A model generated the notes under the pieces. It was not told where the DNA came from. It saw nothing but the letters and a program-made list of their open reading frames with translations, and did not search any database. Source: Nitrospinota bacterium (lineage in GTDB: Bacteria > UBA8248). Taken from it: a DNA stretch of 45,051 bases. Made by a program: the position numbers and the translations under genes. Shown here in pieces: positions 1-45,051 of this stretch; the stretch's first letter is position 1; each line of letters starts with the position of its first letter. The stretch spans positions 1 to 45,051 of the forward strand of contig JAPPHK010000255.1 of the NCBI GenBank assembly GCA_028820795.1. The letters are read 5' to 3'.

Positions 1-834
1 AGGATGCGCCGCCTTCTTCAATTCAGCCCATACACAAGATCTGAGGGTAACTCAATAATTATTGCAATTCGTATTGATTTGTTGCAGAGAGTCTACCGCT
101 TGACTCGAGATCCTGGATTTCAAGAAGAAAAAATAGAATCTCTTTATCTTCCACTTCAATGGTCTAAAGAATTGCTTGTCAATATCCTAGACAAAAGGAT
201 CGACCATTTAATCAAACGTTCTTATACTCGTGGGAAAGTCTCTCATAAAGATATCCTGCCAAAACAAATCAACAACCAACCAGCTATGGACTATATTTTA
301 GATAGAACTTTTATGCGACCACGAGACATAATCCTATTTTTTAACAAATGTATTGAACAAGCCAAAGGTAAACCTGATATTACGGCGAGAATGGTTAACT
401 TAGCTGAAGGGGACTACTCCAGAGAAAGGCTCCGTTCTCTTCAAGATGAGTGGAGTGCTGATTATCCAAACATGACCTCTTTTACTGAAATCCTAAAAGG
501 TTTCAGAAGTCAATTTTCTTTATCAGAATTAACTAAAGAACATTGTGAAGAGTTCTGTCTGCAATTTCTCACCAGAACAGTTGCGCGAAACGATGAATTA
601 TCCGAAGCCGCAGTATCTATATATGACGAAAAAATCAACGCCCAAGAATTTAGCAAAATAGTAATCTTGATTTTCTATAACATCGGTTTATTGGAGTTGA
701 AACTAGAAAAGTTCGAAGGTTTCTCTAGTATTATTTCAGGACAGACTAATATATCGCCAGCAGAACTAGATGATGATACAAAAATCAAAATCCATCCAAT
801 GTTTTGGCGTGTTTTGGGAATAAAACCAATGTAG
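1..834 (+). CDS. 3' part (at least 277 codons) of a larger gene entering from the left window edge. Probably the C-terminal lid and helical region of a P-loop/AAA-type NTPase. Function unknown.
   Basis: The reading frame is open to base 1 and ends at TAG 832-834. Codon usage is strongly A/T-ending, unlike all neighbouring genes. 'TFMRPRDIILFFNKCIEQA' resembles the sensor-2/lid segment of STAND/Orc1-Cdc6-like P-loop NTPases; this rests on my recollection of family patterns, not a search. Confidence 0.55.
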   Translation, partial: RMRRLLQFSPYTRSEGNSIIIAIRIDLLQRVYRLTRDPGFQEEKIESLYLPLQWSKELLVNILDKRIDHLIKRSYTRGKVSHKDILPKQINNQPAMDYILDRTFMRPRDIILFFNKCIEQAKGKPDITARMVNLAEGDYSRERLRSLQDEWSADYPNMTSFTEILKGFRSQFSLSELTKEHCEEFCLQFLTRTVARNDELSEAAVSIYDEKINAQEFSKIVILIFYNIGLLELKLEKFEGFSSIISGQTNISPAELDDDTKIKIHPMFWRVLGIKPM

Positions 835-846
835 ACCCGTCCCCTG

Positions 847-2886
847 TTACACCCCCGCCATCTCGCAGGGGGCGTAGTGGGAAAAGCGCATGGTGTAGGT
901 GGCGCGGCCCTGGGTGGCGGATCGGAGAGAAGTTGCGTAGCCGAAAACCTTGGCGAGGGGTACGGAGGCGCGCACGACGCGCATGGGCGACGCACCGCCG
1001 CGCTCTTCCACGCCGGAGACTTTTCCGTCGCGCGCGTTGATGTCGCCGATGATCGCGCCCAGAAACTCCCCGGGCGCTACGACCTCTACCGACATGATAG
1101 GTTCCAGAAGCTGTCCACCCGCTGCGCGACAAGCTTCGGTGAACGCGTTTGCCGCCGCGATGGAGAATGCGGCCTCCGTGGCACGCTCGGCGTCGTAGTC
1201 CGCCTCGAGCAAAATGACAGCCACGTCTGTCATCTCATAACCAGCCATAGCGCCGCTCGACGCAGAAGCACGGAGCGAATCCTGGGCGGCAGCGATCAGA
1301 TTTTCAGGAACAGACGTATCGTCCAATACGCTTTCGCACGATACGCCTCCACCGGGTCTGGGCGCCACACCCACGCGCACCCTTGCGAACTGGGGCTCGC
1401 CCGCCAGCTCTCTATCGAAGGTGGACTCGGCCTCTGCTTCGTTCGCAAGAGTTTCTCGGTAGACTACACGGGGCGCACCGACACGAACATTTACACCGAA
1501 ATCTTCGTCGATTCGGCGCGTGAGCACCTCCAAATGAAGTTCGCCCATGCCGCTCATCACCGTCTGGCCGGATTCGGAATCCACCCTCACTTGAAACGTC
1601 GGGTCTTCCGCCTGGAGTTTCGCCAGAGTCTCGTTCAGCTTCTTGGTCCCTGTGGCGTCTCTGGGTTCTATCGCGACCGAGATGACGGGTTGGGGCGCGA
1701 GAATCGACTCGAAGGCTATCGGCTCTTTGCGGTCACAAAGGGTATCGCCCGTAACCGCCTCCTTCAGGCCGGCCGCCGCGACGATGTCCCCTGGACCCAC
1801 GGCGCCGATGCGCTCGCGCTTGTGGGAATACATTCTGAAAAGACGGGCGAATCGCTCACTATCTCCTCTCGCGGGATTCCACAAACTTTCGCCTACCCTG
1901 GCCGCGCCGCTATACACCCGCAAGTAGGTGAGCCGCCTGCCCCCATCGATTTGCACCTTGAAAACCAAAGCAGAAAAAGGCGCACCTTCTACGGGAGGAC
2001 GGGTGATGGGCTCATCCTCTTCTGGAGTGAAACCCGCCGTGGGCGGCGCATCCACCGGAGAAGGCAGATATTCCACCACGGCGTCCAGCAGGGGCTGCAC
2101 CCCTTTGTTCATCAGGGATGAACCGCAAAAAACGGGTACGAGTTCACCCGCAAGCACGGCGCGCCGCAAGCCCGCCTTGAGTGTTTCTGTGTCGACGGCG
2201 CGCCCTTCCAGATAAGCCTCCATCACGGACTCGTCATAATCCGCCACCGCCTCTATGATAGATTCCCTCAACTCGGTTGCTTTTTCCTTGAGTTCTCCGG
2301 GAGGTTCCCTCCGATGGAGTTCCCCCCCCTCCCAGGTGAGAAAATCACCGCTCAGCGCTTCCACCTGACCCGTATAATCCTCACTCTCTCCGTCTGGCCA
2401 GTGCATGAGCACGGGGTTGGCCCCTAATTTTTCGACCATCATTTCGACTGTTCTCTCGAAATCCGCCCCCAGGCGGTCCAGCTTGTTGATGAAGGCCAGC
2501 CGGGGCACGCTGAACTTGTCCGCCTGCCTCCAAACGGCTTCACTCTGCGGTTCGACGCCTTCCACCGCACTGAAGATTGCGATAGCGCCATCGAGCACAC
2601 GCAGGCTTCTTTCCACTTCGATCGTAAAATCCACGTGTCCAGGGGTATCGATGATGGTAATCTCATGACCCGCCCAAGTCGTGGTGATGGCCGCTGAGGT
2701 GATGGTGATGCCCCGCTCGCGCTCCTGGCTCATCCAGTCCATGGTGGCGGAGCCATCGTCCACCTCGCCGATCCGGTGCACGGCGCCCGAATAAAACAGC
2801 ATGCGCTCGGTGGTCGTCGTCTTTCCGGCGTCGATGTGCGAGATGATGCCTATGTTTCTTCTCATCTCGAGTGCGGGGCGCTTCAT
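847..2886 (-). CDS. fusA: Elongation factor G family GTPase (stand-alone paralogue, 679 aa)
   Basis: 'NIGIISHIDAGKTTTTERMLFYSG', 'DWMSQERERGITI', 'IIDTPGHVDF' and 'NKLDR' are G1-G4 motifs. The C-terminal 'PLAKVFGYATSLRSATQGRATYTMRFSHY' is typical of EF-G. Start chosen at ATG 2886 (MKRPALEMRRNIGI...), because the upstream part of the ORF is not EF-G-like. Confidence 0.93.
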   Translation of the reverse strand: MKRPALEMRRNIGIISHIDAGKTTTTERMLFYSGAVHRIGEVDDGSATMDWMSQERERGITITSAAITTTWAGHEITIIDTPGHVDFTIEVERSLRVLDGAIAIFSAVEGVEPQSEAVWRQADKFSVPRLAFINKLDRLGADFERTVEMMVEKLGANPVLMHWPDGESEDYTGQVEALSGDFLTWEGGELHRREPPGELKEKATELRESIIEAVADYDESVMEAYLEGRAVDTETLKAGLRRAVLAGELVPVFCGSSLMNKGVQPLLDAVVEYLPSPVDAPPTAGFTPEEDEPITRPPVEGAPFSALVFKVQIDGGRRLTYLRVYSGAARVGESLWNPARGDSERFARLFRMYSHKRERIGAVGPGDIVAAAGLKEAVTGDTLCDRKEPIAFESILAPQPVISVAIEPRDATGTKKLNETLAKLQAEDPTFQVRVDSESGQTVMSGMGELHLEVLTRRIDEDFGVNVRVGAPRVVYRETLANEAEAESTFDRELAGEPQFARVRVGVAPRPGGGVSCESVLDDTSVPENLIAAAQDSLRASASSGAMAGYEMTDVAVILLEADYDAERATEAAFSIAAANAFTEACRAAGGQLLEPIMSVEVVAPGEFLGAIIGDINARDGKVSGVEERGGASPMRVVRASVPLAKVFGYATSLRSATQGRATYTMRFSHYAPCEMAGV

Positions 2887-2961
2887 CGGAAAATCCTCTT
2901 TATGAGAAAAACTGAAGCGCAGATTACATTGGGAGAAAGAAGATGGGAAAGTCCAAGACGT

Positions 2962-2997
2962 AAAAAGTGGCGGCTTAAAGACAGCCGCCACTTTTTT
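2962..2997 (-). terminator. Rho-independent terminator downstream of csp; its symmetric A/T flanks would allow it to work in both directions
   Basis: Perfect 9-bp stem GTGGCGGCT (2967-2975) / AGCCGCCAC (2983-2991) with a 7-nt loop. It is flanked by AAAAA on one side and TTTTTT on the other. Confidence 0.8.
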
Positions 2998-3014
2998 GAA
3001 ACGCCAGAGGTTCG

Positions 3015-3218
3015 CTAGAGCTTGACGACGTTTTGCGCCTGAAGCCCTTTGGGTCCCTGAGCGACTTCGAAAGTAACCTTATCGTCCTCGCTCAAAGATT
3101 TGAATCCTTCCGCCTGGATGGCCGTGTGGTGAACGAACAGATCCTCGCCACCGTCTTCGGGCGTGATGAAACCATACCCTTTTGCATCGTTGAACCACTT
3201 TACTGTACCTGTTGACAT
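3015..3218 (-). CDS. cspA: Cold-shock protein, CspA family (67 aa)
   Basis: '[17 protein letters not shown]' (RNP1) and 'DLFVHHTAI' (RNP2). SD GAGGA lies upstream of ATG 3218. Confidence 0.97.
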
Positions 3219-3632
3219 ACTTTTCCTCTAGAAAAAGAGACTGAACTGAGGGGATGTAATCATGAATGGAGCGTCTCTAGGAAGGGAATCTTCATTCGTC
3301 TTGCATACCCACAAACCTTTTACCCACACCTGTTGTGGGAAAAGAAACTGAACTCTATCACCTACTGTGTATATGCGCAAGGGATAAAAACAAAGAATTA
3401 CAAACGATTACGCCATACCACCCGCATGACGGAAACGGGATTTCTCTCCATGGCTTCGGGAATTTATGGGTCAAGAAGAAAGATTAGATTGTTTGCCGGA
3501 TTCTCCCCATCCCTCATGCCGCCTACGGGCGATGCCCCGCTAATTGCAGGACCGAGCGGAGAAAGCGGCGTAAGCGCATCAGGGAGAAGCGATGCGCTTG
3601 CCTGGACCATTGCGCCCAGGCGAGGGAGGGAA

Positions 3633-3854
3633 TCATGCGGCCTCGGGGGTTTTTGGCTCCCATGCTTCGAATGGAAGTTCGGGCGCGGGCGTAAGTCTCG
3701 ATTCGAGTTCCTCTTGTCTGCTGCGCCAATCCTCATACGAGACATGGCCTTGCAAATAGAGGGCGAGATTCCGCATGCAGGCTTGGTGAATATGCTTCGA
3801 GGTCTGGCTCGTCCCATGTGTTTTGTATCCGGGTCTTTGAGTTGTCATCGCCAT
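3633..3854 (-). CDS. Small hypothetical protein (73 aa)
   Basis: ATG 3854 is preceded by a consensus SD AAGGAGG with a 6-nt spacer. The ORF ends at TGA 3633. No family assigned. Confidence 0.5.
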   Translation of the reverse strand: MAMTTQRPGYKTHGTSQTSKHIHQACMRNLALYLQGHVSYEDWRSRQEELESRLTPAPELPFEAWEPKTPEAA

Positions 3855-4121
3855 GACGGGCCTCCTTTCCAGCTTCTCCACCTACTTGGTGGAGAGTGGT
3901 TCAATAATCTATATATAGTGCCTCTCATACATTTTCGCACTACATTTTGTGTGAAAATCATATTAAAAAATTGTTACTATATGGAGAATTTTTATATCCT
4001 CCAATTATACGAATATAATACGAAAATAAGAAATTTGCAACCCTTTTTTCTATTTGATGTGTCTAGCGCCACCATTTCAGTATGTTAAAATGTTATTTTT
4101 TATGTTTTCCATTCATTCCTG

Positions 4122-5039
4122 ATGGACGAAAATCTTGACCCACAACTTTCAGAAAGTTCAAAAGGACCCACCGTGATCTTGAAAAATTTCTCGAAAAAAA
4201 TGCTCCACGGCACTTTTTCTCTCCTCATTTCCACATTTCTGCTCGCCGGATGCGCCACTGACCACGAAACGAAAACCGCTCGTGGCGAGGTGATCCGCGA
4301 ATGGTTCATTGAATTTCCCTGGGGGCGCGTCGAGACTTACGCCGTCTGGCCCCCTGAAAGAAGGCCTTCTCAGCAAGTACGCTACCCGGCAATTCTCCTC
4401 CTCCACGGAGCGGACGCTCGGGCCCAACGATTCAGACGAGCCATGCTGGCTCATGTGCATGATGGATTCATCATGATGAGCATTTCTCTGCCCGGGTTCG
4501 GCGCATCCACCGGGCCGGAAGATTTTGCAGGACCCAAAAGCATACAGGCCGCCCTTGGCGCAGTCCGTTATCTCGACGCCAGAGAGAGCGTCAGAAAAAA
4601 CGGAATCTTCGTCTACGGAATTGGACAAGGCGCTTCAACCGCCGCCCTCGCAGGAACGATGAGCACGAAGATTTCGGGCCTCATTCTTGAAAACGGATTT
4701 TATGACCTCGAGAAAACCTACCCGCTCTTATCGAAAAAACAGAAGAGCAAAATTCGCGCGCTGCTCGGCGGCACGTCCGCTCAAAATGAGGATGCTTTCC
4801 GAGAGCGCTCGCCCATCCGGGTGGCGGGCAAGATAAAAGCCCCGGTTCTGCTTCTGCACAGCCAAGGAGGTTCCTATCCGCTCAGCGGCGCAGAGGCTTT
4901 TCTAAGAGCCATCGAGGAAAAAGGCGGAATAGCGGAACTGCAGAGAATAAAAAACCAGGGCCCGTTCGAATCACTCACGCACCCCAACATCGCGAAACGG
5001 GTCATTCCCTTCATCAGGAAAATACTCAAAACGCGCTGA
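4122..5039 (+). CDS. Alpha/beta-hydrolase-fold lipoprotein (dienelactone hydrolase / prolyl-oligopeptidase-like), possibly catalytically inactive
   Basis: Lipobox 'LLAGC' follows a hydrophobic segment. 'AILLLHG' and 'PVLLLHS' strands are typical of the fold. An alternative start is ATG 4200. The nucleophile elbow reads G-I-G-Q-G (see findings). Confidence 0.75.
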   Translation: MDENLDPQLSESSKGPTVILKNFSKKMLHGTFSLLISTFLLAGCATDHETKTARGEVIREWFIEFPWGRVETYAVWPPERRPSQQVRYPAILLLHGADARAQRFRRAMLAHVHDGFIMMSISLPGFGASTGPEDFAGPKSIQAALGAVRYLDARESVRKNGIFVYGIGQGASTAALAGTMSTKISGLILENGFYDLEKTYPLLSKKQKSKIRALLGGTSAQNEDAFRERSPIRVAGKIKAPVLLLHSQGGSYPLSGAEAFLRAIEEKGGIAELQRIKNQGPFESLTHPNIAKRVIPFIRKILKTR

Positions 5040-5051
5040 ACTGAATATCGT

Positions 5052-6185
5052 CTAGGCTTTCTCCCAGGATTCGATTCTGGCCAATCGATCGTAAACCGAG
5101 GGGTGCGAATGAAAGAGCGCGACTACCCAGCCGGGCGGATCGGGGTCCGTCAGGTTTTGTTTGCACAACTTGACAAGAGCGGAAGACAAGCCGCCCCGCG
5201 CCTCGGCGTATTCGGCGGAATAGTGATCGCAGCGATACTCGAAAGCGCGTGAAATAACGAGAAACACAGGAGTCACGACCGCTCCCAGCAGGCCCAGAAC
5301 AACCCATAAAACCACGACGCAAGCGGGCTCTCCGGGCTGCACGAGAGCGGGGACCGCCCATTCCCCGAGCCATTCCAGCACGTGGCTGGAAATATACATA
5401 GCGAAAACCAGCATCGCGCTCTTCATCGCGATGAGGGCCGGGATATGACGACCCACGTGATGCGCGATTTCATGGGCGAGGACCGCCTCGATCTCATCGG
5501 GCGTGAAATCAAGCAAGGTATCGGAGAGAACCACCCGCCGGGACGGCCCCCAGCCGACAAGGGCGGCGTTCGCCGTATTGCTCTTGGAACTCATATCCAT
5601 CTCCCAAACACCGCCATAAACTTTTGTCTTCGTCCTCGTCAGTAAGGCGAGTAGCCGCTCTTTGAGTTCCTCATCCGCCAATGGCTTGAAGCGAAAGAAG
5701 ATGGGCGCGAGCAATACCGGAGCGATGAGGGAGAGAAAAACCACCAGCAGTACCGAAGCCAGCGCGGCTATCCACCACCAATCAGCCGGCCAAGCGATCA
5801 TGATCTTCAAAAAAATACCGCTGGCCGAGCCGCCCAACAGCAAGAGAAGCGCCAGTCCCTTGCATCTGTCCCAAAGCCAGGCAGCGAGTGATTGGTTCGA
5901 CAAATTTTCCCGGTGGGCGAGGACGTAGCCGCCATAGTAGTCAAAGGGGAAAGAGACCAGCGTTTTCGAGAGGGCAATGAGGGAGAAAACAGCGAATCCA
6001 CTAAGGAACGCGCCGTTTGCAGACTTCCCGGCCTCCGCGCCCAGATACCAGAACAGGAACGCTATCAGGACGGCGAATTCCAGAATGGAGGACGCCAACC
6101 CCACGTACAGACGCCGCTTTTGATACGACCTCGCACGTTTCAGGAATTCATCCTCGAAAACAGGATATCCACTGGTATTCCGCAT
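5052..6185 (-). CDS. M48-family zinc metalloprotease (Ste24/HtpX-like), multi-pass membrane protein
   Basis: 'HEIAHH' HExxH motif, several N-terminal hydrophobic helices, and C-terminal 'HSHPSVYDRL'. Confidence 0.9.
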   Translation of the reverse strand: MRNTSGYPVFEDEFLKRARSYQKRRLYVGLASSILEFAVLIAFLFWYLGAEAGKSANGAFLSGFAVFSLIALSKTLVSFPFDYYGGYVLAHRENLSNQSLAAWLWDRCKGLALLLLLGGSASGIFLKIMIAWPADWWWIAALASVLLVVFLSLIAPVLLAPIFFRFKPLADEELKERLLALLTRTKTKVYGGVWEMDMSSKSNTANAALVGWGPSRRVVLSDTLLDFTPDEIEAVLAHEIAHHVGRHIPALIAMKSAMLVFAMYISSHVLEWLGEWAVPALVQPGEPACVVVLWVVLGLLGAVVTPVFLVISRAFEYRCDHYSAEYAEARGGLSSALVKLCKQNLTDPDPPGWVVALFHSHPSVYDRLARIESWEKA

Positions 6186-6383
6186 GTCCGTTCAGTCCCT
6201 AGGCGTGCACGAGGAGTCCAAAAGCCGGAAAATGACAGAGCGATAATTTGGCAAATCACTTGTGATTATGCAAATATATTCTCCACCAAGCGGAATACAA
6301 CTAACCGAGTGCTTAAAACCCGACTCCCGGAGACGGGGGCCGGAAGCCGGGGGGTCTTATCTTTGTCCCGTCATTTCATCGAC

Positions 6384-7397
6384 ATGAGAAGCGATACCGC
6401 AACGCGGCCCACGCAGGCGATGCGCCAGGCCATTGCCGAAGCACAGGTGGGCGACGACACGCTCAGAGAGGACCCGAGCGTCAACGCACTCATCGAAAAG
6501 GCGACTGCCCTCTTCGGCAAGGAAGACGGCCTATTCGTGTCATCGGGCACGCTCGCCAATCAACTGGCCATCAAGGCCCATACGAACCCGGGTGATGAGA
6601 TCATCGCCGATTCCCATTGCCATCCCTTTCGAAACGAACTCGGCGCGGGCCCAGTATTATCGGGTGTTCAATTCGCTCTGATCTCGGCGAATCGCGGAGC
6701 ATACACCCGAGAAGATGCAGAGAAATGGCTCCGGCCCACGGCAGGGTACCCGAATAGCACCCTGCTCTGGGTGGAGAACACGCACAACCAGGGCGGCGGC
6801 CACGTGTTCCCCCTCGAAAAACTCGATGAGTTGCGCGCTTTTTCGAAAGAGCAAAATATCCCCCTTCACATCGACGGCGCCAGAATCTTCAACGCCATCG
6901 TTGCCTCCGGGGTCCCGCCAAATGAATGGGCGAAGCGCTGCGATTCGATGTGCTTTTGCCTCTCCAAGGGATTGGGCTGCCCGGTGGGCTCCATCCTGCT
7001 CGGGGAGAAAGCGTTCATTCAAGAAGCGCGTCGGTACTGGAAAATGTTCGGTGGCGGCTGGCGACAGGCGGGTATTCTCGCAGCTGCGGGGCTCTACGCC
7101 CTGGAGCATCACGTGGAGCGCCTGGCGGATGACCACGCAAACGCACAGCTGTTCTCTGAACTCACCGCCGGTGTTCCGGGCGTTCGGCCCGTCCATGACA
7201 CCACGCCCACCAATCTCGTGTTCCTCGACATCTCGGAAACCGGCAAGACGGCGCATCAGATCAGCGAGACGATGAGGGAAAAAGGCGTCGCCTTCTCCGT
7301 TCCGAACGCGAAGATGCTCCGCGCCGTCACTCATCTGGACGTCTCGAGGGAAGACGTGCAAACCGCCGCTCAGGTTCTGGCGGATTCGGTGAGATGA
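6384..7397 (+). CDS. ltaE: Low-specificity L-threonine aldolase (PLP-dependent)
   Basis: 'DMRSDTATRPT..MR.A...A.VGDD', 'SGTLANQL' and 'CLSKGLGCPVGS' (PLP lysine). An alternative TTG start lies at 6363. The upstream part of the 501-aa ORF runs antisense to the M48 gene and is not aldolase-like. Confidence 0.9.
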   Translation: MRSDTATRPTQAMRQAIAEAQVGDDTLREDPSVNALIEKATALFGKEDGLFVSSGTLANQLAIKAHTNPGDEIIADSHCHPFRNELGAGPVLSGVQFALISANRGAYTREDAEKWLRPTAGYPNSTLLWVENTHNQGGGHVFPLEKLDELRAFSKEQNIPLHIDGARIFNAIVASGVPPNEWAKRCDSMCFCLSKGLGCPVGSILLGEKAFIQEARRYWKMFGGGWRQAGILAAAGLYALEHHVERLADDHANAQLFSELTAGVPGVRPVHDTTPTNLVFLDISETGKTAHQISETMREKGVAFSVPNAKMLRAVTHLDVSREDVQTAAQVLADSVR

Positions 7398-8176
7398 ACG
7401 CAAGCGCCCGCGTCACCGTTCTGGGCTGCGGAACTTCCACCGGCGTTCCTTCCATCGGGTGCAAAAGCGCTGCGTGTCTTTCGGATGACCCCAGGAACAA
7501 GCGGCTGCGTCCAAGCATCATCATCGAGCACAACGGGCGAAACCTGCTGGTGGATACGGGTCCCGACTTGCGTGAGCAGGCGCTCAGACACGAGATTACC
7601 CGTGTGGACGCCGTGGTCTATACACACTATCACGCGGACCATACGCACGGCATCGACGATTTGCGCGCCTTTAATTTTCTGATGGGAAAACCGATTCCTT
7701 GTTATGCCTATCCCAATACGGTAAAGATTCTCTACCAGAATTTCAGCTACATTTTCAATCACACTCGGGAATACAGCGGCTTCAAGCCGCAACTCACGCT
7801 GGCGGAGATTGGAAATTCCCCTTTCGAGGTGGCCGGCATGAACGTCATACCCTTCGAACTCGAACACGCCGGCATGAAGGTGATGGGCCTGCGGGTGGGG
7901 GATTTCGCCTACGCGACGGATTGCAACGCCATTCCGGAAAAATCCATGGAAATACTGAAAGGAGTGCGCATCCTCATCCTGGACGCCCTGCGCCACCGGG
8001 AGCACCCCTCACACTTCACGGTCGCCGAAGCACTGGAAATCGTCAAGGAACTCAAGCCCGAGCAGACGTATTTCACCCACACCAATTTCGAGTTGGAATA
8101 CTACGAAACGAACCGGAACCTGCCCCGTGGCGTCGAACTCGCCTATGACGGGTTGAGTTTTGAGGTCTTCTTGTAG
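7394..8176 (+). CDS. MBL-fold metallo-hydrolase (PhnP-like phosphodiesterase family)
   Basis: 'YTHYHADHTHGIDDLR' is the HxHxDH motif. The ATGA overlap with the ltaE stop implies translational coupling. Confidence 0.85.
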   Translation: MNASARVTVLGCGTSTGVPSIGCKSAACLSDDPRNKRLRPSIIIEHNGRNLLVDTGPDLREQALRHEITRVDAVVYTHYHADHTHGIDDLRAFNFLMGKPIPCYAYPNTVKILYQNFSYIFNHTREYSGFKPQLTLAEIGNSPFEVAGMNVIPFELEHAGMKVMGLRVGDFAYATDCNAIPEKSMEILKGVRILILDALRHREHPSHFTVAEALEIVKELKPEQTYFTHTNFELEYYETNRNLPRGVELAYDGLSFEVFL

Positions 8177-8185
8177 GTAATCGCG

Positions 8186-9010
8186 CTATGCGTCGCCCGT
8201 ATCTTCGGGAATTTGCTCCGCCTCATCCGTCCGCCTTGCGCTCGCAGCCTCGCAAAGGTCCGAAAACAGGAGATACCCCGCCAGGTAATACGAGATCGAA
8301 GTCACCATCACGCCCGTCTGCAGCAGAACCTGCCCTAGGAGGCCGCCGCCGAAAATCCCCTGTATCACTTGCCAGAGTATGAACCAGACAAGCAGATAGG
8401 TCATCGCCAGGACGACTATGGTTCTCTCGCCACCGCTCGATATCCCGCCAGCGCGGCGGAAGGCCTGGGCGAAGTCATCCCCATACAGCAACGCTGTAAG
8501 AGTGCAAAAATAATACCGAACCGCAGGCGTGAGAACGAGAAAAACCGTGACGGCGAACGAGAACGGGAGCCCGATGGGCGATTCTCCGAACAGAAATCCA
8601 AAGATGAACAACGCTGCCGCAAACCCGATGACACCCAGCAACTGCAAACCAAAGGTATACGCCAGGTCGACCTTGGCGACGGCTTTCAGGCGATTCACTG
8701 CTTCTGCGATGTCCCAAACGGCCCCATCACCCACGCGCTTGGACTCGACCCGCAATATCAGGAGTATGAACAGGAACACCTGCAATACGCGCAAAATCAA
8801 CTGCGAGATGATCATGAGCGGAAACAGCAACATGAGATTCGCCTCGGGTTCCATCAGTGATTTGATGGAAGGATGCACCGAGAGCGCAATCATGGATATG
8901 GGCACGTAAATCGCGACGAAAAGGCGGGTGATCTGCGCAAAATCCGCCGCATGGTTGCGCACACCGTACTCGATATATCTGGAAAGTGGTCCGAGTGCTG
9001 TATTTTTCAT
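8186..9010 (-). CDS. Integral membrane protein, unknown function (274 aa)
   Basis: A long ORF with at least six hydrophobic segments, host-like codon usage, and an acidic C-terminal tail. Confidence 0.7.
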   Translation of the reverse strand: MKNTALGPLSRYIEYGVRNHAADFAQITRLFVAIYVPISMIALSVHPSIKSLMEPEANLMLLFPLMIISQLILRVLQVFLFILLILRVESKRVGDGAVWDIAEAVNRLKAVAKVDLAYTFGLQLLGVIGFAAALFIFGFLFGESPIGLPFSFAVTVFLVLTPAVRYYFCTLTALLYGDDFAQAFRRAGGISSGGERTIVVLAMTYLLVWFILWQVIQGIFGGGLLGQVLLQTGVMVTSISYYLAGYLLFSDLCEAASARRTDEAEQIPEDTGDA

Positions 9011-9193
9011 ATAAAAAACAAACCCTTAGAAGAATGTGGTCACTAGCGCCAGCGTTGATCTCCATCCTTCAGGAACGATACACTAGGAACCTACTTCCGC
9101 CGCCCTGCGAATCGCGAGACCGCTCGAGTAAACCGCCCCGCAACCGATGACGACACTATACTCGCTCATGATGAGGAATAGAAGGCAGGCTCC

Positions 9194-9982
9194 ATGAGTT
9201 CCGCGACAATGGTGACACAAGGCATCCAGGCGCTTGGTAGGCGCGCAATGGAGATCATCGCCGGCATGGGAAAAGCCGCACTCTTCCTGCTCGAGTCCAT
9301 TCGGTGGATATTCGCACCTCCGTGGCGGCCCTCTCTCCTGATGCGCCAGATATACATCATCGGCACGGGTTCGCTCTCCATCGTCTTGCTAAGCGGCATG
9401 TTCACCGGAATGGTGCTGGCGCTGCAGGGCATTTACGCTTTTCGAAAATTCGGTTCCGAAGCCTTCCTGGGACCCGCCGTAGCATTCAGCCTCATCCGCG
9501 AACTTGGGCCCGTGCTTACCGCCCTCGTCGTTACCGGAAGGGCGGGTTCAGCCATGACGGCAGAAATCGGCATCATGCAGATCACAGAACAGGTGGACGC
9601 TCTCAAGAGCATGGCCGTGAACCCTCTGCAGCGCCTCGTCTCTCCCCGGCTGCTCGCGGGCGTGATAGTATTCCCCCTGCTGACGGCGCTTTGCGACCTT
9701 ATCGGCATATTCGGAGCCTACCTCGTAGGCGTGGAATTAATGGGATTGAGTTCGGGCACCTTTTTCGGAGAGATGCAGGATAAGATTGAGATGGTCGACA
9801 TCAACGTAGGCTTATGGAAGTCCATCGTCTTCGGTCTCATCGTCACGTGGGTCTGTTGCTATAAGGGGTATCATTGCGGTCACGGGGCCGAGGGAGTGGG
9901 CAAGGCGACCACCTCGGCCGTGGTGCTCTCTTCCGTCCTGATATTGGTGGGCGATTATTTCCTCACCTCGATCCTCATTTAA
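9194..9982 (+). CDS. mlaE: Mla-type ABC transporter permease
   Basis: 'LIRELGPVLTALVVTGRAGSAMTAEIGIMQITEQVDALKSMAVNP' is the characteristic MlaE core. Confidence 0.92.
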   Translation: MSSATMVTQGIQALGRRAMEIIAGMGKAALFLLESIRWIFAPPWRPSLLMRQIYIIGTGSLSIVLLSGMFTGMVLALQGIYAFRKFGSEAFLGPAVAFSLIRELGPVLTALVVTGRAGSAMTAEIGIMQITEQVDALKSMAVNPLQRLVSPRLLAGVIVFPLLTALCDLIGIFGAYLVGVELMGLSSGTFFGEMQDKIEMVDINVGLWKSIVFGLIVTWVCCYKGYHCGHGAEGVGKATTSAVVLSSVLILVGDYFLTSILI

Positions 9983-9997
9983 AGAAGGAACGGAGCC

Positions 9998-10444
9998 TTG
10001 TACCGAAAAAATGTGGAATTCGGCGTCGGCATATTCGTTCTGGCGGGTATCCTTGCGCTCGCCTATCTCTCGATCAACCTCGGCGGTCTGGATATTTTCG
10101 ATGACGGCACCTATGAAGTCTCGGCGAATTTCACGACCGCCACGGGTTTGAGAAAAGGCGCATCGGTGGAAATGGCGGGCGTGCGGGTCGGGCGAGTGAG
10201 CGGAATCTCCCTCGACGGGGAGGATGCGAAAATCACGCTGCGCATCGATGAGAGCATTGAACTCTCGCGGGATTCCATCGCCTCCATCCGAACGAAAGGG
10301 GTTTTGGGGGACAAATACGTGAGCCTCAGCCAGGGAGGGTCGGAAAAAATCATTCCACCGGGCGGACGGATTCGAGAGACGGAACCCCCGGTTGACATCG
10401 AGAAACTCATCGGCGACTTTGTTTTCGGCAAGGTGAAGAAATAA
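9998..10444 (+). CDS. mlaD: MCE-domain protein MlaD
   Basis: An N-terminal TM anchor followed by the MCE fold ('GLRKGASVEMAGVRVGRV'). TTG start at 9998, 15 nt after the mlaE stop. Confidence 0.88.
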   Translation: MYRKNVEFGVGIFVLAGILALAYLSINLGGLDIFDDGTYEVSANFTTATGLRKGASVEMAGVRVGRVSGISLDGEDAKITLRIDESIELSRDSIASIRTKGVLGDKYVSLSQGGSEKIIPPGGRIRETEPPVDIEKLIGDFVFGKVKK

Positions 10445-10577
10445 AGAATCATCGCCCTATGTGGCGACCTTTGGAGATGGATTCCGTATTGAGAGGCAGG
10501 AACAAAGATTAAGATCATCATATCATCCCGGTTTCGCCGCCATTCCCGGATTCAGGATTAACCGTACGAGGAAAACC

Positions 10578-11183
10578 ATGTTTTTGAAAAAGCGTTTGCC
10601 GTTCCTCATCACCACCCTCATCGTTTGTGTGCTTCTCACGCCGAGCGCTCAAGCGGGAGAGCCGTCCGAAGTGGTGCGAAAGGGGATTCACGGGGTATTG
10701 GAGATCCTCGGCCAACCCGAATTGAAAGCTCCCGAGAAAAAGGCGGAGCGCAGGAACCGGATGCGTAAAGTCATCCACCGGCATTTCGATTTCGAGGAAA
10801 TGTCCCGGAGAAGCCTCGCGAGGGCGTGGAGAAAACGCACACCCAAGGAAAAGGCCGAATTCATCGAACTATTCAGCTATTTCATGGAACGAAACTACGC
10901 CAGCACACTGGAAAGCTATACCAACGAGAAAGTCGTTCTCGGCAAGGAGACCAGCGACGCGGAATTCGCAAAAGTTAACACCGTGATCATCACAACTGAC
11001 AAGAAAGAGGTCGATATTGTTTATCGCCTTCACAAAGCGGGGGGTGAATGGCGAGTCTACGACGTTGTGGTGGAGGGTGTGAGTCTCGTGAAAAACTACC
11101 GCGACCAGTTCCGATCGATCATCCGGAGAACTTCCTACGCCAACCTCGTGAAAATCCTCCGGGCCAAGAGAGACGAGGGTTAG
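10578..11183 (+). CDS. mlaC: Periplasmic phospholipid-binding protein MlaC (Ttg2D family)
   Basis: Signal peptide 'MFLKKRLPFLITTLIVCVLLTPSAQA'. 'FDFEEMSRRSLARAWRK', 'Y..E.V' and 'W.VYDVVVEGVSLV.NYR.QF' are typical of MlaC. SD GAGGA lies upstream of ATG 10578. Confidence 0.88.
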   Translation: MFLKKRLPFLITTLIVCVLLTPSAQAGEPSEVVRKGIHGVLEILGQPELKAPEKKAERRNRMRKVIHRHFDFEEMSRRSLARAWRKRTPKEKAEFIELFSYFMERNYASTLESYTNEKVVLGKETSDAEFAKVNTVIITTDKKEVDIVYRLHKAGGEWRVYDVVVEGVSLVKNYRDQFRSIIRRTSYANLVKILRAKRDEG

Positions 11184-11511
11184 TGGGGTCGCCCGCGGCA
11201 GGCGGTCTGCCCGGGACTTGGGGAAGCGGGTATTTGCGGCTCACCTCCGCATGGTTTCGCAGCCCCATCGCCTCTCTTTGCACGATGAGGAAATACCGGT
11301 AGCGCTCCGCCTCGTCCATTGCGACGTGGAGCGCGCGCTTGAGCCTGTTCCTGATTTTATCGCCGAGCTCACCACCCTCTTCCCAGGCGCGCCAGGCGGC
11401 CCACGCCCTTTGATGCCGCTTGGAAAACTCGCTGCCGATGCGGCCGAGCGTGGAGGCCATTTCTTCGGCTATCTCGCGCTCCACGGCCAAGGGCTTGAAT
11501 TTTTCACTCAT
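11119..11511 (-). CDS. Hypothetical helical protein (130 aa), apparently co-transcribed with the MFS gene
   Basis: ATG 11511 lies 4 nt after the MFS stop codon. The first ~95 aa look like a real helical protein. The tail runs antisense into the 3' end of mlaC. Confidence 0.45.
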   Translation of the reverse strand: MSEKFKPLAVEREIAEEMASTLGRIGSEFSKRHQRAWAAWRAWEEGGELGDKIRNRLKRALHVAMDEAERYRYFLIVQREAMGLRNHAEVSRKYPLPQVPGRPPAAGDPTNPRLSWPGGFSRGWRRKFSG

Positions 11512-11515
11512 GCTT

Positions 11516-12700
11516 CTACGCCGTCTCCCTGGGCAGTCCGAGTGAGAGGAACGAACCAACAATGCCGAATGCCATGCAGACCAGCGGCAGGGCGGTTTCC
11601 ACGCCGATGTAGTCGGCCAGACCGCCTACCGCGATCATCCCGATGCTCGCCACGAACCAGACCACCCCGAGCATGAAACTGCTGACCAGGGCGGCGTGTT
11701 CGGGAGCAATCTCCTGCGCATACGTCACGGAAACCCCCATCTGCGCGTAAAAGGCTGCGCCCGAGAGAATGACGAAAACGGTTCGAAGAGGCTCATCGAA
11801 CAGAAAGGCCATGCCCAATGCGGGTGTTCCCACACAGATGGCCATGATCGTCACGATCCGCCTGCCGAAGATATCGGAGAGATGCCCGCCGTAGATGCCT
11901 CCGATTGCCGCGGCGACCAGAAACAGGGTGACGGCGGTTCCGCCCGCGGCCAGCGAACCGCCCTTGGCGATAATGTATATCGGCAAGAAGACCTGCACCG
12001 TCATCGTCACCGTGGTGCGGCAAAGATTCACGAGCCACAACAGGAAAAGCGGACGAAACACGAGCCTGAGCATGCGAATCGTCTGTATGAAACTCTGCGA
12101 AGCGCCGCGCCCCACGTCCCGGATGGGTGGAGCGATGAAAAACAAGGGAAGCCCGATGATGATGCCAACAAGGCTGGCGTACGGCATGGCGTCGATGCCC
12201 CACCGGGTGACGATGAACGTCGCCATGCCCGAGCCCAGCCCTACCCCCAGGCGGCCACCCGCAACGTAGAGAGACATCCCGAACCCTTTTCTCGCGCCCG
12301 CGGATTGACCGGCAATGACCGAAGCCACGGGATGAAAACAGGCCGACCCCGAGCCCGCGATCAGCATGAGCAACATGAGAATCCAGAAATTCGGCATATA
12401 GAGCATGAACGCCAGAAGCGCGCCGCCCAGCGGCCCAAGGGCCAGAAGCCATCCTTTCCTGATCCTGTCGGCGAAGTAGCCGAAAAGGGGCTGGCCCACG
12501 GCGCCCGTGACGGAAAGCGTGGTGGCCAGAAGCCCCGCCAGGCTCAAGGGCAGGTCCATGCGTTCCACGATGAGCGGAAGCAGCGGCGGGAGAAAACCGA
12601 AATAGCTGTCGTTCGCGACGTGGGCGACGATAAGGAGGGAGATTCTTCTTTTCTTGAGGCGCTCTGGAACCGCGCCCGCCACGACCGTTTCTTTCAACAA
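11516..12700 (-). CDS. MFS transporter
   Basis: About 12 hydrophobic helices and 'GYFADRIRKG', a motif-A-like loop. The listed start is TTG, so the exact start is uncertain. Confidence 0.85.
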   Translation of the reverse strand: MLKETVVAGAVPERLKKRRISLLIVAHVANDSYFGFLPPLLPLIVERMDLPLSLAGLLATTLSVTGAVGQPLFGYFADRIRKGWLLALGPLGGALLAFMLYMPNFWILMLLMLIAGSGSACFHPVASVIAGQSAGARKGFGMSLYVAGGRLGVGLGSGMATFIVTRWGIDAMPYASLVGIIIGLPLFFIAPPIRDVGRGASQSFIQTIRMLRLVFRPLFLLWLVNLCRTTVTMTVQVFLPIYIIAKGGSLAAGGTAVTLFLVAAAIGGIYGGHLSDIFGRRIVTIMAICVGTPALGMAFLFDEPLRTVFVILSGAAFYAQMGVSVTYAQEIAPEHAALVSSFMLGVVWFVASIGMIAVGGLADYIGVETALPLVCMAFGIVGSFLSLGLPRETA

Positions 12701-12761
12701 CGCTCTCCGACACTAAATTACTGCAATGAACCCGCCTGAACCAGACTCGGATGTGAGGTGA

Positions 12762-15407
<2,646 letters not shown>

Positions 15408-15473
15408 ATATTGATTTCTCCAAATGACGCACCTGATGCGAAAAATTCAGCGGCAAGATACGTCCTGTCCGCT

Positions 15474-17105
15474 TTAGACGGCGACGTCTTGTTGATACAG
15501 GCCGAAAACCTCGCGCAGGGTGTCCGCGATTTCTCCGACCGTGGCCTCGGCCTTCACCGCCCTCAGGATGTAGGGCAGAAGGTTGTCATCGCTCCTGGCC
15601 GCGTGGCTCAAGGCGTCGAGCGCCTCGCTCGTACGATCGGCGTGGCGCCGTATCCTGAGCGAGGCGACGCGCTCTTTTTGCTCTCCCTCGACCTCGGGGC
15701 GAATCTGGAGCGTCGAAATGCCTGACTCTTCTTCCTGTTGATATCGGTTAACGCCGACGACGACCATCTCTCCCTCTTCCACGAGACGCTGGTAGGCATA
15801 GGCGCTGTCTTGAATCTGGTGCTGGACCCAACCCGTCTCGATAGCATGGAGCATGCCGCCGGTTTCGTCGATATGCTGAATGATTTCCTCCGCGCGGGAG
15901 ACAATCTCGGACGTCATGGCCTCGATGGCGTACGCCCCCCCGCATGGATCCGCTACGTTCGGCACGTTCGATTCCTCAGCGATTATCTGCTGGGTTCTTA
16001 GCGCAAGCCTCGCCGCATCTTCCGTGGGCAGGGAAAGCGCCTCGTCCATCGAATTCGTGTGAAGCGACTGCGTACCCCCCAACACGGCGGCCATTGCCTG
16101 TAGAGCGACTCGTACGACGTTGTTTTTCGGCTGCTGTGCCGTCAGTGCGCTGCCTGCGGTCTGGGAGTGAAACCGCAGCATACAGGCCTTCTCCGACCGA
16201 GCCCCGAAGCGCTCACGCATGATCCGCGCCCAAAGCCTTCTCGCGGCTCGGAACTTTGCGATTTCTTCCAGAAAGTGATTGTGGACATTGAAGAAAAACG
16301 AGATTTGCGAGCCGAGTTCATCCACGTTCAAACCCGCGGCGACCGCGGCCTCCACATAGGTGATGGCGTTCGCGAGCGTAAAAGCCACTTCCTGTACAGC
16401 AGTCGAGCCCGCCTCGCGAATGTGGTAGCCGCTAATCGATATGGCGTTCCACTTCGGAACCCTGTCTTTGCAGAACTCCATGGTGTCGGTGATGAGACGC
16501 AGGCTCGCTTCTGGTGGATAAATATAGGTTCCTCGCGAGATGTATTCCTTCAAGATGTCGTTCTGAACGGTTCCACGGAGCGCTTCGGACGGAATGCCGT
16601 GCTTCTCGGCCACCGCGACGTAGAGGGCCAGCAAAATGGGTGCGGTGGCGTTGATGGTCATCGAGGTGGAAATCTTGTCCAGAGGGATATCCTCGAGCAG
16701 AACCTCCATGTCCTCGATAGAGGCGATGGACACTCCCACGCGTCCCACTTCGCCGTACACCAGGGGATGATCGGGGTCGTAGCCGATCTGGGTGGGCAGA
16801 TCGAACGCCACGGAAATTCCCATCTGACCATGATCCAGGAGATAGCGGTAGCGGTGGTTGCTCTCCCTTGCGCTGCCGAAACCGGCGTATTGGCGCATCG
16901 TCCATAGCCTGCCCCGGTACATGTTCTCGTAGATTCCCCGAGTGTAGGGATGCGCTCCCGGCTCCTCGTCCAGGTTTTCAGAATCCACATCTCCCGGTCC
17001 GAAAAACGCAGGCAGCGTGATGCCCGAGAGAGTGGCTCGACCCTCTTCTTCGGTACGCTCATTCCAAGCCCTTTGGGCCATGGCGATGCTCGGCTCGCTC
17101 AACAT
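15474..17105 (-). CDS. Methylmalonyl-CoA mutase family, large (substrate-binding TIM-barrel) subunit without a B12-binding domain
   Basis: '[24 protein letters not shown]', '[14 protein letters not shown]', '[11 protein letters not shown]' and '[24 protein letters not shown]'. The protein ends where the linker and B12 domain would begin. Start ATG 17105 is preferred over 17156. Confidence 0.9.
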
Positions 17106-17294
17106 GGAACCCCCTAACAACGAGAACCCGAATGACGATTTAGCAACAAAAAGCAAAATACCATATTCGCGTGCAAGCAGGCCAGCTTGAGGCGAAATGC
17201 AAGACTCAAGCTGGGAGTGATTGCGTGGGGTGCAACTCCTTCTGGGGATTGCTCTCGAATTTCAAAATCAAGCAATACAAGTTACAATTTTCTC

Positions 17295-17900
17295 ATGACT
17301 ACCTATCGTCTGCCCTTGTTCCCGCTTCAAGTCGTACTCCTTCCGGGCCAGCGACTGCCCCTGCATATTTTCGAGGAACGCTACAAGACCATGATCGGCG
17401 AGTGCATCGAAGACGATGCCCCTTTCGGCGTCGTTCTGGTGGGCACAGAAGGAATCCACAAAATCGGATGCTCGGCACGCATCACCCAGGTGCTCGAAAA
17501 ATTTCCCGACGGCAGGATGAACATCCTTACTCAAGGAGAACAGCGTTTCGAGGTAATCCGCGTCTATGACACCCGGCCCTACTTCGAGGGGGAGGTGAGC
17601 GATTTTCATGACGAGGAAGGGGACGACCCCTCTGACTTATGCCGAATGGTGTGGGACGCTCTCGAGAAAAGCGGTTCGGCGCCCCGGAATTTGCCCGATG
17701 AATTACTGGAAGACCCGTTCCGCCTCTCTTTCGCCGTTGCCGAGGTTCTCAGGCTGCCACTTCGGGAAAAGCAGTCCTTGCTGGGGTCGCGTTCTCTCAG
17801 GTGGCGGCTGAAACGGTTGCTCGCATTCCTAAAAAAAGACAAACCCTCGAGATTCAGCCTTACCGACTACGAGAAGTCCGCCCACAGAAACGGACACTGA
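17295..17900 (+). CDS. LON N-terminal (substrate-binding) domain protein
   Basis: 'LPLFPL.VVLLPGQRLPLHIFEERYK.M' is the classic start of a Lon N-domain. Start at ATG 17295. Confidence 0.85.
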   Translation: MTTYRLPLFPLQVVLLPGQRLPLHIFEERYKTMIGECIEDDAPFGVVLVGTEGIHKIGCSARITQVLEKFPDGRMNILTQGEQRFEVIRVYDTRPYFEGEVSDFHDEEGDDPSDLCRMVWDALEKSGSAPRNLPDELLEDPFRLSFAVAEVLRLPLREKQSLLGSRSLRWRLKRLLAFLKKDKPSRFSLTDYEKSAHRNGH

Positions 17901-17938
17901 AACCTTTTCCGGGTTGAAGGGAAAGCGCCCGCAATCAC

Positions 17939-18724
17939 TCAGCGATCTCCCTCCAGCACTTGGACGCGTTTGATGGAAAGAGCCTTTCCGGTATCCGGGT
18001 CTATCATGACAATCACGCCGTTCAGCTGACCATCGCCACCGGCCACCTCGAAACGGCGCGGAAGCCCTGATATGAATTTATCCAGAACAATCTCCGTTTT
18101 CATGCCGATGATGGAATTGCGAGGCCCCGTCATGCCGACGTCCGTGATGAAGGCCGTACCTTTGGGAAGCACCCGCTCGTCCGCCGTTTGAATGTGGGTA
18201 TGCGTACCGAAGACGGCGCTTACGCGTCCGTCGAGGTGCCAGCCCATCGCCACCTTCTCGCTCGTGGCCTCCGCGTGAAAATCGACCATGATCATATTCG
18301 TCTCTTGACTCACCCGTCTGATGAGAGCATCAGCTTCCCTGAAAGGACATTCGATGGGCGGCATGAAGACGCGGCCCATGAGGTTCAAAACGGCGAGGCG
18401 GCCTTTCTCTGATTCCAGCACGAAGACGCCTTTTCCCGGCGTTCGGGGAGGGTAGTTCCCGGGCCTGAGCAAGCGGGGTTCATGCAAGATAAAATCAGCC
18501 GTTTCCTTGCGGTTCCAGATGTGATTCCCAGAGGTGATGACGTCTGCCCCTGCGTCAAGCAACTCATCGACGTGCGAATTGTTGATCCCGAAGCCACCGG
18601 CGGCGTTCTCTCCGTTGATGACGCAAACGTCCACCTCGTGTTTTTTCCTGAGCTCTCCCAAATGGGCGCAGGCCATCCGTCGGCCTACTTTTCCTGTGAT
18701 GTCTCCGACGAACAGAAGCCTCAA
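17939..18724 (-). CDS. ymdB: YmdB-family metallophosphoesterase (TIGR00282-type 2',3'-cyclic-nucleotide phosphodiesterase)
   Basis: 'LLFVGDITGK.GR', 'INGENAAGGFGI', 'ITSGNHIW' and 'DFHAEATSEK'. TTG start at 18724 with GAGG 8 nt upstream, 7 nt after the rny stop. The 5' extension in the ORF track overlaps rny and is not YmdB-like. Confidence 0.9.
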   Translation of the reverse strand: MRLLFVGDITGKVGRRMACAHLGELRKKHEVDVCVINGENAAGGFGINNSHVDELLDAGADVITSGNHIWNRKETADFILHEPRLLRPGNYPPRTPGKGVFVLESEKGRLAVLNLMGRVFMPPIECPFREADALIRRVSQETNMIMVDFHAEATSEKVAMGWHLDGRVSAVFGTHTHIQTADERVLPKGTAFITDVGMTGPRNSIIGMKTEIVLDKFISGLPRRFEVAGGDGQLNGVIVMIDPDTGKALSIKRVQVLEGDR

Positions 18725-18731
18725 GACTACC

Positions 18732-20315
18732 TCAACGCGCAGTGGCCACGTGGCGGGTTTCACGGATGACGGTGACGAGGATTTCTCCGGGATATGTGCG
18801 TTCGCTCTCGATTCTTTTGGCGATGTCACGCGCCAGGAAGGTGGCCTGCGAGTCGTTGACTTCATCGGGCAGGACCGACACGCGAATCTCCCGGCCCGCC
18901 TGGATGGCGAAGCATTTCTCCACGCCCTTGAAGGATTCGGCGATCTTCTCGAGCGCCTCGAGGCGCTTGATGTAGCTTTCCACCATCTCGCGCCTTGCAC
19001 CCGGCCGGGCGGCGGAAAGCGTATCAGCCGCCTTCACGAGGACCGATTCGATGCAATTCGCCTCCTCGTCCTCATGGTGAGAGACGATGGCGTTCAGAAC
19101 CTCGGGCGGCTCGTTGTATCGCCTGGCGATATCGTAGCCTATCTGGACGTGGGAACCCTCGACCTCGTGCGTCGCCGCCTTGCCGATGTCATGAAACAAG
19201 CCCGCGCGCTTGGCCATCGTAGGATCGATGCGCAACTCGTCCGCGAGCATTCCTGCCAGATAGGCTACTTCCTTCGAGTGCATCAGCGCATTCTGGCTGT
19301 AGCTTGTGCGGTACTTGAGGCGCCCCAGCATATTCACGAGTTCGGGATGCACGTCGCCGACTCCGAGTTCCATGATGGCCTCCTCGCCCGCCCGGCGTAT
19401 CTGCGAGTCGAGGTCCTTTTTCGTCTTGTTGACGATGTCCTCGATTCTCCCCGGGTGGATTCTCCCGTCCTGTACGAGCGCTTCGAGCGCCAACCGCGCC
19501 GTCTCGCGGCGAACCTTGTCGAAACCCGATACAACGACGGCCTCGGGCGTATCGTCGATAATCACGTCCACGCCGGTCGCCATCTCCAGGGCGCGAATGT
19601 TGCGGCCTTCGCGACCGATAATACGGCCTTTCATCTCATCGGTCGGCAAATCCACCACACTCACCAGGTTTTCCGCCACGTGCTCGGAAGAAAAGCGTTC
19701 CACGGCCAGGGCGAGCGCCTTTTTCGCTTCGGCTTCCACGGTATTCCTAGCCCGGCGCTCGAGACGCTGCACCTCGGTGGCTATGTCCTGTTTCGCCTCC
19801 TCCATAAAACGATCCTTGAGTTCTTTCTTCGCGTTCTCGACGCTAAGACCGGAAATCTCCTCGAGCTTTCTTATCTCCTCTTCCTGTAATTGCCTGTAGC
19901 GCACTTCCTCACGCTTCAGTTCCTGTTCCTTTTCGCTCAATTCGGCTTCGCGCCGCTCTACCGCTGCCTCTTTGCCGTCCAGGCTCTCGCGGCGCCTGTC
20001 CAGTTTTTCTTCGCGCTGGTTCACCCTTTGTTCGAGCTTTTGAAGCTCATCCACGCGGGTTTTGTTCTCCCGCTCAATGCGTTCTCTCTCCTGCAGCAAC
20101 TCCGCCTTGTGCGCGACTTGTGATTCCTGAATCTTCTGCGCGAGTTCTGCGGCCGCGCTCTCGTTCGCCTGTTGAACCCGCTTGTCGGCGTCCGCCTCCA
20201 AGCGGACTACCGTCTCTTCATGCCGTCGCCTCATCGCCCGCATGTTCAAAATCACAGCCACGCAAACAACGGCGGCGGCAACAACGGCTATCTGCAACAA
20301 AACCACGTTATCCAT
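18732..20315 (-). CDS. rny: Ribonuclease Y
   Basis: N-terminal TM helix, long coiled coil, KH domain ('[15 protein letters not shown]') and HD domain ('HDIGKA', 'HH'). Strong SD TAGGAGG upstream. Confidence 0.97.
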
Positions 20316-20324
20316 ATTCGCCTC

Positions 20325-20942
20325 CTAGGGCATATATTCACGTGGGAGGCAACGCAGCGCCCCCCGATCGGTTATCACCCAATCAACGCCGACATCCCAG
20401 GCATCACGCTTCCAGGATTCACCGACGAGCAACTGAAACGCATAACAAGCGCCCACAAGAAGAGGGCCGGACCCGTCCAGGCCGCCGCGGCGCCCCTGAA
20501 ACGTGCGGTCGTAGAATCCCCCGCCGGTTCCCAGCCGGCCGCCATACAGGTCGAACGCAAGGCCGGGGATCACGACCGCATCGAGTTCATTCACATTCAG
20601 GGCTGGAATATCGCGAACAGGTTCTGGAATTCGAAGCGTGCCAGGCTGAAGCTCCGCCTCGGGATGATTTACCGGACAGAAGTGCAAAACATCTTTCCCC
20701 ACCCGGGGGAAGCAATATGTCCTATCTGCATCGCTGCCTTCACTCCAGAGCGGCGAGAAGTCCATCTCACCGCGAACCGCCGCATATATCCCCACCCTGC
20801 GCGCCCCCATGAAAGCCAGAAGAGCATCCAGGCGCCGTCCCGCCAAGCGGCTCAACACGCCAGCCTCGGCAGGGGGGAAGTGTTCTCTGATCTCCTTCAT
20901 TTTCAGCCGAACGTCGCGTTTCTCGATGTCTGATTCGGCCAT
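20325..20942 (-). CDS. ygfA: 5-formyltetrahydrofolate cyclo-ligase
   Basis: 'VIPGLAFDLYGGRLGTGGGFYDR' is the signature motif. The position directly downstream of a 6S-like RNA matches E. coli ssrS-ygfA. Confidence 0.88.
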   Translation of the reverse strand: MAESDIEKRDVRLKMKEIREHFPPAEAGVLSRLAGRRLDALLAFMGARRVGIYAAVRGEMDFSPLWSEGSDADRTYCFPRVGKDVLHFCPVNHPEAELQPGTLRIPEPVRDIPALNVNELDAVVIPGLAFDLYGGRLGTGGGFYDRTFQGRRGGLDGSGPLLVGACYAFQLLVGESWKRDAWDVGVDWVITDRGALRCLPREYMP

Positions 20943-20994
20943 GAATCCTCTTTCAACGCCAAACCCGAGTCATCATGAGCAAAACAGGAATCAC

Positions 20995-21180
20995 GCCCGA
21001 AGACTCGAGGCCCATATCAGTAATGACCCCGCCTTGTGCCGTGTGAGGTTCGCTTTGAACCCAGCTTTCGCCAGGTGGGCGTCCACCTCCATGGCTTTAG
21101 GCCGAACTCCCCGAGAGGAATAGCTCACCACCGTGGATCAGGACTCCCGGTACAATAGTACTGGGTCAAAATGCTTTCCC
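20995..21180 (-). ncRNA. ssrS: Probable 6S RNA (ends approximate, +/- 20 nt)
   Basis: It lies in a 337-nt non-coding gap between zapA and the cyclo-ligase gene, the conserved zapA-ssrS-ygfA synteny. Minus-strand segments 'GGUGGUGAGC', 'GGCCUAAAGCC' and 'CCUGGCGAAAGCUGGGUUCAAAGCGAACC' parallel E. coli 6S 'GGUUGGUGAGC', 'AGCCUUAAAAC' and 'CCUUGAACCAAGGGUUCAAGGGUUACAGCC'. Confidence 0.65.
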
Positions 21181-21279
21181 CCATCACGAACACGGCAGGG
21201 TCAAAGCAAGTGAGCATTATGACACTAAAATCTGGGGATGAATACAGGAAAAACCTATTGCGTGGGAAGAAACTTCTGC

Positions 21280-21558
21280 TCAGCCCGCTTTTCTCACCAT
21301 CTCCAATAGAGAATCAGCGCGCTGCGAGAGGGTTTCCTCGCTTTGTTCATTCGCTTTTCTCTGCTCGAACAACTCATTGGCGATGTTCATCGAAGCCAGC
21401 AGAACGACCTTTATCGGATCATTCGACTGGCGTGAGACCTTGTGAATTTGAGAATCTACATATTCGGCCAATTGCAACGTGTAATCCGAATTAGCCGAAC
21501 TTCTCAGGTTCAGGGAATGACCAAATATCTCCACCACGAATTTATTCTCCCCGGCCAT
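21280..21558 (-). CDS. zapA: Cell division protein ZapA (92 aa)
   Basis: 'VVEIFGHSLNLRS......LQLAEYVD..I' and 'LLASMNIANELF' fit the ZapA pattern. ATG 21558 has SD AAGGAGA 6 nt upstream. Confidence 0.8.
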   Translation of the reverse strand: MAGENKFVVEIFGHSLNLRSSANSDYTLQLAEYVDSQIHKVSRQSNDPIKVVLLASMNIANELFEQRKANEQSEETLSQRADSLLEMVRKAG

Positions 21559-21601
21559 AAGCTGTCTCCTTATGCCGCTGACTTGCATATATTGCGACAA
21601 A

Positions 21602-21856
21602 CTACTCGATGTGCGTCAGAATCTTCTCCACGCGCTCTCGAACCTCGGCCTGCTCTTTTTGAAGCCGCGCGTATTCCGCCTGGCATTTCGCCAACTCCTC
21701 AGCCTGAGCGCGCACGGACTCGGAATCTGCGCGGGCCTCCTCTCTCAGCCTCTGGAGTTGCGACTCCAGTTCCGCCCGAGAACGCCTCAGGGAATCGCGT
21801 TCCTCCAAAAGATTCGCAAGCGCGGTTTCAAGAGCGTTTAATTTTTCTAAGACCAT
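21602..21856 (-). CDS. zapB: ZapB-like coiled-coil protein (84 aa)
   Basis: Uninterrupted heptad-rich coiled coil ('LEKLNALETALANLLEERDSLR...'), immediately upstream of zapA. The assignment rests on composition and synteny only. Confidence 0.55.
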   Translation of the reverse strand: MVLEKLNALETALANLLEERDSLRRSRAELESQLQRLREEARADSESVRAQAEELAKCQAEYARLQKEQAEVRERVEKILTHIE

Positions 21857-21951
21857 TCGGACACTCTTTCCACGGGCGTATGACAAGAAATGAGTTTCGA
21901 CGATGCGTGAAAATAATTCTAGGTTCGGAAAAAAGCGGTGTCAAGAAACCA

Positions 21952-24363
21952 TCACGAGCGAAGTCGCGCATTCAGGCGCGCGCCCAACGCCCCTACGATT
22001 CCATCGAACGCCACGCTCACCTGCTCATCTGTGAGCGTCGCTTCAGGGTGACGGAACACCAACGAATACGCAAGGCTCTTCTCCCCCGATGCCTTGAGCG
22101 CGGCATCCTGGTAGACGTCGAACAGATTTACCGACTCGAGCCAGTCTCCACCTGACTGGCGGATGATCGCCTCGATCTCCCCATTGGTCCGCTCGGCATC
22201 CACCACCACCGCGAGATCGCGCAACGAAGCCGGATATCTCGGCAAGGGCGTCAGACGGCGAGGGGCAGGGTCGATCTCGGCCAAAGCGGCGAGGTTTATC
22301 TCGAAAGCGGCCACGCCCGTCTCGATATCCCAGACGCCCAGCGCCTCTGGCGCCACCAAACCGACGTGGCCGATATTCATCTCGCCGACCAGAACCTTCG
22401 AAACCGCCGACGGCTCCCAACCCGGAACGGCGTCCGCCGGTGCGAACCGGAGGTTGTCCAGTCCCAAGGATTCCAGGAAACGCTCGAGCACTCCTTTTTG
22501 TTCCGACAAAGCTCCCGGAAGCGAGACACCGTCTTTAGACGCCGCGCTCCCGACAATGACGCCGGCCAGGCGCAATACCTGATCCGGCAAAGCCTCTCCA
22601 TTCACGGGATGAAACGAGCGCCCCAGCTCAAACAGGCGAACCTCGCCCACTCCGCGACTCAGGTTGTGCGCCACGTTCGCCAGCAAACCGGCGAGCAGCG
22701 TGGATCTGAGCACGTCCATCTCACCGCTCAAGGGATTGCGCAACTCCACCATTTGTTCATCCAGCCACCCCATACTTCGGAGAGCCTCTCTGCTGACGAA
22801 GCTGTAGTTGATGGCCTCGCTGAACCCGCCAGCCACCATGATGCGGCGCGCTTTCAGCTCCAGAGAGCGGGTGCGCGTCGGCCTGGCGGCGGGACTTTCC
22901 GAGATCGGCAGGGTTGCGGGAATGTTCTCATAGCCCACCCTTCTGCCCACCTCTTCGATGAGATCGATCTCGCGTTCGATGTCGGGCCGGAAAGTAGGGA
23001 CCTCGACACTGAAAACCCCGTCTCCAGTGTCATTCACGAGAAGCCCCAGTGATTCGAGGCTCTCCCTCACCCGTGCAGCATCAAGAGAAACGCCGAGCAG
23101 GCTCGACGCGCGCGTCACCCGTATCGGCACCTGCTTCGGAGCGATGGGCGCTGGATGCGCGTCCACGGCACCCCGGGCGACTGCGCCGCCCGCCGTCCGG
23201 CGGATGAATTCGGCGGCCAGGTCCGCCGCGCGAACTGTGCCCGAGGGATCCACCCCCCGCTCGAAGCGATACGACGCCTCCGTGGACATTCCAAGACGCC
23301 TGCGGGTGCGTCGGATGGTCTGGGGCGTAAAATAGGCGCTCTCCAAAAGAATGTCGCGGGTGTCGTCGCTCACCTCGGAGTAGAGCCCCCCCATCACGCC
23401 GCCGATGGCGACGGGTTTTTCGCCGTCACAAATCATGAGGTCCTCGTCGTCCATCTCGCGCTGCTGGCCGTCGAGCGTGGTGAACGGGCCGTCGCTCTCG
23501 GCCCACCTCCTCACGATAATCTTGTGCTCGGCGAGGCGGTGGAGGTCGAACGCATGGAGCGGCTGACCGAGTGAGAGCATCACATAGTTCGTCACGTCGA
23601 CCACGTTGTTGATCGGCCGCATACCTGCCGCCCGCAGGCGCCGCGCCATCCACGCTGGCGAGGGGCCGATCTCCACACCCTGGATAATGCGGGCAGCGTA
23701 GCGCGGGCATTTATCCGGATCCCATATCTCCACCGCGCAGACAGAAGCGGCGGATACGCTCTCGTCTTCTTGAATGGAAATTTCAGGGGTTCGCAAAGAG
23801 GTTCCCAAAAGGGCCGCCGCTTCGCGGGCCACGCCCAAAACGGAGAGGCAATCCGCGCGGTTGGGCGTAATCGAGATGTCGAAAATCACATCGTTAAGCC
23901 CCAGTATCTCCGCCGCGTCGCTCCCGATGGCGAGCTCGTTATCAAGCACCATGATGCCGCTGTGATCCGCACCCAGGCCGATTTCACGCTCCGAGCAGAT
24001 CATGCCCTCGCTCCGTTCGCCGCGAATCCGCGCAACTTCAACCTTCACCCCCCCGGGCATCCGCACCCCTGGGGTGGCCAGAACGACGCGCTGGCCAGCT
24101 GCGACGTTGGGCGCGCCGCACACCACGGAGCGTTCTCCAGCGCCATCGGTGACACGGCAGATTTTCAGCCTGTCCGCGTTGGGATGAGCCTCCACGGACA
24201 ACACCTCGGCCACCACCAGCCCGTCGAAAGACGCTTCGGGACGCTCGAGCGCCTCGACTTCCAGACCCGCGAGCAAAAGCCCGTTCGCGAGGCGCTCCGG
24301 CAACTCTGCGTCTTCCAAGTGCAGGTCAATATAATCGGCGAGCCATTCCAGGCTAATCCGCAT
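21952..24363 (-). CDS. pheT: Phenylalanine--tRNA ligase beta subunit
   Basis: 803 aa. N-terminal 'MRISLEWL.DY', tRNA-binding OB domain ('HPNADRLKICRV'), B3/4, B5 and FDX-ACB domains. It follows pheS. Confidence 0.97.
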   Translation of the reverse strand: MRISLEWLADYIDLHLEDAELPERLANGLLLAGLEVEALERPEASFDGLVVAEVLSVEAHPNADRLKICRVTDGAGERSVVCGAPNVAAGQRVVLATPGVRMPGGVKVEVARIRGERSEGMICSEREIGLGADHSGIMVLDNELAIGSDAAEILGLNDVIFDISITPNRADCLSVLGVAREAAALLGTSLRTPEISIQEDESVSAASVCAVEIWDPDKCPRYAARIIQGVEIGPSPAWMARRLRAAGMRPINNVVDVTNYVMLSLGQPLHAFDLHRLAEHKIIVRRWAESDGPFTTLDGQQREMDDEDLMICDGEKPVAIGGVMGGLYSEVSDDTRDILLESAYFTPQTIRRTRRRLGMSTEASYRFERGVDPSGTVRAADLAAEFIRRTAGGAVARGAVDAHPAPIAPKQVPIRVTRASSLLGVSLDAARVRESLESLGLLVNDTGDGVFSVEVPTFRPDIEREIDLIEEVGRRVGYENIPATLPISESPAARPTRTRSLELKARRIMVAGGFSEAINYSFVSREALRSMGWLDEQMVELRNPLSGEMDVLRSTLLAGLLANVAHNLSRGVGEVRLFELGRSFHPVNGEALPDQVLRLAGVIVGSAASKDGVSLPGALSEQKGVLERFLESLGLDNLRFAPADAVPGWEPSAVSKVLVGEMNIGHVGLVAPEALGVWDIETGVAAFEINLAALAEIDPAPRRLTPLPRYPASLRDLAVVVDAERTNGEIEAIIRQSGGDWLESVNLFDVYQDAALKASGEKSLAYSLVFRHPEATLTDEQVSVAFDGIVGALGARLNARLRS

Positions 24364-24395
24364 CTGAGTTCCTCATCGTGCGTATGCTTGCTCGA

Positions 24396-25508
24396 TCAAA
24401 ACTGCCGCAGCATTCTCAAATCGTTTTCAAAGAAGAGACGGATGTCGCTGATCCCGTAGCGCAGCATGGTGATGCGCTCCACCCCCAGCCCCCAGGCGAA
24501 TCCGGTCCATCGCTCGGGGTCGTACCCCACCGCCTCGAAAACAGCCGGGTCCACCATACCTGCCCCCAGAACCTCCATCCATTCCCCGCCGGCCACGTAA
24601 TCGCTCGCGATGTCCACCTCGACGCTCGGCTCGGTGAACGGGAAGAAGCTGGGCCTCAGCCGCACGCGGTACTCGGGTCCGAAGATTTCACGAACGAAGG
24701 CCTCGAGCGTGCCTTTGAGATCGGCGAACGTCACGCCCTCATCCACATAGAGGCCTTCGATCTGGTGGAACATGGGCGAATGGGTGACGTCGGCGTCGCA
24801 GCGAAACACCTTGCCGGGGGCGATGACCTTGACGGGCGGCGGCTGGTTCTCCATCACCCGTATCTGGACGGGCGAGGTGTGCGTGCGCAAAAGAGCGTCG
24901 CCGGCGAGATAAAACGTATCCTGCATGTCGCGCGCAGGATGGTCCTTGGGGATGTTCAAAGCTTCAAAGTTGTAATAATCGAGTTCCGCCTCGGGACCCT
25001 CGGCCACCGAATAGCCCAGGCGCGTGAGCACCTCTATCAGATCCTCCATCGTCTGCACGAGCGGGTGCTCGTGGCCGATGAGAGGCGCGCGTCCAGGAAT
25101 CGTGAGGTCGAGCCGCGAGCGCGAAGATGCGACGGCAACAGCGGCGCCTGAAATCTCACTCGCCCTTTGCTCGATCATCTCACTCAAGGCGTCGCCCTCT
25201 TCTCTGCCTCTCAGATGCTCGCCGAGGGTACGGTGCGCTTCAATTATCTTTTCCTTGTCATCTTCCTTGATGGCCGAAACGCTCGCCTCGATGTAGGCGC
25301 GAACGGAGTTGGCCAGCGGACCCACGATGCGCTTCTCGTCGGCGGATAAATCCTTGAGGCCCCGCATGACCTCGCTGAGCTCACCGCCCTTTCGTCCCAG
25401 ATAGCGGATGCGCACTCCCTCGGCCGCCCCAGCGTCGTGCGCGGCCCAGGCGTCCGACAACGCGCCGGAACATTCACGGATCATGTTGACAAGCAGGTCT
25501 TCGCTCAC
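24396..25508 (-). CDS. pheS: Phenylalanine--tRNA ligase alpha subunit
   Basis: 'HPARDMQDTFY', 'LRTHTSPVQIR' and 'FRPSFFPFTEPS.EVD' are class II motifs. GTG start at 25508. Confidence 0.97.
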   Translation of the reverse strand: MSEDLLVNMIRECSGALSDAWAAHDAGAAEGVRIRYLGRKGGELSEVMRGLKDLSADEKRIVGPLANSVRAYIEASVSAIKEDDKEKIIEAHRTLGEHLRGREEGDALSEMIEQRASEISGAAVAVASSRSRLDLTIPGRAPLIGHEHPLVQTMEDLIEVLTRLGYSVAEGPEAELDYYNFEALNIPKDHPARDMQDTFYLAGDALLRTHTSPVQIRVMENQPPPVKVIAPGKVFRCDADVTHSPMFHQIEGLYVDEGVTFADLKGTLEAFVREIFGPEYRVRLRPSFFPFTEPSVEVDIASDYVAGGEWMEVLGAGMVDPAVFEAVGYDPERWTGFAWGLGVERITMLRYGISDIRLFFENDLRMLRQF

Positions 25509-25544
25509 ACTCGCTCCTCAATCCCCATCCACTCGGGGCCGCAT

Positions 25545-25574
25545 AAAAAAGGCCCCACCCGGCAGGGTGGAGCC
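25545..25574 (-). terminator. Rho-independent terminator or attenuator between rplT and pheS
   Basis: The minus strand reads GGCUCCACCC-UGCC-GGGUGGGGCC followed by UUUUUU (stem 25551-25560 / 25565-25574, one G-U pair). Confidence 0.75.
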
Positions 25575-25598
25575 TCCAGCACCTCTTCTCGCCCGGCT

Positions 25599-25955
25599 CT
25601 AGGCAGCCTGCGCCTTGGCGATTTCCACTAGTTTGCCAAAAGCCTGGGGGTCTGTAATCGCCAAATCGGCCAGAATCTTGCGGTTCACTTCTACGCCCGC
25701 CTGGCCCAGCCCCCAGATGAAGCGGCTGTAATTGAGGCCATGCAGCCGGGCCGCAGCATTGATGCGAACCGTCCAAAGACGCCTGAACTCGCGCTTGCGC
25801 ACACGGCGGTCACGATAGGCGTAGGCGCGTGCGCGAAACACGGTCTCCCGTGCGGAGCGGAACCTCTTCGAGCGCGCGCCCCGATAGCCCTTCGCTTCCT
25901 TGAGAAGCCTTCGATGTCGTTCCCTGGCAGCCGGTGTTCCCGTTGAACGCGGCAT
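25599..25955 (-). CDS. rplT: 50S ribosomal protein L20
   Basis: '[14 protein letters not shown]......[22 protein letters not shown]'. Confidence 0.98.
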
Positions 25956-26098
25956 GATTCGGTTACTCCCTCAAACGTTGATGTTTTTTCATTCCCTCGA
26001 CAGCCGCCTCGAATTACCGCAAACTCTCGCGACCGACCGGGGGAATATACCCGCACAGCAGGATGACCGCAAGCCCGAGACGCCGGAAAAAAGGCGCG

Positions 26099-26248
26099 TT
26101 ACCTCCGGGCGCGTTTGAGGGTGCGCCTGAGGATGATGGCCAAAAAAAGGACCGTCCCTGCAACGTAGGGATATTCGCCGACATAAGACCCGATGCCGCC
26201 TAGGATCGACTTGATAAAGTCATTCAACTCGCCCACCGGATTGCCCAT
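26099..26248 (-). CDS. Unlisted small ORF (49 aa), putative single-pass membrane peptide, between rpmI and rplT
   Basis: My own translation gives MGNPVGELNDFIKSILGGIGSYVGEYPYVAGTVLFLAIILRRTLKRARR*. ATG 26248 has GGAG about 10 nt upstream. A hydrophobic stretch is followed by a basic tail. It fills an otherwise unusually long rpmI-rplT gap. Confidence 0.45.
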   Translation of the reverse strand: MGNPVGELNDFIKSILGGIGSYVGEYPYVAGTVLFLAIILRRTLKRARR

Positions 26249-26314
26249 CTTTTCTCTACTCCGGCGAAATTGCAGCGCGCCCGTGGCGAAGCCGTCACTG
26301 ATTCTGCGAAAAGT

Positions 26315-26512
26315 CTAAAGATAAGGTATCAGCCGCTTGATCATCTTCGCGTCCGTGGAATTCGCGATGATGCTGTGGCGGAGTTCTCTCTTTCTTTTCG
26401 TCGTCTTCTTCGTCAGGATATGGCGGTGATGGGAGCGGTTCCGCTTCACCTTGCCCGTGGCCGTTATCTTGAAACGCTTGGCCGCTCCGCGGTTCGTCTT
26501 CATCTTAGGCAT
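26315..26512 (-). CDS. rpmI: 50S ribosomal protein L35
   Basis: '[21 protein letters not shown]...H'. The ATG overlaps the end of infC by 8 nt. Confidence 0.97.
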
Positions 26513-27236
26513 CTTCTTTCACTTCTCCTTCGGGTTTCATATCTTCAGCTCCGTCGTCCGGGCTGATCTCAATTTCCGCTCCCTGGAGCGCCTCGGCCAA
26601 CGGAGCCGTCAGCTTTCCGTCGTCCATCGATACGTCGGCCGCTTTCCTGCCCGATTTCTTGCGCGGTGTTGTATCTTTTTTAGGCGGTTTTGTCGATTTC
26701 GGCGCGAGCACCATCGTCATGTTGCGACCCTCGAGGTTGGGAAACTGCTCGACCGTGCCGATTTCGATGAGTTCGTTCGCCATTCTTTCCAGCAGTTTTC
26801 GCCCCAGTTCGGGGTGCGTGACTTCGCGGCCACGAAACATGATGGTGACCTTCGCCTTGTTACCGTCGTTCAAAAACCGTTCCGCGTGTCTTCTCTTGAT
26901 CGCGTAGTCATGTTCTTCAATCTTGATGCGAAGCTTGACCTCTTTCACTTCCACAACGCGCTGCTTCTTCTTGGCCTCTTGCGCCTTTTTCTGCTGCGTG
27001 TATTTGTAGCGGCCGAGGTCCATGATCTTGCACACGGGCGGGTCCGCATTGGGAGATACTTCGACGAGATCCAGATCCCTGTCCTCTGCCGCCTCTACCG
27101 CCTCCTCCACGGGGAGTACGCCCAACTGTTGTCCATCTTCGTCGATAACCCGCACCATCGGTACGCGAATGTCCCGGTTAGCTCTGGGGCCTGTGGCCGT
27201 CGGGTGAATATCCCGCCCTCTAAAGCGTGACGCCAT
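26505..27236 (-). CDS. infC: Translation initiation factor IF-3 with a ~60-aa C-terminal extension
   Basis: '[21 protein letters not shown]', '[20 protein letters not shown]' and 'MFRGRE..H.ELG'. The canonical C-domain ends near 'MVLAPK', and a Lys-rich then acidic tail follows. The start is ambiguous: ATG 27236 or ATT 27209. Confidence 0.93.
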
Positions 27237-27237
27237 A

Positions 27238-29115
27238 TCAGACCGCTCCCGCGGTGAGTGATTTGTTCTCGATGTCGCTTCGCATTCTCTGCATAAGTTC
27301 CTCCAGTGAAATGGACCCCAAGTCGCCTTGTTCGCGCAGCCTCAGTGAAACTCCTCCCGTTTCCGCCTCTCGCGCGCCGAGGATGAGCATGTAAGGTATC
27401 TTATCTCTCTGGGCTTCTCTTATTTTATACCCAATCTTCTCGTTTCGGAAATCCCCCTCCGCCCTGAAGCCCGCGGCGAGCAGCTGGCTCTCCACTTCGC
27501 GACCATAAGGGATATGATCGTCGGTGATCGTCATGATGCGCGCCTGCTCGGGCGCAAGCCACGGCGGGAACGCGCCCGCGTAGTGTTCGATCAGCCCGCC
27601 CACGAACCGCTCCATCGAACCCATAACGGTTCTGTGGATCATGATGACCTTATGGCGCGCGCCATCCGCGCCGACGTAGTTCAGGTCGAAGCGCTTGGGC
27701 AGGTTGAAGTCGAACTGGATAGTGGGTCCCTGCCAGCCGCGGCCCAGGGCATCGCACATCTTGATGTCGATTTTCGGCCCGTAGAACGCCGCCTCACCCT
27801 CGATGCGCTTATAGGAGATGTCGCGCTTCTCGAGCGCTCTGGTGAGCGCCGACTCCGCCGCTTCCCAGTCTTCCAGCACGCCGGCGTATTTGCTGAAATC
27901 GGAAGGATCATGCACCGAGAGCTCGGTCTCGAAATCCTCGTACCCGAATGTCTTCAGCATGAAATGCGCCAGATCGATGACGCCCAGCACCTCGTCTTCC
28001 GCCTGCTCGGGCGTGCAGAAGATGTGCGCGTCATCCTGCGTGAAGCCCCGCACTCGGAGCATCCCGTGCAGCGCGCCGCTGCGCTCGTAGCGATAGACCG
28101 TGCCCAACTCCGCCAGGCGGTAGGGCAGATCGCGGTAGCTGTGGATTTTCTGCTGATAGATCAGGATGTGGCCCGGGCAGTTCATGGGCTTCAGGACATA
28201 TTCATCCCCGTCGATGTTCAGGACATACATGTTTTCCCGATAGAAATCATAATGACCCGAAGTCTTGAAGAGTACGTCGCGCGTGATGTGCGGGATGGAG
28301 ACGAGCTGGTAGCCGCGCTTGACGTGTTCATCCTCCCAGAAACGCTCGATCACCTTCTTGACCGTCGTGCCCCTGGGCTGCCAATAGATAAGGCCGCCGC
28401 CCGCATCCTCATCGACCAGGAAAATGCCGAGTTGCTTGCCGATGACGCGGTGGTCTCTTTTCCTGGCGTCCTCGAGCTTTTGCAGATGATCGGCCAGGTC
28501 TTCTTTCGTCGCAAAGGCGGTGCCGTAGATGCGCTGGAGCATCTTGTTCTTCTCATCGCCCCGCCAGTAGGCGCCCGCCACGCTCAGGAGCTTGAAGTTG
28601 CGCAACCAGCCCGTGCCGGGCACATGCGGCCCCCGGCAGAGGTCCACGAAATCGCCCTGGCGGTAAATCGAAAGCTCCTCTTCCTCGGGCAAGTCGTGGA
28701 TCATCTCTATCTTGTAGCTCTCGCCTCTGTTCTCGAACAGGTCCAGAGCGTCCGCGCGGGAGATGTCCTCGCGCTCGATGGCATATTTCTTCTTGGCGAG
28801 TTTTTTCATTCTCGCCTCGATTGTCTTCAAGTCTTCGGGCGTGAAGGTGACGTCCACGTCGATGTCGTAGTAAAACCCGTTTTCGATCGGAGGGCCGATA
28901 GTGAGCTGCGCGCCCGGGTAGAGTTCCTGCACCGCCTGAGCCATGAGGTGCGCCGTGCTGTGGCGCAGAATCTCCAAGCCCTCCTCGGAATCGAGGAGGA
29001 TGAATTCCGGCTCGGCGGCGTCGGGAAGGCCGCGATTCAAATCAACGGGTGCGCCGCCAATCTTCAGCGCGATGGCGTCTTTGGGAAAGTTTTCTTGCTT
29101 GGTTTGCTGGGACAT
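27238..29115 (-). CDS. thrS: Threonine--tRNA ligase
   Basis: 'EILRHSTAHLMAQA', 'GPPIENGFYYD', 'FRRDHR'-type region, 'YRYERSGALHGMLRVRGFTQDDAHIF' and a C-terminal anticodon-binding domain. Start taken at ATG 29115; a GTG at 29172 is also open. Confidence 0.95.
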   Translation of the reverse strand: MSQQTKQENFPKDAIALKIGGAPVDLNRGLPDAAEPEFILLDSEEGLEILRHSTAHLMAQAVQELYPGAQLTIGPPIENGFYYDIDVDVTFTPEDLKTIEARMKKLAKKKYAIEREDISRADALDLFENRGESYKIEMIHDLPEEEELSIYRQGDFVDLCRGPHVPGTGWLRNFKLLSVAGAYWRGDEKNKMLQRIYGTAFATKEDLADHLQKLEDARKRDHRVIGKQLGIFLVDEDAGGGLIYWQPRGTTVKKVIERFWEDEHVKRGYQLVSIPHITRDVLFKTSGHYDFYRENMYVLNIDGDEYVLKPMNCPGHILIYQQKIHSYRDLPYRLAELGTVYRYERSGALHGMLRVRGFTQDDAHIFCTPEQAEDEVLGVIDLAHFMLKTFGYEDFETELSVHDPSDFSKYAGVLEDWEAAESALTRALEKRDISYKRIEGEAAFYGPKIDIKMCDALGRGWQGPTIQFDFNLPKRFDLNYVGADGARHKVIMIHRTVMGSMERFVGGLIEHYAGAFPPWLAPEQARIMTITDDHIPYGREVESQLLAAGFRAEGDFRNEKIGYKIREAQRDKIPYMLILGAREAETGGVSLRLREQGDLGSISLEELMQRMRSDIENKSLTAGAV

Positions 29116-29209
29116 AAACGGGCGTTGGCTGGCGCCGCAATCTCCTCTTGAAGTTCCTCGAATTATCTCCACGATGCGGCGGCGACCCGCCGCATCGTCA
29201 TTTCCAACA

Positions 29210-29284
29210 TGGTAGGCGCGGGCGGTTTTGAACCGCCGACCTCTTGCGTGTCAAGCAAGCGCTCTCCCCCTGAGCTACGCGCCT
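29210..29284 (-). tRNA. tRNA-Val (anticodon GAC), CCA encoded
   Basis: Folded manually. Acceptor AGGCGCG/CGCGCCU, D stem GCUC/GAGC, anticodon stem CUUGC/GCAAG with loop UUGACAC, T stem GGCGG/CCGCC, 75 nt in total. Confidence 0.93.
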
Positions 29285-29310
29285 TCGTCCGGCATATCCG
29301 GTATAGCGAA

Positions 29311-29340
29311 ATGATAGGTAAGCGGCCTGCGAATTGTCAA
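29311..29340 (-). promoter_or_regulatory. Putative sigma70-type promoter for tRNA-Val
   Basis: The minus strand reads TTGACA (29340-29335), an 18-nt spacer, then TATCAT (29316-29311), about 25 nt upstream of the tRNA 5' end. Confidence 0.5.
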
Positions 29341-29499
29341 CGCTCGCTTTTCCCACGTCAATAAAAAATAACGCCCATCACACAAAAAACCAATCCGCCC
29401 GCGCCGGTTCGCAAACTCTCCCGATGCCGCGCAGGAAGGATTATGCGGCCTGAGACTCACGAAACGCTCAAACGATCGAATAATCGTGCGGAAGATGGC

Positions 29500-30741
<1,242 letters not shown>

Positions 30742-30797
30742 CGAATCATTCCCCCTCGGAGAAGAACGCTTCTAAAAAAACATAAACCGGCTTCCGG

Positions 30798-31448
30798 TCA
30801 GGAGCCGTTGTTCTCCTCGTTCGTGCCGTCATCGCCGCCGATGCCCTGCATGCCGCCCAATGAATCCGAGCGCGCGACAATGACGTCGTCGAGCAGACCG
30901 TAATCCTTCGCCTGTTCGGCCGTCATGAAATTATCACGATCGGTGTCTTTTTCAATCCGCTTGATCGGCTGGCCGGTGTGCCTCGCGAGAATCTCGTTGA
31001 GTTCCTCGCGCATGCGGAGAATCTCACGCGCCTGGATGTCGATGTCGCTCGCCTGTCCCTGCACGCCGCCCAGGGGCTGGTGGATCAGGATGCGCGAGTT
31101 GGGCAGGGCGTAGCGCTTGCCCTTCGCCCCCGCCGTCAGGAGCAGCGCGCCCATGCTCGCCGCCTGGCCGATGCAGATGGTCGACACGTCGGGCTTGATG
31201 TACTGCATCGTGTCGTAAATGGCGAGACCCGCCGTGACGGTGCCGCCCGGGCTGTTCACGTACATGGCGATATCCCTATCGGGTTCTTCCGCCTCCAGGA
31301 AAAGAAGCTGGGCCGTCACGAGGTTCGCGATGGTGTCGTCTATCGCCGTGCCCAGAAAGATGATTCGCTCCTTGAGCAGGCGGCTGTAGATGTCATACGC
31401 CCGCTCGCCTCTGTTCGTCTGTTCCACCACCATGGGTACGAGTGCCAC
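30798..31448 (-). CDS. clpP: ATP-dependent Clp protease proteolytic subunit ClpP
   Basis: '[21 protein letters not shown]', catalytic 'GQAASMGA' and 'IHQP'. GTG start. A short Gly/acidic C-terminal tail. Confidence 0.97.
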
Positions 31449-31451
31449 TGT

Positions 31452-32828
31452 TTATCCATCCTCTTTCGAATCGCCGTCTTCGGCGCGCTCCTCCCCCGCC
31501 TCCTCCTCGGAGTCGCGGGAATGCGCATCGTGGTCGGCGGGATCGTGAACGTCGAATTCCACGTCGGCCTGATCATAGAGCCAACTCACCGTCTTGTTGT
31601 AGTTGATGTTCGAGACGAGCGAGGCCATCGCCCCGGTCGTCAACATCCGCTCGCGAAGTTTCTCGGGCGTCATGCCGTAGCGCGCGGCCGAGATTCTGAT
31701 CTGCGCCTCGACCTCCTCACTACTCGCCTCGATCGACTCGGCTTCGCGGATGCGCTCCACAATGATGAGCTGGCGCACCCGCTCCTCGGCCCGGGGCCTC
31801 ACTTCCTCGCGCAACTCCTCGATCCTGGCTTCCGAAAGCTGAACGTCGGGGTTTTCCTGGCGCAGCCTGCGCTCGTATTCGCGGATCTGCTCATCCGCCT
31901 CCCCCTTGACCAGCGTGGGAGGCACCTCGAAAGGATGCGCTTCGAGCAGAGCGCCCAGCAACTCGGAGATCCCGTGGCCGCGCGCGTTCGCGTCCTCCAT
32001 GGATTCCATCTCTTTGACGACGTCCGCCCGCAGGTCCTCCGTGCTCGTGTAGCCGCGCCCTAAGGATTTCACGAATTCCTCGTCCAGTTCGGGCGGATGC
32101 GCCTCCTTGATCTCCTTCAGATGAAGGTGGAACCGGAGACTCTTGCCCGCGATGTTGGGCGAGGCGCCTTCGGGAACGTCGATGTCGACGTCCGTCTCCT
32201 CGCCTGTCCGCATGCCGGTGAGCGCGTCGCTCAACTCCTTTTCGCTCTCATCGCCCCCGATCATGAGGGCCTGGTTCTCCCCCCGGGTGCCGGGCACGGC
32301 CTCCTCGCCCTCGAAACCCTCGATGTCGAAGAGAACGTAATCTCCCGCCCGGGCCTCCCTGTCCACGTCCTCGAACGTGGCGGCCCGCTGCCGGAGCGCC
32401 TCGATCTGCTGATCGACCATCTCGTCCGTCACCGTTTGGCGCTGGACCTTGAGTTTCAGCCCCTTGTATTCGCCGAGTTCGAAGGGGGGAATGACCTCCA
32501 CCGTCGCCTTGTACGTCAACTCGGGCGCGTCGTCCTCCATATTGATGTCGGTCACGTTCGGCTCGCCCACCGGACGCATACCCTTGTCCGCCAGCAAACT
32601 GCGGTAGGAAGTCGATATGACGTGGTTCAGAACCTCGGCCTGCACCTCCTCGCCGTAGTAGCGCTCGAGTACGCGGCGGGGGATTTTTCCCTTTCTAAAA
32701 CCCTTCATCTTCACGCGCCCCGAGAGCCTCTTGTATGCGCGATCCATCTCGTCGACGACTTCGGCGCGCGGTACGGCGACTTCGAGACGCTTCGTGCAGG
32801 CGTCGATGTCGCTCACTGTGCCGGTCAT
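31452..32828 (-). CDS. tig: Trigger factor
   Basis: 'GFRKGKIPRRVLERYYG' is the ribosome-binding signature. It sits in the conserved tig-clpP-clpX order and has an acidic C-terminal tail. Confidence 0.96.
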   Translation of the reverse strand: MTGTVSDIDACTKRLEVAVPRAEVVDEMDRAYKRLSGRVKMKGFRKGKIPRRVLERYYGEEVQAEVLNHVISTSYRSLLADKGMRPVGEPNVTDINMEDDAPELTYKATVEVIPPFELGEYKGLKLKVQRQTVTDEMVDQQIEALRQRAATFEDVDREARAGDYVLFDIEGFEGEEAVPGTRGENQALMIGGDESEKELSDALTGMRTGEETDVDIDVPEGASPNIAGKSLRFHLHLKEIKEAHPPELDEEFVKSLGRGYTSTEDLRADVVKEMESMEDANARGHGISELLGALLEAHPFEVPPTLVKGEADEQIREYERRLRQENPDVQLSEARIEELREEVRPRAEERVRQLIIVERIREAESIEASSEEVEAQIRISAARYGMTPEKLRERMLTTGAMASLVSNINYNKTVSWLYDQADVEFDVHDPADHDAHSRDSEEEAGEERAEDGDSKEDG

Positions 32829-32890
32829 GCCTTACTCTCCAGAATCGAAACGAAATCAAATAACAACGACTGAAAATAAATCAGGACCAT

Positions 32891-32975
32891 TGGTGCGAAG
32901 GGGGGGACTCGAACCCCCACGCCCGAAGGCACTGGATCCTAAATCCAGCGCGTCTACCAGTTCCGCCACCCTCGC
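32891..32975 (-). tRNA. tRNA-Leu (anticodon UAG), long variable arm, CCA encoded
   Basis: Folded manually. Acceptor GCGAGGG/CCUUCGC, anticodon stem CUGGA/UCCAG with loop UUUAGGA, T stem GGGGG/CCCCC, 85 nt in total. Confidence 0.93.
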
Positions 32976-33152
32976 ATCCCCTTGGCGAACAAAGGCTTAT
33001 ACGCGAAAACCACTCCTGAATCCACCGCCCGCAGAGAGTCCCCCGGGCCGGGATTACGCGCCTCTCAATCTAGCCGCGCACGGGCGGGCCGTCAACGGCG
33101 AAACCACGACGCGGTCATTCATAAGGGCAGAATACGAAAGGGCGGAGGCATA

Positions 33153-36926
<3,774 letters not shown>

Positions 36927-37204
36927 AAGCCGTCCCGAATCAAACGCTTAAAGGTTTGAATCCAACACCAAAGAGTGGTTATAAGCGATTTTGGGGCGCG
37001 AGAAAAGCGCAGAATTTGATGAGGGGATTTTGAGTGCGGCCGCGCGGCGCATGGAATACCGCTACTCCTTTAGTTGCGAGGGGGTATTCTCGTTTGTCGG
37101 CCCTTTAATACACATTCTCTTCACGCAAGCGGAAACGTTGCCTCGCAAGATAGGCGATCTTCAGGGGGGTGTTGGAAAAGCCCTCGTCAGGTCGCAATGG
37201 TTCT

Positions 37205-37649
37205 GTAGGGGTCGCATACATGCGACCCATGGCAGACGGCAAAAAAGCAGGGACGCATATATGCGTCCCCTACACTTGCGCCGCAGACAGGGCCGCCGTC
37301 ATCCCGTAGGGGCGGACCGATGTGTCCGCCCGCCTGTGATATTGGTCGCCAGAGAATTCACGCGGACAGGTCGCGACCTGTCCCTACAAAACCAACCCCC
37401 TGTCCCCTCTTGTCAGGGGGGTAAAACCGATACCTCCGGCGAGGGGTTTTTCAACAGGCCCAAACATGCGTCCCTTTGCTTTTGATCGTCATTCCGGCGA
37501 AAGCCGGAATCCATTCGCGGGTGCGGATGAATACACGGCGGCGTTCATTCCCCGCCGATGCGCGGGAACCCCGACGAAAGGCAAAAGGCGTAAAAAATGG
37601 ATTCCGTCGAACCCTCCCGCCTTGGTCGGCTCCGACACCGGAATGACGG
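37205..37649. repeat. Cluster of at least 7 different REP-like GC-rich hairpins (GTAGGG...CCCTAC type and ATTCCGG/CCGGAAT type)
   Basis: 37205-37228: GTAGGGGTCGCAT-AC-ATGCGACCC. 37249-37273: AGGGACGCATA/TATGCGTCCCCTAC. 37306-37331: GTAGGGGCGGAC-CGATGT-GTCCGCCC. 37364-37387: GGACAGGTCG/CGACCTGTCC-CTAC. 37396-37420: CCCCCTG..CAGGGGG. 37491-37510: ATTCCGGC-GAAA-GCCGGAAT. 37547-37568: TTCCCCGC..GCGCGGGAA. CGTCATTCCGG (37488-37498) is inverted at 37639-37649. Confidence 0.85.
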
Positions 37650-37676
37650 TGAACACTCTCGATGGGGTTTTTCCAA

Positions 37677-38486
37677 CTACCCCCCGCGCTTCACCTCTTC
37701 CTCGATGAAGGCGTAGGCGTTGTGGTCGTGGATGGACTCGAAATTCTCGACCTCCACCTGGAACCACCGGATGCGCTTGTCGTTTCTGAGCAGGAGGGCC
37801 GCCTCGCGCACCACGTCCTCCACGAAGCGGGGGTTGTCGAAAGCCGTCTCGGTGACGAACTTCTCGTCCTCGCGCTTCAGGATCGGATAGAGCGCGCAGC
37901 TTCCCGCGCTCTCGGCGACCTCGACGAGTTCCTCTATCCAGAACTCCCCGTCGAAGCGCACCTTGATGCGCACGTGCCCCCGCTGGTTGTGCGCGCCGCG
38001 CAGGCTGATCTCCTTGGAGCACGGACACAGGGTGGCGATTCGCACCATGATGCTGAGAACAAAGTCGTCCGCCGCGCCGGCGGAGGCCTCGAAGCCGCAT
38101 TCGAGGGCCATCAGCCCCTCCGCGCCCGTCACGGGGGCCGCCTTTTGCATGAAGTAGGGAAAGGTGACGGAGAAATGCGCCGTCTGGGCGTCCAGGCGCT
38201 CGCGGATCGTCTGCAGGAGCGAGGGCACGCTGTCCACGCCGATGGCGTCGGTGTGCTCGTTCAGCACCTCCAGGAAACGGCTCATGTGGGTGCCCTTGAA
38301 GTGGTGCGGCAGGTCCACATACATGTTCACGTTGCCGATGGTGTGCTGGGCGTCCTTCGCCCGGTCCTTCACCACGATGGGGTAGCGGATGTTCTTGACA
38401 CCCACCTTGTCTATCTTGACGTTGCGCTCATCGGAACTCGCCTGCACGTCGGCGAGGTCGGCCGGCTCCGTCGGGAGGCCTGACAT
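37677..38486 (-). CDS. folE2: GTP cyclohydrolase I type 2 (FolE2 / GCYH-IB)
   Basis: 'VGVKNIRYPI.V.D', 'HMSRF.EVL' and 'CPCSKEIS..GAHNQR' are diagnostic FolE2 motifs. Confidence 0.93.
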   Translation of the reverse strand: MSGLPTEPADLADVQASSDERNVKIDKVGVKNIRYPIVVKDRAKDAQHTIGNVNMYVDLPHHFKGTHMSRFLEVLNEHTDAIGVDSVPSLLQTIRERLDAQTAHFSVTFPYFMQKAAPVTGAEGLMALECGFEASAGAADDFVLSIMVRIATLCPCSKEISLRGAHNQRGHVRIKVRFDGEFWIEELVEVAESAGSCALYPILKREDEKFVTETAFDNPRFVEDVVREAALLLRNDKRIRWFQVEVENFESIHDHNAYAFIEEEVKRGG

Positions 38487-38604
38487 CGAATCTCATCCTT
38501 TCCGCTCTGCTTCGCAGAACACTGGTTCAGCGGTTCGTCTTTCGGTCTCAATCTTTTCGGCGCCGCCCCAAGCGCCGAACCGGAAAACTGCGGGGTACCG
38601 CGGT

Positions 38605-38958
38605 CTATCTCTCGGGCTGCTCCTGTCTGATGCGCTCGATCTTGGCCATTTTCTCCGAAACGGCCTCGCCCAAATCGATCCCCCGCGCATTGGCGTAGTT
38701 CATGACGGCGATCATGACATCCGCCGCCTCGTCCGTATAGGCCGCCAAGTCGATTTCGCGGCCCTTCCATTCCTTTTTCTCCAGGTTCGCGAGTTCGCCC
38801 GTCTCGCCCGCAAGTTCCAGGGCGAAAAACCGCGGTTCGCGCTCCGGAAACGCCTCTTCCTGATAGCGCGCGAATTCGCCTTGCAGGGCGCGCAGCCCCT
38901 CGTAGGAGCGCGGCAGCCTGGGAGCGTCCTCGCCATTCACCGGAATCGTCCCCTCCAC
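38605..38958 (-). CDS. MazG-like nucleotide pyrophosphohydrolase (small, single domain)
   Basis: 'LAGETGELAN' and 'EAADVMIAVMNYANARGIDLGEAV.EKM' are MazG EExxE/D-type helices. The listed start is GTG, so the exact start is uncertain. Confidence 0.7.
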   Translation of the reverse strand: MEGTIPVNGEDAPRLPRSYEGLRALQGEFARYQEEAFPEREPRFFALELAGETGELANLEKKEWKGREIDLAAYTDEAADVMIAVMNYANARGIDLGEAVSEKMAKIERIRQEQPER

Positions 38959-39171
38959 GCAAGGCCGGGAGCCGGAAAATTACCGCCGGCGCGCCCTTCG
39001 AGCGCGAGGGCAAAGTTTCTCACCCAGAATCATGGCCGTCAATCGGCGGGCGTGAATCTCGATTGACGCAGGATGCGCCAGATTCTACTCTCTCCGAAAA
39101 GGTCATCATCACTTCTACAACCGAGCGGGCGCCAAGACGCCCCGAAAGCATTCAAACGGAGGGAAGCACCC

Positions 39172-40167
39172 TTGCCCAACATCGATCTGCATCACCACAT
39201 CTACATCCCGGAGGCGGAAGCGCTTGCCGCCAAAGAGCGCGAAAGACGCCCCCAGCACGCCGACAGCTTCGAGGGGTTCTTCCCGCCCGTCTCCTCGCGC
39301 TACAACGCGAAGATGACGGAGGAGAACTGGGCGGTGCAACTCGCAGACGCCGAGCGCAAGCTGAGCGACATGAAGGCGGACAGGCTCGAGATGGCGCTGG
39401 CCTCCCCGCCGCCGCCCACGTTCTATTACTGGATCGGAGGTACTGCGGGCGAGGAGATCATCCAAATCCAGAACGACGGCGTGGTCGATTTCTGCAACCA
39501 AAACGCCGCGCACTTCCGGGGGCTTTGCAACCTGCCCATGCAGAACGGGGGCGAGGCCGCAGCAGCAGAATTAGAGCGCGCGATGGGGCGGGGCCTGCTC
39601 GGCTGCATCATCTCGGATCGCATCGGCTCCCACGCGCTGGACGAGCCCCAGTACGAGGAATTCTGGGCGGCGGCGGAGCGGCTCGGCGCGCTGGTGTTCA
39701 TCCACCCCGATTTCGCGGACTTAAAGGCGCTGTTCCCCTACTACATGGCGAACTGCATCGGCAACCCGCTGTCCACCACGATCGCGGCGACGAGGCTCAT
39801 CCTCTCGGGCCACTTCGAGCGCTACCCGAACCTCCAGCTCCTGCTCGCCCACGCGGGCGGAAACCTCCCCTGGGCGGTCGGGCGCATCCAGCACTGCTGG
39901 AACGTGCGGCCGGAAACCAAGGTCCACACGCCGCATCCGCCGAGGCACTATTTCAAGAACCTCTATTTCGACGTCATCACCTTCAACCCCTCGGCCCTCA
40001 AGTGGATGGTTGAGGAGGTGGGGGCCGACCGCGTCGTGTGCGGCACGGACTACCCCTACGACATGATGCAGGGGCGCGTCGTGGATTACGTGGAAGGAGC
40101 GGGCCTCACCGAAGAGGCGCAGGCGAAAATCCTGCGCGAGACGCCGGCGAGGCTCATGAAACTTTAA
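39172..40167 (+). CDS. Amidohydrolase_2 (ACMSD/decarboxylase-type) family metal-dependent hydrolase
   Basis: 'IDLHHH', 'FIHP', 'LLAHAGG' and 'GTDYPYD' are the metal ligands of the family. TTG 39172 is preferred because GGAGGG lies 8 nt upstream. The ORF is open from ATG 39073. Confidence 0.85.
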   Translation: MPNIDLHHHIYIPEAEALAAKERERRPQHADSFEGFFPPVSSRYNAKMTEENWAVQLADAERKLSDMKADRLEMALASPPPPTFYYWIGGTAGEEIIQIQNDGVVDFCNQNAAHFRGLCNLPMQNGGEAAAAELERAMGRGLLGCIISDRIGSHALDEPQYEEFWAAAERLGALVFIHPDFADLKALFPYYMANCIGNPLSTTIAATRLILSGHFERYPNLQLLLAHAGGNLPWAVGRIQHCWNVRPETKVHTPHPPRHYFKNLYFDVITFNPSALKWMVEEVGADRVVCGTDYPYDMMQGRVVDYVEGAGLTEEAQAKILRETPARLMKL

Positions 40168-40262
40168 GACGTACGCACAGAATTCAGGAGGCATCGAACA
40201 ACGGCAGGAAGCTCATCCGAACAAGATGATTCGCCGAAACCATTTCGAGCGGAGGAATCGAC

Positions 40263-41435
40263 ATGTACCTCGCCACGAGTGACCTCATACTTCCCACCAC
40301 CATCACCGGCTCCCTGCCCCGGCCCGCCTGGTTCCGCCAGAACATCGGGCGCAGGACGTTCCGTGAAGCGATGATCGACGCGGAATTCCGCGAGCAGTAT
40401 CTCGACAACGTCTCCTGCGTCATCCGCGATCAGGAGCGCGCTGGGCTCGACATCGTGACCGACGGCGACGCGCGCTTCGACACGAACGTGGGCGGTCGCG
40501 ACTGGGTGGGCTACATCGTCGACAGGCTGAGCGGCTTTTCGGGCCATGAGACATCGAGGAGCCACGCCACCTGGGGCGGGTCCGTGCCGGGCGAGATCAT
40601 GTTCGAGGTGCTCGAAGCCCGGATGCTGCCCAAGGTCACCTCGAAAGTCGGCGAAGGCCCCCTCGAATACGCGCAGATGTGGCGCAGCGCGCAGGCGATG
40701 ACGGACAAGCCGCTCAAGTTCGGCTCCATCAGCGCGGATTGCGTGGAGTCCATCGTCTCGAACGAGTTCTATGACGACAGGCGCGAGCTCTGCCTCGACC
40801 TGTGCGAGATCATGCACGCCGAATTCCACCGCCTGGCGGACGCGGGCTGCCAGATTTTCCAGGTGGAAGAACCCTGGGTGCACCGCTTCGATTTCCACGC
40901 CGAGGATTCGGAGATGTCGATGGAGTTCTACGTCGAGGCGTTCAACAGGAGCGTGGCGGGCCTGAGGGACAAGCTGGAACTGTGGTGCCACACCTGCTGG
41001 GGCAACCCGGCCCAGCAGCGGTTCTACGAGTCATCCAAGAGCTACGCGCCCGCCCTGGAATACATGAACGAGCTGGACGTGGACGTGCTCACCTTCGAGT
41101 GCGCGAGCACGGGCGGGATGGACCTGGGCGAGATCGGAAAGCGCATCACCAGACCCAAGGTGGCCATCGGCGTCATCAACCACCGGGGGCTGCAGGTGGA
41201 GCGCCCCGCAGAGGTGGCCGCCCTCATCCGCAAGGCGCTCGAGACGATTCCCGCCGAACGGCTGTGCATCTCGACCGACTGCGGCTTCGGGCGCGAGGGC
41301 ATGAGCCGCCGCCACGCGTTCTACAAGATGGTGGCCCTCTCAAGGGGGACGAACATCGTGAAGAAAGAACTCGGCCTGCCCGAAACCTACATCCCCGCGA
41401 GCGACGGCGCGTTCACGCTGAGTGACGAGGATTAG
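40263..41435 (+). CDS. Single-domain MetE-like (cobalamin-independent methionine synthase C-terminal domain / UROD-MetE superfamily) zinc methyltransferase
   Basis: 'LPTTITGSLPRP.W', 'DIVTDGD', 'QVEEP', 'WCHTCWGN' (His-x-Cys) and 'ISTDCGFG' (Cys), so the zinc ligands are retained. SD GGAGGA upstream. Confidence 0.85.
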   Translation: MYLATSDLILPTTITGSLPRPAWFRQNIGRRTFREAMIDAEFREQYLDNVSCVIRDQERAGLDIVTDGDARFDTNVGGRDWVGYIVDRLSGFSGHETSRSHATWGGSVPGEIMFEVLEARMLPKVTSKVGEGPLEYAQMWRSAQAMTDKPLKFGSISADCVESIVSNEFYDDRRELCLDLCEIMHAEFHRLADAGCQIFQVEEPWVHRFDFHAEDSEMSMEFYVEAFNRSVAGLRDKLELWCHTCWGNPAQQRFYESSKSYAPALEYMNELDVDVLTFECASTGGMDLGEIGKRITRPKVAIGVINHRGLQVERPAEVAALIRKALETIPAERLCISTDCGFGREGMSRRHAFYKMVALSRGTNIVKKELGLPETYIPASDGAFTLSDED

Positions 41436-41436
41436 G
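41417..41436 (+). repeat. Left copy of a perfect 20-bp direct repeat, GCTGAGTGACGAGGATTAGG
   Basis: Identical 20-mer at 44837-44856. The copies diverge immediately on both sides. This copy holds the last codons and the TAG of the MetE-like gene. Confidence 0.95.
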
Positions 41437-41456
41437 GGCGGAGTCGCTTTAGAGTG

Positions 41457-41484
41457 GTAGGGACAGGTCGCAACCCGTCCCTAC
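41457..41484. repeat. REP-like hairpin, same family as 37364-37387
   Basis: GTAGGGACAGGTCGCAACCCGTCCCTAC followed by AAA, compared with GGACAGGTCGCGACCTGTCCCTAC followed by AAA in the metH-folE2 spacer. Confidence 0.85.
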
Positions 41485-41564
41485 AAAGCAGCATCGCCCC
41501 TTCTCGGCGAAAATGGCTCACGTGAAATGTGCTATAGTTTCGGTAAAGCGGGAAGGAGGCCGCT

Positions 41565-41828
41565 ATGAAACCGACGAGAGAACAAAAAGAGCGGGAAATC
41601 GACGACAACCTCGAATTCTTCCTGGCGGAGCTTCCCCGCCTCAAGCAGCAGCACTTCGGCAAATTCGCGCTTCTCAGGAACAAGGAGCTGGTCGCGGTTT
41701 TCGACACGGCCGAGGATGCGCAGACCGCGGGCGCCCGATTTTTTAAGGACGGGCTCTTTTCGATCCAGAAAATCGACGACACGCCCGCCAATCTGGGCTC
41801 CTATTCCTATGCCGTGCATCTGGGGTAA
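41565..41828 (+). CDS. Small hypothetical protein (87 aa), first gene of a two-gene overlapping module
   Basis: SD GGAAGGAGG lies 5 nt upstream of ATG 41565. Host-like GC. The 3' end overlaps the next ORF's ATG (41809) by 20 nt. Confidence 0.65.
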   Translation: MKPTREQKEREIDDNLEFFLAELPRLKQQHFGKFALLRNKELVAVFDTAEDAQTAGARFFKDGLFSIQKIDDTPANLGSYSYAVHLG

Positions 41829-41997
41829 GCACGACAGAAACCAGGTGTTTCTGGACGTCAAGATTTTGTCGCTGGAGGATGTCGTTCATCTGCGGGCCGG
41901 AACAGGCGAGAAAACCCTACGCCCCTTCAAGGCGCTGGTGGACAAACCTATTGTGCATAGATTTTTATCTTATCTCTCTTCGAGAAGTGTTTTTTAG
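41809..41997 (+). pseudogene. Truncated retropepsin-like (clan AA aspartic protease-like) ORF, interrupted right after '...FKALVD'
   Basis: 'MPCIWGKHDRNQVFLDVKIL....RPFKALVD' fits the N-terminus of small bacterial retropepsin-like proteins up to the point where D-T/S-G-A is expected. From about 41944 the composition becomes AT-rich and the frame reads unrelated 'KPIVHRFLSYLSSRSVF*'. Confidence 0.5.
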
Positions 41998-42019
41998 GGC
42001 AGTGGATCAAAGTTTAAAA

Positions 42020-42445
42020 TTAGGTGGGATCAAACGTGAATATATCTGCCATGGATAGCGCACGTCGAAATTCTTTTTCACCTGATTTATCATCCAAATC
42101 TTTAGTAATTTCTAAATTGATATGAGCATACGCCCATTTTTCCCAAGGTTCTTTTATATCATCTGGACGCCATACGATTTGAATGCAGAACGCAAACTTT
42201 TCCTTCACCTTTTCTACGATGATCAGATAATCTTCCGCTTTGCAGTGTGCCTGCCTAGAATCGTAAAACTCCTCAATTTGCAGTTCGACCATTTCTACAT
42301 CATTCTCTTCCAGCTTAGTTACACTCCAGGCAGATAGTGTTCTTTTATTGAATTTGAACGCACTAGCCCTAGGTCTGGATTCTGCGTCACTCCAGTCGTC
42401 TGGCCGAATGAATCTACACAGGATTTCTTGCAGAGGGACTTTCAT
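42020..42445 (-). CDS. Operon gene C: unknown protein, 141 aa
   Basis: ATG 42445 lies 3 nt after the TAA of gene B. AT-rich codon usage. No motif I can assign. Confidence 0.75.
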   Translation of the reverse strand: MKVPLQEILCRFIRPDDWSDAESRPRASAFKFNKRTLSAWSVTKLEENDVEMVELQIEEFYDSRQAHCKAEDYLIIVEKVKEKFAFCIQIVWRPDDIKEPWEKWAYAHINLEITKDLDDKSGEKEFRRALSMADIFTFDPT

Positions 42446-42448
42446 TTC

Positions 42449-43084
42449 TTATTGTTTTAATATCTCAATAAATTCGCTGGCCGTTGCGTCCATCATTCGA
42501 TCTAAGAATTTGTTTTCAGAATCGTAAATGCTCATATCTATTTTCCCACACACTTCCATTTCAGCCATGATTAAGCGACCATCTCGCAATCTAAAATCAA
42601 AAGAAAGTTCTCCGTCAAAATCCATTACCATATCTGGGTGTTCAACCGATTCGATCATTGCCTTGGCGATTCTAATTGCATTTTCAACGATCTCATTAGA
42701 AGGTTTATTGCCTTCGACACCATTCCGAAATTTAAACAGTTCATCCCGGATCTTATTGTTTGGAACAGACATTATTTGATTTATGTTCTCTTCAATGCCT
42801 GGAAATCGTATTGATATTGAGGCGCACTCATTGGAGTCAACGACATAAACTATTTTGGGTTCCGGGAGAAAGAATCCATGCTGTCTGCGGTCATCCAAGT
42901 TGGGACTAACTGTAAAAATGCACCATCCCCTAGAAGAATCCTTGGAGAACACCATCGGTGTCGCTCTAGATCTGTTGTTCCACCGATGGTGTTCTCCAAG
43001 GATTCTTTCTTGTGGTGAATTGTGCGATTCCCTTATGAAATTTGCGGTATCTTGTATATGTTTATTTGGGGCGGTCAGGGCCAT
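42449..43084 (-). CDS. Operon gene B: unknown protein, 211 aa
   Basis: ATG 43084 (a TTG at 43087 is also in frame) lies 23 nt inside the 3' end of gene A, with GGAG 9 nt upstream. No motif I can assign. Confidence 0.75.
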   Translation of the reverse strand: MALTAPNKHIQDTANFIRESHNSPQERILGEHHRWNNRSRATPMVFSKDSSRGWCIFTVSPNLDDRRQHGFFLPEPKIVYVVDSNECASISIRFPGIEENINQIMSVPNNKIRDELFKFRNGVEGNKPSNEIVENAIRIAKAMIESVEHPDMVMDFDGELSFDFRLRDGRLIMAEMEVCGKIDMSIYDSENKFLDRMMDATASEFIEILKQ

Positions 43085-43742
43085 CAATAAGCTCCACTAA
43101 ATGATATGTCTGTTGAAGAATATTTTGTAAATATCTTAAAATTTCAGGCTCTTCAGGAAAACGAGCTTCATTTACGTGGTGATTAACAGACATGAAAACT
43201 GTTGATGTGGTTCGGTCATTTAATCTTGGCTCAATTCTCACGCCCAAATTATTTGTAGCGTCTTTTTTGAGCGTGAATCTGCCTGCGCCTTCAATCAGTT
43301 CCCCTTCTTGGGGGCCGGAGAAGAGAGGCGAATAAAGGCGACTTGCAATGTATTCCATAGCGGTTTTCCCACTATCTTGTTCGTAGGAAATATCAACGTT
43401 GAATCCAAAGGCATTCGGGGTTACATCTAAATTTAGACTCAGTACTGCTTGGCGGGCAATTTGCACAAATCGAGGCAAGAAATCTTTGTGTGGGTAATCA
43501 ATAAGTATGCGAGTGATTTTAGGATTCGATGAAGTGGCAATAGTTATACGTTCTTTGGGCAAGGAAAACATTTTTTCATTAGGCGATCCTATGTTCCCCA
43601 AGGTCCCCAAGGAATCGCCCAGTACAATAATATCAGTACTTAATGCCTTCGATAATTCTTCGATTAATCGCATTTCTTGCGATAGCTGAATGTCGACAAA
43701 AGCAACATCCATTCTTATGATATCTTCGATACGTGTTCCCAT
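43062..43742 (-). CDS. Operon gene A: unknown protein, 226 aa
   Basis: ATG 43742 is preceded by consensus SD AAGGAG (43757-43752) with a 9-nt spacer. AT-rich codon usage. There is a weak, unverified resemblance to the uncharacterised TIGR04255-type family. Confidence 0.78.
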   Translation of the reverse strand: MGTRIEDIIRMDVAFVDIQLSQEMRLIEELSKALSTDIIVLGDSLGTLGNIGSPNEKMFSLPKERITIATSSNPKITRILIDYPHKDFLPRFVQIARQAVLSLNLDVTPNAFGFNVDISYEQDSGKTAMEYIASRLYSPLFSGPQEGELIEGAGRFTLKKDATNNLGVRIEPRLNDRTTSTVFMSVNHHVNEARFPEEPEILRYLQNILQQTYHLVELIDGPDRPK

Positions 43743-43786
43743 TCTTTTCTTCTCCTTGGGTAGGTGTAATTTCCCTTCCCCTGCAC

Positions 43787-43816
43787 AGGCTATCCACCTA
43801 ATAAAAATTATGTCAA
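43787..43816 (-). promoter_or_regulatory. Putative promoter of the A-B-C operon
   Basis: The minus strand reads TTGACA (43816-43811), an 18-nt AT-rich spacer, then TAGCCT (43792-43787), about 45 nt upstream of ATG 43742. Confidence 0.4.
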
Positions 43817-44167
43817 CCAGAATAAATTGTGGTGGACCCGAAGCGTTGTATTGCCATTTTAACCGTAGCCTGTTTTCTCATCGTCATATCCTACCATGCA
43901 GGCGCTCACGGAGGAGGTCTTAATCAGGTGGTAGATTAGTTTGAAAATCAAGGCGGCGGATCCCGCGAAACCAATCCGCATATATACAATATAAATTTTA
44001 TTGCTCATTTTCACAACTTAACGTGATATAAATCTTGCCATTAATCCCAAGACCCAACCAAAAGAACAAATATAATTTTACCCCGAACCAGTGGGAGCAA
44101 ATCGCAATTTAATGTCAATGACAGTCAAAAAAGTTAACTGAATAGGTAAAAGAGAAGGCCTTCAATC

Positions 44168-44206
44168 GCTCGCCACATGCGGTTTCGTAGTCCGCATGTG
44201 GCGAGC
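44168..44206. other. Perfect 15-bp GC-rich inverted repeat (hairpin) inside AT-rich non-coding DNA
   Basis: GCTCGCCACATGCGG (44168-44182), a 9-nt loop, then CCGCATGTGGCGAGC (44192-44206). On the minus strand the palindrome GAAGGCCTTC and TCTTTT follow. Confidence 0.8.
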
Positions 44207-44836
44207 ACCCCATAAAAACGTCCGTAGTGCATCCTTTCGTCTCTAGTATTTGCATTACTGTAAATTTTACCAATAATGGATATGTATATAATTCCCTAAA
44301 TCTTTTCAAAAAACTTGCAGATTTTTTTCACAAAAACTTATATTATCTCCAGCAATACAGAAGAAAGAAAAAAATCTTCGCAGTATACAATCCGATTAGA
44401 AGTATTCTTTAGTAACTCTGTTGTACGCTGAAGAGATTCCTCTAATTATTGTTAGTCAAGCATTGTCATAACAATGCAGACGAGCATTGCAGCGCGATGC
44501 TTTAGCATCTTACGTCAATCGTTTTGACGCAAAAATGAAATAGAATTTTTCTAGTCTTCTCCATTTCAGGTGCAGTATGAAGCGTTGTGACAGTAAAAGC
44601 CAAAAAGAGAAGGAAAGAATTCATCGACAAAGCTGTTAGCTTTGAGAAGCGAAGCTTTAATAAAGAAGGATGAAATCTGGCACACTCTTTCCATTACCAA
44701 AGACAAAGAAATGGGTGTTCGGGGCTGGAGTGCGCCTTTCGCCACTGCTCAGTGGCACAGAAAGAACCGGGCGGTGATTTCCTCATGTCTCGCCTTAAAC
44801 GGCAAGAGCGGGACGAGAGTCGAATTGATTATCCTT

Positions 44837-44856
44837 GCTGAGTGACGAGGATTAGG
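44837..44856 (+). repeat. Right copy of the perfect 20-bp direct repeat
   Basis: Identical to 41417-41436. It contains the TAA stop (complement of 44852-44854) of the ftsH-like gene. Confidence 0.95.
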
Positions 44857-45051
44857 AAACCGAGTCTCCCTCCCGCGCCTCCACCACGCCGAGCGCGGCG
44901 CGCAGTTCGTCCCCGCCGATGGTCTCCTGCTCGAGCAGGCGCGCGGTGAGGGTTTCGAGGTCGTCGCGCCTTTCGGTCAAAATCTCCGTCGCGCGCGCAT
45001 AGGCGCCGTCCAGTATCTTCTCCACCTCCTCGTCCACCTCGCGCTGGGTCG
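44852..45051 (-). CDS. ftsH: C-terminal end of ATP-dependent zinc metalloprotease FtsH (partial; continues beyond the right window edge)
   Basis: 'EVDEEVEKILDGAYARATEILTERRDDLETLTARLLEQETIGGDEL' matches the conserved C-terminal helices of FtsH. The frame is open to base 45051. Confidence 0.75.
   Translation of the reverse strand, partial: TQREVDEEVEKILDGAYARATEILTERRDDLETLTARLLEQETIGGDELRAALGVVEAREGDSVS

Follow-up and report, generated by a model that had tools for sequence, protein, structure and literature searches.

For the T6SS effector-immunity arrays of V. cholerae it has been proposed that cassettes are displaced by homology-facilitated illegitimate recombination, and the orphan modules of Rhs and CDI systems have been discussed in the same connection (PMC5361080). 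In variable islets, or hot spots, the conserved syntenic flanks of close relatives enclose cargo that is different and unrelated, often of low GC or of the nuclease/ATPase type; genes are truncated at the breakpoints, short copied pieces of the conserved upstream gene are left downstream, and there is no dedicated recombinase. Integrase-mediated islands at gene 3' ends, in turn, lie between attL and attR. These direct repeats measure tens of bp and reconstitute the end of the gene; the empty site has a single copy, and the DNA between the two is of foreign composition. REP elements are GTAG...CTAC hairpins in the spacer that follows a gene, and they are not known to cause target duplications.

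The locus considered here lies at the right-hand end of a 45,051-nt contig from a Nitrospinota bacterium, the whole of which we call the window, and it resembles the variable islets in all the respects just given. It departs from them in that the flanks are two convergent housekeeping-type genes sharing their stops, such that the duplicated piece also restores the end of the second gene, and, unlike the T6SS arrays, its cargo is not a series of toxin and immunity genes. With the islands at gene 3' ends it shares the repeats, the single-copy empty site and the foreign-composition DNA in between. With REP elements it shares the hairpin and the occurrence of differing REP-like hairpins at the same spot across strains, but the window holds just one full copy and no RAYT gene was seen in it. 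The explanation that we favour, with a probability of roughly 0.6, is an old insertion that duplicated the junction of the two genes, followed by turnover of the cargo through illegitimate recombination. The locus is of a known kind and of modest interest, and leaves the current understanding of mobile DNA unchanged. Its features are as follows.

40263 to 41435, plus strand: MetE-like gene (cobalamin-independent methionine synthase family, Meth_synt_2; Pfam PF01717, E = 2.4e-23)
41402 to 41447, no strand: left ancestral junction copy, at least 46 bp (blastn against L004/L005; alignments against the right copy of L010 and against L001)
41457 to 41484, no strand: REP-like hairpin, GTAGGGAC-12 nt-GTCCCTAC (pattern search)
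41565 to 41828, plus strand: ORF87, an intact small protein of 87 aa (in relatives this locus has proteins 89-97% identical to it)
41809 to 41997, plus strand: truncated retropepsin-like aspartic protease gene (tblastn with the L010 protease; breakpoint compared at the DNA level with L015 and L010)
41945 to 44659, minus strand: low-GC block, three tightly packed ORFs and then about 0.9 kb without ORFs (composition, ORF list)
42020 to 42445, minus strand: low-GC ORF of 141 aa
42449 to 43087, minus strand: low-GC ORF of 212 aa
43062 to 43742, minus strand: low-GC ORF of 226 aa
44660 to 44835, plus strand: frameshifted remnant of an HNH-type gene, 176 bp (tblastn, blastn, DNA alignment)
44837 to 44856, no strand: right 20-mer, the rest of the right-hand junction copy (compared with its 47-nt counterpart in L010)
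44852 to 45051, minus strand: 3' end of ftsH (Peptidase_M41 C-terminus, Pfam PF01434), continuing past the end of the window

The 20-mer GCTGAGTGACGAGGATTAGG occurs exactly twice on the plus strand, at 41417-41436 and 44837-44856, with no further match even when up to three mismatches are allowed, and it is the sole perfect direct repeat of at least 17 nt in the window. Since 0.00 occurrences are expected in 100 shuffles, a chance origin of the pair can be set aside, as the first-pass annotation had maintained. That annotation had also assigned the copies correctly, as judged from the ORF list and Pfam: the left one contains the final codons (LSDED) and the stop, TAG, of the MetE-like gene, which ends ...TLSDED-TAG within the repeat, and the right one gives ftsH its TAA (complement of 44852-44854) and 2 nt of its last codon. 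Its further statement, that the flanks differ immediately on both sides, holds upstream but not downstream, where the left copy is directly followed by the ancestral ftsH tail, GGCGGAGTCGC (41437-41447), identical at 10 of 11 nt to the empty-site relative L001; the tail of the right copy, AAACCGAGTC, is weakly similar to it in pairwise alignment. The left copy as a whole, 41402-41447, consists of the final 35 nt of MetE, stop included, plus this 11-nt tail, and matches the right-hand repeat of L004/L005 at 93.6% over 47 columns (blastn). Because 11 nt of the former ftsH tail still follow the left 20-mer, the duplication must once have been longer than 20 bp, at least 46 bp, and on the best reading of these sequences the perfect 20-mer would be a truncated relic of that earlier duplication, and not a core at which the present insert crossed over.

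Comparison with relatives gives this reading its main content. An empty site had been predicted, as had the compact junction with overlapping stops that deletion of one copy and the interval would yield, and both are found in L001, a Nitrospinota MAG with a single 20-mer in which the MetE-like TAG and the ftsH TAA overlap. L001 is also the closest relative by MetE (94.4%; orthologs in L001, L002, L003, L010, L012 and L014 span 92.6-94.4%), and L010-L014 have a full FtsH of 611 aa at the same place. Altogether seven states occur between the two genes, at a flank identity of 92-98%: nothing; a 215-bp REP/TIR scar; the module alone, in two forms; the module with an HNH gene; the module with an AAA-ATPase in low-GC DNA; and the window itself. 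In L004, L005 and L010-L014 only the REP, ORF87 and the full protease of 146 aa lie between imperfect 47-bp junction repeats (81% identity, 17 nt exact), the copies in L010 differing at 2 of the 20 positions of the 20-mer. The left junction of L010 can be explained as a deletion between two TAGGG. In L003 a remnant of the right repeat and its upstream spacer are homologous to those of L010, which shows an internal deletion within a pre-existing duplication. Each of the two MetE clades has members with the module and members without it, a distribution consistent with an old insertion and later losses. The 17-mer or 20-mer is found in five genome or metagenome stretches, all orthologous to this locus.

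The interval between the 20-mers is a composite of older and newer DNA and not one mobile element. Its left part, 41437-41944, is clade-native, comprising the REP-like hairpin, the intact ORF87 and a protease gene cut at the catalytic DTG; the earlier suggestion that old, host-type DNA lies here is supported. L004, L010 and L015 have a hairpin of the same type at this locus, L005 has an extra copy at 694-715, and related hairpins lie elsewhere in L001 and L003; in the window GTCCCTAC is present 4 times where 0.46 are expected. Homology to the protease stops at 41944 (..FKALVD), just short of the catalytic D-T-G, and the frame continues into foreign sequence; only residues 1-45 of the L010 protease match the window (67% identity, tblastn); full-length relatives match PF13975/PF13650.

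From 41945 to 44659 the GC content is 39.6%, versus 62.8% in the flank. The chance of open frames such as those of the three low-GC ORFs is 6e-5 to 1.5e-7 each. The 226-aa protein has no homolog but the query itself in a search of 5.8 billion proteins; the C-terminal ~100 aa of the 212-aa protein belong to an unannotated family of 172 homologs and form a domain predicted by AF2 with pLDDT >93 and without a match in the PDB. No phage or plasmid DNA matches the block, and the collections searched contain no donor. Neither for this cargo nor for ORF87 did Pfam, PHROGs, NCBIfam, a PDB sequence search or AF2 with Foldseek against the PDB return anything usable as to function. The sole PADLOC match, to the 141-aa ORF, is marginal (E = 0.0017) and is not taken as evidence of a defence system, and the Rfam matches in the insert are spurious, miRNA-like and on a hairpin. 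To the right of the block, the HNH remnant corresponds to residues ~98-156 of a 316-aa HNH-domain protein which is intact at this position in L015 (tblastn, DFLMSRLKRQERDESRIDYP versus NFLVSRLKRQQKAKSRIDYP, E = 2.4e-4, with a second segment upstream in a different frame; blastn, 79% over 58 nt). It stops exactly at the right 20-mer, to which the continuing HNH sequence of L015 has a similarity of 10/14.

On the explanation that we favour, the 20-mers would be the perfectly kept core of an older duplication, at least 46 bp long, of the stop-sharing MetE-like/ftsH junction (..GATTAGG..). A block of about 0.9 kb, with the REP-like hairpin, ORF87 and the retropepsin-like protease, would have entered this junction in an ancestor of the present Nitrospinota clade and in doing so produced the duplication, and both genes would have kept their own 3' ends because the junction was copied to either side. 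The interval between the copies could then have turned into a site of cargo exchange, at which the 2.7-kb low-GC block, three genes and non-coding DNA, replaced the protease gene from the catalytic DTG on, the HNH-type gene formerly adjoining ftsH shrank to its 176-bp remnant, and the right junction copy was cut to 20 bp by the same or another rearrangement. These later steps would be instances of illegitimate or homology-facilitated recombination, with one end anchored in the conserved flank and the other joined without homology, and not of site-specific integration at the repeat. The breakpoints observed in the window are internal to genes, the protease being cut between ALVD and TG and the HNH remnant ending at the 20-mer, with at most microhomology. 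We infer the mechanism of recombination, the status of the empty site (ancestral or a secondary loss) and the order of events, the last drawn from five close relatives and several short contigs.

Some observations run counter to this scheme. The right 20-mer is perfect, yet the adjoining 13 nt of the ftsH tail are much diverged and the two copies in L010 differ within the 20-mer, and an old, partly unconstrained copy might have been expected to drift. A perfect 20-mer in this setting hints at one of two things: a newer event (gene conversion, or recombination with the allele of an empty site), or a true crossover boundary immediately after GATTAGG. The breakpoints also gather within a few nt after GATTAGG.

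The first-pass annotation had read the interval as a single 3.4-kb insertion between attL/attR-like repeats, and this part of it is not supported. The low-GC DNA starts at 41944/41945 within the truncated protease, some 0.5 kb past the left repeat, and the right 20-mer is joined on its left side to the HNH remnant; the foreign DNA neither starts nor ends at the repeats; in relatives the imperfect 47-bp duplication encloses just the 0.9-kb two-gene module, the left breakpoints vary by state (+2, +3, +4 and +11 nt, counted from the end of the 20-mer), and the right repeat is entirely absent in three of the five states carrying the module. A modified version, which we hold to be unlikely but the most serious of the alternatives, is that an integrase-type element, a genomic island or prophage, once inserted at the junction by way of its own ~46-bp core (attP) and then lost its integrase and most genes, leaving behind relics of attL and attR along with a two-gene module of addiction-like type and cargo of later date. 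Repeats of 20-47 bp at a gene 3' end are typical att cores, the direct repeats correspond to a single-copy site in L001, the empty state is nested among filled relatives, as excision would predict, and a second copy of the module in another phylum (L017) also has a 22-bp direct repeat. Variable breakpoints are, however, not what one crossover point would leave, a smallest repeat-bounded unit of just 0.9 kb is difficult to reconcile with such an element, and a recombinase is present in none of the seven locus states. The claim that no integrase, transposase or excisionase lies inside is borne out for the ORFs of 41437-44836 (Pfam, PADLOC, PHROGs, NCBIfam), and the same holds for recombinases in the relatives' cargo (Pfam, PHROGs, NCBIfam) and among the called genes of L010-L016. 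Outside this locus, no phage, plasmid or other contig bears an attP with the 17-mer or 20-mer; the 17-mer of one viral contig has unrelated flanks and is taken as chance. An IS or transposon is rejected, there being no transposase family match and no inverted repeat linking the two ends of either the interval or the low-GC block, and a dif/Xer-type site (IMEX) was set aside, the 20-mer being without dyad symmetry on inspection. The interval contains no autonomous mobile element today, and the only likely activity of the repeats is precise deletion by recombination with each other, restoring the compact junction of the L001 type.

Less probable still is that the ORF87-retropepsin pair is itself a new small selfish or mobile cassette, which would insert at gene junctions with target duplications of 20-50 bp by an unrecognised or trans-acting mechanism, involving no recognisable recombinase, and of which the 20-mer would be a target-duplication remnant. 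A profile search yields 140 homologs of ORF87, nearly all singleton clusters, scattered sporadically over unrelated contexts and phyla; a retropepsin-like ORF lies 3' of ORF87 in every context examined (truncated in the window and in L032-L034), and the 20-nt overlap of the two genes is kept across phyla. In L017, an unrelated alphaproteobacterial MAG, a homologous module is flanked by a perfect 22-bp direct repeat, which suggests a specific insertion mechanism over accident and in this respect counts against our preferred explanation. Significant flanking repeats occur in two of eight independent contexts (L010, 26.5 versus a null maximum of 20; L017, 22 versus 14.5), but the other six lack them, so that they are not a general property of the module, and by inspection L010 and L017 share no conserved terminal sequences. 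No copies turned up in the phage and plasmid collections, and neither ORF87 nor the protease resembles a nuclease or recombinase. ORF87 has no match in Pfam, PHROG, NCBIfam or PADLOC and no fold match in the PDB (AF2 mean pLDDT 79), and our literature search for bacterial modules of a retropepsin and a small protein found nothing relevant.

That low-GC DNA of another organism was attached to the contig at a shared k-mer during assembly is very improbable: the block is found in one sample only, its GC shift is abrupt and the contig ends 195 bp past the right repeat, but three assemblies follow an identical path over both repeats and both composition boundaries, the 20-mer is shorter than the k used in assembly, no repeat is present at the left low-GC boundary, and the right end of the block grades into the remnant of a gene with a homolog at the same locus in a relative. 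Among these assemblies, the k=31 unitig-type Logan contig SRR10996927_32469 is 100% identical to window positions 41310-44924, crossing both repeats and both GC/AT transitions, and an ENA scaffold matches 36266-45051 at 99.83%, none of its 15 mismatches lying in the insert. The chimera against which the first-pass annotation had cautioned is thus judged unlikely at the level of assembly; all three concordant assemblies apparently derive from one sample.

The locus offers a natural example, in multiple states, of how convergent genes that share their stops may tolerate insertions through a junction duplication preserving both ends, after which the gap between the duplicated junctions would host repeated exchange and decay of cargo. 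A perfect direct repeat need not be the att site of the DNA now between its copies; here the repeat appears both to pre-date the foreign DNA and to have been trimmed by it, hence the warning against an att reading. By-products of the analysis are a three-gene block in sponge-associated-type Nitrospinota metagenomes, one protein of which stands alone among the 5.8 billion searched, an unannotated domain family of ~100 aa, and an uncharacterised two-gene module that pairs a small protein with a retropepsin-like protease.

The feature at the MetE-like/ftsH junction of the window is best regarded as the relic of a duplicated junction, at a point of gene convergence prone to rearrangement; between its copies there is now a composite, made up of an old module of two genes, a low-GC block of three genes and the remnant of another gene. 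The 20-mer GCTGAGTGACGAGGATTAGG is present in exact copies at 41417-41436 and 44837-44856, as the first-pass annotation had correctly observed; the window contains no further match, even allowing 3 mismatches, none would be expected by chance, and no other perfect direct repeat in the window reaches 17 nt. The left copy holds the final codons and TAG of a 390-aa Meth_synt_2 (MetE-like) gene, and the right copy the TAA and two last-codon bases of a minus-strand Peptidase_M41 (ftsH) fragment. The arrangement is reproduced, since different assemblies agree with the window: a Logan contig (run SRR10996927) equals window 41310-44924 at 100% identity, and an ENA scaffold matches 36266-45051 at 99.83% identity, its mismatches all lying upstream, within 39351-40793. 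Different assemblers thus arrive at the same structure, though the sample was probably shared. Twelve of the 15 differences from the ENA scaffold are packed into 150 bp (39351-39501) inside an Amidohydro_2 gene, a cluster resembling a variable patch or a short tract of strain-level recombination.

The interval between the 20-mers is of non-uniform composition and falls into three segments.

Features of the interval between the two 20-mers
41437-41944, segment 1, 56.7% GC: hairpin, intact ORF87 and 5' part of the protease gene
41457-41484, within segment 1: GTAG...CTAC hairpin
41565-41828, within segment 1: ORF87, intact, 87 aa
41945-44659, segment 2, 39.6% GC: three ORFs in close succession on the minus strand (141, 212 and 226 aa)
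44660-44835, segment 3, 49.7% GC: frameshifted gene remnant whose homology covers residues ~98-156 of an HNH-domain protein (316 aa)

Only the first 45 codons of the retropepsin-like protease gene are present, its start and the ORF87 stop sharing 20 nt; the match to the full-length proteins of relatives ends at 41944 (..FKALVD|TGAS), just 5' of the catalytic Asp-Thr-Gly. Open frames as long as the three in segment 2 are very improbable by chance at the composition of the block, which is completed by ~0.9 kb without ORFs, and the end of the HNH remnant coincides exactly with the start of the right 20-mer. None of the libraries identifies an interval ORF as an integrase, transposase or excisionase, nor is there a convincing match to defence families (PADLOC gives a single marginal match, E = 0.0017). 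A perfect, GC-rich stem of 15 bp with a 9-nt loop (44168-44206, GCTCGCCACATGCGG / CCGCATGTGGCGAGC) stands isolated within the AT-rich ORF-free stretch 43743-44659 and is followed by no T-run on either strand.

Related loci were gathered by exact 20-mer scans, followed by context look-ups of ORF87 homologs. The scans returned five stretches, 5/5 being orthologous loci in Nitrospinota-type genomes, and in all seven states of the junction could be distinguished.

States of the MetE-like/ftsH junction (L numbers denote the loci compared)
i, L001: empty; a single 20-mer, MetE TAG and ftsH TAA overlapping in GATTAGG
ii, L002 and L003: 215-bp filler comprising a 15-bp inverted repeat and REP-like (repetitive extragenic palindromic) hairpins; right repeat decayed (CTGAGTGA-TTAGGG)
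iii, L004, L005 and L010-L014: REP, ORF87 and full 146-aa protease within an imperfect 47-bp junction duplication (81% identity)
iv, L019: different hairpin and module; right repeat absent, ftsH tail altered
v, L015: module and intact HNH gene; right repeat absent
vi, L016: module and low-GC AAA-ATPase-like gene; right repeat absent
vii, window: hairpin, ORF87 and cut protease, low-GC block and HNH remnant, between 20-mers

The empty site that had been predicted from the sequence of the window therefore exists in L001, with one 20-mer and overlapping stop codons. The filler of L002 and L003 (L003 ~4196-4411) combines the inverted repeat GGGGGTTGTTGAAAA / TTTTCAACAACCCCC with a REP-like hairpin pair, and ftsH has a different stop in these loci (..EARSEGGC*). 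Comparison of ftsH 3' ends (window 44855-44869, L001, L003, L010, L015, L016, L019) shows last codons varying in almost every strain (GDSVS, GDSAP, GDSAL, SEGGC, SGG, GG and others); rearrangements at the junction seem to reshape the C-terminal tail freely.

The 20-mer is itself the remnant of a longer duplication. Directly after the left copy, GGCGGAGTCGC agrees in 10/11 nt with the ftsH tail of the empty site, and also matches sequence 3' of the right repeat of L010; the right repeat of L004 is 93.6% identical to window 41402-41447 when the two are aligned. From the tail match and the L004 alignment it follows that the original duplication took in no less than 35 nt of the MetE 3' end and ~11 nt of ftsH. 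In the right copy of the window the first 15 nt have been replaced by the HNH remnant; in the left copy of L010 the ftsH relic is gone, a loss explicable by deletion between two TAGGG motifs. Homology to the corresponding L010 sequence can still be recognised in the right repeat of L003 and in the spacer upstream of it, which indicates that L003 derives from a module-bearing state by internal deletion.

The foreign DNA does not begin until 0.5 kb beyond the left repeat, and does so in mid-gene; a remnant of a locus-native gene separates its right side from the right repeat; breakpoints are not constant among the junction states, and a recombinase is absent from all seven. Together these are marks of illegitimate or homology-facilitated recombination, the process by which the present 3.4 kb would have been assembled, rather than by integration at the repeat; the same route has been proposed for cassette displacement beside conserved genes (PMC5361080). 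A more specific mechanism is kept alive by two observations, namely that the right 20-mer of the window is perfect, yet adjoins a strongly diverged ftsH tail, and that in L017, from an alphaproteobacterial MAG, a perfect 22-bp direct repeat stands on both sides of a homologous module. Against it count the presence of significant flanking repeats in no more than 2/8 independent module contexts, and the failure to find the module on phages or plasmids. The L017 repeat (ATCGGTCTTGGCCGGCGGTGGG, at 262-283 and 1416-1437, with a partial third copy at 1342-1359) brackets an ORF86-protease module in the spacer of two divergent genes. The initial interpretation of the 20-mers as attL/attR-like ends holds for the repeat and the empty site, but not for the boundaries, since the foreign DNA is not bounded by the repeats, breakpoints vary and no recombinase is present.

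For the first duplication, Campbell-type or integrase-mediated insertion of a junction-carrying circle, a long staggered break followed by fill-in, and one-sided homologous capture would each fit, and any event duplicating the shared stop-codon region would be selectively favoured. By MetE identity the window and L001 form one group (94.4%) and L002, L003, L010 and others a second (97-98%), with about 92.7% across the two; both include module-bearing and module-free members. In its short ftsH segment L015 is nearest to L001 (95.5%) and to the window (93.8%). The simplest history, its order deduced from few sequences, would be a single old insertion with junction duplication, then diversification, cargo gain and internal deletions, the L001 lineage having lost the insert precisely via the repeats, or having retained or re-imported an empty allele.

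The feature as a whole is a fresh example of already known genome plasticity and its significance is modest; the one lead worth pursuing is the uncharacterised ORF87-protease module. ORF87 has about 140 homologs, nearly all singleton clusters and in varied contexts, and all the contexts examined show a retropepsin-like ORF (PF13975/PF13650) 3' of it, with the overlap conserved. In the window (41809-41828) one stretch of DNA reads as ...YAVHLG* in one frame and as MPCIWG... in another, an overlap that suggests translational coupling or possibly a recoding site. The 20-nt overlap is kept across phyla, being seen also in L010, L017, L018, L021, L024 and L026 as ...(Y/H)A(V/M)HLG* versus MPCIWG.... 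Both the window and L032-L034 combine an intact small gene with a truncated protease, a pattern which would fit a putative antidote/toxin relation. In the latter three loci the protease is cut after about 65 residues and IS21-family genes adjoin. The predicted structure of ORF87 is helix-beta-beta-alpha-beta, with no fold match in the PDB.

Of the low-GC genes, the 226-aa protein returned only itself from 5.8 billion sequences, and the low-GC DNA has no match in phage or plasmid collections. In the 212-aa protein, ~100 residues at the C-terminus (window 42449-42770) belong to an unannotated family with 172 representatives at E<=1e-3, usually forming the C-terminus of 110-280-aa proteins; one named member is from a Chloroflexota MAG. 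This domain is confidently modelled by AF2 (pLDDT >93) and has neither a Pfam family nor a PDB fold match. The 212-aa ORF contains in its 5' part, shortly after the stop of the 226-aa gene, an inverted repeat with perfect 27-bp arms around a 20-nt loop (42934-42960 / 42981-43007), for which Rfam gives only spurious miRNA-precursor-like matches. The structure may be a regulatory hairpin between the cistrons; alternatively, the second gene may in truth start farther downstream. Elsewhere in the window, ORFs of 107 and 237 aa at 21171-22155 have reduced GC3 (0.41-0.48) and no Pfam match amid high-GC coding DNA. At the contig start, a 276-aa ORF (4-834, plus strand) of very low GC (GC3 0.32), assigned to no Pfam family, faces a convergent EF-G-type gene (847-2991, minus strand), and may represent another low-GC islet at a convergent junction.

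Follow-up and report, generated by a model that had tools for sequence, protein, structure and literature searches.

Introduction

CBASS, Lamassu and retrons combine a conserved sensor with exchangeable effector modules. Schlafen defence nucleases of bacteria occur in fusion with putative sensor domains, some of which are TBP-like (PMC13056530). The described system closest to the locus analysed here is PDC-M32, a two-gene candidate phage defence system in PADLOC (Payne et al., bioRxiv 10.1101/2024.01.29.577857). The PDC systems are candidates, nominated for sitting embedded in BREX, DISARM or Type I restriction-modification (RM) loci (bioRxiv 10.1101/2024.01.29.577857).

The window, by which we mean the whole 45,051-nt stretch of DNA that we analysed, carries three small minus-strand genes, called A, B and C below. 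We found that the three genes are a copy of a conserved, horizontally mobile A-B-C cassette.

Gene architecture and composition

The coordinates and lengths that a preliminary description had given for the three coupled ORFs (Table 1) were right, and both coding periodicity and homologues agree with them. The start codon of B overlaps the 3' end of A, with the ATG 23 nt inside that gene, and the TAA of B is followed by a 3-nt spacer (GAA) and then by the ATG of C in the same frame, as expected of the single translationally coupled unit that had been proposed. None of 2000 composition-matched simulations produced three ORFs of 141 aa or more in one direction, so chance is excluded. Codon-position asymmetry was significant for A, for residues 51–211 of B and for residues 52–141 of C, and the first 50 codons of B had no coding periodicity. 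The reading frames of all three are backed by homologues, in the case of C from residue 1.

Upstream of A, the reported AAGGAG Shine-Dalgarno (SD) sequence with its 9-nt spacer is present and so is the TTGACA box. The promoter itself fared less well, however, as there is no good −10 hexamer 3' of the TTGACA and a promoter scan did not report the site. B has a GGAG SD 7 nt upstream of its start and C has a weak SD. The 51-aa ORF further upstream may or may not belong to the A-B-C unit; it has no homologues, no Pfam match and no counterpart in the related loci.

The GC3 of A, B and C is 0.36–0.40, compared with 0.90 in the flanking metE-like gene. GC content is 0.40–0.44 over 42–45 kb and 0.55–0.66 in most of the remaining contig, two other lower-GC stretches aside. 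This AT-rich composition, and the insertion in a repeat-bounded islet with a small two-gene module, bear out the earlier view that the unit is of foreign origin.

Table 1. Features of the A-B-C cassette and its surroundings (positions in the window).
Feature	Position	Strand	Details
Gene A	43062..43742	-	226 aa ORF; stop 43064-43062
Gene B	42449..43084	-	211 aa ORF; ATG at 43084
Gene C	42020..42445	-	141 aa ORF; ATG at 42445
Upstream signals of A	43752..43816	-	TTGACA 43816-43811; AAGGAG SD 43757-43752, 9-nt spacer
Small upstream ORF, 51 aa, GTG start	43859..44014	-	Coding-like periodicity; also in ENA gene calls
AT-rich cassette, 2,724 bp	41945..44668	.	A-B-C and, upstream of it, ~925 bp of unique DNA; from GC profile
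Direct repeat GCTGAGTGACGAGGATTAGG, 20 nt, perfect, left copy	41417..41436	+	3' end of metE-like gene
20-nt direct repeat, right copy	44837..44856	+	Overlaps stop of minus-strand ftsH
Older-islet remains	41565..41943	+	tblastn vs L014 proteins
Internal remnant of third islet gene, frameshifted	44660..44838	+	tblastn; 377 aa in L014
Perfect 27-nt inverted repeat, 20-nt loop	42934..43007	.	Inside the N-terminal variable part of B

Family and predicted fold of A

All three proteins had been described as unassignable, and for A this has to be revised. By exhaustive HMMER search, A has 211 relatives at E<=1e-3, of which 123 reach E<=1e-10; nearly all are 210–230 aa long. The matches are full-length and collinear over residues 1–220, and the closest members have E values of 3e-33 to 1e-28 (phmmer). 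Judged by these matches, A is a member of an uncurated family of ~220-aa stand-alone proteins with more than 200 sequence clusters. The near-invariant residues of the family (R65, Y83, P84, G113, N115, Y131, G152, P172, R173, N187, H189 and P196) are all kept in A. A word-index homologue search had returned A, B and C each as the sole match to itself, which was misleading and has been superseded by the exhaustive search.

The three proteins do fall outside the named families, as the preliminary description held. Scans of A, B and C singly against Pfam, NCBIfam, PADLOC and PHROGs gave nothing significant, and PDB sequence and profile searches with the three proteins and their alignments gave no matches. 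For A there was no match in Pfam, PADLOC or NCBIfam, which includes TIGR04255. A had been likened to that family, which we take to be of similar length and to share a beta-rich two-part pattern; the sequence searches do not support this likeness, as A did not match it at E<=1 and none of 80 members of the A family did so at E<=0.01.

An AF2 model of A built with the family alignment had a pLDDT of 91.9 and a pTM of 0.87. The single-sequence AlphaFold model (pLDDT 33.6) was unusable and we kept it out of the fold search. A is confidently predicted to have a two-lobed, TBP-like alpha/beta fold, in which the model places two tandem beta-alpha-beta(3-4)-alpha lobes; a sequence repeat between the lobes is undetectable. 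The best solved-structure matches in Foldseek are TBP chains, with E 1e-4, a probability of 1.0, TM scores of 0.36–0.41 and an rmsd of ~10 A; the succession of secondary-structure elements in the model agrees with TBP. TM scores against all solved-structure matches are 0.36–0.43, which is a likeness at the level of fold class only. The TBP fold (PDB 1mp9 and others) resembles A in its two tandem lobes and tops the solved-structure list, but identity is 9–12% and no internal sequence repeat is detectable in A. Other folds of the helix-grip or TBP-like kind, among them those of McsB/arginine kinase and of Bet v 1-like proteins, match A about as well as TBP does, and we found nothing that points to A as a DNA binder or to a part in transcription. 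The best structural match of all was to a viral protein lacking a name (TM 0.58–0.64, E 9e-9).

Genes B and C

B has a variable N-terminal half and a conserved C-terminal domain of ~110 aa, which we call subtype B1. The C-terminal ~100–110 aa share 45–47% identity with the B proteins of three homologous loci, L084, L085 and L086 (E 1e-27 to 1e-32), and 29% with that of L091 (E 5e-15). C belongs to subtype C1, with conserved residues R11, S38, H108 and E112. Its tblastn matches begin at residue 1 and lie directly 3' of B at five loci (L084, L086, L085, L091 and L092), with 30–42% identity and E values of 1e-14 to 3e-26. When we aligned 12 C-position proteins, the His was invariant and the Arg and Ser were near-invariant, and R, S and H are all kept in the C of the window.

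No nuclease, NADase, pore or other effector domain was recognisable in the cassette proteins. C has a by-eye likeness to the R-S-E ADP-ribosyltransferases (R11, 'LSV', and 'QVE' after H108), which have an ART fold with an Arg, Ser-x-Ser, [QE]-x-E triad; the likeness is in motif pattern only, and C had no Pfam or PDB sequence match. Type II toxin-antitoxin domains gave no significant matches in A, B, C or their homologues with Pfam and NCBIfam.

Homologous loci

We read the genomic context at 11 homologue loci out of the more than 200 A-family clusters. The three-gene unit proposed from the window recurs there in the same order: at 11 of 11 loci A is followed on the same strand by a gene in the B position and then by a gene in the C position. 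The A-B overlap is kept at nine of the 11, and short gaps or overlaps between the genes are conserved. The C-position genes encode ~140–190 aa, and at most loci C was missed by gene callers.

A can be aligned across all loci, whereas each B subtype goes together with its own C subtype. The B1+C1 pair is found in the window and at L084, L085, L086, L091 and L092 (the last with a clear C1 and a weaker B1), and the B2+C2 pair at L089 and L090. L087 has a B of PDC-M32A type and a C similar to PDC-M32B-type proteins. The A-B-C of the window fits its family in the membership of A, in gene order and in its matched B1/C1 pair.

Cassette GC is 0.42–0.53, compared with 0.53–0.73 in the flanks, and with a single exception among the 11 loci the cassette is clearly AT-richer than its host. 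The low-GC block covers roughly the same DNA as the three genes, and the cassettes sit at unrelated chromosomal sites. Their neighbours differ. At one locus PIN, Phd and HicB genes lie clustered together, another has an HNH gene and another an ABC-type ATPase with DUF3226. Other cassettes adjoin a TrwC relaxase or transposases, and at one locus there are phage lysis genes (lysozyme, holin, Mu gp27-like). At four of the 11 loci the neighbours are purely housekeeping genes. The surroundings thus resemble those of defence, toxin-antitoxin or mobile-element genes at some loci only, which falls short of the general defence or conflict setting that had been proposed.

The PIN, Phd and HicB cluster, and the relaxase and transposases beside other copies, would also suit a tripartite toxin-antitoxin or addiction module that serves its own maintenance and is not primarily anti-phage, with C as toxin, B as antitoxin and A as a regulator or chaperone-like protein. 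In its favour, the genes are short, overlap tightly and lie close to the promoter, B varies together with C, and the distribution is patchy and in AT-rich cassettes. However, the known toxin and antitoxin families are unmatched, B as the putative antitoxin exceeds the putative toxin in size and has its variable part in the N-terminal half, and conservation is highest in A, which would be unusual if A were an accessory regulator. Nor did the family turn up on plasmids: DNA and translated searches of 72,556 plasmid records with the cassette, with A, B and C and with a central A-family member found nothing. We regard an addiction module as unlikely.

The copy beside lysozyme, holin and Mu gp27-like genes, and those beside the relaxase or IS elements, led us to weigh whether a mobile element or prophage carries the cassette for an offensive or accessory purpose (anti-defence, superinfection exclusion or aiding transfer) and not for host immunity. 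The viral protein that is the best structural match of A agrees with this, as does the low GC relative to the host, which is typical of phage-derived DNA. Against it, a search of 50,697 phage genomes yielded no relative of the three proteins or of a central A-family member, and pattern scans of IMG/VR contigs and the JGI metagenomes with the A and B alignments gave no confirmed matches. Most copies are isolated three-gene islets without a phage or plasmid backbone. Such a cargo role seems to us distinctly unlikely.

The loci with housekeeping neighbours only would be accommodated by a non-conflict accessory operon that is often transferred, for example a small-molecule binder with partners for regulation or niche adaptation. 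Many proteins of the TBP-like/helix-grip class bind small molecules or are enzymes, and the matches of A include Bet v 1-like proteins and arginine-kinase-type catalytic domains. What speaks against such an operon is that B-C swapping, a hypervariable B N-terminus, unrelated sites and PDC-M32 matches are hallmarks of conflict systems, and that a transporter or enzyme is never consistently linked to the cassette. We consider this explanation quite improbable.

Relation to PDC-M32

Relatives of the cassette match PDC-M32 directly. The B of L087 matches PDC-M32A with E 5e-32 over the C-terminal domain, and two C-position proteins match PDC-M32B (best E 1.4e-43). In the window, B has no PADLOC match at E<=1, and C has a weak match to PDC-M47B (E 0.0017) and does not reach the PDC-M32B model. 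Comparison of B1 with the PDC-M32A-type C-terminal domain by hhalign gave a probability of 0.2%, which is not significant, and neither was C1 against the PDC-M32B-type profile, so profile comparisons do not link the B and C subtypes. The order of motifs suggests a common C-terminal domain in all B subtypes and a single C family, although the profile tests of this were not significant. Because the B and C of the window miss the PDC-M32 models and the profile comparisons are not significant, the window is linked to PDC-M32 through the shared A and gene order only.

Insertion site and state of the cassette

The islet occupies a variable metE-like/ftsH hotspot in a Nitrospinota-like bacterium whose nearest relatives are sponge-metagenome MAGs. 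In the empty-site relatives L004, L005 and L009, the 20-nt repeat is the overlap of two convergent genes. Parts of an older islet are left on both sides of the cassette. On the left there is an intact 87-aa gene (41565–41828) and a retropepsin-like protease of which the first 45 codons remain (41809–41943), cut at its catalytic Asp; the protease of L014 matches Pfam gag-asp_proteas and Asp_protease_2. On the right is the remnant of the third islet gene, whose relative in L012 has an HNH nuclease domain (Pfam, in the C-terminal part). Base-level junctions against L014 indicate that the cassette replaced 688 bp of L014-type islet, with the left break directly after the GAC codon of the protease DTG motif and the right junction at GATGAAATCTGG. 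The most likely account is that illegitimate replacement brought the cassette into an islet that already occupied the variable hotspot.

An ENA scaffold (L001) and a Logan contig (L002), apparently from the same sample, contain the identical assembly of the cassette. We considered a k-mer assembly artefact as the source of the 20-nt repeat or of the insertion, and rejected it: three assemblies agree, and in relatives the site is either empty or holds an older form of the islet.

The inverted repeat within B forms a hairpin with an RNA fold z of −7.3, and it has no further arms elsewhere in the window. We rejected the hairpin as a component of the system, as it has a counterpart in none of the 11 homologous modules. 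Since this perfect 27-bp hairpin lies inside B, the copy in the window may not be fully functional.

Taken further, the copy in the window could be decaying cargo, an intact-looking but non-functional remnant in a degraded islet. Around it the protease is truncated and the nuclease gene survives as a frameshifted remnant, the hairpin interrupts B, the first 50 codons of B are without periodicity, a convincing −10 box is lacking and the cassette apparently comes from a single sample. However, the three ORFs are open, A retains its near-invariant residues and C its R, S and H, and both the A-B overlap and the SD sequences are still in place. We think that decay to this extent is very improbable.

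Proposed function and significance

Going by its context, a role in defence or conflict is plausible for A-B-C. We believe that it is most likely a bacterial conflict module, either anti-phage defence or a related toxin-based system, and put the chance of this at about even. The preliminary description had come to a similar reading. The conserved co-occurrence at 11 of 11 loci, the matched B and C subtypes, the PDC-M32 matches among relatives, the conflict-type or mobile neighbours of some copies, the HNH nuclease of the sister islet, the low GC and the TBP-like sensor domains of Schlafens speak for it. The absence of PDC-M32 matches for the B and C of the window and of an effector domain speaks against it, as do the fold-class level of the matches of A, the housekeeping neighbours at four loci, the hairpin in B and the negative searches of phage, plasmid, IMG/VR and JGI collections, which limit what context can show.

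In such a conflict module, A would be the conserved sensor, with the face of its beta-sheet as the binding site for a nucleic acid or another ligand. C would be the effector, possibly a small enzyme using its conserved Arg, Ser, His and acidic residues. B may act as an adaptor or inhibitor whose subtype-specific C-terminal domain pairs with the cognate C, and its fast-evolving N-terminal half may confer specificity. Triggering would then release the activity of C against the cell or the invader. A more specific version is that A-B-C represents a new anti-phage or conflict family with a TBP-like sensor A and exchangeable B and C, in which C would be a new class of small effector enzyme and PDC-M32 would be one branch, with two genes, of its effector repertoire. 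We offer this tentatively, as a proposal rather more apt to be wrong than right.

Should A-B-C prove to work as a conflict system, it would bring a new type of sensor, from a stand-alone TBP-like family with more than 200 clusters and without a curated model, and a new small effector family. It would also give a functional context to one of the 145 candidate systems in PADLOC. Whatever its function, A-B-C is a clean natural case of a minimal three-gene cassette jumping between GC-rich genomes without a mobility gene. The word-index search called A, B and C orphans although relatives with up to 47% identity exist. With such false orphans, and with C missed by gene callers, automated surveys would overlook systems of this kind.

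Comparison with known systems

A-B-C joins one conserved part to swapped, co-varying partner pairs, which recalls the conserved sensors and exchangeable effectors of the CBASS, Lamassu, retron and Schlafen systems. A sequence or domain relationship to A-B-C is absent in these cases, and the analogy is architectural.

The likeness to PDC-M32 is closer. Both have a longer protein followed by an overlapping protein of ~140 aa, and the proteins in the C position have the motifs R-x-h-x-P, S.AF, LSV and H-x3-[DE] in common and in this order. The two differ in A. PDC-M32-like loci on plasmids of Rhodococcus, Rhizobium and Sinomonas have two genes and are without an A-like gene, and by hhalign their long protein is unrelated to A in its N-terminal ~250 aa. 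We also considered PDC-M32A as a fusion of A and B and rejected it, as hhalign gave a probability of 0.5–1.5% and the plasmid loci contain no A-like ORF. A type I restriction R subunit lies beside the Sinomonas plasmid pair, which is the only locus with one nearby. The cassette in the window, in contrast, has a separate conserved A and is not embedded in BREX, DISARM or RM, but lies between the metE-like gene and ftsH. On this comparison, we rate A-B-C as a three-gene variant of the candidate class.

Reading frames and composition of the cassette

The three genes of the AT-rich cassette, A, B and C, lie exactly where the preliminary description placed them and have the lengths it gave (see the table). 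They are closely packed. The ATG of B is 23 nt within A, and a single GAA codon separates the TAA of B from the ATG of C, so B and C are in a common frame. A is preceded by AAGGAG with a 9-nt spacer and B by GGAG; the ribosome-binding site of C is weak. The TTGACA proposed as a -35 box before A is present, but it has no convincing -10 and is absent from the promoter-scan output.

The GC content of 42-45 kb is 0.40-0.44, compared with 0.55-0.66 in most of the contig (two other lower-GC stretches excepted), and GC3 is 0.36-0.40 for the three genes against 0.90 for the adjoining metE-like gene. The composition of the cassette is foreign. A second low-GC stretch (GC 0.42) at the contig start holds a 276-aa ORF with no Pfam match; it is probably also a gene gained by horizontal transfer and truncated at the contig end.

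In 2000 simulations that matched the composition of the cassette, three co-directional ORFs of at least 141 aa did not arise once. Codon-position asymmetry is significant in A, in residues 51-211 of B and in residues 52-141 of C, and is not significant in the first ~50 codons of B or of C. Homology indicates that C is translated from residue 1 despite its unperiodic start, and the start of B is supported by the conservation of the A-B overlap among homologue loci. Two further public assemblies, which apparently derive from a single sample, contain the cassette in identical form: ENA scaffold ROBB21-1_SAMN13943213 (L001) and, from Logan, a contig of SRR10996927 (L002).

Features of the window
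Feature	Position	Strand	Length	Remark
ORF at contig start	4-834	+	276 aa	
6S RNA	21022-21204	-		Rfam 79.7 bits
tRNA-Val(GAC)	29210-29284	-		
tRNA-Leu(TAG)	32891-32975	-		
Direct repeat GCTGAGTGACGAGGATTAGG, two copies	41417-41436 and 44837-44856		20 nt	brackets 3,400 bp
AT-rich cassette	41945-44668		2,724 bp	bounded by homology breaks against L014
Gene C	42445-42020	-	141 aa	
Gene B	43084-42449	-	211 aa	counted from ATG
Inverted repeat in B	42934-43007		27 nt	perfect, 20-nt loop
Gene A	43742-43062	-	226 aa	
TTGACA	43816-43811	-	6 nt	before A
AT-rich DNA upstream of A	43743-44668		~925 bp	
ORF upstream of A	43859-44014		51 aa	coding-like periodicity
Inverted repeat upstream of A	44168-44182 / 44192-44206		15 nt	perfect

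A large family around gene A

A, B and C have no significant match in Pfam, NCBIfam, PADLOC or PHROGs, and a word-index search of 5.8 billion proteins returned each query alone. The view that they are unassignable orphans is nevertheless wrong. When A was searched exhaustively with HMMER, 211 cluster representatives came up at E<=1e-3 (123 at <=1e-10), and B and C have homologues in syntenic loci. The relatives of A are nearly all 210-230 aa and are full-length collinear with it at 22-37% identity. The word-index search missed relatives at 30-47% identity in the same assembly collection, several of them called as genes; orphan status that rests on such a search alone is unreliable.

Where sources name members of the A family, they call them "hypothetical protein". 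None of 80 members matches Pfam or NCBIfam at E<=0.01, which at the sequence level rules out the suggested resemblance of A to TIGR04255, and PADLOC gave only two isolated borderline matches. Near-invariant in their alignment are R65, Y83-P84, G113, N115, Y131, G152, P172-R173, N187, H189 and P196.

Conserved gene order and matched B/C subtypes

We retrieved eleven loci with A homologues (L083-L093), spread across the A family, and the order A-B-C is present in all of them. A B-position gene of 171-296 aa lies downstream of A on the same strand in every locus, overlapping A by 1-14 nt in nine and at most 15 nt away in the other two. Translated searches and ORF inspection also revealed, in 11/11 loci, a C-position ORF (137-186 aa) that abuts or overlaps the end of B. 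Gene callers annotated this third gene only in L085 and L090; it is uncalled in the other nine (L083, L084, L086-L089, L091-L093) and in L001, the ENA copy of the window contig, presumably owing to its atypical AT-rich composition in GC-rich genomes.

B and C occur as matched subtypes, and the window carries the pair B1/C1. The C-terminal ~100-110 residues of window B are 45-47% identical to B of L084, L085 and L086 (E 1e-27 to 1e-32) and 29% identical to B of L091 (E 5e-15); between the N-terminal halves of window B and the homologous B genes there is no BLAST similarity. Window C is homologous from residue 1 to C of L084, L085, L086, L091 and L092 (30-42%, E 1e-14 to 3e-26). Pairs outside the window subtype differ but match internally: L089 and L090 share the pair B2/C2, and L087 is a further type. 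When the 12 C-position proteins are aligned jointly, H108 is invariant, R11 and S38 are near-invariant, and 10/12 have an acidic residue at His+4. The subtypes have the ordered motifs R-x-h-x-P, S.AF, LSV and H-x3-[DE] in common. Profile-profile comparisons and a decoy-controlled HMM search found no significant link between subtypes, and we regard homology across them as plausible.

The three-gene block has a GC content of 0.42-0.53 against 0.53-0.73 in the flanks and is lower than its flanks in 10/11 loci, the exception being L087. The extent of low GC roughly matches that of the three genes, and the cassettes occupy unrelated chromosomal places. Those of L086, L087 and L089 have housekeeping genes around them, that of L083 lies between mnmE and mnmG, and that of L085 between a PBP gene and uvrB with an HNH gene alongside. 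The L084 cassette adjoins phage lysozyme, holin and Mu gp27-like genes, and those of L088 and L091 lie alongside a TrwC relaxase and transposases. The L092 cassette has clustered PIN, Phd and HicB genes about it, and that of L093 lies near an NYN gene and a pair of ABC-type ATPase and DUF3226 genes. Searches of 50,697 phage genomes, 72,556 plasmids, IMG/VR contigs and JGI metagenome contigs did not find the family.

Some features are peculiar to the window copy. The inverted repeat in the variable N-terminal region of B is predicted to fold into a very stable hairpin (z = -7.3). It has no counterpart in any of the eleven homologous modules, so the hairpin does not belong to the basic make-up of the system. 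Codon periodicity is absent from the first 50 codons of this hairpin-bearing B. For the AT-rich stretch before A, no related locus offers a homologue. Window A retains every near-invariant residue of its family.

The insertion site and its history

The metE-like flanking gene is closely related (91-98% protein identity) to genes of Nitrospinota-like MAGs, of which the named ones are sponge-metagenome bins. Three relatives (L004, L005, L009) have no insert: the metE-like gene runs into the convergent ftsH, and the two share the 20 nt GCTGAGTGACGAGGATTAGG. The perfect duplication flanking the window islet is this overlap sequence. At this site other relatives have inserts of ~56, 90, 200, 2,300 and 2,900 bp, which makes it a variable hotspot in the lineage. 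The repeat may be an att core, a target duplication or a recombination scar. In L012 and L014, relatives that also carry an island, only its left copy is present.

The intact islet of L014 (7392-9301) encodes an 87-aa gene, a 146-aa retropepsin-like protease (Pfam gag-asp_proteas, 4e-9) and a 377-aa third gene with no Pfam match. The L012 islet (7725-10019) has the 87-aa gene but lacks the aspartic protease, and the third-gene relative is split by an IS110-family transposase and ends in an HNH nuclease domain. The C-terminal part of this third gene differs between the two; its N-terminal part may be PUA/EVE-like, judged by eye. Homology between the window and L014 ends at the catalytic DTG of the protease, directly behind the GAC codon (~41944), and restarts at GATGAAATCTGG within the third gene (44669). 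These breaks indicate that the cassette replaced 688 bp of an older islet, of which the 87-aa gene, 45 protease codons and a frameshifted nuclease-gene fragment are left. The junctions bear out the earlier proposal that a foreign operon landed in a small module within a repeat-bounded insertion. We found no terminal repeats and no mobility genes in the cassette itself. The housekeeping 6S RNA and tRNA genes of the window confirm a chromosomal context.

Predicted fold of A

Modelled from its single sequence, A gave a poor prediction (pLDDT 33.6). With the family alignment the model reached pLDDT 91.9 and pTM 0.87 and consists of two tandem beta-alpha-beta(3-4)-alpha lobes, between which no sequence repeat is detectable. 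The top solved-structure matches are TATA-box-binding proteins (TBP; E 1e-4, probability 1.0, TM only 0.36-0.41), and next come McsB/arginine-kinase catalytic domains and Bet v 1-like proteins. Across all matches, an unnamed viral protein of 202 aa scores best (E 9e-9, TM 0.58-0.64). The model assigns A to a TBP-like or helix-grip fold class, which is an assignment of fold and not of function. Most of the conserved polar residues are on or beside predicted beta-strands, chiefly in the second lobe, and we read them as a putative ligand- or nucleic-acid-binding surface. Among the putative sensors listed for fusions with bacterial Schlafen defence nucleases are TBP-like domains (PMC13056530).

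Proposed function and comparison with PDC-M32

A-B-C is a tightly coupled, conserved cassette in which the first component is constant and the second and third vary together and are exchangeable, and it moves horizontally as a minimal unit. To combine a conserved component with swappable effector pairs is typical of defence systems. For the cassette as a whole, we consider the case for a conflict or defence function evenly balanced. A would be the constant sensor or ligand-binding module. C would be the effector, acting through its Arg, Ser, His and acidic set, and B an adaptor or inhibitor, with a C-terminal domain fitted to the cognate C and a divergent N-terminal half that would give specificity. 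This division of labour into sensor, adaptor or inhibitor and effector is tentative, and we hold it to be less likely than a conflict or defence function as such. Rival readings are a self-maintaining tripartite toxin-antitoxin module, mobile-element cargo with an offensive role, a non-conflict accessory operon, and decay of the window copy.

The nearest known system is PDC-M32, a two-gene candidate in PADLOC. The PDC set comprises 145 "phage defence candidates", nominated because of their location inside BREX, DISARM or Type I RM loci (bioRxiv 10.1101/2024.01.29.577857). The C-terminal domain of L087 B matches PDC-M32A (E 5e-32, model positions 254-371 of 376), and PDC-M32B is matched by 2/12 C-position proteins (best E 1.4e-43), most likely C of L087 and L093, given their mutual similarity. 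Relatives of L087 C also occur in two-gene plasmid loci, in which a 337-377-aa protein is followed by an overlapping one of ~140-150 aa: Rhodococcus qingshengii pN9T4-2 (L094), Rhizobium leguminosarum pRLN2 (L095) and Sinomonas atrocyanea pSA01 (L096). Every gene in these loci is annotated "hypothetical protein", and from size and similarity we take them to be putative PDC-M32 loci. In Sinomonas the locus adjoins an ATP-dependent DNA ligase, and a type I restriction R subunit lies ~2 kb away. The loci contain no A-like ORF, and their long protein is not an A-B fusion (hhalign probability 0.5-1.5%). The cultured host strains could serve as material for a related two-gene system.

Window B and C do not match the PDC-M32 models, so the connection of the cassette to PDC-M32 is indirect. 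It runs through an A family that is coupled to different B-C pairs in different genomes, one of them PDC-M32-like. The defence or conflict interpretation is supported in part; no effector is recognisable among the three proteins. The cassette is a well-defined target for experiment, one of many candidates. The context evidence comes from eleven loci. The window cassette belongs to an uncurated and fairly widespread three-gene family that is tied indirectly to the defence candidate PDC-M32.
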